From IMG/VR virus record IMGVR_UViG_3300045988_171958, positions 1 to 64,000 of that record: a DNA stretch of 64,000 bases; one strand, written 5' to 3'. This document shows positions 1 to 64,000 of this stretch, in pieces; position 1 is the first letter of the stretch; each line of letters starts with the position of its first letter. The position numbers were made by a program, and so were the translations under genes. The notes beneath the pieces were generated by a model. It had not been told where the DNA came from and ran no database searches. It saw only the letters and a list, made by a program, of their open reading frames with translations. The DNA comes from a virus.

Positions 1-157
1 AATGAACATCACTTTCAGTTCTGCTCAAGAACTAAAGTTAATGAACATCACTTTCAGTTCTGCTCAAGAACTAAAGTTAATGAACATCACTTTCGGTTCT
101 GCTCAAGAACTAAAGTTAATGAACATCACTTTCAGTTCTGCTCAAGAACTAAATTTA
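1..157. repeat. Tandem array of a 39-bp unit (ATGAACATCACTTTCAGTTCTGCTCAAGAACTAAAGTTA), 4 copies, cut by the window edge
   Basis: Units at 2-40, 41-79, 80-118 and 119-157. Unit 3 has one A>G change and the last unit diverges near its end. Each unit carries the hairpin AGTTCT-N5-AGAACT. There are no spacers. Confidence 0.9.
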
Positions 158-159
158 TT

Positions 160-256
160 CACTAGGAACAATTAAAAATGGTCGAGCTGATAAATTATAT
201 CTCTCGACCATTTTCCGTTCCCTGACCGCCCCAGGCGCTTTCCTAGTGAATCCTTC
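160..256 (-). ncRNA. Conserved GC-rich structured 3'-UTR element, copy 1 (unknown family)
   Basis: Starts 2 nt after the stop of the 1310-aa gene. In the sense strand the core is AGCGCCTGGGGCGGTCAGGGAACGGAAAA (211-239). Flank CACTAGGAA (240-248) pairs with TTCCTAGTG (160-168). The inner hairpin GGTCGAG/CTCGACC is followed by a T-run. Confidence 0.55.
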
Positions 257-258
257 AA

Positions 259-3200
259 TTAAATATATATATCTTCATATTCATTAGCACCTAATTGTTG
301 TACTTTGACTGGAATTTCTTTCTTGGTCTTATTTTGTTTTAGTGTCAAAGACCAGTTTTTTCTTTCATTATCATAATTAGTAAATTTAGGAAGTATAGTA
401 ATGTTAGCTCCACTATGGTAGCAAGTAAACATACCATTAGCTTCAGTAATTTCATAATCTACAAATTCTCCATCAATCCTTGATGTAACATAATACATTG
501 ACCACAATTCATTTGCTTTAGGACTTAGAATCCAAACTATTTCTGATATATTGTCAGAAGAGCAACTGAATTGATAAGCATGCATAATGCAATAGATTTC
601 TCCAAGATATTGGTTTTTGTTAGATAATGCATATCTTCCAACCAACGGAATAGTTCCTTCCAAATCTGCTAAAGATACAATATCTATAGCATATTGAGAA
701 TCAGATATGTTTCTTGAAGTCAGCTTTATTTTTGTTGAATCAAGGGTACCATCACTTTGCCTTATTGTTATAGGTAATCCAACACCAGCTTGGTCAGAAT
801 ACAATTCTTTTACTGATTTTGCTCCTTTATAATATAAATCTACTGTACTTTCATCAAGTTCTGGATTTCTCCAAGATTCTTCTGATATTGTAAGGGTTTT
901 ATATATACCAGATTCATACTGGGTAAATCTTATTGTACATGATCTTGTTTTTGTAGAATCATTTATTTCAATACATTTGAATGTAAGCTTATTATCAGAA
1001 GTTCTGTATACCATTAGCCAATTTGGCAATGCATCCCAAGTGAAACCAAAGAAGTTACCACTCTTCAGAGATGTTACATTTATTGTAACTTCAACATTTG
1101 GTGTGATGTTTATAGAAGTCTCACTCAAGGAGAATTGGTAACAATGTTGTACAAAAGTTAATGAAATCTTCTTACTAGAAGTAGCTTGAGTAAAGCTTAC
1201 TTCCCAAGTTCTGTTTGTATCAGATATATTCAATGATGTAGGTGCAACAGTAAACTTATACCAGTAATCATTATGTGTACAACTCAATATCATATTGTTG
1301 AACTTAGTAGGTGTCCAACTCATATCTAATGGTTGCATCAAATCATCATCTAAGCTATATATCATGAATGAAGTACTATCAGTAGCATTCAGATATTTTG
1401 TTGTTCCTGATTCTAATGAAGAAGAGAACAAGAAATTCGTACTGGTTCCTCTTGGGTCTTGCTTTAATGTTAATTTCAGATTCTTCTGTTTTGAATCATC
1501 AAGATATAGAGTATCTGTCAAACCTAATCTTCTTGTACTAGAAGTACTGTTAGAAGAAGAAATCAAATTGTTTTGATTCAATGATATCCATTGTTGGTTG
1601 TAGTCAGATAATGTTAGAGAATAATCTTCTGATAAGTTAGATCTGTAAGTTTGGTCTCCTTGATATTTTATGCCAGTCCATGTATTTGTAATAGTCTTGG
1701 TTATTCCGTCAACAGATAATTTTACTGTTCTTGTTTTTTCTTCTCCTTGTCTTCTCCACCAAGAAGTGACAACAGTATACATGTTGTCATAGTTAGGTAT
1801 TGAATATTCTGGGGTTAGAGATACATCATCATAATTTCCATAGTCAAATGATTCAATATATTCTTCTGAACCAACAACAACATCATAATCATATTTTGTA
1901 GGTATATCATTCTTATTCAAAGTGACAGGTACACAGTACATTTCATCTGTTATCAGATAAGGTAATTTGTTTGTTGTTGCTTCACCAGATATCTTAATAG
2001 AAGAAACATCCAAATCTGTTACATTAGCTAAAGTATTGCTGTCTACTGATGGTGCCTTCTCTTGCAATATAGTATCTTCTTTAGAACCTATTCCAGCAAT
2101 TTCTAACTTTATCTTTACATTTCTGTCAATACCAATATATACATTCTTACCTTTTATTCTAATATAGAATGCTGCATTGTTGTAGTTGTCAAAATCAGAA
2201 ACTGACCAATCAGTTATTTCTGTTGGTTTTATGTAAGCAACTGTATTGTTATGATTAGAATTTTCATTTATTTTTATGGTACCAATATAGAAATTTCCAT
2301 TTAAAGAAATTTTTCCAGGCCCATCAACTGCAGTTGTTGATGAAGAAACAATATTGTCACTGATGTTATATAATTTTGATTTAGTTAAATAATTTTTATC
2401 AAATTTAGTCCCTTGAGCATCAGTAGAACCTGCTTGTGTCAAATCATAGTAATCTTCACATTTGTAATCTGGGATAGAGAATTTTATTCTCCCATAACGA
2501 GGTGATGAATTCAATTCACCGGTTATGATAGACCAAATTACTTCGAGATATTGCGCATTATGTGATATTGTCTTAGGATAAGAGTTTATCATCAATTCAT
2601 GGTTGAGTATCTTCTTAGGATTTCTTGTAACTGAAACATCAGCAAGCCACATGAGATAATTGTAATCATATCGCAAGTTTGTAATGCTAGTTATCATATC
2701 TGAATAGTAAGAATTAGGAACTATTCCTGCTACAGATATCTTTTTCTTATCTATATCTCTATCTGTAATTTTCTTAGAAGATGTATCAGAATATTCTATT
2801 TGAGTTAATTCTACAGATTTAGTATCAGAAACACAAGTAACATTTATGATACCCTTTCTTTCTGCATAATATCCTGTCTTTTTGAATATCATAAACATTA
2901 TCTGAAACAAAGTATCAGTTGCAGGAATTACGTCATCATCATAAGATGTACTAATGTTTTCAATATACATCTTTTCAGTAGCAGTTTGTGGATTGACAGT
3001 TACTTTAGCATAATAAGAAGAAGTAGCAGAGTTTATTTGAGGTTTTGATATGCTTATCCATTTTGCAACTTCTTTTGATACACCAGTAGCACATGTTACA
3101 TTAGTTACTTGGTTACTTACAGATCCACCTTCTTGCCAAACTTTAGTTGTTGAAGTATATGTTCTGCCAAGCAAGAAACCAACATTAGAATATCTTGTCA

Positions 3201-4191
3201 AAGTATTTGCTTCATTAAATACTTTCCAAGTCATAGTGACAATATCACCAGTATGGTCTACTCTATTAGATGACAATGCAAGATCTCTTATTACATTTTT
3301 ATAGTTAGCACTAGTAGGAACATTACTCTTCATTTTCAGATTTATCTTCCAGTTTCCATCACCAAGATATTCTGAACTTTCAAATGACATTGCATTCTTA
3401 TCTATGTTGAGTTCATTGATAGTAATTACATCCCCATAATGGTCCCCATAGAAACATCTTGCAGTATTTCCTGACATCATCTTTACTGTACCAGTTATGT
3501 TGCAATACAGAGAAATAGATTTGCCATTCACACCCACATAAGGATTGCTTTCAGTACCATATTCTTTTACTTCATCAGAAAACGTCTCATCTTTATACCA
3601 AGTGATTATTGCATTTGCATAAGATGGCCTAGCATTTGGGTCTTCTTCATCTTTATCCTGGACTATCTTTATCACTATTTGCTTGCCAGAATATTTAGAT
3701 TCAGAAGTATCTATCTGTTCATCTTTAGTATCAATTTGCCACAACGATACATAAGTAGTTCTAGAGCTAGAAGTAGATACATTACCAGATATGTTCAAAT
3801 CAAACAATGCATCATAATCATGCTTTTCTGCTGTCTTTATGTTCCATCCTATAGGATATACTATATTAGGAGCAGTTACCCAGTTATGGTAAGGTACTAC
3901 TTTGAATGGATATCTTCCATGCCAGTATTTTACACAAGATCTGACGTATAATGTTATGATATGGCTAGCTGCACTTACATGTATTCCATTTCTATCAAAA
4001 TCAGAATCAACAGAAATGAAATCATGGTTTTTGTTGTTTGAACTCCAAAAGAGATATTTTGAATCTCTTGGCCAAATCATCATATTTTTCCAAAAGACTG
4101 CATTTATATCTTTGAGCTTATCTGTCTTTGAATCTACTAACTTTATTGCACCAATATCTTGATTACCAGTTTTCTTAACGTATATTCCCAT
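259..4191 (-). CDS. Large fibre/receptor-binding-like virion protein with repeated BACON/Ig-like modules
   Basis: 1310-aa uninterrupted ORF. Repeated beta-sandwich-like segments end in W..LP.WL...N.L.F......TR.C.I.F patterns typical of BACON-type domains. The product call is tentative. Confidence 0.6.
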   Translation of the reverse strand: MGIYVKKTGNQDIGAIKLVDSKTDKLKDINAVFWKNMMIWPRDSKYLFWSSNNKNHDFISVDSDFDRNGIHVSAASHIITLYVRSCVKYWHGRYPFKVVPYHNWVTAPNIVYPIGWNIKTAEKHDYDALFDLNISGNVSTSSSRTTYVSLWQIDTKDEQIDTSESKYSGKQIVIKIVQDKDEEDPNARPSYANAIITWYKDETFSDEVKEYGTESNPYVGVNGKSISLYCNITGTVKMMSGNTARCFYGDHYGDVITINELNIDKNAMSFESSEYLGDGNWKINLKMKSNVPTSANYKNVIRDLALSSNRVDHTGDIVTMTWKVFNEANTLTRYSNVGFLLGRTYTSTTKVWQEGGSVSNQVTNVTCATGVSKEVAKWISISKPQINSATSSYYAKVTVNPQTATEKMYIENISTSYDDDVIPATDTLFQIMFMIFKKTGYYAERKGIINVTCVSDTKSVELTQIEYSDTSSKKITDRDIDKKKISVAGIVPNSYYSDMITSITNLRYDYNYLMWLADVSVTRNPKKILNHELMINSYPKTISHNAQYLEVIWSIITGELNSSPRYGRIKFSIPDYKCEDYYDLTQAGSTDAQGTKFDKNYLTKSKLYNISDNIVSSSTTAVDGPGKISLNGNFYIGTIKINENSNHNNTVAYIKPTEITDWSVSDFDNYNNAAFYIRIKGKNVYIGIDRNVKIKLEIAGIGSKEDTILQEKAPSVDSNTLANVTDLDVSSIKISGEATTNKLPYLITDEMYCVPVTLNKNDIPTKYDYDVVVGSEEYIESFDYGNYDDVSLTPEYSIPNYDNMYTVVTSWWRRQGEEKTRTVKLSVDGITKTITNTWTGIKYQGDQTYRSNLSEDYSLTLSDYNQQWISLNQNNLISSSNSTSSTRRLGLTDTLYLDDSKQKNLKLTLKQDPRGTSTNFLFSSSLESGTTKYLNATDSTSFMIYSLDDDLMQPLDMSWTPTKFNNMILSCTHNDYWYKFTVAPTSLNISDTNRTWEVSFTQATSSKKISLTFVQHCYQFSLSETSINITPNVEVTINVTSLKSGNFFGFTWDALPNWLMVYRTSDNKLTFKCIEINDSTKTRSCTIRFTQYESGIYKTLTISEESWRNPELDESTVDLYYKGAKSVKELYSDQAGVGLPITIRQSDGTLDSTKIKLTSRNISDSQYAIDIVSLADLEGTIPLVGRYALSNKNQYLGEIYCIMHAYQFSCSSDNISEIVWILSPKANELWSMYYVTSRIDGEFVDYEITEANGMFTCYHSGANITILPKFTNYDNERKNWSLTLKQNKTKKEIPVKVQQLGANEYEDIYI

Positions 4192-4240
4192 CTGAAAAGA
4201 TTTTCTTGTTTAAACTTTATATATAAAAATTGCAAAAATA

Positions 4241-4278
4241 ATTTGAAATTCTGTATATGTTTTCTATATTTATAATGT
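4241..4278 (+). promoter_or_regulatory. Extended Bacteroidota-type promoter (TTTGAAAT-N13-TTCTATATT-N5-TGT)
   Basis: TTTGAAAT at 4241-4248 and TTCTATATTTATAATGT at 4262-4278, 11 nt upstream of the ATG at 4289. Confidence 0.55.
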
Positions 4279-4288
4279 CAAACAAATA

Positions 4289-4711
4289 ATGAATATAATC
4301 ATGATGAATTTTGTATATCCTGAAATAGTAAATGTAGTTGAAAATGAAAAGGTGATTTTTGGTGAATATCCTACTGAAGGAATCACTTTTGAAGAACTTC
4401 TCAAGAAGATTGAGAATCATGAGGAAATTCTTCAAGGTACTCCTATTCATTTCAATATGCATGATATCATGCATGAAAATGGTTCTGTTTATCTTCAGGA
4501 TGAATTCATTCATATTCCTACTAACACCAAGATTTTTGTGAAGTATGATGATTCTGAAGATACTTGGTCACGTACTTCTATTGTTCTTCCTGGTCATAAT
4601 GATTCAGAAGCTATTTGGATTGCAGATGATGTAGAAGATGCTTGGTGGAAGGCAACACATGAAGAGATGCTTTCTGGATTTGAGTTAAATGCTTTTGTTG
4701 AATGGACTTAA
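4289..4711 (+). CDS. Hypothetical protein (start could be ATG 4301/4304)
   Basis: 140-aa ORF directly downstream of the promoter motif. No recognisable domain. Confidence 0.7.
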   Translation: MNIIMMNFVYPEIVNVVENEKVIFGEYPTEGITFEELLKKIENHEEILQGTPIHFNMHDIMHENGSVYLQDEFIHIPTNTKIFVKYDDSEDTWSRTSIVLPGHNDSEAIWIADDVEDAWWKATHEEMLSGFELNAFVEWT

Positions 4712-4792
4712 ATAATGTAAGAATGATTAATTTCTTATTTAGATTATTGAAAAAAATAGATTTCATAATAACTTGTAAATTCTTAAAATAAA

Positions 4793-5254
4793 ATGGAAAA
4801 TAAATTGACACATGATATTATTGTTGGTAGTGGATTGGCCGGTAATTTTATCAATTTGATGAAGTTAGAAGGATGGTTGCCAATTGAAGATTATTTTGCT
4901 ATGAGAAATAATGGAATTGAACTTGATTGGGTAACAGTTCTTACTATGGAAAACGATGGATTCATCGCAATTCCTAGCATAGCAGAATACCGTATTCCGC
5001 ATCCAGATAGTGGATGGAAACCAGGATGGTACAATTCTGAAGAGAAACGTCTTGATGATTGGACCAATGCAATCATGTTCAAACCAATTGAAACAAAGAA
5101 TGTTGCTGATCGTATTAGGGATGAGTTGCTTGATGAATATGAAGAAAAGGAAAACATCAAGAATGTACCAGACTTTGAAGATGCATTTACAGAAACCTTG
5201 ATTAAACTCTGTAAAGGTAATTCAGAACATTATATTAAAAAGTTGCCAGTATAA
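4793..5254 (+). CDS. Hypothetical protein
   Basis: 153-aa ORF, co-oriented with its neighbours. Confidence 0.7.
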   Translation: MENKLTHDIIVGSGLAGNFINLMKLEGWLPIEDYFAMRNNGIELDWVTVLTMENDGFIAIPSIAEYRIPHPDSGWKPGWYNSEEKRLDDWTNAIMFKPIETKNVADRIRDELLDEYEEKENIKNVPDFEDAFTETLIKLCKGNSEHYIKKLPV

Positions 5255-5275
5255 ATGAATTTCTGATTCAGATAT

Positions 5276-5293
5276 TTCTATATTATATATGTG
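5276..5293 (+). promoter_or_regulatory. Promoter-box variant (TTCTATATTATATATGTG) without a clear -33
   Basis: Matches the downstream box of the family. No TTTGAAAT lies upstream. Confidence 0.3.
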
Positions 5294-5345
5294 TATACAA
5301 TATGCACATGCTTTAATAAAATAATTTAATTAAATACTATTTAAA

Positions 5346-5945
5346 ATGCAGAATATTCCTTTAGAAGAGGCTTATGCAACTATTGCTGTTAAGCCAGATC
5401 CATTTACAATTCGTACAAAGAAGTTGGTTGATGAGTTTGTTGTTTCAGATATCCATACTGATCGAAGTTGTGAAAAGGAAACTGTGTTAGATAACGGACG
5501 AAGAGCTGTTATGAAGGGTACATATTGCGCAAGTACTTTCGTAGGTAAGCTCTATAAGATGAATGGTCCAAGTGAAAACCCTTTAGAGCGCTATGTATTG
5601 TTTGTAGGTGTAGCACGTCAGAATCCTATTGACAATCGACAGGATGAAGATTTAGCAGTAGAGATGGCTGCAGAGAATGCTATGGTCAATCCTATTATGA
5701 CAATTAAGTTGCCAACTGCAATCAGTGGTGATGATTTTGTTAGATTTGTAAGTCCATATTTGGATGCAATGCCAACTAAGTTTATTCTTACATCTAAACA
5801 GATTAAGGATAAGAAGGAGAGTGATTTGTATAAGGATTGGTATAGTCTTATTAAACCACGTGAAGAGGCAGCAAGTCTTCTTCTATATATGGAGAAGATT
5901 CGTCCAATGTTGGATGCTCAGATCAAATATATGTATGGTGAATAA
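5346..5945 (+). CDS. Hypothetical protein
   Basis: 199-aa ORF. Confidence 0.75.
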   Translation: MQNIPLEEAYATIAVKPDPFTIRTKKLVDEFVVSDIHTDRSCEKETVLDNGRRAVMKGTYCASTFVGKLYKMNGPSENPLERYVLFVGVARQNPIDNRQDEDLAVEMAAENAMVNPIMTIKLPTAISGDDFVRFVSPYLDAMPTKFILTSKQIKDKKESDLYKDWYSLIKPREEAASLLLYMEKIRPMLDAQIKYMYGE

Positions 5946-5948
5946 ATA

Positions 5949-6590
5949 ATGCAAGATAACGAATACATTAATCCAGTTGGATATTCAGAAATGTATGAGT
6001 GGGCAGAGATACCAGCAGAGAGTCCTTATGGACTCTTTGTTACATTCTCTTCTGAATATCCAGATAAGATAGAACCGGTAAAATCTGGTTCTGATGAACA
6101 TATTCTTGGTGTAACAACTATTCAAACAGCGCATACTTCAGATGATCCAAACAATTGGAAATATGCATATATGTGTAATGAAGTTGGTGATAAGTTTTTG
6201 AAGAATGATAAGATTGCTATTGGTGTAAAAGAGTATGACCAAGTAGAGGAGTTTTCATATATTCATACCAGACCTTATAATCATTATGTACAAGTACCAA
6301 GTCAATATTATGATCCTAAGCAAGAATATGTAAAGCGTAGCAATCGAAAAGAATGGGTACGTGTAAACTTGATTGGTAAAGTAATTGTACGTGATAATGG
6401 TAAGTGTAAGCCAGGAGAATATTGTCAACCTAATTCTACAGGAAAATCTAAGAAGGAGAGAGGATATGCAGTACCAGCTACTATGAAGGTTTATGGATGG
6501 AAATTCTATGTTACTCAACGTATTACAGAAAACACTATAGAGATAGTGATGTCACCTACTATGAACAAACTAAAAAAATTAGAAGTTTAA
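5949..6590 (+). CDS. Stand-alone Peptidase_G2 / intramolecular-chaperone (IMC) C-terminal-like domain protein
   Basis: Motifs GYSEMYEW, GLFVTF, ILGVTT and R.EWVRVNLIGKVIVRDNGKC..GEYC resemble the autoproteolytic C-terminal module of phi29 gp12-type tailspikes. Confidence 0.55.
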   Translation: MQDNEYINPVGYSEMYEWAEIPAESPYGLFVTFSSEYPDKIEPVKSGSDEHILGVTTIQTAHTSDDPNNWKYAYMCNEVGDKFLKNDKIAIGVKEYDQVEEFSYIHTRPYNHYVQVPSQYYDPKQEYVKRSNRKEWVRVNLIGKVIVRDNGKCKPGEYCQPNSTGKSKKERGYAVPATMKVYGWKFYVTQRITENTIEIVMSPTMNKLKKLEV

Positions 6591-6591
6591 C

Positions 6592-7587
6592 ATGGATAAG
6601 ATATCAATTATAACTACATTCTATAATGCACAGACGTTTATTGGTAATGCAATTGGGTCTGTTCTAGGGCAGAAAGTACCAGATGGTTGTGAAATTGAAT
6701 ATGTTTTAGTAGATGACAAATCACAAGACAATTCTAGAAAGCTTGTTGAGAATATCATAAACAACACATCAAAAGAGAATTTTGAATTTAAGTTAGTAGA
6801 ACCAGAAACTAATCTTGGATGTGGTGGAGCTCGTAAGTTTGGTATTGAAAATGCCACTGGTAATTATTTTATGTTCTTGGATGCAGATGATTACTATATT
6901 CATCTTGATTTTGTAGAAAATGCTTACAATACTATTACATCAGAAAATGCTGATGTCGTAGAATATGGTGTTATCTACAATCAACAGAATGGACAGCAAA
7001 CTAATTCTACAGCCCCACAGAAGATTGTGCTTACTGATCCTCATGATATGGAAATAGCTTTGTTTAAAGACAATCTCATCAAGTTCAATGTTTGGTCTAA
7101 GATATATACAAGAAAGATTGTAGAAAGCTATCCTTATTCTACAAGAAGAACATTTGAAGATGTAAGAACAATTCCAGTATGGATAAGCAATTGCAATAAA
7201 GTTGTGATTATGCCAATTCCACAAATCAATTACAGAGCTGCATCTAATTCTATTATCAGAACAAATTGGGTAGATACAAGACTTGGTACTATTTCAGCTA
7301 TAGCACAGTTGTTTCCGAGATTCAAAGATGATAGACAGCTTCTTAAAGCAATGTATACACGTTCTATGATTGATTTGGAAGCTATTATGAACAATAAGTC
7401 AAGTGAATGTGAAGGTTTTGATGAAATGTCGAAATTAAATACATATATGCTTAAGTTCATTTATCCTGATAAGTGGAAGGATCTTACATATAATGTAGAA
7501 ATGGATCCAGAATTAAATCCAGATTTGAATAAAGAGATGAAAGCAAAGTATATTAAAACTGATTTGAACAATTTGCCAGGTATGTAA
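6592..7587 (+). CDS. Family 2 glycosyltransferase
   Basis: ISIITTFYNAQ...VLVDDKSQDNS...GCGGARKFG...FLDADDY (GT-A fold with a DxD motif). Confidence 0.8.
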   Translation: MDKISIITTFYNAQTFIGNAIGSVLGQKVPDGCEIEYVLVDDKSQDNSRKLVENIINNTSKENFEFKLVEPETNLGCGGARKFGIENATGNYFMFLDADDYYIHLDFVENAYNTITSENADVVEYGVIYNQQNGQQTNSTAPQKIVLTDPHDMEIALFKDNLIKFNVWSKIYTRKIVESYPYSTRRTFEDVRTIPVWISNCNKVVIMPIPQINYRAASNSIIRTNWVDTRLGTISAIAQLFPRFKDDRQLLKAMYTRSMIDLEAIMNNKSSECEGFDEMSKLNTYMLKFIYPDKWKDLTYNVEMDPELNPDLNKEMKAKYIKTDLNNLPGM

Positions 7588-7610
7588 CTAATTTATGCAA
7601 AATAATGAAT

Positions 7611-7648
7611 GGGAAGTGGTTGATAAACTGCTTCCCATTCTTATTTTT
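7611..7648 (+). terminator. Intrinsic terminator after the GT2 gene
   Basis: GGGAAG (7611-7616) pairs with CTTCCC (7631-7636), followed by ATTCTTATTTTT. Confidence 0.6.
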
Positions 7649-7679
7649 AGATATAAGCATAGATTTACAAAAGCATAAA

Positions 7680-10289
7680 ATGGCAAACAAGCTTTTTTAC
7701 ACATACATACACGGTACAGATTATAAAAATGACAGCTTTGTTCCTAGTAAGATGATATATTCTTATTGGGATTCATTGATATTTGATGTAAATCATCGTA
7801 CTATATGGCATCAAGGTATGCCGTTTGGTAATGTATATCCAGGTACATTATCGTATGGTGAAATATTCAATGATCTTCAGAATAATATTGCACTTGGAGC
7901 ATATTCCCATGCAGAAGGATATAGCACTATTGCTAAATCAAATTATTCTCATGCAGAAGGATATAAAACATTTGTAGATGGAGTTAATGGGCATGTTGAA
8001 GGCAATTCTTCTTATTCTTTAGGAGAGAATTCTCATGCTGAAGGTAGCTTTTCTTATTCTAGAGGAACAAACTCTCATGCTGAAGGAAATAAATCTGAAG
8101 CACAAGGTAGAAATGCTCATGCTGAAGGTTTTCTTACTTATGCTATAGGTGAAGATTCACATGCTGAAGGAATCAATACTTATGCAAAAGCTAACTATTC
8201 ACATTCTGAAGGTAATATTACTAAAATAGAAGTTGATGCAGAAAACTCACATGCTGAAGGTTACAATACAATTGTAAGTGCTAAGAATGCTCATGCTGAA
8301 GGTAATACTACAATAATAGAGAATACTGGAGAAAACTCACATGCTGAAGGTTTGAAAACAAAAGTCAGATCAAAAAACTCACATGCTGAAGGTAATGAAA
8401 CATTAACCACAGGTGATAATTCCCATGCTGAAGGTTATAAATCAAAAGCATTTTCTACTAATACCCATGCTGAAGGTAATACTACACAAGCAATTGGTGA
8501 GAATTCTCATTCTGAAGGGCATAATACTGAAGCTAAATCTAAGAATTCACATGCTGAAGGAAATCACACTATAGCTGCAGGAGAGAATTCTCATACAGAA
8601 GGATCTGAAACAAGTGTAAATTCCCCTTATACACATGCAGAAGGAAATAATAATGCAATAAATACATTATCTGATTCTTCACATATTGAAGGATCAAACA
8701 ATAATATATCATTTTCAAAATCTTCACATGTAGAAGGTGATAACAATGTGAATGGTGGTAATATAGGTATCATAGCAAATTCACATTATTCCCATGTAGA
8801 AGGTTTGAACAATAAGAACTATGCTATAAATTCTCATGTAGAAGGAAAAGATTCATCTAATTTTGGTAAAGAATCTCATATAGAAGGTGTTGGCCATCTA
8901 ACTTATGCTTATACAAGTCATATAGAAGGATATGCAAATAAGATTGGAAAGACCATAGGTGATACAAAATATGTTCATGTTGGTGGTACCAAAAATACTG
9001 TATATCCAAACAGTGAGAATAATGTAATATATGGTCATTCAAACAAAGTAAAGGGTATATACTCTGAAGTAAATGGTGAATCTATAAACAGTTATGCAAA
9101 CTATTCTGTTTTAAGAGGTAGTTTATTACAAATAAACAGTAATGGCATTGAAAATAACCAAAAAGGAATAAATTTTGTAAATGTTTCGGGTAATAACATT
9201 ATAGTTGAAGAAAATGCAACCTATGGATTTGCCCATGGTTCTCACATAAGATTACAATCTCCTTATGAAGTTGGTTTTGGGAGATATACAAAATCTTATT
9301 TAGATAATCAAAAGCAAGATAAGGAAAATACAATATTCATCATAGGTAATGGCAATGCTAGTAAGGAATCAAATGCTTTAGATGTAAGAGAAAATGGAAT
9401 AAGCTATCTTTATAAAGGAATATATACTTGGGATTATGTAGAAGACTATCCTTATTCTACTGTTGCAGATAATCCATCATCATACTGTATTACTAGAAGA
9501 CAACTTGCTCAAGTAGCAACAGTTACTTATGTAATGAGAAATTCCGCTGGTAGAAGAAATTTCTATCCATTAGTAAATGATCCAGATGATCCAGGAAAAC
9601 TTAAACCTAAATTTGCTTATGCCGAGTATTTCAATAATTATGGTGATGGCAAGAGTGCTCCTAACAATGCTTATGCTGATTTCTGTCATGCAGAAGGATG
9701 GGGTACTTACTGTCATACTGGTGGTACTTATTCTCATGCTGAAGGTTGTGGTACAGAAACAAGAAATCCAGGAGAACATGCTTCAGGTAACTGGAACAAA
9801 TCATCAGACAATACTTTGTTTTCTGTTGGTTGGGGTACAAACAATGTAAACAGAGCAAATGCTTTTGAAATAAAGAGAACACCAACAACTGATGGTATAG
9901 CTTTCATAGATAAGAAACCAATAGTTACTTCTATATTGAATGGCACCGGTCCTACTTATATGTGGAAGGGTGATTATGATGACTATATAAAGATTAAACA
10001 AGTAGATCCAAATACCTTGTATTTCATATATGATGGAGATGCTTCTACAAGAAATGACTTCATCAGTATAGATCAGATGGATGATATAGTAAACAGAAAA
10101 GTAGAAGAAAAGATCAAACAATATACTCAAGGTATGCTTTACAATGCTAATTATAGTCCTAAATTCATTGGATCTGGTGGTGATTCTAACTTTAGTTATG
10201 TTTGGTCTGGTAATACAACAGACTTTGCTGGTCTTGGTTCTCTTGCTAATGATGTTAATACAATATTCATCATAAGAAACAATAAATAA
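7680..10289 (+). CDS. Tail fibre/spike protein with SHAEG-type beta-helix repeats
   Basis: 24 consecutive [ST]H[AVI]EG repeats with a ~14-aa period, then FIIGNGNASKESNALDV and RANAFEI motifs. The start was moved to ATG 7680 because a terminator hairpin lies inside the track's N-terminal extension. Confidence 0.75.
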   Translation: MANKLFYTYIHGTDYKNDSFVPSKMIYSYWDSLIFDVNHRTIWHQGMPFGNVYPGTLSYGEIFNDLQNNIALGAYSHAEGYSTIAKSNYSHAEGYKTFVDGVNGHVEGNSSYSLGENSHAEGSFSYSRGTNSHAEGNKSEAQGRNAHAEGFLTYAIGEDSHAEGINTYAKANYSHSEGNITKIEVDAENSHAEGYNTIVSAKNAHAEGNTTIIENTGENSHAEGLKTKVRSKNSHAEGNETLTTGDNSHAEGYKSKAFSTNTHAEGNTTQAIGENSHSEGHNTEAKSKNSHAEGNHTIAAGENSHTEGSETSVNSPYTHAEGNNNAINTLSDSSHIEGSNNNISFSKSSHVEGDNNVNGGNIGIIANSHYSHVEGLNNKNYAINSHVEGKDSSNFGKESHIEGVGHLTYAYTSHIEGYANKIGKTIGDTKYVHVGGTKNTVYPNSENNVIYGHSNKVKGIYSEVNGESINSYANYSVLRGSLLQINSNGIENNQKGINFVNVSGNNIIVEENATYGFAHGSHIRLQSPYEVGFGRYTKSYLDNQKQDKENTIFIIGNGNASKESNALDVRENGISYLYKGIYTWDYVEDYPYSTVADNPSSYCITRRQLAQVATVTYVMRNSAGRRNFYPLVNDPDDPGKLKPKFAYAEYFNNYGDGKSAPNNAYADFCHAEGWGTYCHTGGTYSHAEGCGTETRNPGEHASGNWNKSSDNTLFSVGWGTNNVNRANAFEIKRTPTTDGIAFIDKKPIVTSILNGTGPTYMWKGDYDDYIKIKQVDPNTLYFIYDGDASTRNDFISIDQMDDIVNRKVEEKIKQYTQGMLYNANYSPKFIGSGGDSNFSYVWSGNTTDFAGLGSLANDVNTIFIIRNNK
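7900..8935 (+). repeat. Degenerate ~42-bp (14-codon) periodic repeat encoding G.NSHAEG..T
   Basis: tc(a/t)catgc(t/a)gaagg recurs about every 42 nt. Confidence 0.8.
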
Positions 10290-10309
10290 AATTGACTTAA
10301 TATAAGGAT

Positions 10310-11797
10310 ATGGTAGTTATACGAAATGGTAGATTCATATCTAGAAAGAAAACCTCATCTGATGAAGTACATCAGATGAGATATAAATCTAATGGAGATA
10401 ATGGATATGGATATGAATTGAAATATAATAAGAAAAGAATATGGCCTTCATTTAATGTCAATTGTTTAGAGAATACATTGTCATTTCATTGGGATACAAC
10501 AGATGGTTTAGGAGGTATTCAAGGAAACAAACCAATTCCTGACAATTCTTCTAGTGATAAAATCCATGAATTTGATCCTAATGGGGGTAATGGATATGTG
10601 AATTTGATTGATAGAGAAACATCATTATGGCATAGACCTGAATTGCAAATATTGGTAATTGGTCCTAATGATAGTAGTAACATTCAAATTGGTTCTATAG
10701 ATTCTATAAAGTTACCAGGAAATGTTGATAGTGCTGGTATAATAAAAGCATCTACAGATTTTTCAAATGATGATATTACTAAAGTAAAAGAACTTTATAA
10801 GAAAGAATTCAATATTTCTACAAACAATATTGTCATAAATAAGTATAAGATAAAACCAAAGCAACCAGATGAATTTTATGATGGCAATGGTAATTATACT
10901 GATGATTATAAATACACACCTTGTTATAAAAGTACAGAAGATTTTTGGACACATTTTACAGTTAATCCTAACAACTCAACAAACAACAGATATGGTATGA
11001 TAATCATATCTAAGATTTATACTAAGATTGGAGAAACAATAAATTTACTAGAACTTGGAAAATCTGTAAAGTTAGCATCTTGGTACCAAAAACCTAACAT
11101 TCTTTATTATTGCCATGCAAACTGGGTTAACCCAACAGATATTAAACGTATAACAAATGATAGTTGTGAATATAATGATCTGAATGCTAGTGTTTACTTA
11201 CATATAGAATTAGGAATATCACCTGATGGTGGAAATACAATATTTTGGAATGATTCACATAAAGATTCTGTAAAATACCAAGCCATAAAAAATTTGAATG
11301 CTTCTATACCTGATGTACTAACAACAAGTGCTGTAACTGTTAAGATATCTGGAACAGATTCAAATCGATTCTTATCTAATTATGGTGTACAAGTAATTAA
11401 TGGAAAATCTGCTGATAAGATAGTAAGAATATTATTATATCCAAAATATATAAATAATGAGGATAATAATACAAATTATAGTAAAGAAACATATTACATA
11501 GGTTATACTTCTGATGATTACAATAACTCAGCAAACCCTTCTAATAAAAAACATGATTCCGATATAGTTGGAATAGATGGGAAGAATTGGGCACAATCTG
11601 GTTATATGTCACAATCAGAAGATAATGTAGATACACCATCAAACAATGCTTTTAATGATGTTTCAACATCATTTAGAATAAAAAGAATGATATCTACATC
11701 CAATTGGAATATAAATCTTAATGTAGAAGTAAATATAAATAAAGAAACATGTCCTGGGTATATGACACAAGAAAAATATACCACAGTGAAAAAATAA
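10310..11797 (+). CDS. Hypothetical virion-module protein
   Basis: 495-aa ORF between fibre-like genes. Confidence 0.75.
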   Translation: MVVIRNGRFISRKKTSSDEVHQMRYKSNGDNGYGYELKYNKKRIWPSFNVNCLENTLSFHWDTTDGLGGIQGNKPIPDNSSSDKIHEFDPNGGNGYVNLIDRETSLWHRPELQILVIGPNDSSNIQIGSIDSIKLPGNVDSAGIIKASTDFSNDDITKVKELYKKEFNISTNNIVINKYKIKPKQPDEFYDGNGNYTDDYKYTPCYKSTEDFWTHFTVNPNNSTNNRYGMIIISKIYTKIGETINLLELGKSVKLASWYQKPNILYYCHANWVNPTDIKRITNDSCEYNDLNASVYLHIELGISPDGGNTIFWNDSHKDSVKYQAIKNLNASIPDVLTTSAVTVKISGTDSNRFLSNYGVQVINGKSADKIVRILLYPKYINNEDNNTNYSKETYYIGYTSDDYNNSANPSNKKHDSDIVGIDGKNWAQSGYMSQSEDNVDTPSNNAFNDVSTSFRIKRMISTSNWNINLNVEVNINKETCPGYMTQEKYTTVKK

Positions 11798-11819
11798 GAA
11801 TATCATAGAGAAGTACAAA

Positions 11820-14800
11820 ATGGCAACAGAATATGGCAAACCAAAATTCGAAGATTCTAGTAAAAACTTAATGTTTACTATGAAGGGCCAACCTAGTGAT
11901 GATGAGTTGGCCAGAGTAGTAAATGTTGTAAGTAAAAACAATATTTCTATATCTAATTTAGGATTCACTTCTAGTTCTGAGTATTCTAAGTCACATAATA
12001 GTGATGTCACTTATGATATAGTTGTAAATACTAAAAATAATACTTATAGGATAGATTGGAAACTTAAATCAAATATTGGTAAGCATCCAAATAAAACAAC
12101 TTCTCTTAAATATGGGTTGCTAAGTTGGTTTAATAATGGTAATGAGGGTACAAAAGGAAATCCAGTAACATATACTTCTACTAAACACCAAATGTATGGA
12201 GAAACTAATTTCAATTCTTCATCAAGTTTAGCAGCTTTACGTTATTTTGACGCCAAAGTTAGGGTACATGGATTAGATGGAGATTCTAATAAAGAAGTTG
12301 TATTCAATACAGCATCTTCATTTGCTGGGGATAACAAACAAATAAAAGGTGTTGCTCAAGGATTCTATAATTATGATAATCCTTATACAGTATTTAAAGC
12401 TAAAGCTGGATATAAAGATAAAAATGGAAATTGGATATATCCTAATTGGATATCTTTCCAAACAGCAAATGGTGGAATAAGTAAAGAAATATCTATTACT
12501 TCATCATCAGGAGATATATCTACTGATGACAATGCCCATTATCTTATAGTAAGTGATAACTCCCCATCTGTAAAATATGGTGATATTTCTGGTACACAAA
12601 CGGTTCATTATAATATAGATAAGGATGTTAATGGAAATTCTATATCTAATACACATGCAGGATCTGTAACATTTACTTCTGATAACAATGGTAAAGCTTT
12701 TACAAACACAGATACGAATAAATCTAATGCTACTTCTACAGATAGACATACTACTATAACTTATTTATTAGAAGATTATAACACTTCTTCCAGTGGTTTA
12801 TCTAATACTATATCTGGTTCATTTACTTTATATCAAAAGGGTGGTAATATACCACCTAAAGATCCAGAATTGACTTATGATTGGAGTATAATAAATGGTA
12901 CTGAAAAATATGTTTCTAGCACAAAAGTTGTAAAAACAAATGTTACTGCTATTACTCAAGATGATAAAGGTAATAAGTATACTCAATATTACTCTTATGC
13001 TAACAAATATATAATAAATGTTAAAGATAATAGTGGTACTATTGGTAGTATAACAGGTACTCCATCTATATCGGCTATATTTAATCCTAAGCCAGTATAT
13101 AAGACTGGAACATTTACAATTAGTGGTTTAACTATGACTCCAGCTGTTAATACAAGTAGTAGAGATATAACTGTACGTACAAAAGTATCTGGTAATTATT
13201 GTACTAATTTTAATGTTTCAAATACTTATGTAGATACAACTGTTACACAAGCTGGATCTAATTGGTTGCCAAAACCTACTGTTGTTGGTAAATTATCAAT
13301 AACATGTGAAAACCCGCAAACAGATAAAATAGATCAAAGTAGTCCTGCATCATTCAAAATAAAGCAATCAGTTTCTGGTACTTATTCAACAAGTCTGAGT
13401 AACGTATTATTGAATGGAAATACAAGTAATGAATTTTATTATGAATTTGGTACTATATCAGCTTCTTCTACTAATATAAAAGTTTCTGGTGATATAAAAG
13501 TAACAGAACCATCAAATAAGACTTTTACATATAAAGGTGGATCTATAAATGTTACCATGTATCCTGGATCTCTTACATTTGATGCTGGATATTCAAAGAA
13601 AGTTGATGATATAAAATGGAAACTTAAATTTACACCGGATTCTACCCAAAATAATAAACAGTATACCAATGTAAAAAGTACAGAAATAACAGTTACTCAA
13701 ACTGGTATCACAGAAGGTTCAGAAAAAACTTATAATCCATTGATAATAACTGGTAAATCATCAAGTAATTGGTTAACTGTAGGAAATACTTGTACATTTA
13801 ATTATAATGATTATAATAATTATATAAGTACTAAACCAGCTAAAATGGCTTTAAGTGCTAATCCTAATAGAACATCTGTAAATAAAATTACTGTTACTGA
13901 TACATATGCTAGTAATGTATATAAAGTAAAGATAACCGATGTTGATGAATCCGTAGAACAAACCGCAAGTTTGGCTTTAAGCAGTTCTGATTCTAATACA
14001 ACTTTAAATAAGACTTCTATAACAGGATTCAAACAATCCACAGAAGCAATAAACTGTAATGTTTCATTATCTTATAAAGATCCAAATGGAGCTTCTAATA
14101 AGTATGTAAATTTAATAGGTACTGGTTTAAGTATATCTGATACTAATGAACATAATTTATCTATACCAAGAGGTACTACTGGGCATACAAACAACACACT
14201 TACAGGATTAAGTGCAGTTGTTGATGGGGATAATGATAAATTGACAATTATTACAAGTGATGGTAAAGTTTTATGGTGGTCTCCTAATCCTGATACTTCT
14301 GTATATTTAAATGTAAATGCTTCTGGAAGTAATCTTGGAGAATATACATTATCCAAATCAAGTATTACTGTTAGTATTCCAGGAGATTTGAAACAAACCC
14401 CTTGGGTAAAATGGTATTCTAAAGCTGAAGGTGGAAGTTGGACAAAAATATCAGATGAAGCTTCTAATCCAAGTATATCACAAAGTGGTAGTGCTGCTTC
14501 TGCTACTTCTTCTAGTCCATCATTAACTGCAAGAGGTACTGGTTATGGGTTAACAAACAAACCATTCAAATTAACCAGAGGTAAACCATCTTCTGCATCT
14601 ACTAAAGTATATTATAAAGTAGAATCAAGTGCCGGAAGTGCAGGAACTGATGATAGTGTGTATATAGAAAGAACAGATGGTTCTACGGGATTTGGACAAG
14701 TATCTGTAACTGCTTCTTCTACTAATATATCTATTACTGCAGATAGTTCTATATCTGTTGGATCTGAAAATTTGCAAGTACCTGGTTCTACGCAGTATAC

Positions 14801-16829
14801 TGATTGGTATGTTTATGGTCCTACCGTTACTTTAGGAACTCCGTCCATAACTACAGAAGCTGGGCTTTCAAAAATTACCACATGGAAAGTTGGTGCTAAA
14901 AAATCTGGTGTCACTATACCAGAAACAATATCTGCATTTGCAAAACCAAAAGATAAAGAATTCAAAATATCTGTATCTGTTAACCCATCAGTTACAGCTA
15001 GATGGGAAGCTTCAATATCTGTTGGTAGTTTGACATCATCTGATTCTGGTACATTTGATACATCAAGTTATGGATCTGGTAAGATATATTCTAGTATAAC
15101 TTATAAATGGAATAATAGTGATGAAGAAGTAACAAAAGAAATAACTTGGAAACCAGATGTACATGCTGCTAAAGAAGATTATGAAGAATCAGTTTCATGC
15201 ACAGTAACAGTAACATATCAGGATGGGACAAAAAAATCAGATACATTGACTTGGAAAATAAAAGTTCTTAAGACAGATGTTACATTTGCTGGTACTTTGA
15301 AATGTAGTGATGATAAGACAATAAATGCATTTGATCCACAAACTTATGATACATCTGCTTGGGTTGATAAATATAAGGTTACTGCTACTTCAGGTACATT
15401 AACAGAAGATTGGACAAAATCTTATCCTCCGGTTTTAAATGCAACAGAACATAAATTAACTGCAGTACAAGGTACCGATGCAACTACTACAGGTAGTACA
15501 TCATTTAAGTATACTTTCAAAACACCAGAAATTTCAAATGCTAATGCTAAAAATACTCTTGAGGATGAACATACAGTTTATTTATATTGCTATGGTGTAA
15601 CAGTTGACTTTGCTGGTACTTTGAAATGTAGTGATGATAAGACAATAACTGCATTTGATCCACAAACCTATGATACATCTGCTTTTGTTGATAAATATAA
15701 GGTTACTGCTACTTCTGGCTTACCAACTGTTGATGAAAATGGAACTGTTACAAAACCTGCACCAACAGAGGATTGGACAAAAACTTATACTTATACTTTG
15801 AATGATACAACACATAAGTTGACTGCAGTACCAGGAGCTAATGCAACTACTCTTGGTTCTTCAACTTATGAATATACATTTGCATGTCCTGTTAGTAGTA
15901 TTCCAAATACCATTGCTATTGGTAATAATGCTTCTAGTAAGCATACGGTTAAATTGTATACTTATGGTGTATCTCTTGACTTTACTGGTACTTTGAAATG
16001 TAGTGATGATAAGACAATAACTGCATTTGATCCACAAATTTATGTTACTACATCATCATGTCCAGATTATACTATTACTGCTAGATCAGGTATCAATTCT
16101 GATAATGAATATTTGAATGGTATAAATGGAAATAATGTAACAACACAAAATTGGACTAATATTAAAGTTAATGGTGTATCAACAGCTAAGTCATATAGTG
16201 ATACATATCCTCCTGTATTTAATGCTACAACATATAAGTTGACTGCAGTACCAGGAGCTAATGCAACTACACTTGGTTCTTCAACTTATGAATATACTGT
16301 TACATCAACTTATCCTAGTGTAGAAAGTAAGTTAGTTGTTAATACTAAATTACAAGACAAGAAAGAAGTTACTTTATACACTTATGGTGTATCTCTTGAC
16401 TTTGCTGGTACATTAAATGTTAATGCCCCTAAGACAATAACTGCATTTGATCCACAAATTTATGTTACTACACCATCATGTCCAGATTATACTATTACTG
16501 CTAGATCAGGTATTAATTCTGATAATGAATATTTGAATGGTATAAATGGAAATAATGTAACAACACAAAATTGGACTAATATTAAAGTTAATGGTGTATC
16601 AACAGCTAAGTCATATAGTGATACATATCCTCCTGTATTTAATGCTACAACATATAAGTTGACTGCAGTACCAGGAGCTAATGCAACTACACTTGGTTCT
16701 TCAACTTATGAATATACTGTTACATCAACTTATCCTAGTGTAGAAAGTAAGTTAGTTGTTAATACTAAATTACAAGACAAGAAAGAAGTTATTTTATACT
16801 GTTATGGTAAATCTTATTACAATAAATAA
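11820..16829 (+). CDS. Giant fibre-like/decorating structural protein with tandem Ig/BACON-like domains
   Basis: 1669-aa S/T/N-rich ORF. Four C-terminal repeats begin D[FV][AT]GTLKCSDDKTI.AFDPQ.Y. Confidence 0.7.
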   Translation: MATEYGKPKFEDSSKNLMFTMKGQPSDDELARVVNVVSKNNISISNLGFTSSSEYSKSHNSDVTYDIVVNTKNNTYRIDWKLKSNIGKHPNKTTSLKYGLLSWFNNGNEGTKGNPVTYTSTKHQMYGETNFNSSSSLAALRYFDAKVRVHGLDGDSNKEVVFNTASSFAGDNKQIKGVAQGFYNYDNPYTVFKAKAGYKDKNGNWIYPNWISFQTANGGISKEISITSSSGDISTDDNAHYLIVSDNSPSVKYGDISGTQTVHYNIDKDVNGNSISNTHAGSVTFTSDNNGKAFTNTDTNKSNATSTDRHTTITYLLEDYNTSSSGLSNTISGSFTLYQKGGNIPPKDPELTYDWSIINGTEKYVSSTKVVKTNVTAITQDDKGNKYTQYYSYANKYIINVKDNSGTIGSITGTPSISAIFNPKPVYKTGTFTISGLTMTPAVNTSSRDITVRTKVSGNYCTNFNVSNTYVDTTVTQAGSNWLPKPTVVGKLSITCENPQTDKIDQSSPASFKIKQSVSGTYSTSLSNVLLNGNTSNEFYYEFGTISASSTNIKVSGDIKVTEPSNKTFTYKGGSINVTMYPGSLTFDAGYSKKVDDIKWKLKFTPDSTQNNKQYTNVKSTEITVTQTGITEGSEKTYNPLIITGKSSSNWLTVGNTCTFNYNDYNNYISTKPAKMALSANPNRTSVNKITVTDTYASNVYKVKITDVDESVEQTASLALSSSDSNTTLNKTSITGFKQSTEAINCNVSLSYKDPNGASNKYVNLIGTGLSISDTNEHNLSIPRGTTGHTNNTLTGLSAVVDGDNDKLTIITSDGKVLWWSPNPDTSVYLNVNASGSNLGEYTLSKSSITVSIPGDLKQTPWVKWYSKAEGGSWTKISDEASNPSISQSGSAASATSSSPSLTARGTGYGLTNKPFKLTRGKPSSASTKVYYKVESSAGSAGTDDSVYIERTDGSTGFGQVSVTASSTNISITADSSISVGSENLQVPGSTQYTDWYVYGPTVTLGTPSITTEAGLSKITTWKVGAKKSGVTIPETISAFAKPKDKEFKISVSVNPSVTARWEASISVGSLTSSDSGTFDTSSYGSGKIYSSITYKWNNSDEEVTKEITWKPDVHAAKEDYEESVSCTVTVTYQDGTKKSDTLTWKIKVLKTDVTFAGTLKCSDDKTINAFDPQTYDTSAWVDKYKVTATSGTLTEDWTKSYPPVLNATEHKLTAVQGTDATTTGSTSFKYTFKTPEISNANAKNTLEDEHTVYLYCYGVTVDFAGTLKCSDDKTITAFDPQTYDTSAFVDKYKVTATSGLPTVDENGTVTKPAPTEDWTKTYTYTLNDTTHKLTAVPGANATTLGSSTYEYTFACPVSSIPNTIAIGNNASSKHTVKLYTYGVSLDFTGTLKCSDDKTITAFDPQIYVTTSSCPDYTITARSGINSDNEYLNGINGNNVTTQNWTNIKVNGVSTAKSYSDTYPPVFNATTYKLTAVPGANATTLGSSTYEYTVTSTYPSVESKLVVNTKLQDKKEVTLYTYGVSLDFAGTLNVNAPKTITAFDPQIYVTTPSCPDYTITARSGINSDNEYLNGINGNNVTTQNWTNIKVNGVSTAKSYSDTYPPVFNATTYKLTAVPGANATTLGSSTYEYTVTSTYPSVESKLVVNTKLQDKKEVILYCYGKSYYNK
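15961..16800 (+). repeat. Two tandem 420-bp near-identical copies inside the 1669-aa gene
   Basis: 15961-16380 versus 16381-16800 differ at about 16 positions by manual count, 11 of them within ~30 nt near the unit start. Older, more diverged copies lie at ~15277-15960. Confidence 0.9.
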
Positions 16830-16852
16830 TTTTTATAACAAAACAATCTTAC

Positions 16853-16886
16853 AAAGGGAAGAATTAGTTCTTCCCTTTTAATTTTT
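16853..16886 (+). terminator. Intrinsic terminator
   Basis: AAAGGGAAGAA-TTAG-TTCTTCCCTTT, an 11-bp stem followed by TAATTTTT. Confidence 0.75.
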
Positions 16887-16914
16887 ATATAAGTAAGAAA
16901 TCAAAATAATTAGC

Positions 16915-19900
16915 ATGGCAAAAATATCAGATGAAGCAGTACGTAGAAGTAAAGGAGTAAATTTACCGGGAGGTATACCACAAAAGGACAATAATTCTAT
17001 TACTGGTGAATTGTCTTCAATTGTAAAAGAAGTATCTAAAGATATAATTAAGCACATTGATGAAGTTTATTCTGGGGTAGATCTGATATTTAATGGGTTA
17101 TTGGATCCAAGCCAATATAAGCTTTCCCAAAGTGATATGGCGTTAATGTCTTTTATATCTGGGGGTCAATCTATATCAAAAGATCAATCATATTCTTCTA
17201 GGCAAACAAATATTCAACAATTTGCTAAATCAATATCTGAAAATCTTAATAAGACTAATAAGATATTGACATCTGATGGCATGCAAGTTATTGTGACTAA
17301 TTTTAATGAACAGAAATTAAAAAAAGAAAAACCACAGAATGTAGAAGTAAAAGTACCTGAAATAAAACCTGTCATAAATATACCTGATTATAGTAAACAA
17401 TTAGATGTATTAAGATTTACAATAGAAAGATCAAGTAAAATTGCATCAGATAATATAATAAAGGTTTTAACTACTAAAAATGAAATAAAAGAAAAACCAC
17501 AGAATGTAGAAGTAAAAGTACCTGAAATAAAACCTGTCATAAATATACCTGATTATAGTAAACAATTAGATGTATTAAGATTTACAATAGAAAGATCAAG
17601 TAAAATTGCATCAGATAATATAATAAAGGTTTTAACTACTAAAAATGAAATAAAAGAAAAACCACAGAATGTAGAAGTAAAAGTACCTGAAATAAAACCT
17701 GTCATAAATATACCTGATTATAGTAAACAATTAGATGTATTAAGATTTACAATAGAAAAATCAAACAAAACTGCATCAGATAATATAATAAAGGTTTTAA
17801 ATAGCAATACCAATAATCAAACTAATCCTGTTGATTTAAATAATTTACAGATAAAGATAGATGACTTGAACTTATCTAAAGAGTCTAAAGATGTATTGAA
17901 AGATTTGTCAAATGCATTAAATAGTGTTGCTAAAGTAAAGTATGAAGTTAAAGATCAAAATATAGTACAATATCTTATAGGAATAGATAAAAGTATATCA
18001 AAAATAGATATAGATAATCTTAAGAAGAAAATATCTAAAGTCAATAAGTTGTTGACAAATGACTTTGCTGGTCTTTGTAAAGCCATAAATTCTGCATCTA
18101 TAAACTCTAAGAAAAATATGTCTCAGTTATCAAGTATAGTTGAACTGATGAACGGTATTCCTTCTATAGGAGAAATAGATAAGCAGAAAATGAAAACCCT
18201 GAAGAAAAATCTTCATTCTATATATTGGATGACATCAAAATCAAACATTCTTACAGGGCTTGGTATCACTTCTAAAGGTATCATATCTGCTATTATAGAG
18301 AATATAGTAGCTAGATCAAAAGAAGCCGGACAAGGCGGATTCAAATCAGTAGGTGCTTTAGCTAAATTTATAGAGTCATTAGTTTCTTTAGGAGAAGATA
18401 CAAATGTAGACAGAACCAAGATAATGAAGAGCCAAATGGCTCTTTGGTCACTTCTTAGAATATATGATGTAAAAGGTCCTATTGCTTATCTTACTTTACA
18501 AATAAAAGAACTTGGTGATAATATACTTAAGGACAATGTTGTTGGAAAGAACAATTCATCACTTAGTGCTATAGAAGATATGATAGAAGACATTAGTACT
18601 ATTGGGAATTATATAAAGTTTAAAGATGTTGTCTATAGCCAGTTGTTAGCAACTTATGCTTTAGGTTCTGCTTGGCTTTACATAGGTATTGTTAAGTCTC
18701 TTTCTAAGATAGATGACACTGAGCTCAAGAAACTGATAGGTGATAATGGAAAGCTTGCATTTGTCATGCAAGTTGTACAGAGACTTTCTGCTAATGAATC
18801 AACTTCTAAAGATATAAAGAGCGCTACAAAAACTTTGGTTCAACTTGTTATTATGATGAGTGTAGCAAACATGATATCTAAAGTAAGTAAAAATGGAATA
18901 GTTGGGATATCAGATGCTTTAGTTTTCTTAGATAAGCTTGACTTCTTAGGTCAAAAAATATTCACTATGCAAGATTCTGCTATCAATGATGAATCAGTTC
19001 CTAACATAATGAAGAATTGTGAAAATATGGTTCTTAGTTTAGGAAAGATTGCAGTTGTCAGTACTATAGCAGGAATGTTTGTTGATAAAGGAAAAGAAGG
19101 AGTGTCAAATATGAAGACTATGGTCACTCAACTTAAATATTTAGTCAACAACATAAATAATAAGAAGAATCCACTGATTGCTTCTAAAGATGATGTATCT
19201 AAGATAGAAAGTTGCCAGAAGATAGTAGAAAGTCTTACTAAATTATCAATATTAGCTGCTGTAGGAGGGTTGTTTGCTGTCAAAGGACAAGATGGAATAA
19301 GAGAATATAAGAAAGTAGTAACTAAGCTAAAGAGTTTGATAAAGAGAATTCAATCTGATGGTCTTGATATAAACCAAGAAGATTTGAAGAAAATAGACAA
19401 TATAGAGAAATTAATAGAAAAACTAACTATAGTGTCCATGCTTGGATCTGCAATGGGTATAACTGCACCTTTATCAATATTAGGATTTAAGTCTATGCAA
19501 TTATCTGCTGTAGCAGTAGGTAAGATGATAGATACTCTTGGTAAAATAGAAATAAATGATGATTTCTTTGATAAACTTAAAAATATAGGTATTGTTGTAG
19601 CTATAGCATCAGCAACAATGTTAGTTGGTGCAGTCATAGGAAAGATTGTTCTTCAGAGAATGCCTGAAATACTTGGATTTACATTTGCTTTAGGAACATT
19701 CATACTTGGTGTGATAGGAGCTTACAATCTTGCTACTAAAGGAATGGATGAAGCTTTGGAGCAAACTAAGAAAGTAGCTCTTTTAATATATATGTCAGGA
19801 GCTACTCTTTTGCTAGGAGCTGCTGTTATGATGATACCAGGTATCTTTACTAATGCTGTTCTTTTCACACTTTCTCTAGCAGCATTTATAGGTGCTGTTA

Positions 19901-22900
19901 CTTTTGCTTATACTCTAGCTAGTGAAAGAATAGAAAGAACTATAGAAATATCAGATTCATTTATAAAGTTAGTAGTGAAATCTGGTTTGATATTAGCTTT
20001 TGGTGCTGCAGTCAATGCATTCCTTCCTACTGGTAGTGTTCTTGGGTTTGCATTTTCATTAACTCTACTGATAACTGGTGTTATAGGTGCTTATACAATA
20101 GCTAGCAATATGATAGAAGAAACTATGTCATCAGCTGAAGAGTTTGCTTGGTTGATAGGTATAGCAGGATTGACATTACTTCTTCCTACTATATATATGA
20201 CAAAACATCCAGTTCTGTTTGCAACTGCATTACTGTTTGCTTTTGAACTTGGGGTATTCGTCTTCTTAATGAAGTTGGCATACTCTGGTGGAGATTTTGC
20301 AGCTAATTATATAGGTGCTAAGTTAGGTGTTGTTCAAAGCACTGACAAGGCTATAGATGATGCTAAGAATTTTGCAATTTTAGTAGGAATATCTGGAGCT
20401 ATACTTCTGTTAGGTGCTGCTATCATGAATATAGATGGAATGTTCTGGTCTGCTATAGGATTTACTCTTACTTTAAGTGCATTTTTGTTAGGAATATCTG
20501 CAGCTTACTGGGGAGCTAACAAAATGCTTGGTGGGCAAAAAGGAATGATGATAGCACATGAGTTTTCTAATTTAGTTGCATTGTCAGCAGCAACTCTATT
20601 GGTTGGTGGATTGTTTATGATGATACCTAATATGGCGGTTGCTACTGTATCATTTGCCGGAATATTAGGTGGTTTTGTAGCTGGAATAACATTAGCTTAT
20701 GGGTTTGCAGGAAAAATAATTAATGAGAAAACATTATTCTTAGGATATGCATTATCTGCTTTAGTATTAGTTTCTTCTATAGCATTGCTTACTGGTGGAA
20801 TGTTAATGATGAACTACCCAGACTTAGATATCAACATACTCAAGTTCTTAGGATTAGAATTTGTGTTAGTAGGTGGTACTGCTGTCATACTTGGTATACT
20901 AGGTGCTGTCAAAAGCAAGCTTAAGACAGGTGCTTTAGCATTGATAGGTGTTATTGCTTGTGTTGGACTTGCCGGATATGCAATGATGGAGATAGTGAAA
21001 CTTCGTGACAAAATAGGTGACGACTGGGGTGGAATCTGGGCTACTATAGGTACTACTGTAGCTGTACTATTCACATTTGCCGCTGGTGTAATAGGTCTTG
21101 GATATCTATCAGCTGGTACTGGTGGTTTAGGAGCTTTAGCTTTAGCAGCAGGTGAAGCTGCTTTAGCCGGAATCATTGGATGTGTCTTATTAGCTGGAAA
21201 AGCTATGCAAGAGATAATAAAAGTAATGGATATGGCTTCTAAGCTTGAAAGAGTTGACACTTCTATTATAACAGATGATATTAAAGCAATGTTATCTATA
21301 ATCTGGGAACTTAAGCCATTTATGAATCCATTGATTGATATGCTGATAGTTGCTGCAAGTGGAACTATTACTAGTTTAGGATATATGATGTCTAAACTAT
21401 CAGAAGGAATTCAAGACTATGCTAATCTCTCTATACCTATATATGGAGAAGGTGGAAAGATAGTTGGAAGAAGAAACTTGACAGATGCTGATTTTACAGA
21501 TGCTGCTGAAAATATAAAAACAATTATCACTATACTTGGTGGTACCATTCTTGATACATACAAAGAGAATCCTGATATATTCTCTAATGGAATGCTTGGT
21601 GACTTCTTAGGTATGGATACTCCATTTACTAGAGTAGTAAAGTCATGTACTGGAATGGGTAAGATGATTGATAATATAGCAGAAGGTGTCAAAGACATGG
21701 CTGATCTCAAGATAGCTATCTACAAAGGAACAGATAAAGTAGGATATAGAAGATTGACAGATGCTGACTTCAATTCTGCAGCGGCTAACATATCTACAAT
21801 TGTTACATGTTTAGGATATGCAATATTAGACTTATATGATAATGCTCCTGAAGGAATGTTTGATAGTGGATGGCTTGGAAATATGATAGGAGTAAAGACT
21901 CCATTTGGTCGTGTTGTAACTGGATGTACTGGTTTAGGAAAGATGATATCTAGTATAGCTAAAGGTGTGAAAGATGTAGCTGACTTGAGAATACCTATAT
22001 ATAGTAGTGATGGAAAGCAAAAAGGAACAAGACCACTTGATTTTAAAGATTTTATTAATGCGGCATTCAATACCCAACTCATAGTATCATGTCTTGGAAA
22101 CGCTATTATGTCTCTTGGAAGTAATCCTAAGACTGCTTGGATGTTTGAAGATCAGTCATTAATATTTAAAGATGGAACTTGTTCTAGATTTGCTCAAATA
22201 GTAACGGCATTAAAAGGAATTGGATCATTAATATCTGAAACTGCAAAGGGTGTGAAAGATGTAGCTTACTTGAGAATACAAAAGTATGACCCAAATGGAA
22301 AGCTTCTCAAAGGACAATATGAGAAAATACCAGTAGAATCATTGAGACCTAAAGGTGCTGTATACAAGAATGTTACTGCTTTGATGTCATGTATACCAGC
22401 AGCTGTCATGTCTATATATGATGCTCATAGTAAAGATTGGTTTGAAGATGCAGGATGGTTTTCTAATGATGGTAGTACTAGTCCATTCGCTAAGGTGAAG
22501 AACTGTTTAAGTGGACTTGACAAGCTTGTTGCTGCTAATGTAAAATCAATAAAGAGTATTCTTGAATTGAAGTTAGATCCTCTCAAAATGATTGAGCTTT
22601 CAAATATCATCACTGTAATGATTAGCTCAGTTCCTGATGCTGTAATGAAAGCAACAATGGATGAGAATCAAGAAGAACTTAAGCCATTCTTTGAAAATGC
22701 TGAAGACAACATTAAGAAAATATCTTCTAGCTATAGCTCTTACACTAAGCTTCTGAATAATATAGTATCTTCTTATAGTGACATACTTAAACTAAAATCT
22801 AAGTTTGGAAAGGAAGATGACATACATGAATTAAACAAAATAGTAGATGCTGTTCTAACACAACTTCCATTTAGCATGTCTAGAGCTATTCAGAAGATGC

Positions 22901-23754
22901 CTAATATTAAAGATGATGAGTTATCTTCTATACAAGAACAGTTTGATATATATACTGATATACTGAATGATGCCATCAAGTCTTATAAGAAGATAATTAA
23001 ATTCAAACAGAAGTTAGAGAAAGAGACTAAAGATAATGCCGCAAGCATAGTGATATCACTCTCTGACATACCTAAAGAGATGGTCAAAGGAATATCAGAG
23101 ACATTTGTCTACTTGAATACCAAAAATTTGTCTAAGAACATACTGATGTTTGGTCCTATGATGGAGGATTACTATAGTGGAATGAAGATGTTGTTTGATG
23201 TTTATGATGAGGCTCCAAAAGATACTTCTAAATATGATAATGTCATAAATGCAGTAAAGGGTATCAATGTAGAAATAAGTAAAGTAAAGAATACATCCCA
23301 GTTTAGAACAGAAACTCAAGATGTATCTAAGTTTACTAGATCTATAAATACTTTGGATGTGGCTAAAGCTCAAACAATGACTAATCTCATAACTGCATTA
23401 GACCAAATGGCAAGAAGATTAGGTGGTCTTGACAAATTAACAAATACTTTGGCAAATAAGTTAGCTGTTGTATTGGATAAGCTTGTAAGAGAACTTAAGA
23501 TATCTGCTAAGACTATAAATCAAGCTGATGAAATGCAGAAGAAACGTCATGCTGCTATAAAGGATTCTATTTCTAAGATAAGTACATTGTTAAATAAACC
23601 AGTAGAAGTAAATGTAAAGCAAGTACAGGATACAGAAAATTCAACTATGCAATATGGTGACACTTCTACTCCTGGACAAAACAGTGCTGAAAGAGATGAA
23701 ACCCCAGCAGGAGGTAATCCATTAAATAGTCAAACTCAACAATCTAAAGAATAA
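16915..23754 (+). CDS. Tape-measure-like giant protein (coiled-coil N-terminus, multi-TM core, repeated C-terminal modules)
   Basis: 2279 aa. It has 3 x 55-aa tandem repeats, about 20 hydrophobic G/A-rich helices (~19660-21200), and four ~95-aa modules of the form ..L.IPIY...GK..G.R.LTDADF..AA.NI (21420-22580). Confidence 0.6.
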   Translation: MAKISDEAVRRSKGVNLPGGIPQKDNNSITGELSSIVKEVSKDIIKHIDEVYSGVDLIFNGLLDPSQYKLSQSDMALMSFISGGQSISKDQSYSSRQTNIQQFAKSISENLNKTNKILTSDGMQVIVTNFNEQKLKKEKPQNVEVKVPEIKPVINIPDYSKQLDVLRFTIERSSKIASDNIIKVLTTKNEIKEKPQNVEVKVPEIKPVINIPDYSKQLDVLRFTIERSSKIASDNIIKVLTTKNEIKEKPQNVEVKVPEIKPVINIPDYSKQLDVLRFTIEKSNKTASDNIIKVLNSNTNNQTNPVDLNNLQIKIDDLNLSKESKDVLKDLSNALNSVAKVKYEVKDQNIVQYLIGIDKSISKIDIDNLKKKISKVNKLLTNDFAGLCKAINSASINSKKNMSQLSSIVELMNGIPSIGEIDKQKMKTLKKNLHSIYWMTSKSNILTGLGITSKGIISAIIENIVARSKEAGQGGFKSVGALAKFIESLVSLGEDTNVDRTKIMKSQMALWSLLRIYDVKGPIAYLTLQIKELGDNILKDNVVGKNNSSLSAIEDMIEDISTIGNYIKFKDVVYSQLLATYALGSAWLYIGIVKSLSKIDDTELKKLIGDNGKLAFVMQVVQRLSANESTSKDIKSATKTLVQLVIMMSVANMISKVSKNGIVGISDALVFLDKLDFLGQKIFTMQDSAINDESVPNIMKNCENMVLSLGKIAVVSTIAGMFVDKGKEGVSNMKTMVTQLKYLVNNINNKKNPLIASKDDVSKIESCQKIVESLTKLSILAAVGGLFAVKGQDGIREYKKVVTKLKSLIKRIQSDGLDINQEDLKKIDNIEKLIEKLTIVSMLGSAMGITAPLSILGFKSMQLSAVAVGKMIDTLGKIEINDDFFDKLKNIGIVVAIASATMLVGAVIGKIVLQRMPEILGFTFALGTFILGVIGAYNLATKGMDEALEQTKKVALLIYMSGATLLLGAAVMMIPGIFTNAVLFTLSLAAFIGAVTFAYTLASERIERTIEISDSFIKLVVKSGLILAFGAAVNAFLPTGSVLGFAFSLTLLITGVIGAYTIASNMIEETMSSAEEFAWLIGIAGLTLLLPTIYMTKHPVLFATALLFAFELGVFVFLMKLAYSGGDFAANYIGAKLGVVQSTDKAIDDAKNFAILVGISGAILLLGAAIMNIDGMFWSAIGFTLTLSAFLLGISAAYWGANKMLGGQKGMMIAHEFSNLVALSAATLLVGGLFMMIPNMAVATVSFAGILGGFVAGITLAYGFAGKIINEKTLFLGYALSALVLVSSIALLTGGMLMMNYPDLDINILKFLGLEFVLVGGTAVILGILGAVKSKLKTGALALIGVIACVGLAGYAMMEIVKLRDKIGDDWGGIWATIGTTVAVLFTFAAGVIGLGYLSAGTGGLGALALAAGEAALAGIIGCVLLAGKAMQEIIKVMDMASKLERVDTSIITDDIKAMLSIIWELKPFMNPLIDMLIVAASGTITSLGYMMSKLSEGIQDYANLSIPIYGEGGKIVGRRNLTDADFTDAAENIKTIITILGGTILDTYKENPDIFSNGMLGDFLGMDTPFTRVVKSCTGMGKMIDNIAEGVKDMADLKIAIYKGTDKVGYRRLTDADFNSAAANISTIVTCLGYAILDLYDNAPEGMFDSGWLGNMIGVKTPFGRVVTGCTGLGKMISSIAKGVKDVADLRIPIYSSDGKQKGTRPLDFKDFINAAFNTQLIVSCLGNAIMSLGSNPKTAWMFEDQSLIFKDGTCSRFAQIVTALKGIGSLISETAKGVKDVAYLRIQKYDPNGKLLKGQYEKIPVESLRPKGAVYKNVTALMSCIPAAVMSIYDAHSKDWFEDAGWFSNDGSTSPFAKVKNCLSGLDKLVAANVKSIKSILELKLDPLKMIELSNIITVMISSVPDAVMKATMDENQEELKPFFENAEDNIKKISSSYSSYTKLLNNIVSSYSDILKLKSKFGKEDDIHELNKIVDAVLTQLPFSMSRAIQKMPNIKDDELSSIQEQFDIYTDILNDAIKSYKKIIKFKQKLEKETKDNAASIVISLSDIPKEMVKGISETFVYLNTKNLSKNILMFGPMMEDYYSGMKMLFDVYDEAPKDTSKYDNVINAVKGINVEISKVKNTSQFRTETQDVSKFTRSINTLDVAKAQTMTNLITALDQMARRLGGLDKLTNTLANKLAVVLDKLVRELKISAKTINQADEMQKKRHAAIKDSISKISTLLNKPVEVNVKQVQDTENSTMQYGDTSTPGQNSAERDETPAGGNPLNSQTQQSKE
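17324..17818 (+). repeat. 165-bp tandem repeat x3 (55 aa each)
   Basis: ACCACAGAAT recurs at 17331, 17496 and 17661. Copies 1 and 2 look identical; copy 3 diverges near its end. Confidence 0.9.
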
Positions 23755-23776
23755 AAATATTCATATATTATAGAAT

Positions 23777-24628
23777 ATGTTTTCATTACCAGGAAAGAGA
23801 GATGGGTTCAGATTGATATTACCAGATGAATTCATTCCAGATGAGATACAAGAAAAATATACTAAGATATTGCAAGATTCACATAGTTTCATAACTAAAC
23901 CAATAGAATTCTTGAATGAGACAATACAGAAAGTAGAAGTACTTGGATTCTCATCTGGTACTGTAGCTCAACAGCAAACTAATCATGGAAATCCAGTAAG
24001 GCTTCCAGGAAGAACTGAACAAAATTGGATGCAAGGAGGTGCTAGTGATGTAAATTACAGAAGTGTTGCTAGTCCAGCAGCTTTAGTGGACCATACATTG
24101 AACATAGATTTCAGGCATACTTTAGGATATGTAAATTATTTCTTATTATTTGAAAGCTTTTGCTATCAATACTGTAGAGATACAGAAAATTTAGATAAGA
24201 ATCTTGACTACACCTTTAATGTTGATCTGTTAAATGAAAATGGATGTGTATATTCTAGAATTGTATTAGATCACCCAGTTATAGATGGAGTAGATATGCT
24301 GCAATTTGACTATACTCAACCATTAGCACAATCTGCTACATTCAGATGTGTATTCAAATATTCTAACTTTGACTATCAGTTCATTCAAACTGATGCTAAC
24401 AACAGATTTGAAGAAGAACAACCATTTGACAAACCTATAGAGGAAAGTGTAATCATTAAAAAGAAAGATGATACAGGGTTTAAGAATTACCCTTATTCTA
24501 AGGTATCAGTACATGGTAATACAACAGATAATCTTGATTTGAATCATGACCCAGAATTAAATGATGATTGTGGGCCATCTGATAATTCTAAAACTTATAT
24601 TGATTATGATGGTTCACCAATAAAATAA
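23777..24628 (+). CDS. Hypothetical protein (last gene of the long + strand virion module)
   Basis: 283-aa ORF. Confidence 0.75.
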   Translation: MFSLPGKRDGFRLILPDEFIPDEIQEKYTKILQDSHSFITKPIEFLNETIQKVEVLGFSSGTVAQQQTNHGNPVRLPGRTEQNWMQGGASDVNYRSVASPAALVDHTLNIDFRHTLGYVNYFLLFESFCYQYCRDTENLDKNLDYTFNVDLLNENGCVYSRIVLDHPVIDGVDMLQFDYTQPLAQSATFRCVFKYSNFDYQFIQTDANNRFEEEQPFDKPIEESVIIKKKDDTGFKNYPYSKVSVHGNTTDNLDLNHDPELNDDCGPSDNSKTYIDYDGSPIK

Positions 24629-24732
24629 CAGGGTTCCCCTGTTAAGCGCCTGGGTCACACAGGGAGCGGATAATTGTTTATAAGTATAATTTATAACCTA
24701 CTATATTATAAACGTTCCTGTGTGACTTTTTG
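24629..24732 (+). ncRNA. Conserved GC-rich structured 3'-UTR element, copy 2
   Basis: Starts immediately after stop TAA 24626-24628. Core AAGCGCCTGGGTCACACAGGGAGCGGA at 24644-24670. GTCACACAGGGA (24654-24665) pairs with TTCCTGTGTGAC (24715-24726), followed by TTTTTG. Inner hairpin GTTTATAA/TTATAAAC. Confidence 0.6.
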
Positions 24733-24743
24733 TTTAAATAGAA

Positions 24744-24780
24744 TTTGAAATTTTTAAAAATCATTTCTATAATATATTTG
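24744..24780 (+). promoter_or_regulatory. Extended Bacteroidota-type promoter
   Basis: TTTGAAAT at 24744-24751, N13, then TTCTATAATATATTTG at 24765-24780. Confidence 0.55.
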
Positions 24781-24802
24781 AACAATTTAAATAAGAAATA
24801 AC

Positions 24803-25174
24803 ATGAAACGTGAGGATCGAAAGAAGTTTGAAAACGTCAGTTTGTTTACATTTGATGAAATGTTGAATGGAAAATTAGATAGATGGGAATCTTGCACATT
24901 GAATGGAAGAAACAGTCCAGCATTAGTATATTCTTTAGTAATTGATATGTTCAGATATATTGGAGATACAAGACCTGAAGAACAATTGCTTAATGAATGT
25001 AAAACCGATAGAGATTGGTTCCAGAAACATACTTGGACTACAATTCAACATAACAAATGGAGAGAAGAACATCTTATCCCTGTAATTATGAAAAGAATGA
25101 GATTGCCAAAGTATCGTGCAGAACGAGAGAGTTCTTGGTTTATGTTGCAGTGGTCATTCAAAATTGAAGACTAA
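24803..25174 (+). CDS. Hypothetical protein
   Basis: 123-aa ORF. Confidence 0.7.
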   Translation: MKREDRKKFENVSLFTFDEMLNGKLDRWESCTLNGRNSPALVYSLVIDMFRYIGDTRPEEQLLNECKTDRDWFQKHTWTTIQHNKWREEHLIPVIMKRMRLPKYRAERESSWFMLQWSFKIED

Positions 25175-25195
25175 GATTAAATTAACATTTTTTAA

Positions 25196-25227
25196 TTTGA
25201 AATTCATGAAATCAATTTATATATTTG
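25196..25227 (+). promoter_or_regulatory. Bacteroidota-type promoter (TTTGAAAT ... TATATTTG)
   Basis: TTTGAAAT at 25196-25203. TATATTTG at 25220-25227 matches the -7 consensus TAnnTTTG. Confidence 0.55.
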
Positions 25228-25265
25228 CACATTTTTATTTATAAGTAAATATGTAAATTGATTTC

Positions 25266-25880
25266 ATGAATGTTTTTATAGGAATTGATCCATCAATCAA
25301 CAGTACTGGTATGGCAATAAGAACTGATACTGGCTACTGTAGATTTTTCATAATAAAAGGAGATAAGCTTACAAAGAAAGAAAAGAATGCTCAATTAGAT
25401 AATTCTGAAATTTTTGAATACTGTTTATATCAAAAAGAAAATGTAAAAGATACAAACAATGCACATGAACGTGAACTAGCGAAAGCTCACAACTTGTCAA
25501 CTATAGCTGATACAATATATAATATCATAGAAGAACTATTACAGCAATTCAGAAAAACCAGTTCTATTGATTCAGTAACAATATGTATGGAAGGCATATC
25601 TTATGGTTCCATTCATAGTGCTGCAGTAATGGATCTTGCTGGATTGAACTATCTGATAAGAGACAGATTGCATCATCATACGGTTGTTGGTACTCTTCTT
25701 GTAACACCACCTGCAGAAATAAAGAGATTTTATACTGGGTCTGGCAATGCAAATAAGGGCTTAATGATTTCAACATTCAAAGGTTCATTTCCTGATTTTG
25801 AATTACCAAAGATAGACGATATTTGTGACAGTGAGGCAATGGCAAAATATGCAAGAAATTGGTTTGAAAAGAATCAGTAA
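25266..25880 (+). CDS. RuvC-like Holliday junction resolvase
   Basis: FIGIDPSINSTGMAI, ICMEGISYGS and DDICDSEAMAKYA give the RuvC-fold acidic residues. Confidence 0.65.
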   Translation: MNVFIGIDPSINSTGMAIRTDTGYCRFFIIKGDKLTKKEKNAQLDNSEIFEYCLYQKENVKDTNNAHERELAKAHNLSTIADTIYNIIEELLQQFRKTSSIDSVTICMEGISYGSIHSAAVMDLAGLNYLIRDRLHHHTVVGTLLVTPPAEIKRFYTGSGNANKGLMISTFKGSFPDFELPKIDDICDSEAMAKYARNWFEKNQ

Positions 25881-25898
25881 TGTTTCTATCTTAATAAC

Positions 25899-27779
25899 AT
25901 GATAAATGAGATAGAATATAATATAGAAAATATAGCAAAAGAAGTACTTGGTGATGATTTTAAGTTTAGAGAGAATCAACTTGAAATTATTGCAAAGATA
26001 GTACGTAATTGCATAGACGAGAAAAGTAATCACCAGACTCATTTGGTTCAAGCACCTACTGGTACTGGTAAGTCAATAATCTTAATAATATCTGCATTAG
26101 TACTTGCAGAATGTTACAACAAGAAGAGTTTTCTTCTCTGTTCTGATCTTTCTTTGTGGAAGCAATATGATGACTTTATTGATTCACATAAAAAGCTGAA
26201 ATATAAGATTGGAAGAATAAAAGGATCTGCAAATTATGTTTGTCAGAAAAACAACAAAGAAGTCAATAAAGGAGAATGCAAGATAGCTAAGGTTTCTTGG
26301 AAAACTTTGATTAATCCAGAATTAGCTGATGATTGCGGATATGATTGTGCAAGATGGTGCCCTTACATTAAAGCAAGAAAGCAAGCTATGCGATCTGATA
26401 TTACTATCATGACGTATCAGATGTATTTCAGAGCAGTAGCTGGTCATATAGAAGTAAATCCAAATGCTTGGTATGTTCGTCCTATTGTATTTTGTGATGA
26501 GTGCCATAATATTCCTAATTTGCTTCAAGGTTCATATTGTCCACAATTGAAAGATACAAATCTTTCTAAGTTGTTGCACATATATGATTATGCAATAAGT
26601 TTGAACAATGATATGTTTGCTGATGAATGGCAAGAAGAATTGTCAAGTCTTTCAACAGATATTTCTTGTTCACATAATCAGTTGAAGGATAATCTTGAAG
26701 CTTTATTCAATTCTATATATGAATGTAATGACAATACTGTTCTTGACAGAATAAAAGAATATGCTTATAAGATTAGTATGTTCAATGGTGTTGTAGATAA
26801 GATAATGGAAAAACTTTCTGCAAACATCAAAGGAAAGGGTTATGTTTCAAGTACAGAATATGAAGTATATGAAGAATGTGAATGGCAAAAGAGGCATGAA
26901 ACTATGCTTAAAAATTACTTCAATATTGTTGCTGTAGAAGAAAATAAGGATTATGTTGTTGTAACACCAAATGAACATACTATAGAAATGTTCAACCATA
27001 AAACTGGAAAGGTTGCTAAAAAGAAGGAAAAGACTATCGATTTACAATGTGCAAAAGAAGATTATATTGCACAAGCATTTTTGTTACAAGGGCCAGAACA
27101 TGTTGTTATGACTTCTGCAACTATAGGAAATATGGGTAGTTTTTCTGAAAACCTTGGTATTGTTGATCCATTAGAGGATAATCTTCCATCATTGTTTGAT
27201 TTTACGAACAGTCCTATATATGTTCTTTCAAGATGGAAAATGAGTCAGAAATTCAAAGATGAAAGTTTTCCACATGTACAAGCTGCTACTTATGAGCTTT
27301 GCAACAGATATAAGAATAAGAAAGGAATAATCCAGACTTGGACTTATGATCTTGCAAAGAAGATATATGAAGAAGCTCCACAAGAATTGAAGGATAGAAT
27401 GCTTTTGTATAATGATGCAAAAGAAAAGAGAGATTTGATAGATTACCATAAGAATACCGATTCTGATACAATATTGGTTGGTCCAACATTGAATGAAGGT
27501 ATTGATTTACCAGGAGATGAATGCAGATTCATCATTATGATTAAGATGCCATATCCATATCTTGGATCTAGACTAGTTCAACGTAAGAAAGATTTGTATG
27601 ATGGGTGGTATCAAAATGAAACATTGCGAACTATTATTCAAAGTATTGGTAGAGGTGTAAGATATGATGGTGATTGGTGTCAAACCTATATCTTGGATGG
27701 CAGTTTTAACTTCTGGTTTTATCAGATGAAATCTTCAATCCCATTAGAAACACAAAAGAGATTCAAATTCTATAGTTAA
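25899..27779 (+). CDS. DinG/XPD (Rad3)-family Fe-S helicase
   Basis: Walker A QAPTGTGKS, DEAH-like box FCDECHN, a four-Cys cluster (C..C...CGYDCARWC) between motifs I and II, and C-terminal GPTLNEGIDLPGDECRFIIMIKMPYP. Confidence 0.75.
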   Translation: MINEIEYNIENIAKEVLGDDFKFRENQLEIIAKIVRNCIDEKSNHQTHLVQAPTGTGKSIILIISALVLAECYNKKSFLLCSDLSLWKQYDDFIDSHKKLKYKIGRIKGSANYVCQKNNKEVNKGECKIAKVSWKTLINPELADDCGYDCARWCPYIKARKQAMRSDITIMTYQMYFRAVAGHIEVNPNAWYVRPIVFCDECHNIPNLLQGSYCPQLKDTNLSKLLHIYDYAISLNNDMFADEWQEELSSLSTDISCSHNQLKDNLEALFNSIYECNDNTVLDRIKEYAYKISMFNGVVDKIMEKLSANIKGKGYVSSTEYEVYEECEWQKRHETMLKNYFNIVAVEENKDYVVVTPNEHTIEMFNHKTGKVAKKKEKTIDLQCAKEDYIAQAFLLQGPEHVVMTSATIGNMGSFSENLGIVDPLEDNLPSLFDFTNSPIYVLSRWKMSQKFKDESFPHVQAATYELCNRYKNKKGIIQTWTYDLAKKIYEEAPQELKDRMLLYNDAKEKRDLIDYHKNTDSDTILVGPTLNEGIDLPGDECRFIIMIKMPYPYLGSRLVQRKKDLYDGWYQNETLRTIIQSIGRGVRYDGDWCQTYILDGSFNFWFYQMKSSIPLETQKRFKFYS

Positions 27780-27786
27780 AATATTC

Positions 27787-28140
27787 ATGAAACTTACAAC
27801 ACTTGTAAAATTAAATGAAATGAAGGCAACTATGATATTTAATGATATTGTAGTTGAAGGAGATGAACAATCTCCATTACAAAAATTTTTCAATAAGCAT
27901 GGTATTGTACCAGAAAAAATAAGTCCAGATTCTAAAGTAAATCAAATTGGATTTTCAGAAAAGGAACAAGCTTGGTATGGGTGGAGTCACCGAGCTATCT
28001 ATGGATTCAAAATTGGAGCTAAAGCAGGTCCTGGTAAAGTTGGATATGAAACATTGAAACAAGAGAATGGACCATTAGAAGCAAAAACATTAGATGATTG
28101 TAAGAAGATGGCTATGGCTTTTGCTAAAGAAATATCATAG
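27787..28140 (+). CDS. Hypothetical protein
   Basis: 117-aa ORF. Confidence 0.7.
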   Translation: MKLTTLVKLNEMKATMIFNDIVVEGDEQSPLQKFFNKHGIVPEKISPDSKVNQIGFSEKEQAWYGWSHRAIYGFKIGAKAGPGKVGYETLKQENGPLEAKTLDDCKKMAMAFAKEIS

Positions 28141-28145
28141 AAATT

Positions 28146-28182
28146 TTTGAAATTTCATATAAAAAATCTATATTTATTTTGT
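28146..28182 (+). promoter_or_regulatory. Extended Bacteroidota-type promoter
   Basis: TTTGAAAT at 28146-28153 and ATCTATATTTATTTTGT at 28166-28182. Confidence 0.5.
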
Positions 28183-28220
28183 ATATTATTTCATAAGTTA
28201 ATTTTTAAAACAAAATAAAT

Positions 28221-29027
28221 ATGGATTTTTTGGATTTTATTAAAGAAAGTTCACCAAAGTTAAATAAGATTCTTGAAACAGAATATCAGAATTATCTGAA
28301 TTTTCAGAAACCATTGGAATTCTTGAAGGTAGGACATATCTATGAATGCAATTCTATCAGGTATGGAGGTGGCGGTGGTAGATTCATTATTACTGCGGTT
28401 GCTCCATTCCTTAAGAAAGGTTGCAATATCTCAGATCCTGAACCTATATATCATATCATTTCATTGAATGAATTGGATGAATATGACCCAAGAGAAGATG
28501 ATGTTCATTGGGAGACAATAGATAAGATTTATGAAATGGTCTTGACAGATGTTACAGATGAATATGAAGATAATGATAAGATATTCAATTGGATTCACCC
28601 AAAACCATTCTGGGAATTCTATTGGGATGTAGATAAGAAAAGGATATTCAAAGTGCATACATCAACTTGGTCTTATCCTGATGGATGGTGGAATGGTGAC
28701 AGATACAAACCAAAGAGATGCCACAGAGCAGAATGTTATGTGCAACCATTATATGTAGATGAAGTAAACAATACAATTGAAGCAGAATGTTCTTATTCAT
28801 TAATTAGATTAGGTGCAGACAATACATGTTGGTGTGTCGATACTGGAAAGAAAAGAATGGGTGGATATTGTGATGGAAGATTTGAAGGTAAGTTCAATAA
28901 GAGAAGTGCTTGTTCAAGAGTAATTGGAGTACCTTACTTCAGAATGCTTGATAAAGTGTTTAAGACAAAAGAAATTGAATATGTTACATCATTCAAACCT
29001 TATCCATTTACTTCATTGTCACTTTGA
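28221..29027 (+). CDS. Hypothetical protein (Cys-rich C-terminal half)
   Basis: 268-aa ORF. Confidence 0.75.
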   Translation: MDFLDFIKESSPKLNKILETEYQNYLNFQKPLEFLKVGHIYECNSIRYGGGGGRFIITAVAPFLKKGCNISDPEPIYHIISLNELDEYDPREDDVHWETIDKIYEMVLTDVTDEYEDNDKIFNWIHPKPFWEFYWDVDKKRIFKVHTSTWSYPDGWWNGDRYKPKRCHRAECYVQPLYVDEVNNTIEAECSYSLIRLGADNTCWCVDTGKKRMGGYCDGRFEGKFNKRSACSRVIGVPYFRMLDKVFKTKEIEYVTSFKPYPFTSLSL

Positions 29028-29053
29028 TTCATTATATATAAAAACAAAAAGAA

Positions 29054-29698
29054 ATGCAAAAGAAAGTATTATATATCTATGGTTATGGTAGTTCACCAGA
29101 ATCAAGTACATGCAAATGGCTAAAGAATAATCTTCCAAATACAATTGTATATAGTTTTGGATATGTTCAGACAGATCCAGAAAATTCTATTCCGTATTTA
29201 TGTTCTTTAGTAGAAGAATTAGATATCGATATTATGATTGGGTCAAGCCTTGGTGGGTGGTATGCTATGCATGTTGCAAGTATTTGTTCATTACCAAGTA
29301 TTCTCATTAATCCTGTTACAGATTCTACTTTAGAGCAAGTTGTAAATTATGTTTCAAATCATGATAGTCATGTTGTACGGAAATTAGTAAAATATTCCAA
29401 AGAACATCCATTATTTGAAACAAAAGAACATTGGACTGGATATCGATGGGATAATGCAGAAAATGGATATTATTCTGTGTTAATTTGGAGTGATAATGAT
29501 GAAGTTATTATTAATAGCAATGATATTTCAACAGAATTAAAAGAGAATTTCTTAACCAAGTGCATAGTAAGAAATGGTAAGCATCAACTTACAAATGAAG
29601 AAAAGGAGAAGTATATTATTCCTTATTACAATAAATTAGTAAATGAAATTATTCCAAAAGTGAATAATTTTTATAAAAATACAATGATAATGCCATGA
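29054..29698 (+). CDS. YqiA/UPF0227-like alpha/beta hydrolase (esterase)
   Basis: LYIYGYGSSPESS plus the nucleophile elbow IGSSLGGWYA. Confidence 0.55.
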   Translation: MQKKVLYIYGYGSSPESSTCKWLKNNLPNTIVYSFGYVQTDPENSIPYLCSLVEELDIDIMIGSSLGGWYAMHVASICSLPSILINPVTDSTLEQVVNYVSNHDSHVVRKLVKYSKEHPLFETKEHWTGYRWDNAENGYYSVLIWSDNDEVIINSNDISTELKENFLTKCIVRNGKHQLTNEEKEKYIIPYYNKLVNEIIPKVNNFYKNTMIMP

Positions 29699-30387
29699 TT
29701 AAGCTGTCAGAATATGTGAATGAACATTTCGTAAATGGCACAAACAAAACACAAATAAAAGAATTGTTAGACAAATACTATCCTCAAATAAAAGAAGTGA
29801 TAGATGATGGATATAGAGATATTGGTGGTGCTATAGGATTTGGTGATAAAGAAAGTATATTGAATGAATCAGATTTTTGTAAATTATACAGAGATAAAGA
29901 GGGAAACATTTTAGCTGTATCATTCTATGCAGATAAAAGACATCCTAATCGCCACCAATTATGGCTTAAAGATGATAGAAAACAGAACAGAGGAAGAAAG
30001 ATATGTTGTTGTGCTGCTAGAAAAGGATATTCTGAATACTTGAAGAAAATATTGGTTGAAGATTTTAAAATCACAAATAGAAATGTATGGGGTGAATTCT
30101 CATCAAAAGCAGCGACATTTGCAATGAAATGTGGAGCATTGCCTATTCCAGTAAATGCAGCACAATCAATACTTTCTGATAAGATATTTTCTGATAAGAA
30201 GGATGATGGATATTTCTATACAAGAGAAATAGGTGATGAGAAACAAAAGCATACAAAAATTCTTATGGGAAATCATCTTTTCTATAGTCATAATATTGAT
30301 GAGAAGCTTACTGAAGAAGAAATTCAGAAGTTTAAAGAATTGGCAAAGAAATATGAAGTAGAAGATAAGGAACTAAACCATATTTAA
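29695..30387 (+). CDS. Hypothetical protein
   Basis: 230-aa ORF overlapping the upstream stop by 4 nt. Confidence 0.75.
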   Translation: MIKLSEYVNEHFVNGTNKTQIKELLDKYYPQIKEVIDDGYRDIGGAIGFGDKESILNESDFCKLYRDKEGNILAVSFYADKRHPNRHQLWLKDDRKQNRGRKICCCAARKGYSEYLKKILVEDFKITNRNVWGEFSSKAATFAMKCGALPIPVNAAQSILSDKIFSDKKDDGYFYTREIGDEKQKHTKILMGNHLFYSHNIDEKLTEEEIQKFKELAKKYEVEDKELNHI

Positions 30388-30388
30388 T

Positions 30389-31414
30389 ATGACAGAAAAA
30401 CAATTGAGATATACTCCTACATTATTTATATTGATAATGGGAGCTAATGCTGAAATTTGTAAAGATTTTACATTTGAAGATGAGTTTAATTTAGCATTAG
30501 AAACATGGGCTAAAGAGCTTCCAGAGAATGTTAGTATTGTGTATTATGATGGTGGAGCTTATATGAAATCTGAGTTCAAACAATATAAAGATCATGAAAA
30601 TGTTTGGTATTTGCATCTTGCTTGTGAAGATGATATGCAATATACATTTAAGAAAACTTGGATGGCATATAGTTTTATTGCTGATAGGTATTCTCCAGAT
30701 TGGATATTCAGAACTAATACAAGCACTTATGTGAATATCAGAGTTTTAAATGATTTCATAATGAAATATGCTGATCCAAAAATTACTTATGGGTCTGATT
30801 TGTATTCTCTATCTGAAGCTTGTTGTCCTTATCCACTTTGCATATATCCAAGAGGAAATGGAATTCTTACAAGTAAGGAAGTATATGATAAAGCAATTAT
30901 AAAGAATGGTATTTCTTTTTCTTATCAGACTATTTGCGATGATATCGTATTTGGAAATCTGATCAACACTTACAACATCAATGAAGGTAGAAAATATATT
31001 GACTATATTGGTGGATTACCACATGCATGGTATAAGTGTGTAGACCAAATATTTGACAATGGTCATAAATGGAGTAAATATGGTGATTATAATTTGAATT
31101 ATAATGACTTTGTAACTATTACTGTCAAGAAATATCGAGAAAGAGAGAAGGAAAAAGAACATTATCTTGAACTCCATAAAGAGATAAAATCAGATCATTT
31201 GATGAATATTGTAGAACCAATATGGACAAATGAAATGCTTGAATACACTAAGTCACCTAGTATTTTTATAGGTTCTATTATTAATTATATAAACCTAGAA
31301 GAATGGAAAAATTTTGATAAAAATAAATTATTCTTAATGGAAATTTGTAATAAAGCTTCTGATGATGCTGAACATTACAAATATAAAGAAATCCAAGGAT
31401 ACAATTTTTTCTAA
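30389..31414 (+). CDS. Hypothetical protein (weak Fringe/GT31-like resemblance, DDD motif absent)
   Basis: 341-aa ORF. DWIFRTNTSTYVNIRVLNDFI only loosely resembles ..DDDtYvn..L. The product is not supported. Confidence 0.7.
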   Translation: MTEKQLRYTPTLFILIMGANAEICKDFTFEDEFNLALETWAKELPENVSIVYYDGGAYMKSEFKQYKDHENVWYLHLACEDDMQYTFKKTWMAYSFIADRYSPDWIFRTNTSTYVNIRVLNDFIMKYADPKITYGSDLYSLSEACCPYPLCIYPRGNGILTSKEVYDKAIIKNGISFSYQTICDDIVFGNLINTYNINEGRKYIDYIGGLPHAWYKCVDQIFDNGHKWSKYGDYNLNYNDFVTITVKKYREREKEKEHYLELHKEIKSDHLMNIVEPIWTNEMLEYTKSPSIFIGSIINYINLEEWKNFDKNKLFLMEICNKASDDAEHYKYKEIQGYNFF

Positions 31415-31418
31415 AATT

Positions 31419-31455
31419 TTTGAAATAAACAATAAAAGTTCTATATTCATAATGT
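31419..31455 (+). promoter_or_regulatory. Extended Bacteroidota-type promoter (overlaps a terminator hairpin)
   Basis: TTTGAAAT at 31419-31426, N12, then TTCTATATTCATAATGT at 31439-31455. Confidence 0.45.
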
Positions 31456-31481
31456 TAATGAATGTAGAACTTTAATTTTTT
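31435..31481 (+). terminator. Intrinsic terminator
   Basis: GTTCTATATTCAT (31438-31450) pairs with ATGAATGTAGAAC (31458-31470), giving 13 bp with one G.U. Flanking AAA/TTT extend the stem, followed by AATTTTTT. Confidence 0.65.
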
Positions 31482-31487
31482 ATAAGT

Positions 31488-31733
31488 ATGAATATTTTAA
31501 ATGTAGATAAAATTTTCACTGATGCAGTAAATTCAAATATTGGACGTGCTGTTACTATAAAGAGAGTAAATGAAGAATGGAATGGTAAGGAGTTCATTGG
31601 TAATGATGTTACTGGTATTTTAGAAGGATGTGAAACTTATACAGATTATGTAAATGATGGTTCAATATCATTCTATTTGAAGGTAGATGGAAATACTTAT
31701 AATGTAACAGATAGAGATTTTTATTTTGTATAA
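31488..31733 (+). CDS. Hypothetical protein
   Basis: 81-aa ORF. Confidence 0.65.
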   Translation: MNILNVDKIFTDAVNSNIGRAVTIKRVNEEWNGKEFIGNDVTGILEGCETYTDYVNDGSISFYLKVDGNTYNVTDRDFYFV

Positions 31734-31755
31734 GTAATTATAGAGAAGTAAAAAT

Positions 31756-32130
31756 ATGAAGAATTGTACAGAATTAGATAAATTTAATTTGGAATTAGTA
31801 TTGCAAGCAATTTTATGGTATGGCACAGGTTATCATAGTCGTAATACTACCATCAAGATTGATTTGCTAAAGGATATTTTTGAAATAACTACAGCAGAAG
31901 ATTTACAGAAGCTATATAATTTGTTAGGTGATAAGTCGAATAGAATTTATGGTGTATGTTTTGCAGATGGTACAGTAGAAATGTATCCTATTAATGAATG
32001 TCCTATCTATTTTCTTTCACATGATCCGGCATTGACTAATCGTTCTATCATATATTCTTTTAAGGATGATCTTGATGATGCAGGTATTTTTGTTACAGAA
32101 TTCTTTACGGATTTACGAGATTGCCTATAA
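31756..32130 (+). CDS. Hypothetical protein
   Basis: 124-aa ORF, the last gene of the + strand module. Confidence 0.7.
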   Translation: MKNCTELDKFNLELVLQAILWYGTGYHSRNTTIKIDLLKDIFEITTAEDLQKLYNLLGDKSNRIYGVCFADGTVEMYPINECPIYFLSHDPALTNRSIIYSFKDDLDDAGIFVTEFFTDLRDCL

Positions 32131-32222
32131 ATTCTCCAGGGAAGCGCCTGGGTCACACAGGGAGCGGAAGAATATGTTTCAGTATATTCTATCAGCTAAG
32201 ACAATTTTAACGTCCTTGGCAC
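32131..32222 (+). ncRNA. Conserved GC-rich structured 3'-UTR element, copy 3
   Basis: Starts immediately after stop TAA 32128-32130. The core at 32142-32168 is identical to copy 2 over 27 nt. CCAGGGA pairs with TCCTTGG (32213-32219) with one G.U. Inner hairpin AGAATAT/ATATTCT has no T-run. Confidence 0.6.
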
Positions 32223-32224
32223 AA

Positions 32225-32256
32225 TAATTTAAGTTCTTGAACAGAACTATGAAAAC
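32225..32256 (-). repeat. Solitary partial copy of the 39-bp unit (inverted relative to the array)
   Basis: TAATTTAAGTTCTTGAACAGAACTATGAAAAC compares with the reverse-complemented unit TAACTTTAGTTCTTGAGCAGAACTGAAAGTG. Confidence 0.7.
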
Positions 32257-32257
32257 A

Positions 32258-32296
32258 AAAAAGAGAACCTTCAATTGAAAGTTCTCTTTTCTTTTA
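32258..32296. terminator. Bidirectional intrinsic terminator between convergent genes
   Basis: AGAGAAC (32262-32268) pairs with GTTCTCT (32281-32287), with an A-run upstream and TTTTCTTTT downstream. Confidence 0.65.
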
Positions 32297-32310
32297 TATT
32301 ATTTATCCTC

Positions 32311-33591
32311 TTATTTATTTTCAAGCATTGCAAGTTCTTTACTTAATGAAGAAAGAATAGCAATTTTTGTAGGATCATTCTTATAAGATTCTGCAAGTTG
32401 CTGTATCTTCATACGGCGAGATTCAATCTTTGCATCTTTATTTGCTTGCAGTTGTTCATGTATCTGTGCATAAGAATCAGGGTCTTCTTTCTTCAAATCT
32501 TCATCAATACGAGCTTGGTAGTTTTCACGAAGATTTATGTTAGTCAAAGACTTGATTTGATCTAATGCTTCATGCATGTATTCAAAATTCTGGCATTCAT
32601 TACACTTTACTTGTGCACTACGATTCCAAGTCAGTGTAACATTCTCTTTACCTTCTACAATTGTAGCAATACTACCATCTGCACATTCAAGAACTTTAGC
32701 TGTATCTACTTCACAAATGTTATTCATACCTTCTTGTACAGTAGCTACATTTGCTACAATATTCATGAAGTTAGTCTTTGTTCCACCAAACATAGTAGTA
32801 GAAAGGTTGTCACAATAAACTTTAAAGTCTACTGTATTGTTGAATGATTCATCTACAATACCATCCTTCTTAAGTTGAATACCAGATTCAGCAAGAACAA
32901 AAGTAAATGGCTTTTCACCAAAGTTAGGAGTCCAAGTAAATACAAGACTTTCATCTACCTTTTCAAAGTTAGGAAGAAGATAGTTGATAGTATTGAAAGT
33001 CTGATCTTCACACATCTTATTCTCTACTTTACCTTCTTTGATACAATAAGTAAGTCCATTTACACAGAACCAAGTTTCATCTTCATTCACAATAGCATAA
33101 GACAATGGATTGATCAGAGAATACTGTTGTGTACGTACTTCATCAACATGCATTGTACCATATACTTCTTTACAAATGTTTCTGAATTCTGGAATGTACT
33201 GGATGGATTTTAATGCTCCGGCCTTAATATACTGTACTACTTCTGATTCATTCATTTCAAGAAGCTTTTCTGCTGTCTTACAACCTTCCTTAGCAATATA
33301 ACCATAAGGATCATTAGAATTTTCAATGATCTCACATGCACTTGCAATCTTCCAACTTATCTTGTTTTCTGTTACATACTTCAGAACGGACTCTAAAATA
33401 GAAGCAATGCCATTGTCATACTTGTGGTTGCATGCTTCAGATATGAAACCATTGACAAGGCCGTAGCTTGCTGGATTTGTGTAAAGATAGCCACGATAAG
33501 ATTTCAAGAATTCCTTACCTGACTCGGTAATAGCCTCTGTCATATTGAGCTTTTCAGCAAATTGAAGGCCTTTAATCAAATTTAGATTCAT
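32311..33591 (-). CDS. Hypothetical protein (coiled-coil C-terminus)
   Basis: 426-aa ORF, monocistronic on the - strand. Confidence 0.8.
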   Translation of the reverse strand: MNLNLIKGLQFAEKLNMTEAITESGKEFLKSYRGYLYTNPASYGLVNGFISEACNHKYDNGIASILESVLKYVTENKISWKIASACEIIENSNDPYGYIAKEGCKTAEKLLEMNESEVVQYIKAGALKSIQYIPEFRNICKEVYGTMHVDEVRTQQYSLINPLSYAIVNEDETWFCVNGLTYCIKEGKVENKMCEDQTFNTINYLLPNFEKVDESLVFTWTPNFGEKPFTFVLAESGIQLKKDGIVDESFNNTVDFKVYCDNLSTTMFGGTKTNFMNIVANVATVQEGMNNICEVDTAKVLECADGSIATIVEGKENVTLTWNRSAQVKCNECQNFEYMHEALDQIKSLTNINLRENYQARIDEDLKKEDPDSYAQIHEQLQANKDAKIESRRMKIQQLAESYKNDPTKIAILSSLSKELAMLENK

Positions 33592-33706
33592 TTTAGTTTT
33601 TGGTATAATTTATTTATGACTAGGTTCGGATGAAACCGAAACACTTAATTTCTATTTTATTAAAGTACAAGATTTAATTCTTAGTTGTTTAAAAATAAAA
33701 TAATTT

Positions 33707-34360
33707 ATGATAAATTTCAATTTCATAATTGATTGCTTAGCTTCATTAAATACTATGAGGAATGATGTTGGGTCTATGAAAAACATCAATATTCTTTCTG
33801 ATATGATTAAAGAAGCTATATTGGACAATCAAACAATATATATTACAGGAATAGGTAAGCCAGGATATATAGCTCAAAAGAATGCTGCCACATTGAAATC
33901 AATAATGGTTGATGGACAATTCATAGATGCGTGCTTAGCAGGACATGGAGATTTAGGACCTATTTCAACTGACAAACCATCTTTGTTGATTGCTATGTCA
34001 AAATCTGGATGTTCAAATGAACTTTATGTGTTGTTCAAATACATGAAACAATTGCGACCAAAATGTAAAATTGCAATGATTTGCATGTCAAATGAAATGC
34101 AATTGAATAAAGTAAGGTCATGTAAAGATATTGATTTTATTTGCCATATAAAGACAGATCCAGGAGAGTTGGATGGATTTGGAATTGTACCGGCTACATC
34201 AAATATAATATTTGAAGCAGTAATGTCCACAGCTATATCTGGGGCATTCAATTCAGAAGAGCTTGGTATGGTAAACATGTGTGAAAGATTGCAAAAGAGT
34301 CATCCATCAGGAACATTGCAATCAAAAGTTACTAATCTTTTGAATACTTTAAGAAATTAA
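33707..34360 (+). CDS. SIS-domain sugar-phosphate isomerase, KpsF/GutQ-type (D-arabinose-5-phosphate isomerase-like, no CBS domains)
   Basis: ITGIGKPGYIAQKNAATLKS...AGHGDLGPI...IAMSKSGCSNEL matches G.GKSG.I..K.AAT..S...HGDLG...IS.SGE..E. Confidence 0.7.
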   Translation: MINFNFIIDCLASLNTMRNDVGSMKNINILSDMIKEAILDNQTIYITGIGKPGYIAQKNAATLKSIMVDGQFIDACLAGHGDLGPISTDKPSLLIAMSKSGCSNELYVLFKYMKQLRPKCKIAMICMSNEMQLNKVRSCKDIDFICHIKTDPGELDGFGIVPATSNIIFEAVMSTAISGAFNSEELGMVNMCERLQKSHPSGTLQSKVTNLLNTLRN

Positions 34361-34376
34361 TCTATATTAATATTGT
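34339..34376 (+). promoter_or_regulatory. Promoter-family variant
   Basis: TTTGAATA at 34339-34346 and ATCTATATTAATATTGT at 34360-34376, overlapping the SIS stop codon. Confidence 0.4.
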
Positions 34377-34401
34377 CTATATTAGTATTGATTTAAAATT
34401 G

Positions 34402-35727
34402 ATGAAAATGAAAAAGAATTGTTTATTTGTTGTTCAGTCACATTATCCAGAAAGCCATTATATGGAGCTTAACTTAGAGTTAGTTTTTCCATTCTATTTG
34501 GTTACAGATGGAGAAAAAACTATAATTGAGAGAAAGATTGATGAGTTGCTTAATAAATATGATGGGGATATTTATGTTTATGAGGCATTTCATGAATATG
34601 CCGAGTTGCTAAATTCATTTCTTTGCCACAATAGAGAATCTTATGATAGAGTGCATGTAATTTCCGAAATTGATCGAATGGGTGATTTGACAAAAACTTT
34701 TTCTATTGAATGTTGGGATAAAGGTATCAGAGAAGAATTTGACCAAAAGAAATATCTTAGGGATTTGTCAACTAAAAATACATGCAGATATTTCAATCAG
34801 ATTAAAATTGAAGATGATAAAGTAATTAAGATTGCAAAGACAGAAGATGCTATCAAATTACAAAAAATTGAAAATGATTTCTACGACAAATATAGCAATA
34901 TACCATGTTTGTGCGGAAAACAAGGATATGATGAAAATAAACATGAATTGATTTTGAATAAAATCGACGGAGTAACAGCTCAAGAATGGTATTATAAAAA
35001 TGGTGATTTTAAGAAATTGATTTCTAATGTAATCAAAGCTTTACATACCATTAATGATGTTGATATAGATGTAGATGATGAAGATGAAGATATCAGAAGA
35101 GCATTCTACAATGAATTGATTGGAAAGGTATATACTAGGGTAAATCCATGTAAGAAATTGATTGATTATTTCATTGAAGAAACAGAAGTAAGGTGTATTG
35201 ATTACATGCCAATTACAACACATTTTAATGTATTGATGGATGCATTAAAGAAATGGTATGAAAATAATGAAATCAATTTCAATGCATGTCTTTGTCATGG
35301 TGACCCAAATACAGATAATACAATGATTGATAAAGATGGTAATGTAATCTTTATTGATCCTCGTGGATATTTTGGGAATCTTAAGACAATTGGATTAGGA
35401 ATGGCAGAATATGATATTGCAAAATTCTGCTATGGACTTAATGGATATTCAAGATTCAACAGTGCTCCTTATGTCACAATTGAAGAAATTGATTATTCTG
35501 ATGGTATGAATCTTAAATTAGAATATCCATCTGGTGATTTTTCTTCAATTACACAAATTGATTTGGATGATATGCCAATTGATACAAATATAAAGATTAT
35601 CGTTGGTATTATTTGGATGAAATTGACTTCATATATTATAAATGATCCAATGAAGAGTGTAATTGCTTATCTTTATGGAAATGCAATTTGTACAAAATAT
35701 TTAAAGGAATTAAAATATCTAAAGTAA
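34402..35727 (+). CDS. APH/choline-kinase-fold kinase (putative sugar kinase)
   Basis: CLCHGDPNTDNTMIDKDGNVIFIDPRG gives the HGD..N catalytic loop and the D of DxG. The track start at 34399 is TTG, so ATG 34402 is used. Confidence 0.6.
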   Translation: MKMKKNCLFVVQSHYPESHYMELNLELVFPFYLVTDGEKTIIERKIDELLNKYDGDIYVYEAFHEYAELLNSFLCHNRESYDRVHVISEIDRMGDLTKTFSIECWDKGIREEFDQKKYLRDLSTKNTCRYFNQIKIEDDKVIKIAKTEDAIKLQKIENDFYDKYSNIPCLCGKQGYDENKHELILNKIDGVTAQEWYYKNGDFKKLISNVIKALHTINDVDIDVDDEDEDIRRAFYNELIGKVYTRVNPCKKLIDYFIEETEVRCIDYMPITTHFNVLMDALKKWYENNEINFNACLCHGDPNTDNTMIDKDGNVIFIDPRGYFGNLKTIGLGMAEYDIAKFCYGLNGYSRFNSAPYVTIEEIDYSDGMNLKLEYPSGDFSSITQIDLDDMPIDTNIKIIVGIIWMKLTSYIINDPMKSVIAYLYGNAICTKYLKELKYLK

Positions 35728-35763
35728 TGAACATCACTTGGTTCTGTTCAAGAAATAAAGTTA
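35727..35763 (+). repeat. Solitary copy of the 39-bp unit (2-nt shorter)
   Basis: ATGAACATCACTTGGTTCTGTTCAAGAAATAAAGTTA. Its first A is shared with stop codon 35725-35727. Confidence 0.75.
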
Positions 35764-35767
35764 AAAT

Positions 35768-35803
35768 AAAAATTGGGATATCAAATACTGTATCCCAATT
35801 TTG
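35768..35803. terminator. Bidirectional intrinsic terminator between convergent genes
   Basis: AATTGGGATA (35771-35780) pairs with TATCCCAATT (35791-35800), flanked by A-runs and T-runs. The 3' arm overlaps the last codons of the - strand 93-aa ORF. Confidence 0.65.
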
Positions 35804-36062
35804 CTCCAACTGCTGTTAAAATTAATCGACTTGTCATTAAACTACCTAATGGACCCTTCAAATCAATTCCAAGAACATTAGCAACAGCTTTCATTATTGT
35901 AGGGCCAACAGTAAAAGCTGCAGCACCAGCAAATAAACCAGTAAAAAGTCCTTCTTCTATTGGTTTACCTTGTTCTTTAGATTCTTGAAGTGACTTAATG
36001 ATGTCATCATAAACTTGAGATTCATTTATAGGTTTCTCAAGATACTCATTTATTTGTTTCAT
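35781..36062 (-). CDS. Small membrane protein
   Basis: 93 aa with the hydrophobic segment GLFTGLFAGAAAFTVGPTIM. Confidence 0.6.
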   Translation of the reverse strand: MKQINEYLEKPINESQVYDDIIKSLQESKEQGKPIEEGLFTGLFAGAAAFTVGPTIMKAVANVLGIDLKGPLGSLMTSRLILTAVGAKLGYSI

Positions 36063-36166
36063 TGGATCACCTTAATTAATCTGAAATTATATCATTTGTT
36101 GTTTTCTTTTTCTTAGAATCTTCTGTTACCATTCCTTCACAATAAGTATGAATATGGTTAGTTTGA

Positions 36167-36709
36167 TTACATGGTACCTCCGTTATTACTGTTTCCATTG
36201 TCTTTATTGTCATTATTTTTGTTTTCTTCAGAATTACCTGATTTAGCTTCAGCCTTCATAGATTTGATAATATCCGCAATTTTTGGACCTTTTGTCTTGG
36301 ACCAACCAGATGATTGATATCCATAAGGTTTCAAATTATCTAACAAGAAACTGAAATCAGATGAAAATTCTGTTATCAAAACTTTACAAGTTGAATCAAG
36401 TTGCTTAGTTAATGTGGCAACCTTTGCTTGTGTATTAGCAAGACATCCAGCCACAGTAGTTGGTATCAAGAAACCTCCATCAAAGAAACTGTCTTTTGCT
36501 TCTTCTTGACCAGACATTACTTTAATCCATCCTTTAACTGTTGTTTCAAAAGCTGGCCATTGCTTGAATGTACCGGCATCACCCTTTACTGATTTATCTT
36601 TATTATCTTGCTGATCTTGGTCGTTATTCTGATCATTATTCTGACCATTATTTTGATTGTTATTTTGCTGATCTTCTGCTTCCAAAATCAAATCACTTAA
36701 GCTTTTCAT
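36167..36709 (-). CDS. Hypothetical protein with N/Q/D-rich low-complexity termini
   Basis: 180 aa, with QNNNQNNGQNNDQNNDQDQQDN at the N-terminus and NKNNDNKDNGNSNNGG at the C-terminus. Confidence 0.7.
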   Translation of the reverse strand: MKSLSDLILEAEDQQNNNQNNGQNNDQNNDQDQQDNKDKSVKGDAGTFKQWPAFETTVKGWIKVMSGQEEAKDSFFDGGFLIPTTVAGCLANTQAKVATLTKQLDSTCKVLITEFSSDFSFLLDNLKPYGYQSSGWSKTKGPKIADIIKSMKAEAKSGNSEENKNNDNKDNGNSNNGGTM

Positions 36710-36734
36710 CTTTTAATTTTCTATAAGTTTGGAA

Positions 36735-36764
36735 AGTTGGCAATGTACCGGTACATTGCCAACT
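36735..36764 (-). other. Perfect 30-nt palindrome between two - strand genes
   Basis: AGTTGGCAATGTACCGGTACATTGCCAACT forms a 14-bp stem. It is unusually GC-rich for this genome and has no strong T-run. Confidence 0.8.
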
Positions 36765-36772
36765 CTATAGAT

Positions 36773-38416
36773 TTAGAATTTCTTACCTCCTCGTATTGCT
36801 GAATTCCTCATCTGCTCTGCAATCATCTTTTCAGCAAGTTGTAATGCTTCATCATCTTCGGCATTCTCATAAATTCTTGCGCAAGTAATAAATGATCTAC
36901 AACTAACTTCAATAGGTTTTCCTTCTTCAACTAATTTTTCAAGATAATTCATAGCTTTAGCTTTTGATGACATTGAAAGATGATTAGATTCAATATTTGG
37001 CATAATACCACGAATTATTTCAAGCAAATCCTTAGTAGAGAAATCAAGTGATTGTGTAAATGCTCTATTTCGTAATGCTGTATCAATTTGTCCAACACTA
37101 TAGTTTGTAATGACAATCATACCGCATTTATTGTAATGTGATTTAGGGACTGGAACACCTTCATCATCTTTAAGTTCACCGGAAACTTTATATGATACAA
37201 GACGACCTTCATCATCTGCTGTTGAATCAAGGGCCGCCTTAAGAATATTGATACAATCTTCTGGTGCTTTTGGACCTACCAATGAATCAGCATCATCAAC
37301 TAAAACAATATCACCCTTACCTTTATTGTTATAAAGTGTTAAATAAAGCTGTCTAGGTGTACATTTACCTTTTACAGTATTATCGGCAGTCATAGTATAT
37401 CCTGCTGCCTTCAATTGTTGCTTTACACGGAAAGTCTTACCGATACCAGGAGCACCACAAAGAATTACAGCAGGTTGAATTCCTTTAATAACCATCTTTA
37501 TATATAACTGCATTTCCTTAAATGCTGTCTTAGGATCTGACTTAGCAGTTTCAATCTTCTTTTCTGCTTCTGCAGCACCGGCAATAGTAGATGATACTGA
37601 AACATTTTTCTTTACAGAGCATTCAAGATCATCTAAAGATGTTGCACCACCTTTAATAGCATTCAATATCTGACGATATTCTTTATAAAGAGCTTTACCA
37701 AGATCTGGGTCAGTATTTGTTTTCATTTGGGCATATACTTCTTTCTTACGATCTTCAAGTTCTGTTTCATTGATCCACTGATAAGATTCTCCAATCTTCT
37801 TATATTTATGACCAAGATTTAAATGGTACTTTTCAATAACCTTATCTTCAGAAATTCCTTCATAAATATGATATTTCTGGGCACCAAAATACATGTCACA
37901 AGAAATACATTCATTCTTGGTATCATATACTTTACGTCCAAGCTTTACTGCTTCTTCTGATGAAATATCAAACTTACCACTATTTATTACATTTGCAATT
38001 ACTGGAATATAATAAACAATACTAGCACCCATCATTTTGATTTCCAGTTGTGCTTTAATTGGTTTATTGTCATCACCACCAAAAAATAATGAAGCAGTAT
38101 TTGTTTGATTGAAGAAAGCAACTGAATAAGGTACCATAGATTGGCCGCTCTTCAAGAAGTTGATACTGAATGATGATTTTGGAATGCTTCCACCCTTATC
38201 TGATACAATATACATTACAGAGCTGCAATCATTACCATCTACTTTCAAATCAGATACACCTAAAGACCATACATGTCCTATGGTAATTTCTTTCTTCAAT
38301 ATGTTGAGAATTGTCTTCTTTGCTTTATTATAATCTTTCTCTTTAAATGCCTCATTCATCCATTGAGAAGATTCTTCTAATAATGTTTTCTTATTTACAA
38401 AATCTAAAAATGACAT
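36773..38416 (-). CDS. AAA+ ATPase with a large unknown N-terminal domain
   Basis: Walker A ILCGAPGIGKTF, Walker B IVLVDDAD, and sensor-like TALRNRAF. Confidence 0.7.
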   Translation of the reverse strand: MSFLDFVNKKTLLEESSQWMNEAFKEKDYNKAKKTILNILKKEITIGHVWSLGVSDLKVDGNDCSSVMYIVSDKGGSIPKSSFSINFLKSGQSMVPYSVAFFNQTNTASLFFGGDDNKPIKAQLEIKMMGASIVYYIPVIANVINSGKFDISSEEAVKLGRKVYDTKNECISCDMYFGAQKYHIYEGISEDKVIEKYHLNLGHKYKKIGESYQWINETELEDRKKEVYAQMKTNTDPDLGKALYKEYRQILNAIKGGATSLDDLECSVKKNVSVSSTIAGAAEAEKKIETAKSDPKTAFKEMQLYIKMVIKGIQPAVILCGAPGIGKTFRVKQQLKAAGYTMTADNTVKGKCTPRQLYLTLYNNKGKGDIVLVDDADSLVGPKAPEDCINILKAALDSTADDEGRLVSYKVSGELKDDEGVPVPKSHYNKCGMIVITNYSVGQIDTALRNRAFTQSLDFSTKDLLEIIRGIMPNIESNHLSMSSKAKAMNYLEKLVEEGKPIEVSCRSFITCARIYENAEDDEALQLAEKMIAEQMRNSAIRGGKKF

Positions 38417-38419
38417 ATC

Positions 38420-38620
38420 TTATTTTACGTAATTTGATTTTTTATCTTTAACAATTTCATAATTGTTTCCTTTTTCTGCATCTGACACAGCCTTTTTAGC
38501 TTGACCTTCAGTGTCACAAACCGTGATGATGGTACCATCATCTTTGTCTTTTACAACGAATACTTCAGCTTCTTCTTCAAAAACTAAAGCATCATTTAAT
38601 GACTCTAATAAACTTTTCAT
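38420..38620 (-). CDS. Hypothetical small protein
   Basis: 66-aa ORF packed tightly within the operon. Confidence 0.6.
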   Translation of the reverse strand: MKSLLESLNDALVFEEEAEVFVVKDKDDGTIITVCDTEGQAKKAVSDAEKGNNYEIVKDKKSNYVK

Positions 38621-38662
38621 TTTATTTATTCTAAAGATATCTTTATAGATAAAAATATTGAT

Positions 38663-39562
38663 TTATTTAATAGCACCACTATCAAATTTTCCATTTTTCA
38701 TTCTATTTAAAGCAGAACCTTCTTTATCTGGATAACTGCTTGGTTTAGAACCCTTTTCTTGCCCAGCTTTATCAGTTTGTGGCATTTCACCTCTAGAAGG
38801 AGCATTATCTTCTGGGTAATTATTTATCTTTACATTCCAAATATTGTCACAAATAACTTGCAAAGCTTTCTTTCTTATATCTTCACCTTTATCTGTATCA
38901 ATATTCATTTTCTGTAAGAATATCTTAGCTGGTTCTTCTTGTAATTTATCATCCACATAATCATGAATCTTTTCTCTATCCCATTCTTTATCATATAAGT
39001 TAGGACCATTTGTCTTTCCTGATGGTATTTCAGGATCTTCATCTCTAGCTGCTATAGCTGCAGCAATATTACCTTGTACAGCTTTCAACATCTGGATAGG
39101 ACTTATATCGGCATCATAATCAAAGCATACCATTTCACCTTCTGGATTAATCATAGCACACTCTGACCAACGATGATGTCCATCTATTACATAATTACCT
39201 CTAAATGTTACTAATGGCATGCCAGCAGTAATGATTTCATCTTTAAACAAATCTTTCATGTTGTCAGGATTAGTAAGACTATGTTTTACAGATTTGTCAA
39301 CATCTATTTCATTTTGTGTTGGTCTCAATTTCAATGGTTTGATAAGCTTTACTTTAAATACAAACTTTGTATCTCCTAAATCTCCACCAAAACCATCCTC
39401 AAGCAAAGTCTTTGCTTTGGGGTCATCAAGCATTTTGTTAAGTATCTTTACATAATCAGGATATTTCTTTCCCTTAAGCCACTTTTCTAATTCTTCTTTA
39501 CGTTCTTTATTAGAATGTGTTGTTCTTGCATTTTCAAATATGTAATCTTCTAATCCTACCAT
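38663..39562 (-). CDS. ParB-like nuclease domain protein
   Basis: LRPTQNEIDVDK and VIDGHHRW motifs (ParB/sulfiredoxin fold). Confidence 0.6.
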   Translation of the reverse strand: MVGLEDYIFENARTTHSNKERKEELEKWLKGKKYPDYVKILNKMLDDPKAKTLLEDGFGGDLGDTKFVFKVKLIKPLKLRPTQNEIDVDKSVKHSLTNPDNMKDLFKDEIITAGMPLVTFRGNYVIDGHHRWSECAMINPEGEMVCFDYDADISPIQMLKAVQGNIAAAIAARDEDPEIPSGKTNGPNLYDKEWDREKIHDYVDDKLQEEPAKIFLQKMNIDTDKGEDIRKKALQVICDNIWNVKINNYPEDNAPSRGEMPQTDKAGQEKGSKPSSYPDKEGSALNRMKNGKFDSGAIK

Positions 39563-39563
39563 T

Positions 39564-40481
39564 TTATTTACCTATCAAATCTGATTTTGTCTTTTCTGCC
39601 CAATATTCAGAATTGTCATATATTTTCTTTATGAATTTTTTATTTCCTAAATATTCAAACAGTTCATAATTAAAATATAGATAATGATCTTTATCATTTA
39701 ATTTTTCTGATTGGAATCTTATGGCACATATATTTTCACTAAGCTTATCTACTGTTGCAAGTATGTATATCTTTTCTGTATTTCCATCTTCATAAGAATA
39801 CCTATATGAATAATGTCCCAATTTATTCATATCATGTTTCTTACATCCATAAAATATGATATCAAGCAGATTAGAAGGTACTTTCTTATTGATTAATGGG
39901 AAACTTACTTTATATATCAATGGATCTAGATAAATAGACTTCAATTCTTCCACTTTAGAATTTACTATTGTCTTATCTTCTGATCCTAAAATATCTTCAG
40001 ATAACCCTTTTAAAGTATCTATTACTGGTATACCTAATGGCTTATAAAATTCAATCAGATTTTTCCAATTTACAACATAAGTAATATCTAATCTTTTTAT
40101 TTGCTTAGTATATCTTTCAAAATAATCATTTTCAAATATCTTTTCAGAAACTTCTAATTCTATCAAAAGATCATTATTCTTAAGATATTCTATCTGTTCT
40201 TTCCAGTAATTATCTATATTATCTAAATCTCCTACAAACAACAGATATCCATCAAGTTCTCTAAGTTCATCAGTTAACCAATAACAGCAATCTTTAGCTG
40301 CTCTACTCAATAATGAATATTCTACTTCATTTATTGATTTATAACATAAATGTATAGCTGTAATGTCTATATTGGAAGTATTTTGATCTGAAGAAATATT
40401 GTTATTTTCATCATTTATTCTTTTCCATACATCCCTATTTACTAAAACTGGGGATGATTTTTTCAGTTCTTCTACTGTCAT
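39564..40481 (-). CDS. Hypothetical protein
   Basis: 305-aa ORF. Confidence 0.75.
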   Translation of the reverse strand: MTVEELKKSSPVLVNRDVWKRINDENNNISSDQNTSNIDITAIHLCYKSINEVEYSLLSRAAKDCCYWLTDELRELDGYLLFVGDLDNIDNYWKEQIEYLKNNDLLIELEVSEKIFENDYFERYTKQIKRLDITYVVNWKNLIEFYKPLGIPVIDTLKGLSEDILGSEDKTIVNSKVEELKSIYLDPLIYKVSFPLINKKVPSNLLDIIFYGCKKHDMNKLGHYSYRYSYEDGNTEKIYILATVDKLSENICAIRFQSEKLNDKDHYLYFNYELFEYLGNKKFIKKIYDNSEYWAEKTKSDLIGK

Positions 40482-40502
40482 AGCATTTCATATTCATATA
40501 TT

Positions 40503-42155
40503 TTATAAGAAGAAGAACTGTATTGGTTCTACTTGCTGTTGAGTCATATCATCATAAGTCATAGTACATTTATGGATGATTGGCATTTCTAAATTTGTTT
40601 TAAGTCTTATATTTCCAACTTCATCTAATCCAATCATATCTGACTTATCATATATTGTTCTTATATCAACATAACTTAAATCTTTAGATGATGTAAAATG
40701 AAGTTCCTTCTTATTCCAATAACCCTTGTATCTAGCTATCTCATCTGCTTCTGATATGAAATCTAAATCAAAACTAAGTAATCCTGTGGTATTTTCTATA
40801 ACATACGATATCAATTCAGATTTACTTATAAATAATGTATCAGTAGGTAATGACATGAAGTAATTAGATATTACATTAGTTATGCTATTTTTTATAGAAT
40901 CTTTTATTGTAGATGTCGATAGCTTTATATAACACATGATAGAATATCTTCTTATTATTGGATCTACAAAAGTAAGGGAAGTACCAACAAAAGCCTTATT
41001 TGATTGTTCTAAAGCCTGAATAATCATAGATTTTTGATTATCAGTCAATAACATAGATTCTTTACTTAATTTCAAATAATCACTTGGGGTGGATAAATGA
41101 TCTTTAAATTTAGAAAATGCAATACAAGTTATCTTTGTAGAATTTCTAGATGACATCAAATTGAATTGTCCAACAAATGAAAATCTCTTTAAGAACATTT
41201 TGAAATTGTCTTCACTTGCTAATACTAAAGATCGAGAATTCATACCAACTAATTCTTTTACATTTGCGATAGTATCGGCATCTGTACCTCCACATATATA
41301 GCTTGTTATTGTGATATTTAGCAAATCATTAGCTTCTACTAAATCTCCAATAGAATTTCTTATGGAAGATTTGAATTTTAAAGTAACATCATCTGATGGT
41401 GAAATATTTCCAAGACTTCCATCATGTGATATGTATTTTACAGTTATTTGGTCTCCTTCATTCAAATTGTGACCATGATATCCATTACCAAACATAACAG
41501 AGAAACCTCCATCATATCCATTCTTTACTACACAGCTATGTTCATCTTCTATCATATCATACAAACAACTTGATATTGACCATCTTTCTCCATTCACATA
41601 TACTTTCATGTGATTGATATCATACAAGCTATTTACTTCTGCCTCTATTGTTTCCAATGGTTCTCCTTTAGCTGTAGCTGTTGCTCTTTTCCAAGTACCT
41701 TGTAAAATAGATATGGAATGTGTTACTAATGGCTTGCTCATATCTATTACTATAGAATCAACTGGTAAATCAACTGAATATGTTACACCGGTTGACTCAT
41801 TCATCAACTGACATTCATCTTCTATAACTATCTTATCTGTTGAATTAGATATCTTATTAGAAATAAGCACAGTACCTGAAGCTGAAGCGCCATAATATGC
41901 ATCATATCCGCTTATCTTTGCTAAACTATATATTGATTTCTTTCTAGTAGCAGTAAATATATTCTGTTCTGTCATAGCATCTTCTATGTAGAACATCATA
42001 TTTTGCATGACACCCTTTATTCCTTCTAATACGGATCCAAATATTGATGATTGAGAATATGCTTGTCCTAAACCACCAAATGATTTGTTGAGAAAATCCT
42101 GCATGGTTTCAGAAAAATTCTCATAAGATGTCTTTAATATTTCAAATAGTCTCAT
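40503..42155 (-). CDS. Baseplate_J-like (T4 gp6 / P2 gpJ family) baseplate wedge protein
   Basis: 550 aa immediately downstream of the gp25-like gene. The N-terminal region ATRKKSIYSLAKISGYDAYYGASASGTVLI resembles the Baseplate_J signature. Confidence 0.5.
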   Translation of the reverse strand: MRLFEILKTSYENFSETMQDFLNKSFGGLGQAYSQSSIFGSVLEGIKGVMQNMMFYIEDAMTEQNIFTATRKKSIYSLAKISGYDAYYGASASGTVLISNKISNSTDKIVIEDECQLMNESTGVTYSVDLPVDSIVIDMSKPLVTHSISILQGTWKRATATAKGEPLETIEAEVNSLYDINHMKVYVNGERWSISSCLYDMIEDEHSCVVKNGYDGGFSVMFGNGYHGHNLNEGDQITVKYISHDGSLGNISPSDDVTLKFKSSIRNSIGDLVEANDLLNITITSYICGGTDADTIANVKELVGMNSRSLVLASEDNFKMFLKRFSFVGQFNLMSSRNSTKITCIAFSKFKDHLSTPSDYLKLSKESMLLTDNQKSMIIQALEQSNKAFVGTSLTFVDPIIRRYSIMCYIKLSTSTIKDSIKNSITNVISNYFMSLPTDTLFISKSELISYVIENTTGLLSFDLDFISEADEIARYKGYWNKKELHFTSSKDLSYVDIRTIYDKSDMIGLDEVGNIRLKTNLEMPIIHKCTMTYDDMTQQQVEPIQFFFL

Positions 42156-42509
42156 TTATCTGTATTGATATTTCTTTTCTTTAACTAGATTACCAGTATT
42201 TGGTGCTTTTAAACCTATCTTAACCTCATATATGTCTCGCAAAGATCCTTTTATGACGTTTACTTCTATGCTTACATTCAACTTATTGCACCAATAGGTA
42301 TTTTCTATTATCTTTCGTTGTATGTATGATTGTACTTCCATAGGAGATGGAGTCATTTGCCATAAGAACTGTTCCATGTTTACCCCGAATCCTGGGTTTC
42401 CTAAAACTTGAGTACAATTAGTTCCAAGCAACAAATCTAATTCTTGTATGGCAGCATCATAAGGGGATTCTATTACTTTGCTATTATCTAATGCAAGATC
42501 TATTTCCAT
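42156..42509 (-). CDS. GPW/gp25-like baseplate wedge protein
   Basis: 117 aa. IQELDLLLGTNCTQVLGNPGFGVNMEQFLWQ matches the i..i..lL.T..Ge....p.fG..l..l.f pattern. Confidence 0.65.
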   Translation of the reverse strand: MEIDLALDNSKVIESPYDAAIQELDLLLGTNCTQVLGNPGFGVNMEQFLWQMTPSPMEVQSYIQRKIIENTYWCNKLNVSIEVNVIKGSLRDIYEVKIGLKAPNTGNLVKEKKYQYR

Positions 42510-42511
42510 TC

Positions 42512-44323
42512 TTATTCTATAGTATAATTTCCAGTAGATATGTATTCATTTTCAGAAGTCAGAATATCATATTTTCCAGTTGCTTCATTTATAAGCTTAG
42601 AATTTATATTGAATATTACAAATGAAGATGTTCTTGAACTTTCATGCCACTTGTTTTCTCCTATTGACAATATGAATTCATCTACTTTGTTTACATAAGA
42701 AGATAATGATATTCCAATGTTTTGTGCCATGTTTGAACGCAATACTATATTCTGCAACTCTTGAACTTTAAAGAATATTGGTTTGTAAATTATTCTTGGT
42801 TGAACAGAATTCTTTTGTATTTGCTGTTTGTCATCATTACTCTTTACTATACGGCAATTCATATTGCTTATGAAGTTGAAATTCTCTTTATTCATATCAT
42901 CAATATCTGTTTCTTTTTTCTTTATAGACAATCTAGTATACTGTTGTTCATTTATTGTATATTTCAATTTGTCTTTGGTAAATAATACAGTAGGAGAAGA
43001 ACAGTTCTTACCAATAGCTCTGTCTTCCATTATGAGTCTTACATAAACATTATCTGGTACTTGTGACCATTTAGAAAATAGGTCTTTCATAGGAAACAAA
43101 AAGTCATCAACCCTATCAGAATATGATATTTCTTCATGTATTATGTTTTTTGACAGATAGTCAGAAGAAACAATACATGTATATTTTACCATTTCTAAGC
43201 TATCACCTAAAATTTCTTTCAAATCTTCATAATCTTTAGCCTTTTCTGATAATAGCTTATATTTAGAAAAATCAGTACTATATATTCTTTGCCAAGCAGA
43301 TTCTATAGAAGAAAATGATTCTGGATAGCAAAATCTACCAACTACTGATATTGTACCATCTATAAATTCAAATGATGCTTTTATTGACATTTTAAAGTCG
43401 TCGACAAAATAACAAGAAGCCGGTTTAGCATATTTGTTTATAGTGAATATTCCATTATCTGATATTGATTTCCATGGATATAAAGTCATGTTTAATGAAA
43501 TCATTTCAGGAATAGAATATGGATTTTCAACGTATTCTTTCATTTCTGTTCCATCATCTTCCTTATGATATTTCCAATAATGCAACAGTAAGTTCATATC
43601 TGCTAATTGTATGCATCCATTTTTTGGATTTTCTAATTCCCTATATACCTGGTAATCCGTATCTTTATGAATGGTTCTATTTAAAGCATTAGTTTCTTCA
43701 GCATATTTTATCTTATCTTGTGAATATTCATTTCTGAATATCAATGATGGTTCTTCTATATATGTAGAACCATATAAAACATCTCTAAAGTCAGGAATTT
43801 CTATTTCAAAATACTCATTGTATATATCCTGATTTAATCGTCTTTCTTTACCAGTATGTTTATCCTCACATTTTATCATATCACAGTACCAATGGATATG
43901 TAAAGAGTTTACCCAGCTATCAACATACAATATCATGTTACGATTCAAATCAGTTGTTGGATGCCATATTCTAAGCTTTATTGTTTTAACATTCTTTATA
44001 TATAGATCTTCATCAAGCAATCTGTTGTATGAATATCCACCCAATGTAGAATCATGTTCTGGAATTGAGTATTCATGTTTAATAGATTCAGAAAATGCAT
44101 CTGAATTTGTTGACATCAACGGAATTCCTGTTGTATTAGTAGATGGCCATATTTTAGGGGTACCCCTATCTATTGGAGCTAAGTATATATCTGTATCTAT
44201 GGTCATATCATTTATGACATCAGTATTTCTGAATGCAACATATTGTTTAGTAGAAATTATATCAGAATCAATCATTTCTACTAAATATTTATCTCCATTT
44301 ATTATGATTGTGTTGCTTTTCAT
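42512..44323 (-). CDS. Hypothetical baseplate-module protein
   Basis: 603-aa ORF, the first gene of the - strand baseplate operon. Confidence 0.75.
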   Translation of the reverse strand: MKSNTIIINGDKYLVEMIDSDIISTKQYVAFRNTDVINDMTIDTDIYLAPIDRGTPKIWPSTNTTGIPLMSTNSDAFSESIKHEYSIPEHDSTLGGYSYNRLLDEDLYIKNVKTIKLRIWHPTTDLNRNMILYVDSWVNSLHIHWYCDMIKCEDKHTGKERRLNQDIYNEYFEIEIPDFRDVLYGSTYIEEPSLIFRNEYSQDKIKYAEETNALNRTIHKDTDYQVYRELENPKNGCIQLADMNLLLHYWKYHKEDDGTEMKEYVENPYSIPEMISLNMTLYPWKSISDNGIFTINKYAKPASCYFVDDFKMSIKASFEFIDGTISVVGRFCYPESFSSIESAWQRIYSTDFSKYKLLSEKAKDYEDLKEILGDSLEMVKYTCIVSSDYLSKNIIHEEISYSDRVDDFLFPMKDLFSKWSQVPDNVYVRLIMEDRAIGKNCSSPTVLFTKDKLKYTINEQQYTRLSIKKKETDIDDMNKENFNFISNMNCRIVKSNDDKQQIQKNSVQPRIIYKPIFFKVQELQNIVLRSNMAQNIGISLSSYVNKVDEFILSIGENKWHESSRTSSFVIFNINSKLINEATGKYDILTSENEYISTGNYTIE

Positions 44324-44380
44324 GTAAGTTAGATATATGCTTAAGTAAAAATATCATCAATTGAATATCTTTTAAGAGTT

Positions 44381-44478
44381 CACCAGGAACAACAAAAAAT
44401 GCTTTAGACATATAATTTATAGTCTAAAGCATTTTCCAATCCCTGACCGCCCCAGGCGCTATTCTAGGGAATCCATGA
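44381..44478 (-). ncRNA. Conserved GC-rich structured 3'-UTR element, copy 4
   Basis: Starts immediately after stop 44479-44481. In the sense strand the core is AGCGCCTGGGGCGGTCAGGGATTGGAAAA (44432-44460). Inner hairpin ATGCTTTAGAC/GTCTAAAGCAT is followed by TTTTTT. The distal box GTTCCTGGTG lies at 44381-44390. Confidence 0.55.
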
Positions 44479-46245
44479 TTATGAATCTATTGATACTACT
44501 AATGGGTCACCAATAGTAGATGGAGCAACAGTTATTTCATCTTCTGGTCTTGGCAATACACCTGAAGAAATGAGTTTTCTAACTAAATGATCTGTCTTTT
44601 CTCCTAAAGCATCTGTATCAATATTCTTTATTCTAAAGAAGTACTTGAAGTGTGAATAGTCAGATAGTTGTACTCCATAAAGATAAGAAGTATCAAACCA
44701 TTTTCCTGCACCCGCATATATACCACAATGATTCAATATAGTAGATTCATTCTTTACACCTATATCACCAGGTTTAAGATCATCAACAGATATTCTTTCC
44801 CAATCATTATCACTGAATAAAGTGAAGAAGTCAACACACATGTTAGGTGTCTTTACATTCAATGCCTTCTTCATTACATATTTGATATATCCAGAACAAT
44901 CCAATCCATATTCTGGTTTGTCTTTACCATGTATCTTATAGAAAAGACCTGGTTGCATAAGTAAGCAGTTGTACATTACTTCTTGTCTCTTACTAGATAT
45001 AAGTGACCAGTCATGTTCCCAAAGTTCAAGAATAGTATTTTTGTCGTATGATGTAAAGCATCTGCCTTTGTCTTGGCCAAATTCAAAATCATCAGTATGG
45101 TAGATAGCATTCTTCTTCATGTATGCTTCTATCTTATCTATCACAATGTCAAACATATTATGCTTGATTTGTTGTGATATTCCTTGAACACCCGGACTTG
45201 AATTATATTCTATTACAAAGTCACCATCAGTACAAGCCATCAAGTCAATACCAACCCATCTGCATCCAGAAAGCTTAGCAACCTTCAATGCAATTTCTTT
45301 TTGCTTGTCTGTCATCTGGTATTCTTCTGTCTTAGCTCCTAATGAGACATTGCTTCTGAAGTCGCCACTTATCTTATCACGTTTCATACAAGCAAGTATC
45401 TCATAATTAGCACCATCAACGGAAAATGCATGTACACGAATGTCACCAGTATTCTCTTTATATTCTTGTATGATGAATTCTGCTTCTTTATCCACAGCAA
45501 ACATAGCTTGCAGTATTCCTTCTATTTCATCATGATTGCAGATGAATACACCAATACCAAGACTACCATTCAGTATCTTTACTACGTATTGTCTGTTTTC
45601 TTTCAGTTCATTTATGTTCTCATTATCTTTATAGATAGAATCAAGCATCTTCCAGAAACTTTCTCTAGTATCGTGGCATTCTGTATTCAAGTCCTCCATC
45701 AATTCTCTTGTTATCAGTACATATCCTGGCTGTGGAATATTTTCTTTAGCCAATAAGTTAGATGCAAGATACTTGTCAGATGCCATGATGATTTCATCTA
45801 TAGTATTCAGCATGAAGAAACCTTCATATTCAAATGCCCTCATCAACCCAATATAGTTTTTCTTATTGTCATCATTAGCTTGACCTTGGAATATGATAGT
45901 ATCATGAATGTTAGAATGTTTCAATGAGAAATGCATGTCTGTTATATCATCATCTATAGATATGATATGATTAGAATAAGTAAATCGTACTGTTGCTTTG
46001 TTCAACCATACAAGATTCAGCTTTCTCTTATGACAGCAAATAGTCAAATAATCTTGATAAGACCAATCTTCTTCTTTTTCTTCTGCCGCTTCATCGTAAC
46101 TCTTTACTTTCTTTTCTCCAACATAGAAGCATATTACATTCTTTATTTCTAACTTGGTATCATTTTTCAGAAGCGTCATTGCTTCATTTATGTTTGCATG
46201 CCCTATGTTCTTATATTCTTTTTCCATTTTATTTACAAAGTTCAT
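44479..46245 (-). CDS. RimK-like ATP-grasp ligase fused to a C-terminal NlpC/P60 cysteine peptidase domain
   Basis: ATP-grasp motifs: KILNGSLGIGVF, GDIRVHAF, GDFRSNVSLGA, VIEYNSSPGVQGI. NlpC/P60 motifs: GLDCSGYIKYV ... PGDIG ... NHCGIYAG. Confidence 0.7.
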   Translation of the reverse strand: MNFVNKMEKEYKNIGHANINEAMTLLKNDTKLEIKNVICFYVGEKKVKSYDEAAEEKEEDWSYQDYLTICCHKRKLNLVWLNKATVRFTYSNHIISIDDDITDMHFSLKHSNIHDTIIFQGQANDDNKKNYIGLMRAFEYEGFFMLNTIDEIIMASDKYLASNLLAKENIPQPGYVLITRELMEDLNTECHDTRESFWKMLDSIYKDNENINELKENRQYVVKILNGSLGIGVFICNHDEIEGILQAMFAVDKEAEFIIQEYKENTGDIRVHAFSVDGANYEILACMKRDKISGDFRSNVSLGAKTEEYQMTDKQKEIALKVAKLSGCRWVGIDLMACTDGDFVIEYNSSPGVQGISQQIKHNMFDIVIDKIEAYMKKNAIYHTDDFEFGQDKGRCFTSYDKNTILELWEHDWSLISSKRQEVMYNCLLMQPGLFYKIHGKDKPEYGLDCSGYIKYVMKKALNVKTPNMCVDFFTLFSDNDWERISVDDLKPGDIGVKNESTILNHCGIYAGAGKWFDTSYLYGVQLSDYSHFKYFFRIKNIDTDALGEKTDHLVRKLISSGVLPRPEDEITVAPSTIGDPLVVSIDS

Positions 46246-47287
46246 TTATAGCTTCTACTAACTTTTCAAAGAACTTACAATTAGTTTCTTCTATGTTAGG
46301 GTCATTGATAGGAGAGCTCGGTCCAGGTGCACCATTCAATTCTACTACTATAGTGTTTCCATTCTGTAATGGTAGCATGTCAACACCACACCATTCAAGA
46401 CCAGATGCTTTAGCAGCTGCTAAAGCCAGCTTTTCTTGTTCAGAAGTCATCTTGTAGTCATCTTCCATGTCACAACCAAGACTGAGATTAGTTCTGAAGT
46501 CTTTACCTTTCTTTCTCATGATAGAAGACAATATCTTTTGCTTACCATTCAATGTAAGTACATGAGCTCTGATATCACCATCTTTTATATCTTGAAAGTC
46601 TTGTATGAGTATTGGACAGTTTTCCTTCAATTTGAACAAACATTGCAATATAGATACAATGTTTTTGCCACGACAGCAAAACACACCTTTGCCACCATGT
46701 CCATTCAGAATCTTACAAACATATTTTAATCCATCATCAAGCTTACCATAGAGTTGCTTTAGCTTTTCATCTAGCTTCTTATGATCTTCTTTATCTATAT
46801 CACCAGAAGTTGCAAGTACATATTTTGGTTGTGGAAGTTCTGCTTTTGTCAAGAAACATGCAGTTGCATATTTATCAGATGACATAGCTACTGCTTCTGG
46901 ATTGTTCAATATCAGTATATCTAATTCTTGTATAGCATCAAGTAAAGCTGATATCACTTCCTTAGTATATCCACTACGCATCAATACTACTGTGTTCTTA
47001 GAATCTGCTTTAGTAAGTACTACATCTGGCAAGTCTTTCTCTCCACTATATATGTGTACTTTATCATCTTTGAAAGAAAAGTTGAGCTTGGTAGGATCTG
47101 CATATTCTACTTTTATCTTATCTCTCTTAAGCATCTTTACAGAATTCAAGTAAAGTTCACCTATCAATATTATTCTTTCTACTTTCTTAAGCTTAGTATG
47201 ATTTTCTACTTTACTGTTACTGTTTTTTTCTACTATATATTCTATAGATTTCAGTTCAGTAATGTAGTTTGTTCCATTGTACTTCAT
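46229..47287 (-). CDS. RimK-like ATP-grasp ligase
   Basis: KILNGHGGKGVFC, GDIRAHVL, KDFRTNLSLG and VVELNGAPGPS. The track start at 47293 is TTG, so ATG 47285-47287 is preferred. The ORF overlaps the downstream gene by 17 nt. Confidence 0.7.
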   Translation of the reverse strand: MKYNGTNYITELKSIEYIVEKNSNSKVENHTKLKKVERIILIGELYLNSVKMLKRDKIKVEYADPTKLNFSFKDDKVHIYSGEKDLPDVVLTKADSKNTVVLMRSGYTKEVISALLDAIQELDILILNNPEAVAMSSDKYATACFLTKAELPQPKYVLATSGDIDKEDHKKLDEKLKQLYGKLDDGLKYVCKILNGHGGKGVFCCRGKNIVSILQCLFKLKENCPILIQDFQDIKDGDIRAHVLTLNGKQKILSSIMRKKGKDFRTNLSLGCDMEDDYKMTSEQEKLALAAAKASGLEWCGVDMLPLQNGNTIVVELNGAPGPSSPINDPNIEETNCKFFEKLVEAINELCK

Positions 47288-47324
47288 TTTCAAATTGAAT
47301 AAATCTTATATATGTAAAAATACT

Positions 47325-47365
47325 TTTGAAAAGTTTATGCACACTTTACTATATTGTAAATATGT
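47325..47365 (+). promoter_or_regulatory. Promoter-family variant
   Basis: TTTGAAAA at 47325-47332 and TACTATATTGTAAATATGT at 47347-47365. Confidence 0.4.
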
Positions 47366-47381
47366 TAACTATGTTATAAAT

Positions 47382-47675
47382 ATGAGTAGAATAATAGAAA
47401 TAGAAAGAGATAGCAGACCAGTAAATATAAAAGTAGGATATCTTCCAACAGAAGAAACTACTGTATATATCAAATGGGCCATATATAAAAAGAAGCATAA
47501 GTTTCTTTGGAAGACTTGGTATACATTTGATTATGACTTGACTGTACCATATATATCAGAAAAGCCATTGTCCGCAGCAGAACGTGAATCTAACATCAAA
47601 TTAGAATTAGCTAGTATAGAAGTAAGGCATAGTATCTATCAGAGAATTTTAAGTAAAAAGATGCAATTAAATTGA
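47382..47675 (+). CDS. Hypothetical protein
   Basis: The track ORF starts at 47277, inside the divergent gene and promoter. Internal ATG 47382 (MSRIIEIERD) is preferred. Confidence 0.6.
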   Translation: MSRIIEIERDSRPVNIKVGYLPTEETTVYIKWAIYKKKHKFLWKTWYTFDYDLTVPYISEKPLSAAERESNIKLELASIEVRHSIYQRILSKKMQLN

Positions 47676-47707
47676 AATTTTCTATAAAGATTCTATATTT
47701 ATTATGT
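47671..47707 (+). promoter_or_regulatory. Extended Bacteroidota-type promoter
   Basis: ATTGAAAT at 47671-47678, N12, then TTCTATATTTATTATGT at 47691-47707. Confidence 0.5.
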
Positions 47708-47737
47708 ATTATTTAAAACATTTAAAATTTGATTATT

Positions 47738-48247
47738 ATGGTTATTGCAATTATTTTAATATTGTTATCAGTTTGCTTGTTCTTGGGTTATTGCATTTAC
47801 TCAACATTTAGTGAAAGCAATTTTGATATTATAAATGATATCAGATATGATAAGAAAGGTTTCTTTGGAAGTATTGCTGTTATCATTGTATGTTTGGTAG
47901 GAATTTACTTCTGCTTTGTAACACCTACTTCATTTATCAGAAATGAGTATGTACATAAGAATGGTACAATGACAGTAGTTGAATATTCACTTACAGGTGA
48001 TTCTACAACCAATACTAATGTTAAGTTGCCAAAGACTACTTATGGAACTGTAAAAGAAGTAAAATTCCATTCAAGACTTAATGGTAAGATTTGGAATTAT
48101 TATACTGATGTTACTGTTCACCTTAATGATGGTAGAGTACTTTATAAGGAGCTTAGTGGTAAGAGAAAGTCTATTAAGGAAGGCAATGGAATGTCATTGA
48201 CAGAAACATTCTATCCTTATTACGAAATGGAATTTACATTTAATTAA
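47738..48247 (+). CDS. Membrane protein (two N-terminal TM helices)
   Basis: MVIAIILILLSVCLFLGYCIY and GSIAVIIVCLVGIYFCFV. ATG 47738 is preferred over TTG 47729. Confidence 0.7.
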   Translation: MVIAIILILLSVCLFLGYCIYSTFSESNFDIINDIRYDKKGFFGSIAVIIVCLVGIYFCFVTPTSFIRNEYVHKNGTMTVVEYSLTGDSTTNTNVKLPKTTYGTVKEVKFHSRLNGKIWNYYTDVTVHLNDGRVLYKELSGKRKSIKEGNGMSLTETFYPYYEMEFTFN

Positions 48248-48254
48248 TATATAC

Positions 48255-48503
48255 ATGGAAGCAGTTGGATTTATCTTAGTAGGAATATTGATAGGTGCAT
48301 GTTTAGTCACTTTAATGTCATTATGGGTATATCATCAATCATGTCCAAATTATACAGAAAGAGAAACTGGAGTTATTTGGCACTTGAAAACAGTAGCAGC
48401 AGATGCATTTTCTGGTAAAGCTGTCTATATAATGCAATCTACTAAGACAGCAGAAGTATTAGCAATGAATATGCAAGATTTTAACAACAGGTTCAGACAA
48501 TAA
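48255..48503 (+). CDS. Small membrane protein
   Basis: 82 aa with the N-terminal TM segment VGFILVGILIGACLVTLMSLWV. Confidence 0.65.
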   Translation: MEAVGFILVGILIGACLVTLMSLWVYHQSCPNYTERETGVIWHLKTVAADAFSGKAVYIMQSTKTAEVLAMNMQDFNNRFRQ

Positions 48504-48518
48504 GTTTGAACCTGTTTT
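48488..48518 (+). terminator. Intrinsic terminator
   Basis: CAGGTTCA (48488-48495) pairs with TGAACCTG (48507-48514), followed by TTTT. The stop codon lies in the loop. Confidence 0.6.
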
Positions 48519-48543
48519 AGTCTAATTACTATATTAATATTAA
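48505..48543 (+). promoter_or_regulatory. Promoter-family variant driving the modification island
   Basis: TTTGAACC at 48505-48512 and TACTATATTAATATTAA at 48527-48543. Confidence 0.4.
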
Positions 48544-48576
48544 TATTAAAGTTTAATTAAAAAGAAAGAAGTAAAT

Positions 48577-49722
48577 ATGAGTTGGAAACCTAATTTTGAT
48601 TACAGCAACAAGAACATGAACTTTTATAAAGTTGGTTGTAATTTCGATCCTAAATTGATTGATGTTGCTGTAGAGTTGAATAAGAAATATAAGGGTAAGT
48701 CACAGATTGTAGAATTTTTTGGATCTGATGCAAGTAATGAAGTAGTAACTGCAAGACCAGGTTGGAGATTGCCAGATATTGATAAAGAATTCTTTGCAAA
48801 TTATGTAAAGAAGTTGAAGGATAACAATATCGCATTCAACTATACAATGAATTCAATTCAGCCTTATGGTTCAAAAATGGAAATGCTGAATCATAAGAAA
48901 GATATTCAGGATCTTGTAAAATGGCTAGAAAATATTGGTGTAGCACGTATTACTGTGGCAAACCCAATGATGTTACTTTTTATTAGAGAAGTATCAAATA
49001 TTGAAATTGAGATGTCATGTATTTCTCATATTGATACTGTGACTCAGTTGAAGTATTATCATGAAACATTTGGAGTAAATAAGTTCTGTAATTCAATTCT
49101 TAAGAATCGTAATAAGCATTTCTTAATTAATGCACAGAAGTATTGTGATGAAAATGGTTGCATATTAGAATGTATGGCAAATGAATTTTGTGGAGTAGCT
49201 GGTGTTGATGGAAATGGTACTCATTATGCCACACATTGTGTATTTAGAGATTCTTGCTATCTCTGTCATGCAACAAACAAGACAAAAGAGGATAGTATGT
49301 CTTACAATAATTATCCAATGGGATATTGTATGTCAGCACGTTCATCAACTCCAGAAGCTTGGCTTCGTATGAGATTCATTAGACCAGAGGATCAAAAAAT
49401 TTATCGTGAAAATACTGGTGTAAATTATTTTAAACTTTCTGGTAGAACTGGTACCACAGATTATCTTGAATACATTATGAATGCATATATGTCAGAAAAC
49501 TATGATGGTAATCTTCTTGGTTTGTGGAAACCTCTTTCATCAATTTATGATGGAAAAACAGAATTGAAATCTAAAACAGATATTGATATTCCAAATAAGA
49601 AGCTTGATGGATTCATCAATAAGTGGATGGATGGAAATGGATGGGAATGTGCTGACCAGATGTGTGGTACAACCTGTGATTATTGTGCAAAATTTGCTAA
49701 AGAACATAACTTATATGACTAA
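48577..49722 (+). CDS. Peptidase-U32-family-like protein (putative Fe-S, prephenate-dependent hydroxylase of the RlhA/TrhP/UbiU type)
   Basis: TIM-barrel-like order resembles U32 proteins: ..IVEFFGSD...R......F...V..L...NIAFNYTMNS ... VARITVANPMMLLFIRE ... IEMSCISHIDTV. A Cys cluster follows: LECMANEFCGVAG...HCVFRDSCYLCH. The PROSITE U32 pattern matches only approximately. Confidence 0.4.
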   Translation: MSWKPNFDYSNKNMNFYKVGCNFDPKLIDVAVELNKKYKGKSQIVEFFGSDASNEVVTARPGWRLPDIDKEFFANYVKKLKDNNIAFNYTMNSIQPYGSKMEMLNHKKDIQDLVKWLENIGVARITVANPMMLLFIREVSNIEIEMSCISHIDTVTQLKYYHETFGVNKFCNSILKNRNKHFLINAQKYCDENGCILECMANEFCGVAGVDGNGTHYATHCVFRDSCYLCHATNKTKEDSMSYNNYPMGYCMSARSSTPEAWLRMRFIRPEDQKIYRENTGVNYFKLSGRTGTTDYLEYIMNAYMSENYDGNLLGLWKPLSSIYDGKTELKSKTDIDIPNKKLDGFINKWMDGNGWECADQMCGTTCDYCAKFAKEHNLYD

Positions 49723-50038
49723 TATAACTAACTCTGATTTGAAACTTCTCAAATCATGCAGAGCAGAAATTACAAGAGGTGACCGGTCATTGGTCAACCT
49801 CTTGATTTCTAGAATGAATAATGCTATATTGATAGGAAGAATCAAGAAGAAAGCAGATGAACCTATTGTACAACCAGACAGATGGAATCATGTAATGAAA
49901 AATGTGCATAAGCAATTAGAAGGTTCAAGACTTAGTACTGAATATAAAGAAGAATTTGACTATCTTATTGATAGTATATTCAATATTATTCATGAAGTAT
50001 CATGTAAATTGCAAGAAAAGGATCATGACAATAGATAA
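49715..50038 (+). CDS. Chorismate mutase type II (CM_2)-like protein
   Basis: 107 aa from ATG 49715, overlapping the upstream stop in ATGACTAA. LKSCRAEITRGDRSLVNLLISRMNNAILIGRIKKK...QPDRWNHV...HEVSCKLQ aligns with EcCM R11, R28, K39, D48/R51 and S84/Q88. The E52 position appears to be W. Confidence 0.5.
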   Translation: MTNITNSDLKLLKSCRAEITRGDRSLVNLLISRMNNAILIGRIKKKADEPIVQPDRWNHVMKNVHKQLEGSRLSTEYKEEFDYLIDSIFNIIHEVSCKLQEKDHDNR

Positions 50039-51137
50039 GAAATTTGTAGACGACCACATGCAAGATAAGAATATCTTGTACATACCTATTATCTCTTCTA
50101 TAAATAGAGAGACAAACAAGTATAATTTGGATAGTGATGGAAATGTAGTACGTTTTATTACATTTTTTGAACATCATAAGAATTTCAATACTTTGACAAT
50201 ATTGCTTCCAAAGAATAATGAATCACATGATATCATTGACAGGTGGGTAAAAGACAATGATAATATTGAAATCATTTGGTCAGATAATTTTGGTAAGCAT
50301 GCTGGTGAACAAAGAAGTGATTCTGATGTTGTGAGTAAGATGGAGATGGAATTGTTTGAACTTATAAATAATCCAGATAATGATAATGATTTCAATATTG
50401 TAATGTTTGAAAGTCAATTTTTAGGAAATTTATTGGTTGACCCATATTGGTTTAAAGGATTTGAAAAGGTTTTCTGGTGTCCAGTTTGTAAGATTGATAA
50501 TGAGCATACAAGAAATTTCTTAGAGGGATATGATAATTTGAATAAGAAATTGTTTCAACTTTCGGATTGGTCAATTGTAGAAAGTCCAACACAACTCAAG
50601 AAATTCTCTTTACCAGAATGTTCAATATACCCTTATTATATGATGATGGATCGCAATCTGAAATATTTTGATTATATGACAGATTTTGGATTGAAAGATA
50701 CTATTAAAACAGTTAAGAATCTTGATACAGGTACTTATTCTATTTATTATATTCCTTATAGATTGACTGATGAAGGATATAAAGTAGATGATGTTATTTC
50801 ATATATTAATTATGACTATGCTGATGTGGTTGTTGTGTATTATACAGATCCAAACAATAGTGGAGCAATGGAAGATTTGAAGAAAAAATTCAATTCAAAT
50901 GTTGTTTTCATCAAATTATCAACAGATAGAAATACACATTTTACCATGTTGTCATCAGAAGATGTTGTTGTACCATACTTTGAAGATTTAGATTTCATCA
51001 ATCATGCAACTTTATGGGAAATGATGTCATCAAAATCAAGATGTCAATTTGGAATAACTAAGGAACAATATGATATGAATTCATATAATATGAAATCTTG
51101 TGATAGATGTTTCTATATTGATTTAAAGAATTTATAA
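50025..51137 (+). CDS. Divergent T4 beta-glucosyltransferase (GT63)-like protein, paralog A
   Basis: Phage YSIYYIPYRLTDEG compares with T4 BGT LDVIYGGSFRSGQRE, and FINHATLWEMMSSKSRCQF with FITLRVWETMASDAVMLI. ATG 50025 overlaps the CM stop. Confidence 0.4.
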   Translation: MTIDKKFVDDHMQDKNILYIPIISSINRETNKYNLDSDGNVVRFITFFEHHKNFNTLTILLPKNNESHDIIDRWVKDNDNIEIIWSDNFGKHAGEQRSDSDVVSKMEMELFELINNPDNDNDFNIVMFESQFLGNLLVDPYWFKGFEKVFWCPVCKIDNEHTRNFLEGYDNLNKKLFQLSDWSIVESPTQLKKFSLPECSIYPYYMMMDRNLKYFDYMTDFGLKDTIKTVKNLDTGTYSIYYIPYRLTDEGYKVDDVISYINYDYADVVVVYYTDPNNSGAMEDLKKKFNSNVVFIKLSTDRNTHFTMLSSEDVVVPYFEDLDFINHATLWEMMSSKSRCQFGITKEQYDMNSYNMKSCDRCFYIDLKNL

Positions 51138-51147
51138 ATGAAATAAA

Positions 51148-52371
51148 ATGAATCATGATAGTATTTTATTAAAAATCTTTTTTAATAAAGAGAATAAGAT
51201 AATTGGAGGAAAAGTAGCAAGGATAAAAAGAATATTCCCAAACATATTGTCTTATTTAAATAAAAGATATCCTGATTCATTTTCTTTAAAAGAAACTCTA
51301 ATTAGGATGAAATATCATATTGATGTTCATCCAAAATGCCCGGTTTGTGGAAATTTTACAAAGTTTTATGGGTTTAAAAATTTGATGTTTGCAAATCATT
51401 GTTCTAACAAATGTACTCAATTAGATAGTGAAACTAAAATAAAATTTAAACAAACTTGCTTTAAAAAATATGGGGTTGATGCTCCAATGAAATCTTCTAA
51501 AATAAAAGAAAAATCTAAACAAGTTTGTTTAGAAAAATATGGTGTGGAAAATATATCACAATTTTTTGAAACTAAAGAAAAATATAAACAAACTTGTTTA
51601 GAAAAATATAATGTTGATAATCCATTTAAATTAGAAAAAACGAAAATAAATTCACATTCAAAAGAAGCTAAAGAAAAGCAAAGAAAAACTTGTTTAGAAA
51701 AGTATGGAGTAGAAAATTCATTCCAATCAAAAGAAGTTAGACAAAAATATAAAGAAAATTATAAAAGAAAATATGGAGTAGAAAATCCATTTCAAAACGA
51801 AATAATAAAAGAAAAGATAAAACAAACTTGTTTAGAAAAATATGGTGTTGATAGAGCAATTAAAAGTGATTTGGTAAAAGAAAAATGTAAACAAACTTGC
51901 TTGGAAAAATATGGAAGTAGTTCACCAATGAAAAACCCATATATTGTAAATAAATCTATAAATAAGAGAATTCAAAACAATACTTGGTCTACTTCAAAAC
52001 CAGAAGAAGAATTGTATCTTTATATAAAAGAAAGATTTCCATCTGTAAAAAGACAGTATAAAGATAAAGAAAGATACCCATATTTTTGTGATTTCTACAT
52101 TCCTGAATTAGATTTGTTTTTAGAATTGAATGGGACTTGGACACATGGAAACCATCCTTATGATATGAATTCTAAAGAAGACAATTCTATATTAAATATA
52201 TGGAAAGAAAAATCTAAAGAACATCCTATGTATTTAAGTGCAATAAAAACATGGGTTGTAAGTGATGTAAATAAGAGAAATAAAGCAAAAGAAAATCATT
52301 TAAATTTTAAAGAAGTTTGGAATTTAGATGAAGGAAAAGAATTTATAAATAAATTAACTAGAAGAGAATAA
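51148..52371 (+). CDS. Homing-endonuclease-like protein: Zn-ribbon, 7 C.EKYGV.N repeats, and a C-terminal PD-(D/E)XK/Vsr-like motif
   Basis: CPVCGN...HCSNKC at the N-terminus. The ~30-aa repeat K..C..KYGV.NP.Q occurs 7 times. The C-terminus carries YFCDFYIPELDLFLELNGTWTHG. Confidence 0.55.
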   Translation: MNHDSILLKIFFNKENKIIGGKVARIKRIFPNILSYLNKRYPDSFSLKETLIRMKYHIDVHPKCPVCGNFTKFYGFKNLMFANHCSNKCTQLDSETKIKFKQTCFKKYGVDAPMKSSKIKEKSKQVCLEKYGVENISQFFETKEKYKQTCLEKYNVDNPFKLEKTKINSHSKEAKEKQRKTCLEKYGVENSFQSKEVRQKYKENYKRKYGVENPFQNEIIKEKIKQTCLEKYGVDRAIKSDLVKEKCKQTCLEKYGSSSPMKNPYIVNKSINKRIQNNTWSTSKPEEELYLYIKERFPSVKRQYKDKERYPYFCDFYIPELDLFLELNGTWTHGNHPYDMNSKEDNSILNIWKEKSKEHPMYLSAIKTWVVSDVNKRNKAKENHLNFKEVWNLDEGKEFINKLTRRE

Positions 52372-52373
52372 AG

Positions 52374-53846
52374 ATGAATGTGATATTAGTAAGTGGTGGA
52401 TTACAGACTAGATTTAATGAACTTTCTTGTTTTCCTAAGATATTGTTGCCATCAAAAGATGGAACACCAATTTTGATTAAGCAATTAGATTATTTTGATG
52501 AAGCAAATACAGTAAGTATCGTTGTAAATCAAAAATTTGCAAAGATCATGAAAGCTTATATTGAAATCAATCATCTTAATGTTGATGTGATTGTATCTGA
52601 TAATACTAATGGTTCAGGCAATACTTTAGCTTCTGTATATGATTGGCTTCCAAAAAAGAATGTTTTGTTTTTCTGGTCAGATATTTTGTTTGATAATGAT
52701 GAATTCAAATTGGATAGAAAAATTGAAGATAAAGACAATTGTGTGATTTTTACTGTAAATGATGCAAAATATCGATATAAGATAGAAGATGGTAAGATTG
52801 TAAACAGATCATTTGCTTATGATGGAAATATCCCAGGTATCTTTTGGATCAAAGATATTTCAGAGGTTATTCCAACTAAACCATGTGATGAAAATAAAGA
52901 TTTGATTGATATCATTCAAGAAAAAGTGAATGATGGTATGATTACTTTTGTTGAGTCAAATATCAATACAAAGATTACTGAATATAAGTCATTATCAGAA
53001 TATAAGAAGATTATGTCAACTTCTTATCAGAAAGATTTAGTTTTACCTACTGATATGGAAGTTTCGTATACTGATAAAGAATCCATGCAATATGTAGCAA
53101 AAACAAATGAGCATTTGAATTATCAATATGACTGGATTTCTTTTTTATCTTATAATCCTGGAATTAGTGATTATGTTGTAGATATGCCAGTAAGTAAGAC
53201 AGAAGACGGATACGTTTGTGATATGCACAATCTTGAAGGATATACACATGCATCAAAGGTAAATCTTACTAATCTTTTAAACAATTTTGTAAGATATAAA
53301 GTAGATGTACCATTGTCAACATCTGTAAAATTTTTGTTAGAAGAATATAATGGTAAACCACTGAAGGGGATTTGTGATACATGCAGACTTTTTGAAAATA
53401 ACAGAACATTTGCAGAAGTTCAAACACTTATAGATAATGCATGTAATCTTCTTATAGATGGTTTAGCGAATGATGAATGGGTATTAACTCATGGAAACAT
53501 CAATTCTCATAATGTTCTTGTAAATATGACTGGTGATATCAAATTGTATAATCCAGTATCAAGAAGAAATGGATCTTTTTTCTGCCATCCAATTGTCGAC
53601 CAATCAGAAGCTTATATGGTAGAGATTGGATTAGATGAAGCTTTGAGAAAGGAAATGACATATAAAGTAGATGAACTTCCAAAGATAGAAGATTGTGATG
53701 TGTTTATTGAAACTGCTATCTATCTTCATTTACTTGGTATGCTTCCAATGTTTGCAAAAGATATTATGAAATTGAATATTGTATTGGAGTATGCTATTTC
53801 AGGATTGTCTAACATAATTAATGAATGTATTGATGGAAACAAGTAA
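52374..53846 (+). CDS. Bifunctional sugar-1-phosphate nucleotidyltransferase / APH-fold kinase
   Basis: The N-terminus ILVSGGLQTRF...FPKILLP is an NTP_transferase G-loop. The C-terminus LTHGNINSHNVLVNMTGDIKLYNP is a kinase catalytic loop. Confidence 0.6.
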   Translation: MNVILVSGGLQTRFNELSCFPKILLPSKDGTPILIKQLDYFDEANTVSIVVNQKFAKIMKAYIEINHLNVDVIVSDNTNGSGNTLASVYDWLPKKNVLFFWSDILFDNDEFKLDRKIEDKDNCVIFTVNDAKYRYKIEDGKIVNRSFAYDGNIPGIFWIKDISEVIPTKPCDENKDLIDIIQEKVNDGMITFVESNINTKITEYKSLSEYKKIMSTSYQKDLVLPTDMEVSYTDKESMQYVAKTNEHLNYQYDWISFLSYNPGISDYVVDMPVSKTEDGYVCDMHNLEGYTHASKVNLTNLLNNFVRYKVDVPLSTSVKFLLEEYNGKPLKGICDTCRLFENNRTFAEVQTLIDNACNLLIDGLANDEWVLTHGNINSHNVLVNMTGDIKLYNPVSRRNGSFFCHPIVDQSEAYMVEIGLDEALRKEMTYKVDELPKIEDCDVFIETAIYLHLLGMLPMFAKDIMKLNIVLEYAISGLSNIINECIDGNK

Positions 53847-53931
53847 GTTTAAGACATCAAGAAGAGTATTGAGAGAAGGTTTGACTTGGGCTGATTATTT
53901 TAAGTCCAAGCATACCTTAGAATATATCAAT

Positions 53932-54414
53932 ATGAAGAAAATCATAATTTCTGACTGTGATGGTATCTTGACTGATGGAAATATGACTTATGATGACAAC
54001 AGAAAACGATTTAAAACCTATGGTTGCCATGATAAGGAATTATTCAATATTGCTAAAGACCTTGGATGGGAATTCTTATTTGTAACAGATGATAGGACTG
54101 GATGTGATATTACAGACAGAAGAATAAGTAATTCTTTCATGTTACATGTTACAGAAGCTGATCCAAATGAAAGAGAAAAATTAGTTAAGAAATATAGGGA
54201 TAATGGATACATTGTTGCTTTTATTGGAGATAGTCCAAGTGATGTATCAGCTGCTGTAGCGGCAAATATATGTGCTACTACAGATAATTGCTTTGAATAT
54301 ATAAAACCATTTTTTCATTATGTTTCTAAATATCAAGGTGGACACGGAGGATTTGCTGATATATTATATCAACTAATGCTAATGGATAAAGATGATCTTG
54401 AAATCTATAAGTAA
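53932..54414 (+). CDS. KdsC/YrbI-type HAD phosphatase
   Basis: IISDCDGILTDGNMTYD...FKTYGCHDKE and IGDSPSDVSAA (HAD motifs I and IV of the YrbI subfamily). The start was set at ATG 53932; 53821 or 53833 are possible. Confidence 0.65.
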   Translation: MKKIIISDCDGILTDGNMTYDDNRKRFKTYGCHDKELFNIAKDLGWEFLFVTDDRTGCDITDRRISNSFMLHVTEADPNEREKLVKKYRDNGYIVAFIGDSPSDVSAAVAANICATTDNCFEYIKPFFHYVSKYQGGHGGFADILYQLMLMDKDDLEIYK

Positions 54415-54425
54415 ATCATAAAATC

Positions 54426-54470
54426 AATACTGTATTTTTAATTTAGAAATAAATTTAAATACAGTATTTT
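54426..54470 (+). terminator. 12-bp hairpin ending 2 nt before the next start codon (terminator, attenuator or processing site)
   Basis: AATACTGTATTT (54426-54437) pairs with AAATACAGTATT (54457-54468), followed by TT and then ATG 54471. Confidence 0.45.
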
Positions 54471-55700
54471 ATGATTAAACATATAGAAGAACCTAGTGGA
54501 AAGGGAAGAATAGCATGCATATCTTTACCAGTAAGACATATACTAGTGAATAGAGACAATATCACCATGTATAATGTATATCATTATTGGAAGTATTTGA
54601 CAGAATTTTTGAAATATGATAAAGTATATATATTGACAACATCGTTGTCTAATTCTGGTGAAAAATATAATAACATATTGAAAGATTGCCCATTGATATA
54701 TGGAATTGAAAAGAAAGACTTGTTATTAGATTATCATATAAATGACATGTGGATTGTTCCAGCTCAGACAAATATATTTGGTGGAATGGCTATTATGACC
54801 TTTCCATTTTGTATGAATAGAATATATGAATGGTGGAAATCAAAATCTGCATCAGATAAGATGATATTCATTAATGATGATCCAGAAGTATGTAAGCTTT
54901 GGTTTTTCCGATATCATACTAATCGTTATGCTATTAAGAAAGATGCAAGGATAGTGTGGAAACAAGGAATAAATCAAGATAATTGGAATACAGAAATTGA
55001 TTTGTTAGAATCAAGATATGATGATATATGCAATATGGAAAATGATTTTGATTTGGCATTTTGTGGATTAGATTATGATAAATATGTTAAAGAGTATGGG
55101 ATAAAGGTCTTGCCAAAATCTTGGTTTAATTTCAATGTTTACTATTACATTACATTAAATGATGATTTAGATTTGAGAATGAGAAATTATGACTTTAATG
55201 ATAAGAAATATTCTGCTTGCTATTATGGATATATTAAAGATTTAGATAGAATAGCTAGAACAGAAGAATTTTACAGTAAAGTTGATAAGCCATTTTTAGT
55301 AATTAAAGGAGGTAGTAAGAATTTCTTTAAACATGTAGATTTTGACCATGATATAGATCTTGTAAAAAATATGCCTTATTCAGATTTGCTAAAATTTGTT
55401 CCATCAAATGCTAAGTCTTCATTAATAACACATAACAAATGTATATTGGGTAATCAAGTATCACCAAGATGGTTTGATTTGATGCTTATGGATATTGTAT
55501 GTTTTGTTGACGAAGCTTTTGATCCAAACCATGAATTGTGTGATGATTGGCTTTATGAACATACATATTGTAAGAATGGACAAGATTATGCAGACAAGCT
55601 TAAGAAAATAGAAAACAACGAACCATTATATAGAGAGATTGTTCAAAGACAACGTAAGTTTGTATTTGAAAAGTATGAAAAATATCTCCCGAAATTCTAA
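54471..55700 (+). CDS. T4 beta-glucosyltransferase (GT63)-like DNA glycosyltransferase, paralog B
   Basis: Phage versus T4 BGT (recalled from memory): PAQTNIFGG / VNSSINFFGG; KMIFINDDPEV / KIYYLFTDIRLPF; YSACYYGYIKD / LDVIYGGSFRSG; VSPRWFDLMLMDIVCFVDEAFDPNH / ITLRVWETMASDAVMLIDEEFDTKH. Confidence 0.6.
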   Translation: MIKHIEEPSGKGRIACISLPVRHILVNRDNITMYNVYHYWKYLTEFLKYDKVYILTTSLSNSGEKYNNILKDCPLIYGIEKKDLLLDYHINDMWIVPAQTNIFGGMAIMTFPFCMNRIYEWWKSKSASDKMIFINDDPEVCKLWFFRYHTNRYAIKKDARIVWKQGINQDNWNTEIDLLESRYDDICNMENDFDLAFCGLDYDKYVKEYGIKVLPKSWFNFNVYYYITLNDDLDLRMRNYDFNDKKYSACYYGYIKDLDRIARTEEFYSKVDKPFLVIKGGSKNFFKHVDFDHDIDLVKNMPYSDLLKFVPSNAKSSLITHNKCILGNQVSPRWFDLMLMDIVCFVDEAFDPNHELCDDWLYEHTYCKNGQDYADKLKKIENNEPLYREIVQRQRKFVFEKYEKYLPKF

Positions 55701-55731
55701 TTTATATATAAAGTATATTAAATTGATTAAT

Positions 55732-55821
55732 ATGAAATGGGTAGAAAATAAAACACAGATTCCTATTTATGGATATCAAATATCTACAGATGGTAAGAAG
55801 TATATTTATGTTTGTAAATAA
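55732..55821 (+). pseudogene. Possible remnant of a NUMOD4-type homing endonuclease N-terminus (29 codons)
   Basis: MKWVENKTQIPIYGYQISTDGKKYIYV resembles the E.W..I.g...Y.vS..G.v motif. It is too short to be a functional HNH enzyme. Confidence 0.25.
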
Positions 55822-55823
55822 AA

Positions 55824-56426
55824 ATGGAAAAAATTCGGATCATAGTTCTTGAAGGTTGTGATAGAACCGGTAAAGGAACATTATTGGAAAATTTAAAGAA
55901 TAGATTTGATGATTTTTTAGTATATAATCCAGTATCAGCAGAGAAGGAAAAGGTAGATTATAAAAATCCACAGAAATTTGAAGAGTGGATTAAGAAAACA
56001 ATTCGTAAAGTACTTGATGACTTATATACTATGTCAAAGTTGAATGGTACTGATAGACCTATTGTAATGGATCGTCTTTTACTTACAGATAACGTATTTG
56101 CAGATTTATTTGATCGTAAACATGTAGTGGAAAAGTATTTTGGTAGAGAAATTGAAGCAAACTTCAAATTGACTAATTACATTATGCTTTGGAGAAATCC
56201 AGAAGAGTATAAAGATCGAGTAAATTTGTTGAAAGAAAATCAAGATTTTACAGAAAAAGAAATTGATGATATTCTAAGTTTATTCAATGAATATAAGAAA
56301 TCAAATGATATAGTAAAGTTGATTGACAATACAGATACACCAGAAGATATATTAGATGATTTTGTATCAACATTTATTGAAGAAACCCCTAAATGGAAAT
56401 TAGAACATGATAGTACAACACACTAA
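55824..56426 (+). CDS. Thymidylate-kinase/dNMP-kinase-like P-loop kinase
   Basis: IIVLEGCDRTGKGT (EG.D..GK.T P-loop) and MDRLLLTDNVFA (DR..S..aY-like). Confidence 0.55.
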   Translation: MEKIRIIVLEGCDRTGKGTLLENLKNRFDDFLVYNPVSAEKEKVDYKNPQKFEEWIKKTIRKVLDDLYTMSKLNGTDRPIVMDRLLLTDNVFADLFDRKHVVEKYFGREIEANFKLTNYIMLWRNPEEYKDRVNLLKENQDFTEKEIDDILSLFNEYKKSNDIVKLIDNTDTPEDILDDFVSTFIEETPKWKLEHDSTTH

Positions 56427-57009
56427 AACATTGAATTATACAAAACCTACAGATTTGTTCAATTATATTATAGATACATATAAGGATGAACAGTATATGA
56501 AAGATTATGTTCTTAGTGCATCTAGAACAGAAATTTTAGAAGATTATACAAGTAGGAAGAAGGTAATGGTAACTGATGTTTTACCGTTAGGTGAAAAGGA
56601 CTATGATAAAGATGCATTAGATTTTGCTACACAACTTGGATGGGAATTTACATTATATTCAGATAATAGTATATGCCCATTATATGATGAACAGGATTGG
56701 TTAGCAAGTTGGAATTGCTACCATTATGATGATGTAGAAAAAATATGTACTTATATTCGTTCAAAGAGAAATAATGGATATACAACAGCATTCATTGGAT
56801 ATAAGATGGAAGATGTATTTGCAATGTTTGAAGCAAATTATAGTGGTACTTGTGTTGATGCATTACAATATACAAAGCAATATTGTGATTTTGTATCTGA
56901 TAGGACATTCAATTCATTTGCCTTTGCTGAATTGTTAGTACATATAGTAAAACAAGATGTGAAGAAATTCTTAAGAGAAAATTTCCAAAAATATTTTATT
57001 AAAAAGTGA
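56407..57009 (+). CDS. Degenerate KdsC-like HAD-fold paralog (nucleophile motif lost)
   Basis: It shares LGWEF, IGYKMEDVFA and the C-terminal F.FAELL with the 53932 gene, but SDCDGILTDG is replaced by VTDVLPLGE. Confidence 0.45.
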   Translation: MIVQHTKTLNYTKPTDLFNYIIDTYKDEQYMKDYVLSASRTEILEDYTSRKKVMVTDVLPLGEKDYDKDALDFATQLGWEFTLYSDNSICPLYDEQDWLASWNCYHYDDVEKICTYIRSKRNNGYTTAFIGYKMEDVFAMFEANYSGTCVDALQYTKQYCDFVSDRTFNSFAFAELLVHIVKQDVKKFLRENFQKYFIKK

Positions 57010-57015
57010 AAAATA

Positions 57016-57052
57016 TTTGAAATATTCTTGAATAATTCTATATTATATATGT
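57016..57052 (+). promoter_or_regulatory. Extended Bacteroidota-type promoter
   Basis: TTTGAAAT at 57016-57023, N12, then TTCTATATTATATATGT at 57036-57052. Confidence 0.55.
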
Positions 57053-57081
57053 TAATTTTAATTATTTAATTTAATTTAATT

Positions 57082-57450
57082 ATGATGACTACATTTGTTA
57101 AGAAATATAATTTTGCTAAGTTCATTAACTTCATTAGATCAATTGATGGAGATTTCAATAATGCTTCTATTGAATATATTACTGATGCAATATATGATGA
57201 TACATACGATAATAATGAAGATGAACTTGTCAATTCTGACAAGTCTGGTATCATAGATGTATTAGATATCATTAAGACAGCAATGACAAAGAAAAGAGCT
57301 AAGAACATTACTGTTACTATTGCTGATGATGAATATATTGATGATGTAATTAATGTTTGGATGAAACTTGACAATAATCCTACTTATGTTTTGTCATTAT
57401 GTAAAGGAATTTATGAAGAAAAGATAAATGAATGGTTAGAGCTTAATTAA
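57082..57450 (+). CDS. Hypothetical acidic protein
   Basis: 122-aa ORF downstream of the promoter. It is preferred over the antisense 102-aa ORF. Confidence 0.6.
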   Translation: MMTTFVKKYNFAKFINFIRSIDGDFNNASIEYITDAIYDDTYDNNEDELVNSDKSGIIDVLDIIKTAMTKKRAKNITVTIADDEYIDDVINVWMKLDNNPTYVLSLCKGIYEEKINEWLELN

Positions 57451-57505
57451 GTTCTGCCATTTCTAATTGATGTTTAATAATTTAAAAAGTAAAATTAAAA
57501 GAAAA

Positions 57506-58639
57506 ATGAAGAAGTTTATTTTAACAATGTTGCTGGCTTTGACAGCAGTATTTAGTGTTAATGCTCAGACACAGTCTAATTATGCTGGTAGTTCTAAGTT
57601 TATGGACAATGTTTCTGTCGGTGTAGTTGGTGGTGTTGAGACTAATCTCAATCAGTGGAATTGGCCACATGGTGCTGTAACTGGTATTGTTATCAATAAG
57701 GAAATTACTCCAGTATTTGGTGTAACACTTGAAGGTACAACTGGTATCAATAACATTACTAATTGGAATAATGGATATCGAACTAGTTGCAGCAATGCAT
57801 TTGATACTTGGTCAGTAATGATTGCAGGACGTGTAAATCTTACTAATGCTATTTGGAAGTATAATGGTAAGCCACGTAAGTTCGAAGTAGAGACTAATAC
57901 AGGTATTGGATACGGTAATATGCACCATGCTTATCATATTGATGGTCTATGGAATGATCCAGAGCATCTTGCAAACCATTACATGTGCAAGCTTGGTCTT
58001 AATCTGAATTATAACGTAACAGATGCATGGACTATTACTTTGCGACCAGCAGTTATTTATGCTATTAGTGAATATAATGGAGCAAATTTTGATACACGTA
58101 CTTCTGTAGCACAGCTTACTGCAGGTATTGTATATCACTTCAAGACAAGCAATGGTACTCGATCATTCAATAAGGCTAAGCTTTATGACCAGGCAGAGGT
58201 TGATATGTTGAATGGAAAGATCAATACACTTCAGAAGAATCTTAATGATGCAAATGCAACTATTGAGGTAATGCGTGATTCTCTTACAAAGACAAATACT
58301 TTGATTGAGACAAATGAGGTAACTAAGATGGTATATCCAAAGATTCAGTTTAAGAAGGGTACAGCTAAGATTGAGTCAACATCTATGGCTAATATTTATG
58401 ATATTGCTGATGCATTAAAAGATGTTGATGGTACTATCAAGGTAACTGGATATGCTTCTACTGAAGGTTCTACTAAATATAATAAAGAACTTTCACTCAA
58501 GCGAGCAGTAGCAGTTAAGAATGCACTTATCAAGGCAGGTGTTGATGCATCAAAGATTAAGACTATCGGTGCTGGTCCTGTAAATAAGTTCTCTCCTGAT
58601 AACCTTGAGTTGAATAGAATTGTTACAACAGAGAAGTAA
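57506..58639 (+). CDS. OmpA-family outer-membrane protein (signal peptide, beta-barrel-like N-domain, coiled coil, OmpA_C domain)
   Basis: MKKFILTMLLALTAVFSVNAQ, then C-terminal FKKGTAKI...VTGYASTEGSTKYNKELSLKRAVAVKNALIKAGV. The gene is visibly GC-richer than its flanks. ATG 57506 is preferred. Confidence 0.75.
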   Translation: MKKFILTMLLALTAVFSVNAQTQSNYAGSSKFMDNVSVGVVGGVETNLNQWNWPHGAVTGIVINKEITPVFGVTLEGTTGINNITNWNNGYRTSCSNAFDTWSVMIAGRVNLTNAIWKYNGKPRKFEVETNTGIGYGNMHHAYHIDGLWNDPEHLANHYMCKLGLNLNYNVTDAWTITLRPAVIYAISEYNGANFDTRTSVAQLTAGIVYHFKTSNGTRSFNKAKLYDQAEVDMLNGKINTLQKNLNDANATIEVMRDSLTKTNTLIETNEVTKMVYPKIQFKKGTAKIESTSMANIYDIADALKDVDGTIKVTGYASTEGSTKYNKELSLKRAVAVKNALIKAGVDASKIKTIGAGPVNKFSPDNLELNRIVTTEK

Positions 58640-58666
58640 CATTAAATAAATCCTCTGAGAATTGTA

Positions 58667-58703
58667 AACAAAAAAGCTCAGACCCAGGGTCTGAGCTTTG
58701 TTC
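58667..58703. terminator. Bidirectional intrinsic terminator
   Basis: AAAGCTCAGACC-CAG-GGTCTGAGCTTT (58673-58699), a 12-bp GC-rich stem with an A-run upstream and TTTGTT downstream. Confidence 0.8.
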
Positions 58704-58721
58704 GTATATAGATTAAATAAA

Positions 58722-59192
58722 TTAATACAATTGAATATGTTTTTCATTATCTGAGTCTTTTCTCATGATACTTGAAAAATTAGAATATCTACCGACAGTT
58801 TTTATTATCACATTACATTTTTTGAATCTAGGATCTGCCCAAGAAACGAACCCAACAACAGTCAACGGTAATTTTCTATCTGTTCTTGCATCCATGATAA
58901 CAAAAGTCATAGGTTCTTTTTCTCCATAATGAGATACCTTCAACTTACCATCTTTCAACATCTTCAATATATCATCTTTAGCGCCCATTACAGCTTCAAT
59001 AATTTCAGGATCTTCAATTTTTCTTTCAGATTTTTTATCCTCAACATGAGTTCCTGTCATTATGCTTATAGGAGAATACTTGTATGTTCCTTTGCTTTTA
59101 TCAAATACAGGCCAAATTTTCTTGTTAGCTTCAAATACGAAACCCAAGTCAATTTCCAAAGATTCTGATATATATTGTGAAAAATTTATCAT
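58722..59192 (-). CDS. Hypothetical protein
   Basis: ATG 59190-59192 (MINFSQY) is preferred. The track's longer N-terminus would run through the divergent promoter. Confidence 0.65.
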   Translation of the reverse strand: MINFSQYISESLEIDLGFVFEANKKIWPVFDKSKGTYKYSPISIMTGTHVEDKKSERKIEDPEIIEAVMGAKDDILKMLKDGKLKVSHYGEKEPMTFVIMDARTDRKLPLTVVGFVSWADPRFKKCNVIIKTVGRYSNFSSIMRKDSDNEKHIQLY

Positions 59193-59196
59193 AGTG

Positions 59197-59233
59197 TTTG
59201 AAATTTTCGAAAGAAATTCTATATTTATTATGT
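59197..59233 (+). promoter_or_regulatory. Extended Bacteroidota-type promoter
   Basis: TTTGAAAT at 59197-59204, N12, then TTCTATATTTATTATGT at 59217-59233. Confidence 0.55.
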
Positions 59234-59253
59234 AAAAATAATAATGATTAATA

Positions 59254-59586
59254 ATGATAATTAAAATGAAAAGAAACATGAACACTTCAGTAAATAAAAT
59301 CGAGAATACAGTACGTCACTTCGCTAATAAGATGGGTATCAAGTTGACAGAAGTAGAAGTTGGATTTGTACCTTCTTATGAATATGAAGTTTATGATAAT
59401 GAAACAGATGAAACTGACAATACTTATTCAGTTTTGGTAACTGTTGCAGATCCTCAGACCATTTCAAACAAGAAAGCAAAAAAGTTTATTGCCCAGTTGG
59501 AAGGAATGTTCTATGCAAATAAGAAGTGCAGAAAAAACAATGAATCATTATTTGTTTACTTCGATAACTATGATGTTGAAGACTAA
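59254..59586 (+). CDS. Hypothetical protein
   Basis: 110-aa ORF. Confidence 0.7.
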   Translation: MIIKMKRNMNTSVNKIENTVRHFANKMGIKLTEVEVGFVPSYEYEVYDNETDETDNTYSVLVTVADPQTISNKKAKKFIAQLEGMFYANKKCRKNNESLFVYFDNYDVED

Positions 59587-59613
59587 TGTTTTATTCTTAA
59601 ATAGAAAATAGAA

Positions 59614-59883
59614 ATGGCATCAGCAAAGATAAGAAATATAGAAAAGTGTAAAGAAGAAGTATTAGGTATTTGTTCTAAATACCAATTGAATGTACTTGAT
59701 ATATCATCAAAAGAAGTTCAATTAGATGATTTGCATAAAGAATATGTAATTGATATTTCTACTGATTGTAAAGATGATGATATCTATGACAAAGTCTATA
59801 CAAGATGTGGATTCATTAATGAAGAGCGTTTGCCTGATGCTGATCTTACAATAAATTTAAATGAAGTCAATATATTAAAATGA
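59614..59883 (+). CDS. Hypothetical protein
   Basis: 89-aa ORF. Confidence 0.65.
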   Translation: MASAKIRNIEKCKEEVLGICSKYQLNVLDISSKEVQLDDLHKEYVIDISTDCKDDDIYDKVYTRCGFINEERLPDADLTINLNEVNILK

Positions 59884-60203
59884 ACAAGTTAAAGAAGAAT
59901 TGGAAAGAAATTTTGATTGCAATCTTGATATTGTTTGGAATGAACAAATGTACAGTAAGTTGCAATAGAGGATCAAAATTGAACAAAGCTAATCAAGAAA
60001 TTGCATATAAGGATAGTTTGAACAAAGTAATGGCAGATTCTATTAAGTCATTGAATGTTACTATTGCTAATTTATTGGATAAGAATGGTATGTTGTCAGA
60101 ATTTAATCGCCAGCAAACTAAGTCTGATTCTCTCAATAGAGCTACACAGAAGGAACAGCTCAATCAAGTAAAGAACATGGTTAATCGTCTAAAAAGAAAG
60201 TAA
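59880..60203 (+). CDS. Membrane-anchored coiled-coil protein (spanin-like architecture, function unproven)
   Basis: N-terminal TM segment ILIAILILFGM followed by a coiled coil. It overlaps the upstream stop by 4 nt. Confidence 0.6.
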   Translation: MNKLKKNWKEILIAILILFGMNKCTVSCNRGSKLNKANQEIAYKDSLNKVMADSIKSLNVTIANLLDKNGMLSEFNRQQTKSDSLNRATQKEQLNQVKNMVNRLKRK

Positions 60204-60205
60204 TT

Positions 60206-60967
60206 ATGGCACGAAGATGTAACAAGTCACCAAAATACATGTCTGAATATGAACATGATTTGACATGGATGGCAATGAGATATGCCATCGGAAGACATAC
60301 AATTGCTGCACATTCTATTTGTTGTGATATGGGAAAGAATGTTTATGGGAGATTATCACAGAGGGATTGTGAATTCTTATCTTCTGATATTCGGAGAGAG
60401 ATTGCAATGAAATTAGGATGCTATCCATTCAATTTTGTAATGAGTTATGATATTCCAACAAATTCTGATGACTATAGACCATTGTCACGATTGATTGAAT
60501 GGATGATGGATAACAATATTGAAACCCCAGAAGACCTTACTATTTGGGATGAAATTAGATATAAAGGAAAGGATTTTTCTGGTAATTCATCATACGAAGC
60601 TACACAGATTGATGGACCTAAGCATTATGAGACTTCTGACTTTTTAGATATGCTTGAATGGGAGAACTTGTCAGATCTTCTTGATGTTAAGAATCATAAG
60701 TTTTGTATTGTACTGCAAAATGGTAAGATGGAATTTAACATTGTTGAATACTTTGAAACTTATGTAAGAGAATCATATAAGTCTTTGACATTCAAGAAAG
60801 TTAAGGTACCAGTTGCGGAGTACTCCAAGAATCCTTATGTACTTCCTACTATTGATCCCCATACTATCATCGAGGCAGATCTTACAAAGGAACAGATTTA
60901 TGCAAAACAGAAGGAGTTAGAGAAGAAAGGCAATGTTGTAGAAATGCCAAGTTTGAAATACAGTTAA
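60206..60967 (+). CDS. Hypothetical protein
   Basis: 253-aa ORF. Confidence 0.75.
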   Translation: MARRCNKSPKYMSEYEHDLTWMAMRYAIGRHTIAAHSICCDMGKNVYGRLSQRDCEFLSSDIRREIAMKLGCYPFNFVMSYDIPTNSDDYRPLSRLIEWMMDNNIETPEDLTIWDEIRYKGKDFSGNSSYEATQIDGPKHYETSDFLDMLEWENLSDLLDVKNHKFCIVLQNGKMEFNIVEYFETYVRESYKSLTFKKVKVPVAEYSKNPYVLPTIDPHTIIEADLTKEQIYAKQKELEKKGNVVEMPSLKYS

Positions 60968-60978
60968 AATATTAAAAT

Positions 60979-61347
60979 ATGTTAAATAAACTAAAGAATT
61001 TTTGGACAAAAATTTGTCTTGCATATTACATTATCAAAGCAGACAATAATCTTGTATTGACAGATTCTTGTTTCCATACATCAGTAAAGAATTTGGATAT
61101 CTTATCAGATGGACACCATTATATCTGTTTAGAAAATGCAGATGGTGGATTTGATATTTCATATATGATTCCATGGAATATGGGTAAGAAGTGCTTTACT
61201 ATTACTGTTTCAAGATTGAAAGGCGACAATGCAGGTGCTATAGCAGATGCAACACTTGATTTGTTGAACAATCATACAATGTCTGGTATGATTACAGGAG
61301 ATAGTAAGAATCAACCAAAACCAACAAACTATATTTCTTATAAGTAA
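60979..61347 (+). CDS. Hypothetical protein
   Basis: 122-aa ORF. Confidence 0.7.
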   Translation: MLNKLKNFWTKICLAYYIIKADNNLVLTDSCFHTSVKNLDILSDGHHYICLENADGGFDISYMIPWNMGKKCFTITVSRLKGDNAGAIADATLDLLNNHTMSGMITGDSKNQPKPTNYISYK

Positions 61348-61352
61348 TATAT

Positions 61353-61781
61353 ATGGCTACTATAGATGATATTAAAGAGGCAGTAAAGAATCATAACGAA
61401 GGTTTCTATCTTGATGATTATGAATTTGAATGGTCTGCAGTATCCGGAAGAAATACTTTGGTTATAACACCATTAAAGGGAGCACAGATCATATCGATGT
61501 ATGTTGATGCTAATGACAAACTTCATGCAATTGTTAAAGAAGAGCCTTATAAGCAATATAATCCTATCAATATTACTGTAAGAGTACAGAAATGCCCAAT
61601 TCCTGGTAAGGAATATAGTACAGAATTGAATCCAGATTTTAGTAAGGATAAGATTATTTTTACAATATTCAACAAGTGTGGATATCCGGAGTACTATGTA
61701 TATATGGACCTTAGGAATGAATATTGGATGAATGAATATAATTTAAAGAAAGCTAGTAATTTACTTGGTTCAATTTTTTGA
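61353..61781 (+). CDS. Hypothetical protein
   Basis: 142-aa ORF. Confidence 0.7.
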   Translation: MATIDDIKEAVKNHNEGFYLDDYEFEWSAVSGRNTLVITPLKGAQIISMYVDANDKLHAIVKEEPYKQYNPINITVRVQKCPIPGKEYSTELNPDFSKDKIIFTIFNKCGYPEYYVYMDLRNEYWMNEYNLKKASNLLGSIF

Positions 61782-61813
61782 AATTATTAAAGATTGTTCT
61801 ATATTATAATTGT
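61777..61813 (+). promoter_or_regulatory. Extended Bacteroidota-type promoter
   Basis: TTTGAAAT at 61777-61784 (overlapping the upstream stop), N12, then TTCTATATTATAATTGT at 61797-61813. Confidence 0.55.
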
Positions 61814-61833
61814 AATGATTAAAATATAAAACA

Positions 61834-62205
61834 ATGGAGACAATAAAGATTAAGAAAGCCAATGGTTCAGAAAAGACAGTTATATTGCCTGTACGTGGTA
61901 TGGTAGGTACTTTACATGTTGGATCTGATCGATATGTTGTATGTTGTAATGCTGTCATAAGTAACAAGAAAGTACGTCTTGTGAATATTTATGATATTAC
62001 TGAAGATAATAAAACCCAGTATATATATGAAAAGGATGGAGCAGAATACTTGACAGATGAAGCATTCAATAAGTTCGTACGTGGTGGAGAATTATATTCA
62101 TTAAGAAAGAATGGAACTTGGAGAGAGGTTGGAATTCCAACACGAGAATCATGTTGTATTGTGACGTTTGGACATGCCAATCCACATCTTGATCCTGACT
62201 TTTAA
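61834..62205 (+). CDS. Hypothetical protein
   Basis: 123-aa ORF. Confidence 0.7.
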   Translation: METIKIKKANGSEKTVILPVRGMVGTLHVGSDRYVVCCNAVISNKKVRLVNIYDITEDNKTQYIYEKDGAEYLTDEAFNKFVRGGELYSLRKNGTWREVGIPTRESCCIVTFGHANPHLDPDF

Positions 62206-62250
62206 TAAATAAAATAAATTAAATTAACAAATAAATAAAATTAAATAATC

Positions 62251-62661
62251 ATGGGAATTTTTGATATTTTTGGAGACGTTGTAAAGTTGACTGAGTCTGA
62301 TAATGTTACTAAGTTGAATGATGTTGATATGAGTAAAGTTACACAGGAAGAGTTTAATGATGCAATGGATTTTCTTGATGGTTTGAAGGATAATGACTTT
62401 GTAACATTGCTGATTGGTGATGAATATATTGACAACTTCAAGGAAGAACTTCAGACTAAATGGGATATGACTCATGAGTCTCCAGAGCCAGAACCTAAGA
62501 ATGTACCTACAGGTAATACTGTAGATTCACAGATTGATAAGTTGGTTGATGAGTATATGGGGTCACTTGATATTCCAGATAATTCACTCATGAAGAAATT
62601 GGTACCTATGGCAAAGGCATCTTATAAGAAGTTTGCAGAATTCATTTACAATCACGAGTAA
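62251..62661 (+). CDS. Hypothetical acidic protein
   Basis: 136-aa ORF. Confidence 0.7.
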   Translation: MGIFDIFGDVVKLTESDNVTKLNDVDMSKVTQEEFNDAMDFLDGLKDNDFVTLLIGDEYIDNFKEELQTKWDMTHESPEPEPKNVPTGNTVDSQIDKLVDEYMGSLDIPDNSLMKKLVPMAKASYKKFAEFIYNHE

Positions 62662-62664
62662 TTT

Positions 62665-62994
62665 ATGCTTGTAGTATCTGATTTAGAAAAAGCATTGACA
62701 AGATCTCTTGAAGAGGTCTTGCCATCTGCTTTAGAAGAAGGTTTCAAACATGTATTGCCATGTACTTCTAAAGCTGGAAATAAAGCTGCTAAAGAATTTG
62801 GTGAATCTATTACTAAAATGATTGCAGAACCTCTTGGGGTTAGAATGGCAAATGCAATAGATTATTATATCAAAAATGCTGATATATATGGGCAAATTAT
62901 AACAGTCGGTTCTCCTACAACACAAACTGCTAAAATTGAAAGTCCTAGTCCATTGACTAATGGAAAAGTACCAAATACTTTAGGTATTAAGTAG
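62665..62994 (+). CDS. Hypothetical protein
   Basis: 109-aa ORF. Confidence 0.7.
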   Translation: MLVVSDLEKALTRSLEEVLPSALEEGFKHVLPCTSKAGNKAAKEFGESITKMIAEPLGVRMANAIDYYIKNADIYGQIITVGSPTTQTAKIESPSPLTNGKVPNTLGIK

Positions 62995-63010
62995 AATATT
63001 TTATTGTATT

Positions 63011-63049
63011 TTTGAAATTTAAAATATAAAGGTTCTATATTATAATTGT
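63011..63049 (+). promoter_or_regulatory. Extended Bacteroidota-type promoter
   Basis: TTTGAAAT at 63011-63018, N14, then TTCTATATTATAATTGT at 63033-63049. Confidence 0.55.
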
Positions 63050-63064
63050 AAGATAAATATAATC

Positions 63065-63126
63065 AAATGTGTTGCAACACACATTTTAACAAGTAAAATT
63101 AACAAAAACATTTAAAAGTAAAATTA
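63065..63126 (+). promoter_or_regulatory. Candidate translational operator in the SSB 5' leader
   Basis: Hairpin AAATGTGTTG/CAACAC(AC)ATTT at 63065-63086, then an A/U-rich tract with the direct repeat AAGTAAAATTA at 63091-63101 and 63116-63126. The second repeat abuts the ATG. Confidence 0.4.
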
Positions 63127-64000
63127 TGGCAAACGAAAATTTGAATTCAGTTGAAAATGACATTCTTGGTTTTGACCCTAGTCAGTTGACAGTTTATCAG
63201 GAGCAACCACAGCAAACTTCAGGTGGAAATCCTAACATTTATCACCCAAAGCCAGCTCTTTCTAAGGCAGAAGATGGAGTTTACCGTTCTCAGATCAAGG
63301 TTATCTATAATCCATGGGATCTTCGAAACAGTATTCTTGAACAGCAATCTTATGCTTTGCAGGATAGCAATGGTTTCTTCTCTGTTGTAAGTTCATTGAC
63401 AAACAATGACAAGAATTGCCCAGTATTTAAGGCATGGAAGCAGTGTCATTTCTCTAAGGATGAAAAGATGCAGAAGCAGGCTTTGACCAAGGACAAGGGT
63501 GGACGTGGTTTGTTTGACAAGCGTTATGCACGTTATGCACTTATCCAGGTGATTGAAGACAATAACCAGCCGGATCTTGTAGGAAAGTACATGTTCTGGA
63601 AGCTTCCTAAGGCTATTTGGGAGACAATCAACGCTAAGATGGCTCCAAGCCCTGAGTCTAAGAAAGCTAGTATTCCTGTTATGGATTTCTTGTTTGGTCG
63701 TGCTATTGACCTTGAGGTAACACCAGGTCCAGATGATCCTAAAGCACCTGAGCGTAAGACTCGTGAGATTAGTTACAATACTTCAGAACTTACTGATGAT
63801 GTAGTTAGTTGTACTAATCCTGATGGAAGTCCATTGCTTGATGATGATCAGCAAGCTGTACTTGACCAGTACGTTGAGGAAATGACAAAGAAGGTTTGGA
63901 AACAGAAGGATCCAGATGTTCGTGCTACAGCTCTTGCAGAAATCAATGCCGAAGAGAACACAAAGAAACTTCGTGAGTTGTATCATGGTGTAATTGAGAA
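63126..64000 (+). CDS. T4 gp32-like single-stranded DNA-binding protein (3' end outside the window)
   Basis: The ORF is open from ATG 63126 to the window end and is missing from the track because it has no stop. VGKYMFWKLPKAIWETINAKMAP compares with T4 gp32 [23 protein letters not shown]. It has an acidic, linker-like C-terminal part and GC-richer codon usage. Confidence 0.75.
   Translation, partial: MANENLNSVENDILGFDPSQLTVYQEQPQQTSGGNPNIYHPKPALSKAEDGVYRSQIKVIYNPWDLRNSILEQQSYALQDSNGFFSVVSSLTNNDKNCPVFKAWKQCHFSKDEKMQKQALTKDKGGRGLFDKRYARYALIQVIEDNNQPDLVGKYMFWKLPKAIWETINAKMAPSPESKKASIPVMDFLFGRAIDLEVTPGPDDPKAPERKTREISYNTSELTDDVVSCTNPDGSPLLDDDQQAVLDQYVEEMTKKVWKQKDPDVRATALAEINAEENTKKLRELYHGVIE

Follow-up and report, generated by a model that had tools for sequence, protein, structure and literature searches.

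The repeat unit at positions 24629–24732 of the window (the whole stretch of viral DNA that was analysed, 64,000 nt in length) is, on balance, probably an intrinsic terminator within a terminator–promoter cassette; it is one copy of a repeated, phage-specific intergenic palindrome that would act as RNA on the strand given. A polymerase finishing the transcription unit of the open reading frame (ORF) 23777–24628 would transcribe a small 5′ hairpin and then a long irregular hairpin. The GC-rich base of the long hairpin, GUCACACAGGGA / UUCCUGUGUGAC, with a U-tract directly 3′ of it, would end the transcript and leave a protective 3′ hairpin behind, while the next unit (ORF 24803, RuvC-like resolvase, helicase) would start at its own promoter 20 nt further on. 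To our knowledge, almost nothing is known about how transcription is organised in Lak-like giant phages of the human gut; the element family could serve there as an easily recognised marker of transcription-unit ends, its copies being GC islands in a genome of 31% G+C.

The copy at 24629–24732, hereafter copy A, contains the stem described in the sequence-only reading: GTCACACAGGGA (24654–24665) pairs with TTCCTGTGTGAC (24715–24726) over 12 bp, TTTTTG (24727–24732) follows directly, and the letters match the coordinates. One of the 12 pairs is a G·U pair, ten perfect pairs are reported, and the arms lie 49 nt apart. RNA folding of 24650–24732 gives −25.4 kcal/mol (z = −5.05), a stability reached by none of 200 shuffled sequences, and the long stem also appears when the minimum-energy structure is computed for the entire copy A region. 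The 5′ hairpin CAGGG-TTC-CCCTG that had been noticed upstream is likewise present (24629–24641), and grows to 8 bp, TAACAGGG/CCCTGTTA, when 24626–24633 is paired with 24637–24644; this hairpin, H0, begins at the stop codon TAA (24626–24628) of the upstream ORF. Equivalents of H0, of the form YAGG...CCUG, are found in other ‘type b’ copies, with AAG/CUU variants. Read on the minus strand, H0 is a terminator-like hairpin followed by TTTTATT, so the cassette could also stop antisense transcription entering the upstream gene. The 24-nt core of copy A, 18 of whose 24 nucleotides are G or C, has an exact second match at 32144–32167, where 0.06 matches would be expected by chance; in most family members the core also provides CCUGG, the 3′ arm of a short hairpin, H1. 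The parts of copy A and the related features of the window are collected in Table 1.

Table 1. Features of copy A and of the related elements, by position in the window
Feature	Position	Strand	Remarks
Subfamily-B copy	154..253	−	After stop of 1310-aa ORF 259–4191(−); fold z = −7.4
5′ mini-hairpin H0, TAACAGGG-TTC-CCCTGTTA	24626..24644	+	Overlaps stop codon of ORF 23777–24628
GC-rich 24-nt core GCGCCTGGGTCACACAGGGAGCGG	24646..24669	+	5′ arm of long hairpin H2
Local alternative hairpin CCTG-GGTCACA-CAGG	24649..24663	+	Weak, transient; no sequence variation
5′ strand of H2, including GTCACACAGGGA at 24654–24665	24652..24668	+	From folding
Variable AU-rich apex of H2	24670..24712	+	Own small hairpins; module exchanged between copies
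3′ strand of H2, including TTCCTGTGTGAC at 24715–24726	24713..24728	+	From folding
U-tract TTTTTGTTT	24727..24735	+	Directly 3′ of stem; from sequence
Promoter-like TTGAAA-17-TATAAT for next unit (ORF 24803...)	24745..24773	+	11 of 12 consensus matches
Copy B, second subfamily-A copy	32131..32218 (profile match 32129–32229)	+	Just after stop of ORF 31756–32130; H1 = CCAGG/CCTGG
Canonical bidirectional terminator, separate from copy B	32257..32292	.	Downstream of copy B, between convergent genes
Subfamily-B copy	44379..44474	−	After stop of ORF 44479–46245(−)

The proposal that copy A is a terminator is supported: a long stem and a U-tract stand directly behind a stop codon, with a promoter-like sequence downstream. 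Copy A combines a GC-rich stem and a U-tract with a position at the end of a unit and an orientation shared with the gene, as do intrinsic terminators. It lacks the compact short-loop hairpin typical of them, and a simple terminator consensus scan (loops of 3–8 nt) does not call it; the roughly 49 nt between its arms are AU-rich and partly paired. Eleven of 11 orthologous copies at the same position, found by a search with the core, have the stem, a U-rich tail and the promoter box, with a mean of 5.7 T in the first 8 nt of the tail. The promoter-like sequence belongs to a TTTGAAAT...TCTATA family that is repeated through the window: TTTGAAAT-N16/17-TCTATATT(T)AT stands upstream of plus-strand gene blocks at 4243, 24745, 28147, 31420, 47672, 57017 and 59198 (+). 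This repeated motif is similar to promoters of the host sigma type and seems to be the one that the phage uses as standard.

Clustering of the flanking sequences of all copies collected gives about 11 syntenic positions (U0 to U10), at nine of which the element is co-oriented with the upstream gene and close behind it, starting a few to about 20 nt after the stop codon. The stem is intact throughout the copies at U3, U4, U6 (the position of copy A) and U10, always with a T-rich tail (5.7–6.5 T in 8 nt) and a TTGAAAT box within 75 nt. The remaining positions depart from this layout in several ways. U2 (the position of copy B) and U8 are convergent gene ends, where the distal stem and the tail have decayed and a canonical terminator follows. 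U0 has a weak tail, with the start of the next gene about 35 nt away. At U1 and U9 the element lies antisense in minus-strand operons whose genes are tightly packed, in the gap from one stop codon to the following start codon, and there is no U-tract in the transcribed sense (L002, L007 at 8536–8641, L009 and L021, and L011 and L029); the terminator model does not explain these inverted copies.

A profile search of the window returned four copies, copy A at 24630–24732(+) and the three others listed in Table 1, the two subfamily-B copies reading 253–154(−) and 44474–44379(−); all four stand directly behind the stop codon of a co-oriented gene. Stretches of 24 nt that reach 16 of 24 G+C occur at five places in the window, four of which are the cores of these four copies. 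Copies A and B share a repeat of 87 nt with 74% identity, and copy B has lost the distal half of H2 (CGTCCTTGGCAC). In the copy at 154–253 the outer inverted repeat of 12 bp, ATTCACTAGGAA/TTCCTAGTGAAT, and the apical stem, AAAATGGTCGAG/CTCGACCATTTT, are both perfect, while the copy at 44379–44474 has an equally perfect apical stem, AAAATGCTTTAGAC/GTCTAAAGCATTTT, whose sequence is wholly different. Some copies have a further neighbour. At 1–156 (+), and running past the start of the window, are four tandem copies of a 39-nt unit, AATGAACATCACTTTCAGTTCTGCTCAAGAACTAAAGTT, whose reverse complement, AACTTTAGTTCTTGAGCAGAACTGAAAGTGATGTTCATT, carries a hairpin AGTTCT-N5-AGAACT and directly follows the copy at 154–253. 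A single such unit is also found after element copies in L007, L017, L023, L033, L035, L037 and others, and a remnant, AGTTCTTGAACAGAACT, lies at 32232–32248, after copy B.

In total, more than 115 copies of the element were collected from related human-gut phage contigs. A search with the exact core gave 31 copies in seven IMG/VR contigs of 167–283 kb from one metagenome; a further 58 stretches came from ENA/JGI contigs of up to 292 kb, several of them labelled human gut metagenome, and a single 292-kb contig contains at least nine copies. Another 14 copies (L116–L129) lie in two metagenome-assembled genomes (MAGs) of GTDB labelled Romboutsia (CALFLM01 and CALESE01). Among GTDB genomes the 20-mer searched for is confined to these two ‘uncultured Romboutsia sp.’ MAGs, and the element was not found in other bacterial genomes there. 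The flanks of the copies in the MAGs are those of the phage loci, so the contigs are taken to be misbinned DNA of an AT-rich phage; since there is no GTDB match beyond them, the core does not appear to have been copied from host sequence. The helicase at 25899–27779 has its best matches in Prevotella Lak megaphages, at about 35% identity, and the phages that carry the element are a clade of distant relatives of the Lak megaphages from the human gut. In 42 kb of Lak-A1 around the homologous helicase, neither nhmmer nor a search for pieces of the motif detected the element.

Other searches gave no relative of the element. Nothing relevant was found in INPHARED (50,697 GenBank phage records) by blastn with 1.6 kb, or with the element alone at E values up to 10. 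Rfam gave chance-level matches only, both at gathering scores over the whole window and at E values up to 10 over 24500–24900; a search for tRNA and tmRNA found none, and literature searches returned no description of the element. Hammerhead, HDV-like and twister folds do not fit, by eye and by Rfam. A template/variable repeat of a diversity-generating retroelement (DGR) was rejected, because the repeat begins after stop codons and the upstream coding sequence is not repeated. The gapped pattern GCGCCN5TCACAN5AGCGG gave only chance matches in IMG/VR, in GC-rich contigs (L039–L115), and the matches L032, L034, L036, L197 and L198 to short core patterns are also unrelated chance matches. CCWGG (Dcm-type) sites number 46 in the window, where 25 would be expected, and are not confined to the elements.

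The anatomy common to the family was derived from an alignment of 88 distinct copies together with averaged pair probabilities. The unit is about 100 nt long and consists of the short 5′ hairpin H1, the long irregular hairpin H2 and, usually, a U-rich tail. H1 is made of YYAGG, six nucleotides and CCUGG, with its 3′ arm forming the start of the core. The base of H2 is (G)UCACACAGGG[A]GCG / CGUCCCUGUGUGA(C), followed by an A/U run and a variable AU-rich top. Copy A is a variant in which TTCCCCTGTTAA takes the place of TTCTCCAGGGAA and the upstream YAGG forms a separate mini-hairpin. The core motif GTCACACAGGG recurs in degenerate form, and in direct orientation, at the 5′ end of the element (ATTCNCYAGG), and the inverse of both makes up the 3′ arm; each element thus contains a motif of 10–12 nt twice in direct orientation (ATTCNCYAGG and GTCACACAGGGA) and once inverted, plus the CCUGG segment. 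These four segments can be paired as 1:2 + 3:4 or as 1:4 + 2:3, and both global folds occur as minimum-energy folds in different members. Over the 88 copies H2 is the dominant predicted pairing (mean pair probability 0.8–0.88), and 86% of its cells are paired, as against 32–53% in controls in which the whole H1 + H2 structure was slid. A truncated variant occupies a further syntenic position (L153 6059–6148, L017 13892–13970, L119 7912–7996, L143 13022–13098 and L033 5572–5489); the core in its 5′ half is mutated (CACACAGGAAGCGG or GGTGTCAGGG), its apical stem, GGTCGAGA/TCTCGACC, is strong, and no 3′ arm can be recognised.

Several observations bear on the level at which the structure acts. 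Among the 88 copies, G·U pairs outnumber A·C pairs by 155 to 20 and folding is more stable for the sense strand (−31.0 versus −27.8 kcal/mol for the antisense, in 67 of 88 copies), although the copies are interrelated and these figures therefore overstate their independence. In related copies the apical stem is kept through A-to-G changes that make G·U pairs and so preserve pairing by wobble; between the two subfamily-B copies of the window the apical stem is perfect in both, with no sequence in common. Together with the high pairing of H2, these observations suggest a genuine structure that functions at the level of RNA. Covariation adds little: neither H1 nor H2 shows two-sided changes, because their 5′ arms barely vary, and the near-invariance of these arms leaves a covariation test little power. 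Applied to 35 copies, RNAalifold gave nothing but the local hairpin, which does not vary (Table 1), and a covariation scan of all pairs of positions gave nothing consistent. The 5′ arm and the CCUGG segment are more conserved than the 3′ arm, a difference that pairing alone does not explain.

The sequence-only reading had gone further, and had proposed that the core of copy A takes part in mutually exclusive pairings of the kind seen in attenuators, riboswitches and antitermination targets. In such a conditional terminator, a factor of phage or host, or the ribosome that finishes the upstream ORF, would stabilise the local hairpin or occlude the 5′ segment, and so allow read-through into the next module. 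The four interchangeable segments, the flip of the minimum-energy fold between the two global folds among members, and the stronger conservation of the 5′ arm and of CCUGG, which is expected of residues with two partners, are consistent with this, as is the start of the element within or near the footprint of a terminating ribosome. Nevertheless a conditional terminator is improbable, and covariation, energetics, location and the core mutations in relatives all fail to support it. None of 19 pairs in H1 and H2 changes on both sides in the 88 copies, and shuffles equal the observed values. The local pairing of CCUG (24649–24652) with CAGG (24660–24663) exists, as had been pointed out, but it is weak: with two flanking G–C pairs it reaches −7.6 kcal/mol (z = −1.06), a value matched by 30 of 200 shuffles. 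The fold of copy A that contains the terminator stem has −32.0 kcal/mol, against −20.2 kcal/mol when the stem is barred, a gap of 11.8 kcal/mol; at most positions the gap is 10–23 kcal/mol, and it approaches zero only where the arms have decayed. In a transcript of 72 nt the local hairpin belongs to the minimum-energy fold and at full length it is replaced, which makes it a transient intermediate; its loop exposes UCACA, a nucleation site for the 3′ arm of the long stem. Termination would not be relieved by the second global fold, which consists of the local hairpin, an apical hairpin and an outer helix, since the same 3′ arm is again paired there, beside the U-tract.

Location argues in the same direction. 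The 24803 unit has its promoter downstream of the element, which is not placed between promoter and gene; the downstream genes are served separately, and some copies stand at convergent gene ends, with nothing to read through into. Four of seven orthologous copies carry core mutations without compensation, and no Rfam family matches. A 5′ leader location, covarying exclusive helices, and near-equal energies or a recognisable aptamer, which mark riboswitches and attenuators, were not found. The size of the energy gap, the pairing of the 3′ arm in the second fold and the separate downstream promoter together make a regulatory switch unlikely. The alternative pairings are explained by the internal repeat architecture (two direct motifs and one inverted motif, with CCUGG), and no result marks them as a regulatory design. 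A bolder form of the idea is that giant gut phages possess in this element a cis-acting structured RNA of a new class, with a core read by a phage-encoded factor or by the ribosome terminating 1–20 nt upstream, so as to set transcription from module to module, with the four-segment design as a working switch; this would be a long shot.

The core itself had been described as invariant, which it is not. It recurs exactly in copy B; the second subfamily has GCGCCTGGGGCGGTCAGGGAAC in its place. When the relatives of copy A were sampled by way of the flanking protein and not by way of the core, seven loci were obtained, and the uncompensated substitutions found in four of them (CAGTTGGCGG, CACGGTTGGCGG and CAGTGAGCGG) make the apparent invariance partly a product of searching by the core. 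At the position of copy B the core is intact in six of six relatives, although termination there is supplied by another hairpin. Retention of the core where termination is redundant suggests that the core matters beyond termination, and it is from this feature alone that something new might come, for example a sequence-specific RNA- or DNA-binding partner.

Exchange between copies may offer a partial account of this conservation. At the copy A position the flanking protein is at least 95% identical in six of the seven relatives (78% in the partial seventh), whereas the identity of the middle module of the element falls to 0.49 (median 67%). The closest middle module lies at another position for 21 of 84 copies, near-identical modules being found elsewhere, and the 5′ module and the tail/promoter module also swap between copies. 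The flanking genes are collinear and the flank clusters correspond almost one-to-one, the apparent exceptions at U4 being collinear as well. No empty site was seen: 12 of 12 syntenic loci that reach the site carry the element, and a thirteenth (L193) ends before it. Swapped modules, collinear flanks and the lack of empty sites point to gene conversion between fixed paralogues, rather than to transposition or to shuffling of the kind known from PeSL cassettes (see below), and the family has probably been homogenised by exchange between its copies. The GC-rich sequence would then be kept in part by gene conversion among the 11 or so, or more, copies of each genome, and a sequence-specific partner may constrain the core in addition. 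Regulatory cassettes in these genomes may, more generally, be homogenised by recombination.

Two further explanations compete with a terminator–promoter cassette. One places the function in the DNA, as a signal that sits where it does no harm: the motif of 10–12 bp (GTCACACAGGGA and relatives), or the core of 24 bp, would be the site of a phage protein that acts in recombination, packaging, the handling of replication forks or transposition. Inverted pairs of the motif would then make terminator stems by coincidence, as with the DNA uptake sequences discussed below, and in one variant the terminal inverted repeats would mark it as a decayed, MITE-like element. The three copies of the motif in each element, two direct and one inverted, would suit such a site, as would the perfect 12-bp terminal inverted repeat of the copy at 154–253, the occurrence of both orientations relative to transcription, the intact core where termination is redundant, the recombination between copies that module exchange reveals, and the isolation of the cores as GC islands in an AT-rich genome. 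A DNA site is nonetheless unlikely: it does not account for the strand asymmetry, with its excess of G·U over A·C pairs and a better folded sense strand, or for the co-orientation with transcription at nine of 11 positions. Nor do mobility and its traces appear, as the syntenic loci sampled through flanking proteins include no empty site, no target-site duplication is visible, the flanks at U4 are collinear and not shuffled, and the 30 window ORFs scanned against Pfam, which are a partial test, contain no transposase or recombinase domain.

The other explanation keeps the function in the RNA, as an element of processing or stability or as a small RNA derived from the 3′ untranslated region. 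RNase III or another nuclease would cut the duplex, separate the cistrons and leave stabilising 3′ hairpins, and the released RNA of about 100 nt might act in trans. An imperfect duplex of about 25–30 bp does lie between cistrons, including at sites that lack a U-tract or where the next gene is about 35 nt away (U0); the structure signal of the sense strand supports a role as RNA, and the antisense copies are accommodated, as such a hairpin would fold whichever way the element is turned. Against this, no conserved internal-loop signature was defined, and the layout of U-tract and promoter is explained no better than by plain termination. Processing is judged unlikely, slightly more so than a DNA site.

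Two other features of the window deserve mention. A candidate anti-defence gene is the 117-aa ORF at 27787–28140 (+), for which Pfam gives a match to PF25188 (Tad6, an inhibitor of type I Thoeris; E = 9e-29). Extensive tandem repeats run in frame through parts of very large ORFs (894, 1669 and 2279 aa, and others), at 7900–8660, 15280–16770, 17319–17813 and 51436–51983, with periods of 42, 420, 165 and 69 nt and no Pfam match; from their repeats, they look like repeat-rich structural or surface proteins.

In trp-type attenuators, and in RAT/ANTAR targets, segments paired as 1:2 + 3:4 can re-pair as 2:3, and the conserved sequence overlaps the 5′ arm of the terminator. Both kinds stand in 5′ leaders between promoter and gene, their energetics are balanced or are tipped by a factor, and their helices covary. 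Unlike them, the element described here stands at the 3′ end, shows no covariation and strongly favours folding as a terminator. In phage T7, the intercistronic RNase III sites are a family of long irregular hairpins between genes, co-oriented with transcription, that leave stabilising 3′ hairpins. The element is similar to them, but many of its copies are followed by U-tracts and promoters.

Among repeated palindromes of bacteria, REP/BIME and ERIC sequences are intergenic imperfect palindromes at the 3′ ends of genes; they occur in both orientations, are transcribed in mRNAs, and have been proposed to act in termination and mRNA stabilisation (PMC3733652, PMC2817692). A REP/BIME unit, like the element, combines direct and inverted copies of a motif (PMC3733652, PMC2817692). 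REP sequences measure 20–40 bp, end in a GTAG or CGTC tag, occur in copy numbers above 100 and go with a RAYT transposase (PMC3733652, PMC2817692), whereas the element is about 100 nt long, occupies about 11 syntenic positions and belongs to a phage. In size, tag and copy number the element therefore differs from REP/BIME: CGTC is present in it, but internally and not at its end, and no RAYT (TnpA-REP) was found in the 30 window ORFs scanned against Pfam. The terminal inverted repeats of a MITE are seen, perfect in the copy at 154–253 and imperfect in other copies; its target-site duplication and its presence/absence polymorphism are not. The DNA uptake sequences of Neisseria and Haemophilus are conserved sequences of 10–12 nt, inverted pairs of which form the stems of Rho-independent terminators (PMC1852404). 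As in these, the stem sequence of the element is conserved beyond the needs of pairing, although theirs serves natural transformation in bacteria (PMC1852404).

The closest concept is that of the PeSL (promoter-early stem-loop) cassettes of T4-like phages, in which a repeated stem-loop terminator and a host-type promoter start at the upstream stop codon, and which occur in many copies that recombine with one another (PMC2839356, PMC4122927). No sequence relation between the two exists. The hairpin of the element is about 75 nt long and precedes the promoter instead of overlapping it, its copies have a GC-rich core of 24 nt in common, and a promoter is present at only some positions. Gene insertions, deletions or replacements bounded by copies, of the PeSL type, were not found, exchange being confined to modules inside the element. 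What the two share is the layout and the recombination from copy to copy (PMC2839356, PMC4122927), and a repeated stem-loop with a host-type promoter at a stop codon is found in copy A and at U3, U4, U6 and U10. Though undescribed, the element falls into a known category, that of repeated terminator/palindrome cassettes between phage genes.

Follow-up and report, generated by a model that had tools for sequence, protein, structure and literature searches.

An uncultured phage carries what looks like a sugar-on-5-hydroxycytosine DNA modification cluster without the usual oxygen-requiring hydroxylase gene

Introduction

How might a phage hydroxylate the cytosines of its DNA, to which sugars can then be attached, when its modification cluster contains no gene for the hydroxylase that related systems use? 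This question is raised by a block of genes in a 64,000-nt stretch of viral DNA (hereafter the window; positions 1 to 64,000 of IMG/VR record IMGVR_UViG_3300045988_171958) from an uncultured phage with a genome of approximately 294 kb. Arabinosyl-5-hydroxycytosine systems are reportedly the subject of work by He et al. 2026 in Nat Chem Biol and Mahler et al. 2025 in Cell Host Microbe. They are known from RB69, DLP3, HY126 (Afh genes), Bas46/47, Serratia LC53/92A1 and Thanatos, and in the known pathway 5-hydroxy-dCMP is made by a flavin/O2-dependent homolog of thymidylate synthase (TS) (PMC13326640). The block described here looks like a variant of this form of DNA camouflage, in which an O2-independent source of the hydroxyl group is probably provided by an Fe-S protein of the U32 family together with a chorismate mutase.

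Results

The block consists of nine ORFs, all on the + strand and co-directional, at positions 48577-57009; two further genes of relevance are located upstream:

48577-49722, + strand: ORF1, U32-family Fe-S protein, homolog of RB69 gp50
49715-50038, + strand: ORF2, AroQ-type chorismate mutase (CM_2)
50025-51137, + strand: ORF3, GT-B glycosyltransferase of the RB69 gp46:47 / DLP3 gp79 family
51148-52371, + strand: ORF4, homing-endonuclease-like gene (Pfam DUF7487, 2e-40; PHROG 3339, homing endonuclease, 8e-30)
52374-53846, + strand: ORF5, AfhE-like bifunctional sugar-1-phosphate nucleotidyltransferase/sugar kinase
53821-54414, + strand: ORF6, KdsC-type HAD sugar-phosphate phosphatase
54471-55700, + strand: ORF7, T4 beta-glucosyltransferase (BGT)-like (GT63-like) DNA glycosyltransferase
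55824-56426, + strand: ORF8, thymidylate-kinase-like P-loop kinase, RB69 gp45 type (PHROG 761, 1e-9; weak Pfam dNK and Thymidylate_kin matches)
56407-57009, + strand: ORF9, degenerate HAD paralog (26-31% identity to ORF6, E 1e-11 to 1e-12)
33707-34360, + strand: SIS-domain arabinose-5-phosphate isomerase-like protein, RB69 gp55 type
34399-35727, + strand: stand-alone APH-fold kinase (Pfam APH, Fructosamin_kin)

All nine ORFs of the preliminary description were found where it had placed them, including the overlapping stop/start pairs, of which there are four (ORF1/2, 8 nt; ORF2/3, 14 nt; ORF5/6, 26 nt; ORF8/9, 20 nt). The same nine genes were called independently on the public contig CACVDK010000001.1 (293,853 bp), which is 100% identical to the window in the three stretches compared; the independent caller starts ORF6 at 53833 instead of 53821. 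As the block genes were called independently and are also kept in many related contigs, they are not chance ORFs. The earlier labels of ORF1, ORF2 and ORF4 to ORF9 were retained, and the attribution to a Bacteroidota host was not confirmed. ORF4 is missing in close relatives (loci L004-L009), in which the next gene begins 1214 nt earlier, and is, on this comparison, a mobile insertion outside the pathway.

Two GT63-like proteins had been claimed for the block, and this stands for ORF7 only. For ORF3, the probability of a match to T4 BGT was 0.1% using hhalign and BGT was absent among the top 50 PDB matches of its AF2 model (pLDDT 93), so that we ruled out a GT63 assignment. Foldseek searches with this model instead returned LmbT, UGT89C1, GlgM, SPS 6kih and BshA from the PDB and proteins of Acinetobacter phage KARL-1 (1e-9) and RB69 (RB69ORF047c) from BFVD. 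A 48-sequence profile of ORF3 matched the Mosigvirus ortholog over 282 columns (hhalign probability 97.2%, E 3.3e-11). By profile and structure, ORF3 is thus placed as a homolog of the base-proximal 5-hydroxycytosine arabinosyltransferase 1 of RB69-type phages, a family that is tied to 5-hydroxycytosine and not to hydroxymethylcytosine (PMC13326640). For ORF7, T4 BGT was the top PDB sequence match (E 1.4e-3; PHROG 7922, 1.4e-7), and a 19-sequence profile matched BGT (CAZy GT63) along its full length (hhalign probability 97.2%, E 3.9e-11, 316 columns, approximately 18% identity in the profile alignment), with D137 and R333 aligned to the catalytic D100 and the UDP-binding R269, respectively. 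Intermediate homologs matched BGT with 100% probability (E 1e-46). In T4, as in the window, the transferase gene lies near nucleotide-modification genes; unlike in T4, a dCMP hydroxymethylase was not found in the window, and ORF7 probably acts on 5-hydroxycytosine or on the first sugar attached to it. We propose that ORF7 adds a second or alternative sugar.

The sugar-nucleotide supply line that had been described is present, and it extends beyond the block to the isomerase and kinase genes at 33707-35727, 13 kb away. The N-terminus of ORF5 matches residues 4-155 of the Mosigvirus AfhE-type protein (tblastn, E 7e-11) and its C-terminus is kinase-like; the whole protein matches an AfhE-like protein of a related locus (L013; E 8e-25), NCBIfam sugar-1-phosphate nucleotidyltransferase models and PHROG 4098 (4e-26). 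ORF6 matches PDB entries 2p9j (9e-8) and KdsC 1j8d (4e-7) and the NCBIfam models for KDN-9-P phosphatase (9e-14) and KdsC (2e-9), and it contains DxD and GDxxxD motifs. No similarity to the RB69 gp51-type HAD protein was detected for ORF6 by tblastn, and we propose that it is the counterpart of AfhF from a different HAD lineage. Its paralog ORF9 has lost both catalytic motifs in the translation and gave no match in Pfam and NCBIfam scans. The upstream isomerase was found by tblastn with the Serratia 92A1 and Bas46 isomerases (E 1e-12 and 2e-10) and matches Pfam SIS and the NCBIfam models for KdsD (3.6e-16), GutQ and KpsF. The neighbouring kinase, found with Bas46 AfhE residues 183-507 (tblastn, E 1e-29), is by this match a homolog of the C-terminal (arabinose-5-P kinase) domain of AfhE. 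ORF8 resembles the T-even gp45-type proteins (hhalign probability 91%, E 1e-6), and nearly every lineage has kept its gene within the cluster, sometimes fused with a glycosyltransferase or isomerase gene; it is proposed to be the kinase for the modified dNMP.

Envelope glycan pathways typically include GT-B and KdsD/KdsC-like genes, and one might suspect that the island decorates virion proteins or host envelope glycans, with the kinase, mutase and U32 protein serving general metabolism or providing prephenate for a CmoA-type enzyme; prephenate also feeds the formation of Cx-SAM for phage carboxymethylcytosine (PMC12783734). We consider this highly improbable, since the island is homologous, gene by gene, and syntenic to a DNA modification cluster that has been characterised by experiment, one transferase is BGT-like and no CmoA-like methyltransferase fold was found in the scanned ORFs. 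Judged by this homology, which also backs the earlier interpretation as a DNA-hypermodification island, the block is homologous to the arabinosyl-5-hydroxycytosine cluster of RB69, DLP3 and HY126, and the overall system is thus already known. Shared parts are the gp50 U32 protein, the gp46:47 GT-B enzyme, the gp45 kinase, AfhE (gp52:53) and the gp55 isomerase, and the logic is also common: a hydroxylated cytosine, an NDP-pentose line and post-replicative transfer. In contrast to the known systems, the window cluster has a KdsC-type instead of a gp51/AfhF-type phosphatase, a second copy of the kinase domain in a gene of its own, an additional BGT-like transferase and a chorismate mutase translationally coupled to the U32 protein, and it is without the TS-type 5-hydroxy-dCMP synthase. 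It also belongs to an uncultured phage that is not T4-like.

The two genes at the start of the block could account for the hydroxyl group. ORF1 is 46-49% identical to the gene annotated as 'peptidase' (RB69 gp50 type) in 222 T4-like phages (PHROG 5757, 5e-115). Its Pfam Peptidase_U32 match (26.2 bits, cutoff 22.4) is weak and spans 62 residues only, and a PDB sequence search gave no match. At the profile level, the family matches E. coli UbiU, UbiV, TrhP and RlhA (hhalign probability 92%, E 6e-7, 211 columns). U32 hydroxylases require prephenate and Fe-S clusters. Cysteines C205, C221, C227 and C251 and a C-terminal CX4CX3CX2C motif are invariant in the phage clade; in the alignment, the UbiU cluster ligand C169 pairs with C221, C176 with C227 and C232 with C251 (ligands described in PMC6747719), although the canonical CX6CX15CX3/4C spacing is only inexactly reproduced. 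ORF2 scores 53.5 bits for CM_2 (cutoff 27), and its top PDB matches (3rmi, 1ybz, 6al9) and NCBIfam models are also chorismate mutases. It keeps the EcCM residues R11, R28, K39, R51, S84 and Q88; the Glu52 equivalent is missing (E52 is replaced by W and D48 by Q), which counts against the role proposed here. We propose that ORF2 supplies prephenate locally, or hands it over, as oxygen donor, and that ORF1 is a putative prephenate-dependent, O2-independent C5-hydroxylase of (deoxy)cytosine.

The combination of U32 and chorismate mutase, which the preliminary description did not know from phages, already has counterparts in no fewer than 50 genomes of cultured T4-like phages, where it has been left unexplained, and RB69 gp50 has been listed without a tested function (PMC13326640). 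A survey of co-occurrence showed that the linkage recurs: a chorismate mutase or DAHP-synthase::mutase fusion adjoins U32 in 17 of 25 non-T4-like and 14 of 17 T4-like loci, while the BGT-like gene was found in the window-type lineage only. Non-T4-like loci have U32 beside a mutase, such a fusion or a whole shikimate pathway; relatives L017-L019 also carry DHQ synthase, shikimate kinase, DHQase::EPSPS, chorismate synthase and shikimate dehydrogenase. In eight non-T4-like loci, no chorismate mutase was found within 10 kb of U32. The gp46:47-type transferase is linked to U32 in all T4-like and 23/25 non-T4-like loci, often overlapping or abutting it, and over 40 loci from very distant phage lineages have U32 inside a DNA-modification cluster.

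This context also bears on the idea that the pair hydroxylates host or phage RNA (tRNA U34 or rRNA C2501) and that, as in T4, the sugars of the DNA go onto a hydroxymethyl-pyrimidine formed elsewhere. The characterised nucleic-acid U32 enzymes all act on RNA (PMC5727448, PMC6599085) and the ORF7 family includes T4 BGT, an enzyme with hydroxymethylcytosine as its substrate. However, the embedding of U32 in such clusters, the tie of the gp46:47-type transferase to 5-hydroxycytosine, the absence of a hydroxymethylase-type TS from all 25 non-T4-like loci and the confinement of the BGT-like gene to one sub-lineage make this reading quite doubtful.

A TS homolog was not found in the window (tblastn, best E 0.13), nor was a TS-family gene in Pfam scans of the ORFs from 23.7 to 61.3 kb or in precomputed Pfam calls for 1-14 and 52.7-64 kb, in line with the preliminary description. 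In the other loci, a TS with the signature E143/N169/D177 lies at most 1.5 kb from U32 in 17/17 T4-like loci, whereas none of the 25 non-T4-like loci has one within 10 kb; the TS present in three of them is canonical ThyA (L143/D169/N177). TS-hydroxylase carriers include 57 Acinetobacter and 20 Rhizobium phage records, and no phages of these two genera are among the U32 carriers; Acinetobacter are strict aerobes. In KARL-1, the cluster order is SIS-AfhE-HAD-TS-GT-kinase, with U32 and the mutase cleanly absent. Escherichia phage records with TS exceed those with U32 by about 40, which counts against the proposed role of U32.

It has to be considered whether 5-hydroxy-dCMP comes from a TS-type flavin/O2 hydroxylase encoded in the approximately 210 kb outside the roughly 84 kb of the 294-kb genome that were inspected, with the pair acting as a back-up, a helper or a sugar or heterocycle modifier. 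Jumbo-phage genes are often scattered, as are the isomerase and kinase here, T4-like phages have both genes, and the label 'sugar or heterocycle reductase' suggests another role in the same pathway (PMC13326640). The TS homolog of RB69 and DLP3 alone suffices for 5-hydroxy-dC in E. coli (PMC13326640), and U32 is therefore dispensable aerobically. We nevertheless regard this explanation as unlikely: the T4-like loci have the TS hydroxylase close to U32, whereas it is missing from the 25 non-T4-like clusters, which are otherwise complete. An O2-dependent enzyme also fits poorly with a phage that encodes the anaerobic ribonucleotide reductase NrdD and NrdG approximately 6 kb beyond the window end, and with relatives that have a whole shikimate pathway beside U32, and a sugar-modifying role leaves the prephenate link unexplained.

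Discussion

We propose, with a probability of roughly 60%, that the block and the isomerase and kinase genes at 33.7-35.7 kb encode a glycosylated 5-hydroxycytosine-type DNA hypermodification pathway that runs without an oxygen-dependent step. ORF2, which has the family and catalytic residues of a chorismate mutase, would convert host chorismate to prephenate. ORF1 would then hydroxylate cytosine at C5, most likely in dCMP and possibly in DNA, with prephenate as oxygen donor; its family, its conserved cysteines and its gene neighbourhood point to the base chemistry of RlhA on 23S rRNA C2501. Next, ORF8 would phosphorylate the modified dNMP and allow its polymerisation. In parallel, the SIS isomerase would form arabinose-5-P from ribulose-5-P, and the AfhE-like enzymes and the KdsC-type phosphatase would convert it via arabinose-1,5-P2 and arabinose-1-P to NDP-arabinose, a presumed sugar identity based on homology to the characterised HY126/RB69 enzymes. 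After replication, ORF3 would put the first sugar on the 5-hydroxyl and ORF7 may add a further or alternative one, with acceptor and donor suggested by homology.

That the U32/mutase pair acts as a prephenate-dependent, O2-independent cytosine C5-hydroxylase, like RlhA, TrhP and UbiUV, is the explanation we favour with reservations. The comparative tests run all agree with the earlier suggestion that this pair is the best candidate for pyrimidine hydroxylation, a role that we infer. RlhA makes 5-hydroxycytidine (PMC5727448), the reaction proposed for ORF1, and prephenate is the oxygen donor for UbiU-V (PMC10990095). Like ORF1, RlhA (23S rRNA ho5C2501), TrhP (tRNA ho5U34) and UbiU-UbiV (anaerobic ubiquinone) have the U32 domain and conserved cysteines where UbiU has its cluster ligands, and they too are tied genetically to the synthesis of prephenate. 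TrhP and UbiUV are the O2-independent twins of the O2-dependent TrhO and UbiIHF, and ORF1 may be such a twin of the TS-type enzyme. The phage clade has diverged so far from these proteins that similarity is seen at the profile level only. It has its own C-terminal cysteine motif and is encoded by a single gene, unlike the UbiU-UbiV heterodimer; its presumed substrate, a deoxynucleotide or DNA, would be unprecedented in the family. The CmoA/CmoX carboxymethylcytosine pathway (PMC12783734) similarly borrows RNA-modification chemistry, with prephenate as co-substrate, for C5 of DNA cytosine. However, it uses a SAM carboxylase and a methyltransferase fold, homologs of which are not seen here, and the prephenate user in the window is proposed to be the U32 protein.

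If this pathway operates as proposed, sugar-coated cytosines would shield the phage genome from restriction and CRISPR nucleases, and cytosine could be modified even where oxygen is lacking, in habitats closed to the known flavin/O2 hydroxylase.

Results

The block is a conserved part of a large phage genome

All nine co-directional open reading frames named in the preliminary description were found on the + strand (48577-57009), where four of the stop/start pairs overlap. Three fetched stretches of the NCBI contig CACVDK010000001.1 (GCA_902729945.1, 293,853 bp) are 100% identical to the window. As independent gene calling recovered the block genes on this contig and as homologs of them, both close and distant, lie on many contigs of 150-300 kb, the block is real, conserved and part of a large uncultured phage. 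About 84 kb of the 293,853-bp genome were inspected. A megablast search of the block against GenBank phages gave no match. The very start of the window (1-157) carries a short tandem repeat with a unit of about 39 bp, apparent from offset self-matches (97% identity).

Genes of the block and two associated genes elsewhere in the window
Start 48577, + strand: ORF1, divergent U32-family protein (Pfam slightly over the cutoff; PHROG 5757, 5e-115)
Start 49715, + strand: ORF2, predicted AroQ chorismate mutase, CM_2 (Pfam; best PDB matches are chorismate mutases)
Start 50025, + strand: ORF3, gp46:47-type glycosyltransferase
51148-52371, + strand: ORF4, homing-endonuclease-like gene (Pfam and PHROG profiles)
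Start 52374, + strand: ORF5, nucleotidyltransferase plus kinase (AfhE-like by homology)
Start 53821, + strand: ORF6, KdsC-type HAD phosphatase (PDB and NCBIfam matches)
Start 54471, + strand: ORF7, BGT/GT63-like glycosyltransferase (best PDB sequence match T4 BGT, E 1.4e-3)
Start 55824, + strand: ORF8, P-loop kinase of the thymidylate-kinase kind (Pfam, PHROG, hhalign)
Start 56407, + strand: ORF9, ORF6 paralog without the HAD catalytic motifs (translation and homology)
33707-34360, outside the block as first described: arabinose-5-P isomerase homolog
34399-35727, outside the block as first described: second copy of the AfhE kinase domain

Several other genes of the window were also noted. Two adjacent RimK-like ATP-grasp genes lie directly upstream of the block on the - strand (44479-47293), the first with a C-terminal NlpC/P60 domain. 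At 57467-58639 lies a phage gene for an OmpA-family protein that carries a signal peptide at its N-terminus; copies with 80% identity occur on contigs binned into 'uncultured Romboutsia' MAGs, which are probably mis-binned phage. A match to Pfam Tad6, a type I Thoeris inhibitor and thus an anti-defence gene, is found at 27787-28140 (E 9e-29) and adjoins a DEAD/ResIII-type helicase (25899-27779). With regard to the host, the Bacteroidota promoter motif was not enriched (7 found versus 4.9 expected) and the search for tRNA genes found none.

The island resembles the arabinosyl-5-hydroxycytosine pathway

In RB69 and DLP3, a flavin-bearing thymidylate synthase (TS) homolog with the residue changes L143E, D169N and N177D uses O2 to make 5-hydroxy-dCMP, UDP-arabinofuranose is produced by an arabinose-5-P isomerase, the AfhE kinase/uridylyltransferase and the AfhF phosphatase, and the arabinose is placed on DNA by GT-B enzymes (Lee et al., NAR 2026, PMC13326640). 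The window was searched with protein probes from Mosigvirus and Serratia 92A1, and homologous genes were recovered for U32, the gp46:47 transferase, AfhE, the isomerase and the extra kinase domain. The island is largely homologous to the systems of RB69, DLP3 and HY126 and would work in a like manner.

Two T4 beta-glucosyltransferase (BGT)-like proteins had been proposed for the block, but only one of them belongs to this family. A profile built from 48 ORF3 sequences shows no relation to BGT (hhalign probability 0.1%), and BGT is not among the top 50 Foldseek matches of ORF3 in PDB and BFVD. The same profile matches the Mosigvirus ortholog of RB69 gp46:47 almost end to end (97.2%, E 3.3e-11). 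The ORF3 model (pLDDT 93) adopts a GT-B fold, with LmbT, UGT89C1, GlgM, sucrose-phosphate synthase and BshA as the nearest solved structures, and its nearest viral models include those of Acinetobacter phage KARL-1 and RB69ORF047c. ORF3 thus falls into the base-proximal glycosyltransferase type of gp46:47 and DLP3 gp79. The AlphaFold (AF2) model of ORF7, built on six close homologs, reached a pLDDT of 42, too low for use; an exhaustive homolog search, which returned 53 relatives, and profile comparison took its place. A 19-sequence ORF7 profile aligns with T4 BGT over 316 columns (hhalign 97.2%, E 3.9e-11), pairing D137 and R333 with BGT Asp100 and Arg269, which we take to be the catalytic and the UDP-binding residue, respectively, and bridging relatives match both the ORF7 side and the BGT side at 100%. 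Based on these profile alignments, ORF7 is classed as a full-length BGT/GT63-like homolog, as had been claimed. A family-2 glycosyltransferase (Pfam Glycos_transf_2) is encoded elsewhere in the window (6592-7587), amid apparent structural or large virion genes and next to a Peptidase_G2-like gene.

Homology also upholds the assignments of the nucleotidyltransferase/kinase, the KdsC-type HAD phosphatase, the P-loop kinase, the degenerate HAD paralog and the homing endonuclease. ORF4 is absent from close relatives that are otherwise collinear (L004-L009), in which the next gene begins 1214 nt earlier; it is therefore a mobile insertion, present as a polymorphism within the modification cluster. 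The sugar-nucleotide supply line of the preliminary description stands with respect to the AfhE-type kinase/nucleotidyltransferase, but as delimited there it missed the arabinose-5-P isomerase and the second kinase, which are also encoded in the window. An AfhF/gp51-type HAD phosphatase was not matched, and, unlike in RB69, DLP3 and HY126, the phosphatase of the island belongs to another, KdsC-type, HAD lineage. A Kdo-like sugar, suggested by KdsD/KdsC-like matches, was considered and rejected, because KdsA and KdsB are both absent and the nucleotidyltransferase/kinase resembles AfhE. In relatives, genes of the cluster are fused to each other (L013/L014, about 6300-7600; L031-L033 and L054, about 2600-7050), joining the P-loop kinase with a SIS isomerase and the gp46:47-type transferase with the P-loop kinase; these predicted fusions support a functional link among kinase, isomerase and transferase. 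That the sugars are destined for a target other than DNA is very improbable, since the genes are homologous one by one to those of a proven DNA pathway.

ORF1 and ORF2 pair a U32-family protein with a predicted chorismate mutase

RlhA, TrhP and UbiU-UbiV are U32 Fe-S enzymes required for O2-independent hydroxylations. RlhA yields 5-hydroxycytidine in a process that requires prephenate synthesis (PMC5727448), and prephenate is the oxygen donor for UbiU-V (PMC10990095). The U32-like label given to ORF1 is borne out by the curated Pfam profile. It shares 46-49% identity with a gene of 222 T4-like phages that is annotated as 'peptidase' and lies there within the arabinosylated-5-hydroxycytosine cluster. 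By profile-level similarity, together with published structure comparisons for a 46%-identical homolog, ORF1 is assigned to the U32 family as a divergent member. Compared with the four E. coli enzymes RlhA, TrhP, UbiU and UbiV together, the phage family profile scores 92% probability over 211 columns; compared with each singly (hhalign, hmmsearch), the best match is RlhA (22%, E 1e-3), which is too weak to name a closest enzyme. Sequence searches of PDB with ORF1 and its family profile gave chance matches only.

The 4Fe-4S cluster of U32 enzymes is bound by four conserved cysteines in the pattern CX6CX15CX3/4C or a variant of it. Invariant cysteines of the phage clade are arranged as C205-X15-C221-X5-C227-X23-C251; in the alignment, C221, C227 and C251 of ORF1 fall on three cluster ligands of UbiU (C169, C176 and C232), and the fourth ligand position, UbiU C193, is unmatched. 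A CX5CX15CX5C pattern is specific to the U32 protein of the window, its first Cys varying among homologs, and a C-terminal CX4CX3CX2C motif is specific to the phage clade. The chorismate mutase (CM) assignment of ORF2 likewise holds, as predicted from the profile (Pfam 53.5 bits) and from the residues: six of the seven EcCM catalytic residues are kept (R11, R28, K39, R51, S84, Q88), with E52 replaced by W. A tblastn search of phages with the CM of the window found no match; the T4-like CMs were recovered solely with a T4-like query.

RB69 gp50, the U32 homolog, is listed only as a 'sugar or heterocycle reductase' in a table of the study that also discusses the RlhA and TrhP RNA hydroxylation routes, without a tie to gp50 (PMC13326640). 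In the searchable literature, two key subscription papers aside, U32, CM or prephenate was not found tied to phage 5-hydroxycytosine. The phage protein might also act on RNA, with the transferases using a hydroxymethyl base made elsewhere; we regard this as improbable, as the linkage between U32 and the 5-hydroxycytosine-type transferase is tight and ancient.

The TS-type hydroxylase is missing from the cluster and the prephenate link recurs

The window lacks a TS-like gene, as was noted earlier (tblastn best E 0.13), and hence a TS-type 5-hydroxy-dCMP synthase (L143E/D, D169N, N177D). To compare related loci, U32-centred regions with 10-kb flanks were taken from assemblies and IMG/VR and annotated with one common probe set, giving 17 T4-like and 25 non-T4-like loci (U32 54-94% identical). 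A TS homolog with the E143/N169/D177 signature lies at most 1.5 kb from U32 in all 17 T4-like loci, whereas within the 10-kb flanks of the non-T4-like loci it is found in 0 of 25. Canonical ThyA (L143/D169/N177), scored in the non-T4-like loci only, occurs in three of these. The remaining cluster, namely transferase, kinase, isomerase, AfhE and phosphatase, is kept in the non-T4-like loci. In the window and the non-T4-like loci, the island thus differs from RB69, DLP3 and HY126 in one feature that defines those systems. A TS-type hydroxylase might be encoded in the other ~210 kb of the genome, with U32 as an auxiliary protein, but this is unlikely, as the gene is displaced at the level of the cluster.

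A CM gene is located beside U32 in 14/17 T4-like loci and, stand-alone or as a fusion with DAHP synthase (DAHPS::CM), in 17/25 non-T4-like loci; in fifty cultured T4-like genomes, a small CM gene sits between U32 and the TS homolog. Three relatives with a 70% identical U32 protein (L017-L019; for example L017, 9068-19311) encode a DAHPS::CM fusion and, within 3-9 kb, DHQ synthase, shikimate kinase, a dehydroquinase::EPSP synthase fusion, chorismate synthase and shikimate dehydrogenase, a phage-borne shikimate pathway that is apparently complete as judged from the predicted genes. The DAHP_synth_1 domain of relatives was considered as KdsA and rejected, since it is fused to CM and lies beside the full shikimate pathway. 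Of all the evidence, the strongest is that U32 is coupled time and again to prephenate supply in lineages with little else in common. On a viral contig of 97 kb (L055, 9965-14905), a remote U32 homolog with 35% identity lies 2.8 kb from a D143/N169/D177 TS homolog, which suggests a third lineage carrying both hydroxylase candidates.

The two candidates are distributed as oxygen dependence would lead one to expect. Phage records with the TS hydroxylase include 57 from Acinetobacter and 20 from Rhizobium, and neither genus is among the ten commonest genera listed for U32 carriers (lowest listed count three records). In Acinetobacter phage KARL-1, the order is isomerase-AfhE-HAD-TS-transferase-kinase, with U32 and CM cleanly absent. 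Phages of facultative anaerobes frequently have both the TS hydroxylase and U32, and the metagenomic lineage has U32 without the TS hydroxylase. An anaerobic ribonucleotide reductase, NrdD with NrdG, is encoded about 6 kb past the end of the window. On the fetched stretch L023 (17216-20330, about 5.9-9 kb past the window end), NrdD appears as two ORFs (505 and 348 aa), perhaps because of an intervening element, and a radical-SAM activase resembling NrdG follows.

Discussion

From the family assignments and the gene linkage, we infer each catalytic step of a route, to which we give a probability of roughly 60%, in which 5-hydroxycytosine is made anaerobically and then decorated with sugars. ORF2 would turn host chorismate into prephenate, with which ORF1 would hydroxylate cytosine at C5, probably at the dCMP level, since the cluster conserves a dedicated P-loop kinase. 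The modified nucleotide would be polymerised into DNA. The isomerase, the kinases, the KdsC-type phosphatase and the nucleotidyltransferase would together supply NDP-arabinose, and the 5-hydroxyl would receive arabinose through ORF3, with a further or alternative sugar added by ORF7.

We also consider the odds slightly in favour of a broader reading, in which the phage U32 clade, including RB69 gp50, would be the first hydroxylase for a deoxynucleotide or DNA that depends on prephenate and not on O2. As parts of this same reading, the anaerobic 5-hydroxycytosine route provided by the clade would parallel the TrhO/TrhP and UbiIHF/UbiUV pairs, with phages of anoxic habitats relying on U32 alone, and CM, DAHPS::CM fusions and even a complete shikimate pathway would be auxiliary genes feeding U32.

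Glycosylated 5-hydroxycytosine was recognised just in 2025-26, and the sole known hydroxylase depends on O2, which raises the question of what shields the DNA of these phages in an anoxic gut. If the proposed route is correct, the newly discovered chemistry of prephenate as an 'organic oxygen donor' would extend beyond RNA and quinones to DNA precursors, a function would be provided for a gene carried by hundreds of well-studied T4-like phages, and the aromatic-amino-acid pathway genes of some phages would be explained. In addition, U32 together with a gp46:47-type transferase, without an N169/D177 TS, would serve as a marker for hypermodified genomes in anaerobic metagenomes, which withstand both restriction enzymes and Cas nucleases and might give rise to nanopore miscalls.

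Follow-up and report, generated by a model that had tools for sequence, protein, structure and literature searches.

The window analyzed here is a 64,000-nucleotide stretch of viral DNA (positions 1 to 64,000 of IMG/VR record IMGVR_UViG_3300045988_171958), whose source contig, 294 kb in length, belongs to an uncultured metagenome assembly (GCA_902729945.1). We examined 82 kb of that contig, namely the window plus 20 kb of flanks, leaving approximately 211 kb outside the analysis. The features at issue, with the matches that identify them, are as follows:

33707..34360, plus strand: arabinose-5-phosphate isomerase homolog of the RB69 gp55 type (phrog_5670, 6e-23; tblastn; hhalign 98.7%)
34399..35727, plus strand: sugar kinase, counterpart of the C-terminal half of AfhE / RB69 gp52:53
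48577..49722, plus strand: U32-family protein, 381 aa (PF01136, PHROG 5757, hhalign, AlphaFold2/Foldseek)
49715..50038, plus strand: AroQ-class chorismate mutase, 107 aa (PF01817, PDB mutase profile matches)
50025..51137, plus strand: GT1 glycosyltransferase, 370 aa, homolog of the RB69 gp46:47-type base-proximal 5hoC DNA arabinosyltransferase
51148..52371, plus strand: DUF7487 protein (PF24308, 2.4e-40)
52374..53846, plus strand: sugar-1-phosphate nucleotidyltransferase-domain protein, counterpart of the N-terminal half of AfhE / RB69 gp52:53
53821..54414, plus strand: HAD-family phosphatase (PF00702, 28.5 bits), a candidate for the sugar-phosphate phosphatase step
54471..55700, plus strand: second glycosyltransferase (phrog_7922 beta-glucosyltransferase, 1.4e-7; weak Glyco_trans_1_2)
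55824..56426, plus strand: thymidylate-kinase-like nucleotide kinase, RB69 gp45 homolog (phrog_761, 1.2e-9)

A gene pair within a glycosylation cassette

The U32 and mutase ORFs overlap by 8 nt (ATGACTAA), with the mutase ATG at 49715-49717 and the U32 TAA at 49720-49722, confirming the overlap between the stop of the 381-aa ORF and the start of the 107-aa ORF that the initial annotation had described. The arrangement continues into the GT1 gene, whose ATG at 50025 lies 14 nt before the mutase stop codon (a mutase/GT1 overlap of 14 nt), and calling genes independently on the source contig returned the same three. This coupling of genes is observed directly; on the evidence of the sequence, the mutase is coupled translationally to the U32 gene, and GT1 likewise to the pair. 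At the same time, a promoter and terminator scan scored no better than shuffled sequence, so any claim of an operon rests only on the gene overlaps and spacing.

Judged by homology, all parts of the arabinosyl-5-hydroxycytosine (arabinosyl-5hoC) cassette of phages RB69 and DLP3, with the sole exception of the ThyA-type 5-hydroxy-dCMP (5hodCMP) synthase, have counterparts in the window; the GT1, kinase, isomerase and AfhE-type homologs are common to the window and to the known systems, namely RB69 gp45-55, DLP3 gp76-83 and HY126 Afh. The homology itself is a matter of observation. The GT1 protein aligns over its full length with the RB69 gp46:47 type (hhalign 98% probability, E 2.3e-13, 280 columns) and is connected to it through intermediate sequences at E 1e-49 to 1e-54, with a pairwise identity of only ~23-26%. 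The nucleotide kinase, a relative of the RB69 gp45 family (hhalign 96.8%, E 2.6e-10) that is fused to GT1 in loci L018-L020, points to a nucleotide-level step. AfhE is represented by two genes, of which the nucleotidyltransferase-domain gene has a tblastn match to RB69-type gp52:53 and matches positions 4-192 of phrog_4098 (E 4e-26), and the sugar kinase gene matches positions 199-505 of the same PHROG (6.7e-55), with a tblastn match at E 1e-29 and Pfam matches to APH and fructosamine kinase. The HAD phosphatase shows weak homology to RB69 gp51-type proteins (hhalign 43%), and its family (f12) adjoins U32 in loci L013-L020; the C-terminal region of the second glycosyltransferase resembles T4 beta-glucosyltransferase.

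Relative to RB69, then, the window cassette is dispersed (the isomerase being an outlying part of the sugar-nucleotide branch), has its AfhE split in two, and carries an extra beta-gt-like glycosyltransferase. The DUF7487 gene is absent at the corresponding position in relatives L007-L012, and is probably a mobile insertion that splits the cassette and stands outside the pathway. A search of the 82 kb for a T4-type dCTPase was negative, and complete replacement of dC is therefore not established. Beyond the window, 7 kb downstream, are the anaerobic ribonucleotide reductase genes NrdD and NrdG.

Family membership of the two proteins

The initial annotation identified the 381-aa ORF as a U32-type protein and the 107-aa ORF as chorismate-mutase-like, and both identifications are borne out, the first for a protein that has diverged considerably from its characterized relatives; each protein also exceeds the gathering cut-off of the Pfam model named for it at that time. 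For the U32 protein, PF01136 (Peptidase_U32) gives 26.2 bits where the cut-off is 22.4, over residues 109-170 only (model positions 3-64 of 233). Most of its homologs carry a precomputed PF01136 annotation, and it matches PHROG 5757, labeled 'peptidase', with an E value of 5e-115. Against a four-sequence profile of the E. coli proteins UbiU, UbiV, TrhP and RlhA, hhalign gave E 2.9e-6 and 88% probability over 213 columns, and the corresponding alignments to each E. coli protein singly were insignificant. Searches of the PDB by phmmer and profile HMM yielded only chance matches. The AlphaFold2 model (pLDDT 90.8) is a predicted TIM barrel, for which the best PDB match found by Foldseek is the U32 structure 5D88 (E 2e-8), the remainder being generic TIM barrels. 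The tie to canonical U32 proteins is thus remote, and rests only on the four-sequence profile, Pfam and the match to the predicted model. Among phages the relationship is far closer: the protein is 46-49% identical to homologs in 222 Straboviridae records and, by sequence comparison over its full length, is an ortholog of RB69 ORF050c (gp50), a protein to which the accessible literature gives no settled function.

The Cys cluster that the initial annotation ascribed to the protein as typical of peptidase U32 did not hold up, since the canonical four-Cys motif for [4Fe-4S], CX6CX15CX3-4C, is not present. In its place we find C205-x15-C221-x5-C227-x23-C251, together with a C-terminal C358-x4-C363-x3-C367-x2-C370. 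Across 122 family representatives, C205, C221 and C251 are conserved in 100%, position 227 is either Cys or His, and the four C-terminal Cys residues are conserved at 93-95%. Residues C221, C227 and C251 align with the UbiU cluster ligands C169, C176 and C232, and the position of UbiU C193 has no Cys. As far as the alignments allow us to say, this layout is a variant arrangement and not the loss of a metal site. Membership of the U32 family is an observation; Fe-S binding and hydroxylase activity are inferences.

The mutase assignment is more straightforward. PF01817 (CM_2) covers the full model (positions 1-80 of 80) at 53.5 bits against a cut-off of 27, and profile searches match the PDB mutases 1ybz (3e-16) and 1ecm (1e-6), as well as 2d8d. 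At the NCBIfam equivalog level all 19 of 19 matches fell below their cut-offs, the best being TIGR01805 (36.7 versus 71.2 bits). The initial annotation held that most EcCM catalytic positions are kept, which is correct for R11, R28, K39, R51, S84 and Q88 (R16, R33, K44, R56, S96 and Q100 in the phage protein); D48 is replaced by Q53. It also read the Trp at the E52-equivalent position as a possible mark against activity. The Trp is indeed there (W57), but the same Q and W occupy the D48 and E52 positions in cellular DAHP-synthase/chorismate-mutase (DAHPS-CM) enzymes of Bacteroidales and Myroides; W is normal for cellular Bacteroidota enzymes of this type, and W57 need not be a sign of inactivity. 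The window protein has a 7-residue insertion before helix 3, shares 52% identity with the mutase domain that relative L009 carries within its DAHPS-CM fusion, and, in contrast to EcCM and the Bacteroidota DAHPS-CM enzymes with which it has the CM_2 domain in common, is a stand-alone protein of 107 aa. On this sequence evidence it is an AroQ-type chorismate mutase, whose conversion of chorismate to prephenate is inferred.

Distribution across phages and the search for a synthase

Neither a megablast search of the region nor a tblastn search with the 107-aa mutase found a match in 50,697 phage records, and the mutases of T4-like phages were reached only via PHROG, HMM iteration and a T4-type query. 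Among 43 IMG/VR U32 loci, U32 and mutase genes share a strand, overlapping to 621 nt apart, in 23; GT1 lies near U32 in 37, and the synthase in only 16. The U32-mutase pairing is found as well in Serratia 92A1, Shewanella Thanatos-2 and 51 isolate genomes, and many T4-like phages of facultative anaerobes have the order U32, mutase, synthase, the last with L143E/D169N/N177D. DAHPS-CM fusions, whose nearest cellular relatives are Bacteroidales enzymes, replace or accompany the small mutase in L009 and L013-L016, and in L009 the fusion occupies the very position of the window's mutase. The few 'genome' matches are MAG bins of gut-type anaerobes.

Other phages possess only part of this set. RB69-type phages have U32 without a mutase; the small RB69 ORF049c-type protein was considered as a degenerate mutase and rejected, having no similarity and no Pfam match. 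U32 is absent from the syntenic site in an Acinetobacter phage, and the organism lists show no U32 for the 57 Acinetobacter and 20 Rhizobium phage records in which a synthase occurs; the Acinetobacter phages lack the mutase too. Some 40 Escherichia phage records likewise have a synthase and no U32 (177 versus 137). The phylogenetic distribution is as observed, and its correlation with the oxygen lifestyle of the hosts is not separable from phage phylogeny.

The ThyA-type 5hodCMP synthase, exemplified by RB69 gp48 and DLP3 gp80, uses FMN as cofactor and has O2 as the source of its oxygen atom (PMC13326640), and thus cannot work under anoxia. Its D169N/N177D/L143E signature was not found in the window plus 20 kb of flanks (82 kb of the 294-kb contig), nor was such a synthase found within 10 kb of U32 in close relatives. 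In a pattern-limited scan of IMG/VR, none of the synthase loci lay on related contigs among the 80 listed of 108 matches. A ThyA homolog in L022 was considered as a jumbo-phage 5hodCMP synthase and rejected, since its L143, D169 and N177 are those of a canonical thymidylate synthase; its database relatives are ordinary ThyA proteins. Nonetheless, a ThyA-type synthase could be encoded elsewhere on the contig, outside the 82 kb examined. RB69 thus has a ThyA-type synthase and no mutase, whereas the window phage has a mutase and, in those 82 kb, no synthase.

A putative prephenate-dependent hydroxylation route

Overall, we consider it reasonably probable, though far from settled, that the U32 protein and the mutase constitute an O2-independent, prephenate-dependent C5 hydroxylase module that feeds DNA glycosylation. 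The initial annotation had proposed U32-type hydroxylation of this kind upstream of the adjacent glycosyltransferases, and the proposal is supported, by comparative evidence only, with activity inferred: the 5hoC cassette context, the recurrent pairing, the DAHPS-CM fusions of relatives and the lack of U32 in 5hoC phages of strict aerobes all speak for it. The pair is, in our view, the best candidate for an O2-free, prephenate-driven route to 5-hydroxycytosine in phage DNA.

The general pathway can be outlined as follows. The phage mutase would convert host chorismate to prephenate and, since it has no regulatory domain, should not be limited by host feedback control; the DAHP-synthase/mutase fusion found in relatives would also raise flux through the shikimate pathway. 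With prephenate as oxygen donor, the U32 protein would place a hydroxyl on cytosine C5, and Fe-S clusters presumed to sit in its two conserved Cys sites would remove two electrons. The substrate is most likely dCMP and less likely cytosine already in DNA, and the choice between nucleotide and DNA remains unresolved. A 5-hydroxy nucleotide would be phosphorylated by the cassette kinase and then incorporated into DNA, after which the hydroxyl would be glycosylated by the coupled GT1 homolog and the second glycosyltransferase, drawing on a nucleotide sugar made by the products of the isomerase, kinase, nucleotidyltransferase and phosphatase genes. Where T4-like phages infect facultative anaerobes, the module would act as the anaerobic partner of the neighboring FMN/O2-dependent 5hodCMP synthase; in the gut phage of the window, it may be the only hydroxylation route. 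Dependence on prephenate, hydroxylation and the identity of the substrate are inferred throughout.

There is precedent for chemistry of this kind. The characterized U32 systems (UbiU/V, TrhP and RlhA) are all linked to O2-independent, prephenate-dependent hydroxylation, two of them (TrhP and RlhA) act at pyrimidine C5, and prephenate is the oxygen donor for UbiU/V (PMC10990095, PMC6599085). UbiU-UbiV of E. coli shares with the phage protein the U32 fold and family and the K-x-x-G-R motif, and is the anaerobic partner of flavin/O2 hydroxylases, as we propose for the phage module. Prephenate dependence is established for UbiU-UbiV, however, and only inferred for phage U32; the E. coli enzyme pairs two different subunits, each with one [4Fe-4S], and requires UbiT, whereas phage U32 has both of its Cys sites on one chain of 381 aa; the substrate of UbiU-UbiV is a polyprenyl phenol, not a pyrimidine; and the similarity is remote (E 3e-6, profile versus profile only). 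TrhP (ho5U34 in tRNA) and RlhA (ho5C2501 in 23S rRNA) offer a chemical parallel, namely prephenate-linked hydroxylation at pyrimidine C5, and the pairing of TrhP with the O2-dependent TrhO follows the same dual-pathway logic that we propose for phages (PMC6599085). Unlike phage U32, they act on RNA polymers, have extra C-terminal domains (453 and 653 aa) and the canonical CX6CX15CX3C motif, and have no link to a dedicated mutase or to glycosyltransferases. The product proposed for the module, 5-hydroxy-dCMP for DNA glycosylation, is also that of the ThyA-type synthase, whose fold is unrelated, being that of the thymidylate synthase superfamily. Finally, CmoA/CmoX of Synechococcus phage S-B43 places carboxymethylcytosine in DNA by way of CmoA, which makes carboxy-SAM from prephenate (PMC12783734). 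Like the proposed module, it is a prephenate-consuming modification of DNA cytosine at C5 built on borrowed tRNA-modification chemistry; it differs in having neither U32 nor hydroxylation. CmoA-type use of prephenate by the window pair was considered and rejected, as the pair has no CmoA-like gene and the cassettes contain no CmoA-like partner.

We cannot rule out the possibility that the same chemistry is directed at a different base, with uracil (dUMP, or U/T positions) converted to 5-hydroxyuracil and the diverged GT1 glycosylating 5-hydroxy-dU. TrhP makes ho5U in tRNA, the window GT1 is distant from the RB69 type in pairwise identity, the genome is AT-rich (31% GC), and a canonical ThyA sits within the L022 cassette. 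We nevertheless think this unlikely, as the T4-like U32 orthologs adjoin a 5hodCMP synthase specific for dCMP, the phages concerned having arabinosyl-5hoC in their DNA, and the GT1, kinase and sugar genes are homologous to those of the 5hoC system over their full length. No more probable, in our estimation, is a role for U32 as a redox or tailoring enzyme of a sugar or heterocycle, accompanied by a mutase or DAHPS-CM that merely boosts aromatic amino acids as an unrelated auxiliary gene. RB69 gp50 is labeled only 'sugar or heterocycle reductase' in Table 1 of Lee et al. 2026 (PMC13326640), and the TIM barrel is similar as well to KDO8P/DAHP synthases and aldolases. Against this, DLP3 makes tri-arabinosyl-5hoC without any U32 (PMC13326640), which means that U32 is not needed for the sugar branch, and other Acinetobacter phages also make arabinosylated 5hoC without it. 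Such a role would likewise leave aside the translational coupling of U32 and mutase in distant lineages and the embedding of the DAHPS-CM fusion within the cassette, and no characterized U32 protein is a sugar reductase.

Modification of host or phage RNA (ho5U34 in tRNA or ho5C in 23S rRNA), tuning translation during infection, is a natural suggestion given that, among U32 proteins, it is TrhP and RlhA that act on pyrimidines, and the initial annotation had kept host tRNA and rRNA among the possible targets. We now regard it as very unlikely: TrhP and RlhA have C-terminal extensions that phage U32 lacks, a search of the window for tRNA genes found none, and the gene lies inside a DNA-glycosylation cassette in the same 37 of 43 loci and is here coupled to a homolog of a DNA glycosyltransferase. 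That the protein is a true U32 protease of the collagenase-like kind, as the 'peptidase' and 'collagenase' labels in GenBank and PHROG would have it, is scarcely credible, since those labels derive from the name of the family, the protein is cytoplasmic and rich in Cys sites, its context is nucleotide and sugar metabolism with a link to prephenate synthesis, and U32 proteins are now treated in the literature as probable hydroxylases. Hydroxylation of cytosine by the U32-mutase module remains, among these possibilities, the one we favor. A bolder form of it, in which the single-chain U32 enzyme with two metal sites and its dedicated mutase (or DAHP-synthase/mutase fusion) are the sole cytosine hydroxylase in huge phages of strict gut anaerobes, with prephenate supplying the oxygen for all ~91,000 cytosines per genome and RB69 gp50 serving coliphages as an anaerobic backup, is a tentative extension that we judge somewhat less likely than not. 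On that reading, the enzyme would be the first U32 hydroxylase to act on a DNA precursor and its reaction the first organic-oxygen-donor step in DNA hypermodification, and the presence of shikimate-pathway genes in phages would be accounted for.

The initial annotation expected such a module to be new for a phage. The enzymatic route would indeed be new, but phage DNA was known beforehand to contain 5hoC (PMC13326640), and many T4-like phages with sequenced genomes encode orthologs of the U32 protein (RB69 ORF050c) and the mutase, some of them annotated; we found no link between U32 plus mutase and 5hoC DNA modification in the accessible literature. Not until 2025-2026 was glycosylated 5-hydroxycytosine recognized as a hypermodification of phage DNA, and its one known entry enzyme needs O2, yet many such phages replicate in the anoxic gut. 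If our proposal is correct, a prephenate-dependent U32 hydroxylase would resolve this O2 paradox. As of 2024, no in vitro assay had been reported for any U32 hydroxylase (PMC10990095), and the phage protein, small, single-chain and with a product easily detected in DNA, may suit the building of one. The chorismate mutase and DAHP synthase genes of phages would be explained as the supply of a stoichiometric co-substrate, RB69 gp50 and hundreds of proteins annotated as 'peptidase' would be given a function, and organic-oxygen-donor chemistry would be extended from quinones and RNA to the precursors of DNA.

The coupled gene pair and its viral setting

The two genes at the centre of this analysis were called as ORFs at the following positions:

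49715-50038, + strand, chorismate mutase, 107 aa, starting with ATG at 49715
48577-49722, + strand, U32-like protein, 381 aa

The initial annotation held that these ORFs overlap, and they do: ATGACTAA contains both the mutase start and the U32 stop, an overlap of 8 nt. A third gene starts with ATG at 50025, 14 nt ahead of the mutase stop, and a separate gene call on the source contig returned the identical three genes. From 48577 to 57009 all genes run in one direction, with spacing that ranges from overlaps to gaps of no more than ~120 nt. The U32-mutase observation is real, and far above chance.

The window corresponds to positions 60,653-124,652 of CACVDK010000001.1 (GCA_902729945.1), a 293,853-bp contig of an uncultured huge phage with 31% GC, and related contigs of 148-293 kb are present in IMG/VR and other assemblies. 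In a scan of 185,579 species-representative genomes, this type of U32 appeared in only 6 MAG contigs, each of 27-38% GC, binned with gut-type anaerobes and bearing the same phage cassette; the family is thus essentially viral. Anaerobic nucleotide metabolism is encoded ~7 kb past the 3' end of the window, in the flank L135:

L135 17216-20330 (contig 130.5-133.6 kb), class III anaerobic ribonucleotide reductase NrdD and its radical-SAM activase NrdG

Here NrdD is found as two successive ORFs of 505 and 348 aa, ~225 nt apart and followed by NrdG; the gene may have been split or interrupted. Two genes for RimK-type ATP-grasp ligases (44479-46245 and 46229-47293), both on the - strand, opposite to the cassette, lie directly upstream of it; one of the proteins has an NlpC/P60 peptidase domain at its C-terminus, and huge-phage relatives keep both genes in this position. 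Two very large + strand ORFs, of 1669 aa (11820-16829) and 2279 aa (16915-23754), presumably encode virion or injection proteins.

A chorismate mutase and a remote U32 subfamily

The 107-aa protein matches the whole CM_2 model at 53.5 bits (cut-off 27), and the phage mutase profile matches solved AroQ mutases (1ybz, 3e-16; 2d8d; 1ecm, 1e-6). As had been proposed from the sequence, most catalytic positions of the E. coli enzyme EcCM are kept, with equivalents of R11, R28, K39, R51, S84 and Q88 all present, while D48 is replaced by Q and E52 by W. The W had been raised as a possible sign of inactivity, but cellular bifunctional DAHP synthase-chorismate mutases (DAHPS-CM) of Bacteroidales, Paludibacteraceae and Myroides also carry Q and W (or Y) at these positions, so that W here is the norm for the clade. 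In the related locus L009, whose U32 is 83% identical, the gene overlapping the U32 stop is itself a DAHP synthase with a C-terminal mutase domain 52% identical to the window mutase, and in L013-L016 the cassette itself contains a DAHPS-CM, ~600 nt upstream of U32. Among named cellular proteins, these fusions are closest to Bacteroidales enzymes (~45% identity). Together, the solved-mutase matches, shared residues and fusion relatives indicate, at the level of sequence, a genuine shikimate-pathway gene rather than a chance helical protein, with a probable origin in Bacteroidota.

The 381-aa protein, likewise assigned to U32 in the initial annotation, exceeds the gathering score of Pfam Peptidase_U32 (26.2 versus 22.4 bits) over residues 109-170 only, and matches phrog_5757 'peptidase' of PHROGs at E 5e-115. 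Its AlphaFold2 model (pLDDT 90.8, pTM 0.90) supplies the structural match whose absence would have counted against the assignment: the best PDB hit is 5D88 (E 2e-8), which we take to be the only solved U32 protein, and the other matches are generic TIM barrels. Sequence-only PDB searches and comparisons with single E. coli U32 proteins gave nothing significant. The phage family profile aligns with that of E. coli UbiU/UbiV/TrhP/RlhA over 213 columns (E 2.9e-6, 88% probability), and the two share a K-x-x-G-R motif. The phage proteins form a remote and large subfamily: clustering at 50% identity gives 974 clusters with E <= 1e-3, or 563 with E <= 1e-10. By tblastn, full-length homologs of 46-49% identity occur in 222 phage records, all of them, among the matches listed, from Straboviridae infecting Enterobacterales; RB69 ORF050c and its ortholog in PhAPEC2 are among them.

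In a set of 122 representatives, some as little as 26% identical, C205, C221 and C251 never vary, Cys (59%) or His (40%) occupies position 227, and the C-terminal C358-x4-C363-x3-C367-x2-C370 is 93-95% conserved. The profile alignment places C221, C227 and C251 on the UbiU cluster ligands C169, C176 and C232 (ligand numbering as reported by Pelosi et al. 2019). The canonical CX6CX15CX3-4C motif of TrhP/RlhA is absent from the phage U32. We infer, without any experiment on a phage U32, two metal sites in a single chain, probably Fe-S, a possible parallel to the cluster pair of the UbiU-UbiV heterodimer. Residues 358-370 also include CGTTCDYC, with the CxxxCxxC spacing and aromatic residue before the last Cys typical of radical-SAM clusters, located here at the extreme C-terminus of the TIM barrel.

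A probable 5-hydroxycytosine glycosylation cassette and its distribution

The remaining genes of interest are as follows:

33707-34360, arabinose-5-phosphate isomerase homolog
34399-35727, AfhE-type kinase half
50025-51137, GT1, full-length homolog of RB69 gp46:47 (hhalign 98%, E 2.3e-13; E 1e-49 to 1e-54 via intermediates)
51148-52371, DUF7487 insertion, 407 aa
52374-53846, AfhE-type nucleotidyltransferase half, with an extra 300-aa C-terminal region
53821-54414, HAD phosphatase
54471-55700, beta-glucosyltransferase-like glycosyltransferase
55824-56426, thymidylate-kinase-like kinase, RB69 gp45 homolog

The RB69 gp46:47 type is assigned by Lee et al. (PMC13326640) as the first arabinosyltransferase acting on 5-hydroxycytosine (5hoC). 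With these homologs, the window holds every component of the arabinosyl-5hoC pathway of RB69, DLP3 and HY126 (PMC13326640) except the hydroxylase. The AfhE (gp52:53-type) enzyme is bifunctional in T4-like phages; here its kinase and nucleotidyltransferase genes lie 17 kb apart. The DUF7487 gene, whose product repeats a 'CLEKYGVxN'-type module and ends in a nuclease-like tail, separates GT1 from the nucleotidyltransferase gene in the window phage only; it is absent from the relatives L007-L012, has family members elsewhere in L013, L028 and L034, and looks like a mobile, homing-endonuclease-like insertion.

No ThyA-type 5hodCMP synthase was detected in the window or in 20 kb of flanking sequence, and no dCTPase in the part of the genome searched, ~211 kb of the 293,853-bp contig lying outside both searches. 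Nor is there a synthase within 10 kb of U32 in close relatives. None of the 80 matches listed in an IMG/VR scan for synthase loci falls on related huge-phage contigs, while that scan did recover T4-like contigs carrying synthase and U32. In one 230-kb phage contig (L022), a canonical thymidylate synthase (5512-6363; L143, D169, N177) occupies the position of the synthase in the T4-like cassette, adjoining GT1, kinase, AfhE and U32.

Among 43 IMG/VR loci with this U32, GT1 is present in 37, the AfhE type in 30 and a mutase in 23, where it is always on the same strand and either overlaps U32 or lies up to 621 nt from it; 16 loci carry a synthase with the L143E/D, D169N, N177D signature, and 22 have GT1 but no such synthase. 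The usual T4-like order is U32, sometimes a 57-79 aa protein, mutase, 5hodCMP synthase, GT1 and kinase, with most junctions being 4-nt overlaps. The small protein (RB69 ORF049c type; L001 7167-7391, L002 7164-7403) is conserved, lacks Cys, has no Pfam match or similarity to the mutase, and in many T4-like phages is translationally coupled between U32 and mutase or synthase; an accessory role alongside the U32 enzyme is possible. In Shewanella phage Thanatos-2 the gene order differs, and U32 (48% identical) is still coupled to the mutase. Among phage isolates, 51 genomes encode the T4-type mutase, with hosts in Klebsiella, Serratia, Yersinia, Enterobacter, Edwardsiella, Erwinia, Pectobacterium, Providencia and Shewanella, and a few records already annotate it as 'chorismate mutase', beside 'peptidase' or 'collagenase'. 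In one phage group (L018, L019, L020 and L046; e.g. L020 5237-7057), GT1 and the thymidylate-kinase-like kinase are fused into 550-606 aa proteins, which connects DNA glycosylation with the nucleotide step.

The 374 phage records with the synthase include 57 from Acinetobacter and 20 from Rhizobium phages, and neither genus is among the ten organisms listed for the 222 U32 records (smallest listed count 3). In Acinetobacter phage fHyAci03 the synthase directly adjoins a phosphatase gene, at the very point where U32 and mutase lie in enterobacterial phages, and HMM searches detect neither there. DLP3 makes tri-arabinosyl-5hoC without U32 (PMC13326640), which shows that the sugar branch does not need it.

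A proposed O2-independent route to 5-hydroxypyrimidine

UbiU/V require prephenate, the oxygen-atom donor, and the U32 proteins TrhP and RlhA, which yield ho5U and ho5C, depend on prephenate as well; a published proposal is that U32 proteins act as Fe-S hydroxylases that perform a two-electron ring oxidation, quenched by hydroxide from prephenate decarboxylation (PMC10990095, PMC6599085). The phage ThyA-type synthase uses flavin and takes its oxygen from O2 (PMC13326640). Given these precedents and the O2 requirement of the synthase, we believe that the best reading of the U32-mutase pair is an O2-independent route to 5-hydroxypyrimidine for DNA glycosylation, a reading we hold with some confidence and no more, as hydroxylase activity is inferred and no phage U32 has been studied experimentally. 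U32 with prephenate would hydroxylate dCMP, favoured as substrate because the conserved members of the cassette include a nucleotide kinase, in some phages as a fusion with GT1, and because an intermediate shared with the adjacent dCMP-specific synthase is the most economical reading. Hydroxylation at the DNA level remains possible instead. The model implies stoichiometric use of prephenate, with ~91,000 cytosines per genome copy, and we infer that this would explain a phage-borne unregulated mutase or DAHPS-CM.

At the same time, characterised U32 proteins are only remotely related, phylogeny confounds the argument from distribution, and certain Escherichia phages encode the synthase but no U32. 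The lack of a detected dCTPase in the part of the genome searched also counts against the reading. RB69-type phages carry U32 and lack the mutase, which is not contradictory because E. coli has PheA and TyrA. Lee et al. list RB69 gp50, the U32 ortholog, as a 'sugar or heterocycle reductase' and cite RNA hydroxylation pathways only as using no synthase homolog (PMC13326640); a full-text search, which could not reach two relevant subscription papers, found no paper linking U32, phages and hydroxycytosine.

Nonetheless, the original idea of prephenate-driven hydroxylation for glycosylation is well supported by independent comparative evidence. The adjacent glycosyltransferases it invoked are present, and their setting is more specific than had been guessed, namely a 5hoC glycosylation cassette apparently without its O2-dependent hydroxylase, in a phage that carries anaerobic hallmarks. 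On this reading the pair would belong with two known kinds of system, the prephenate-dependent U32 hydroxylases and phage 5hoC hypermodification.
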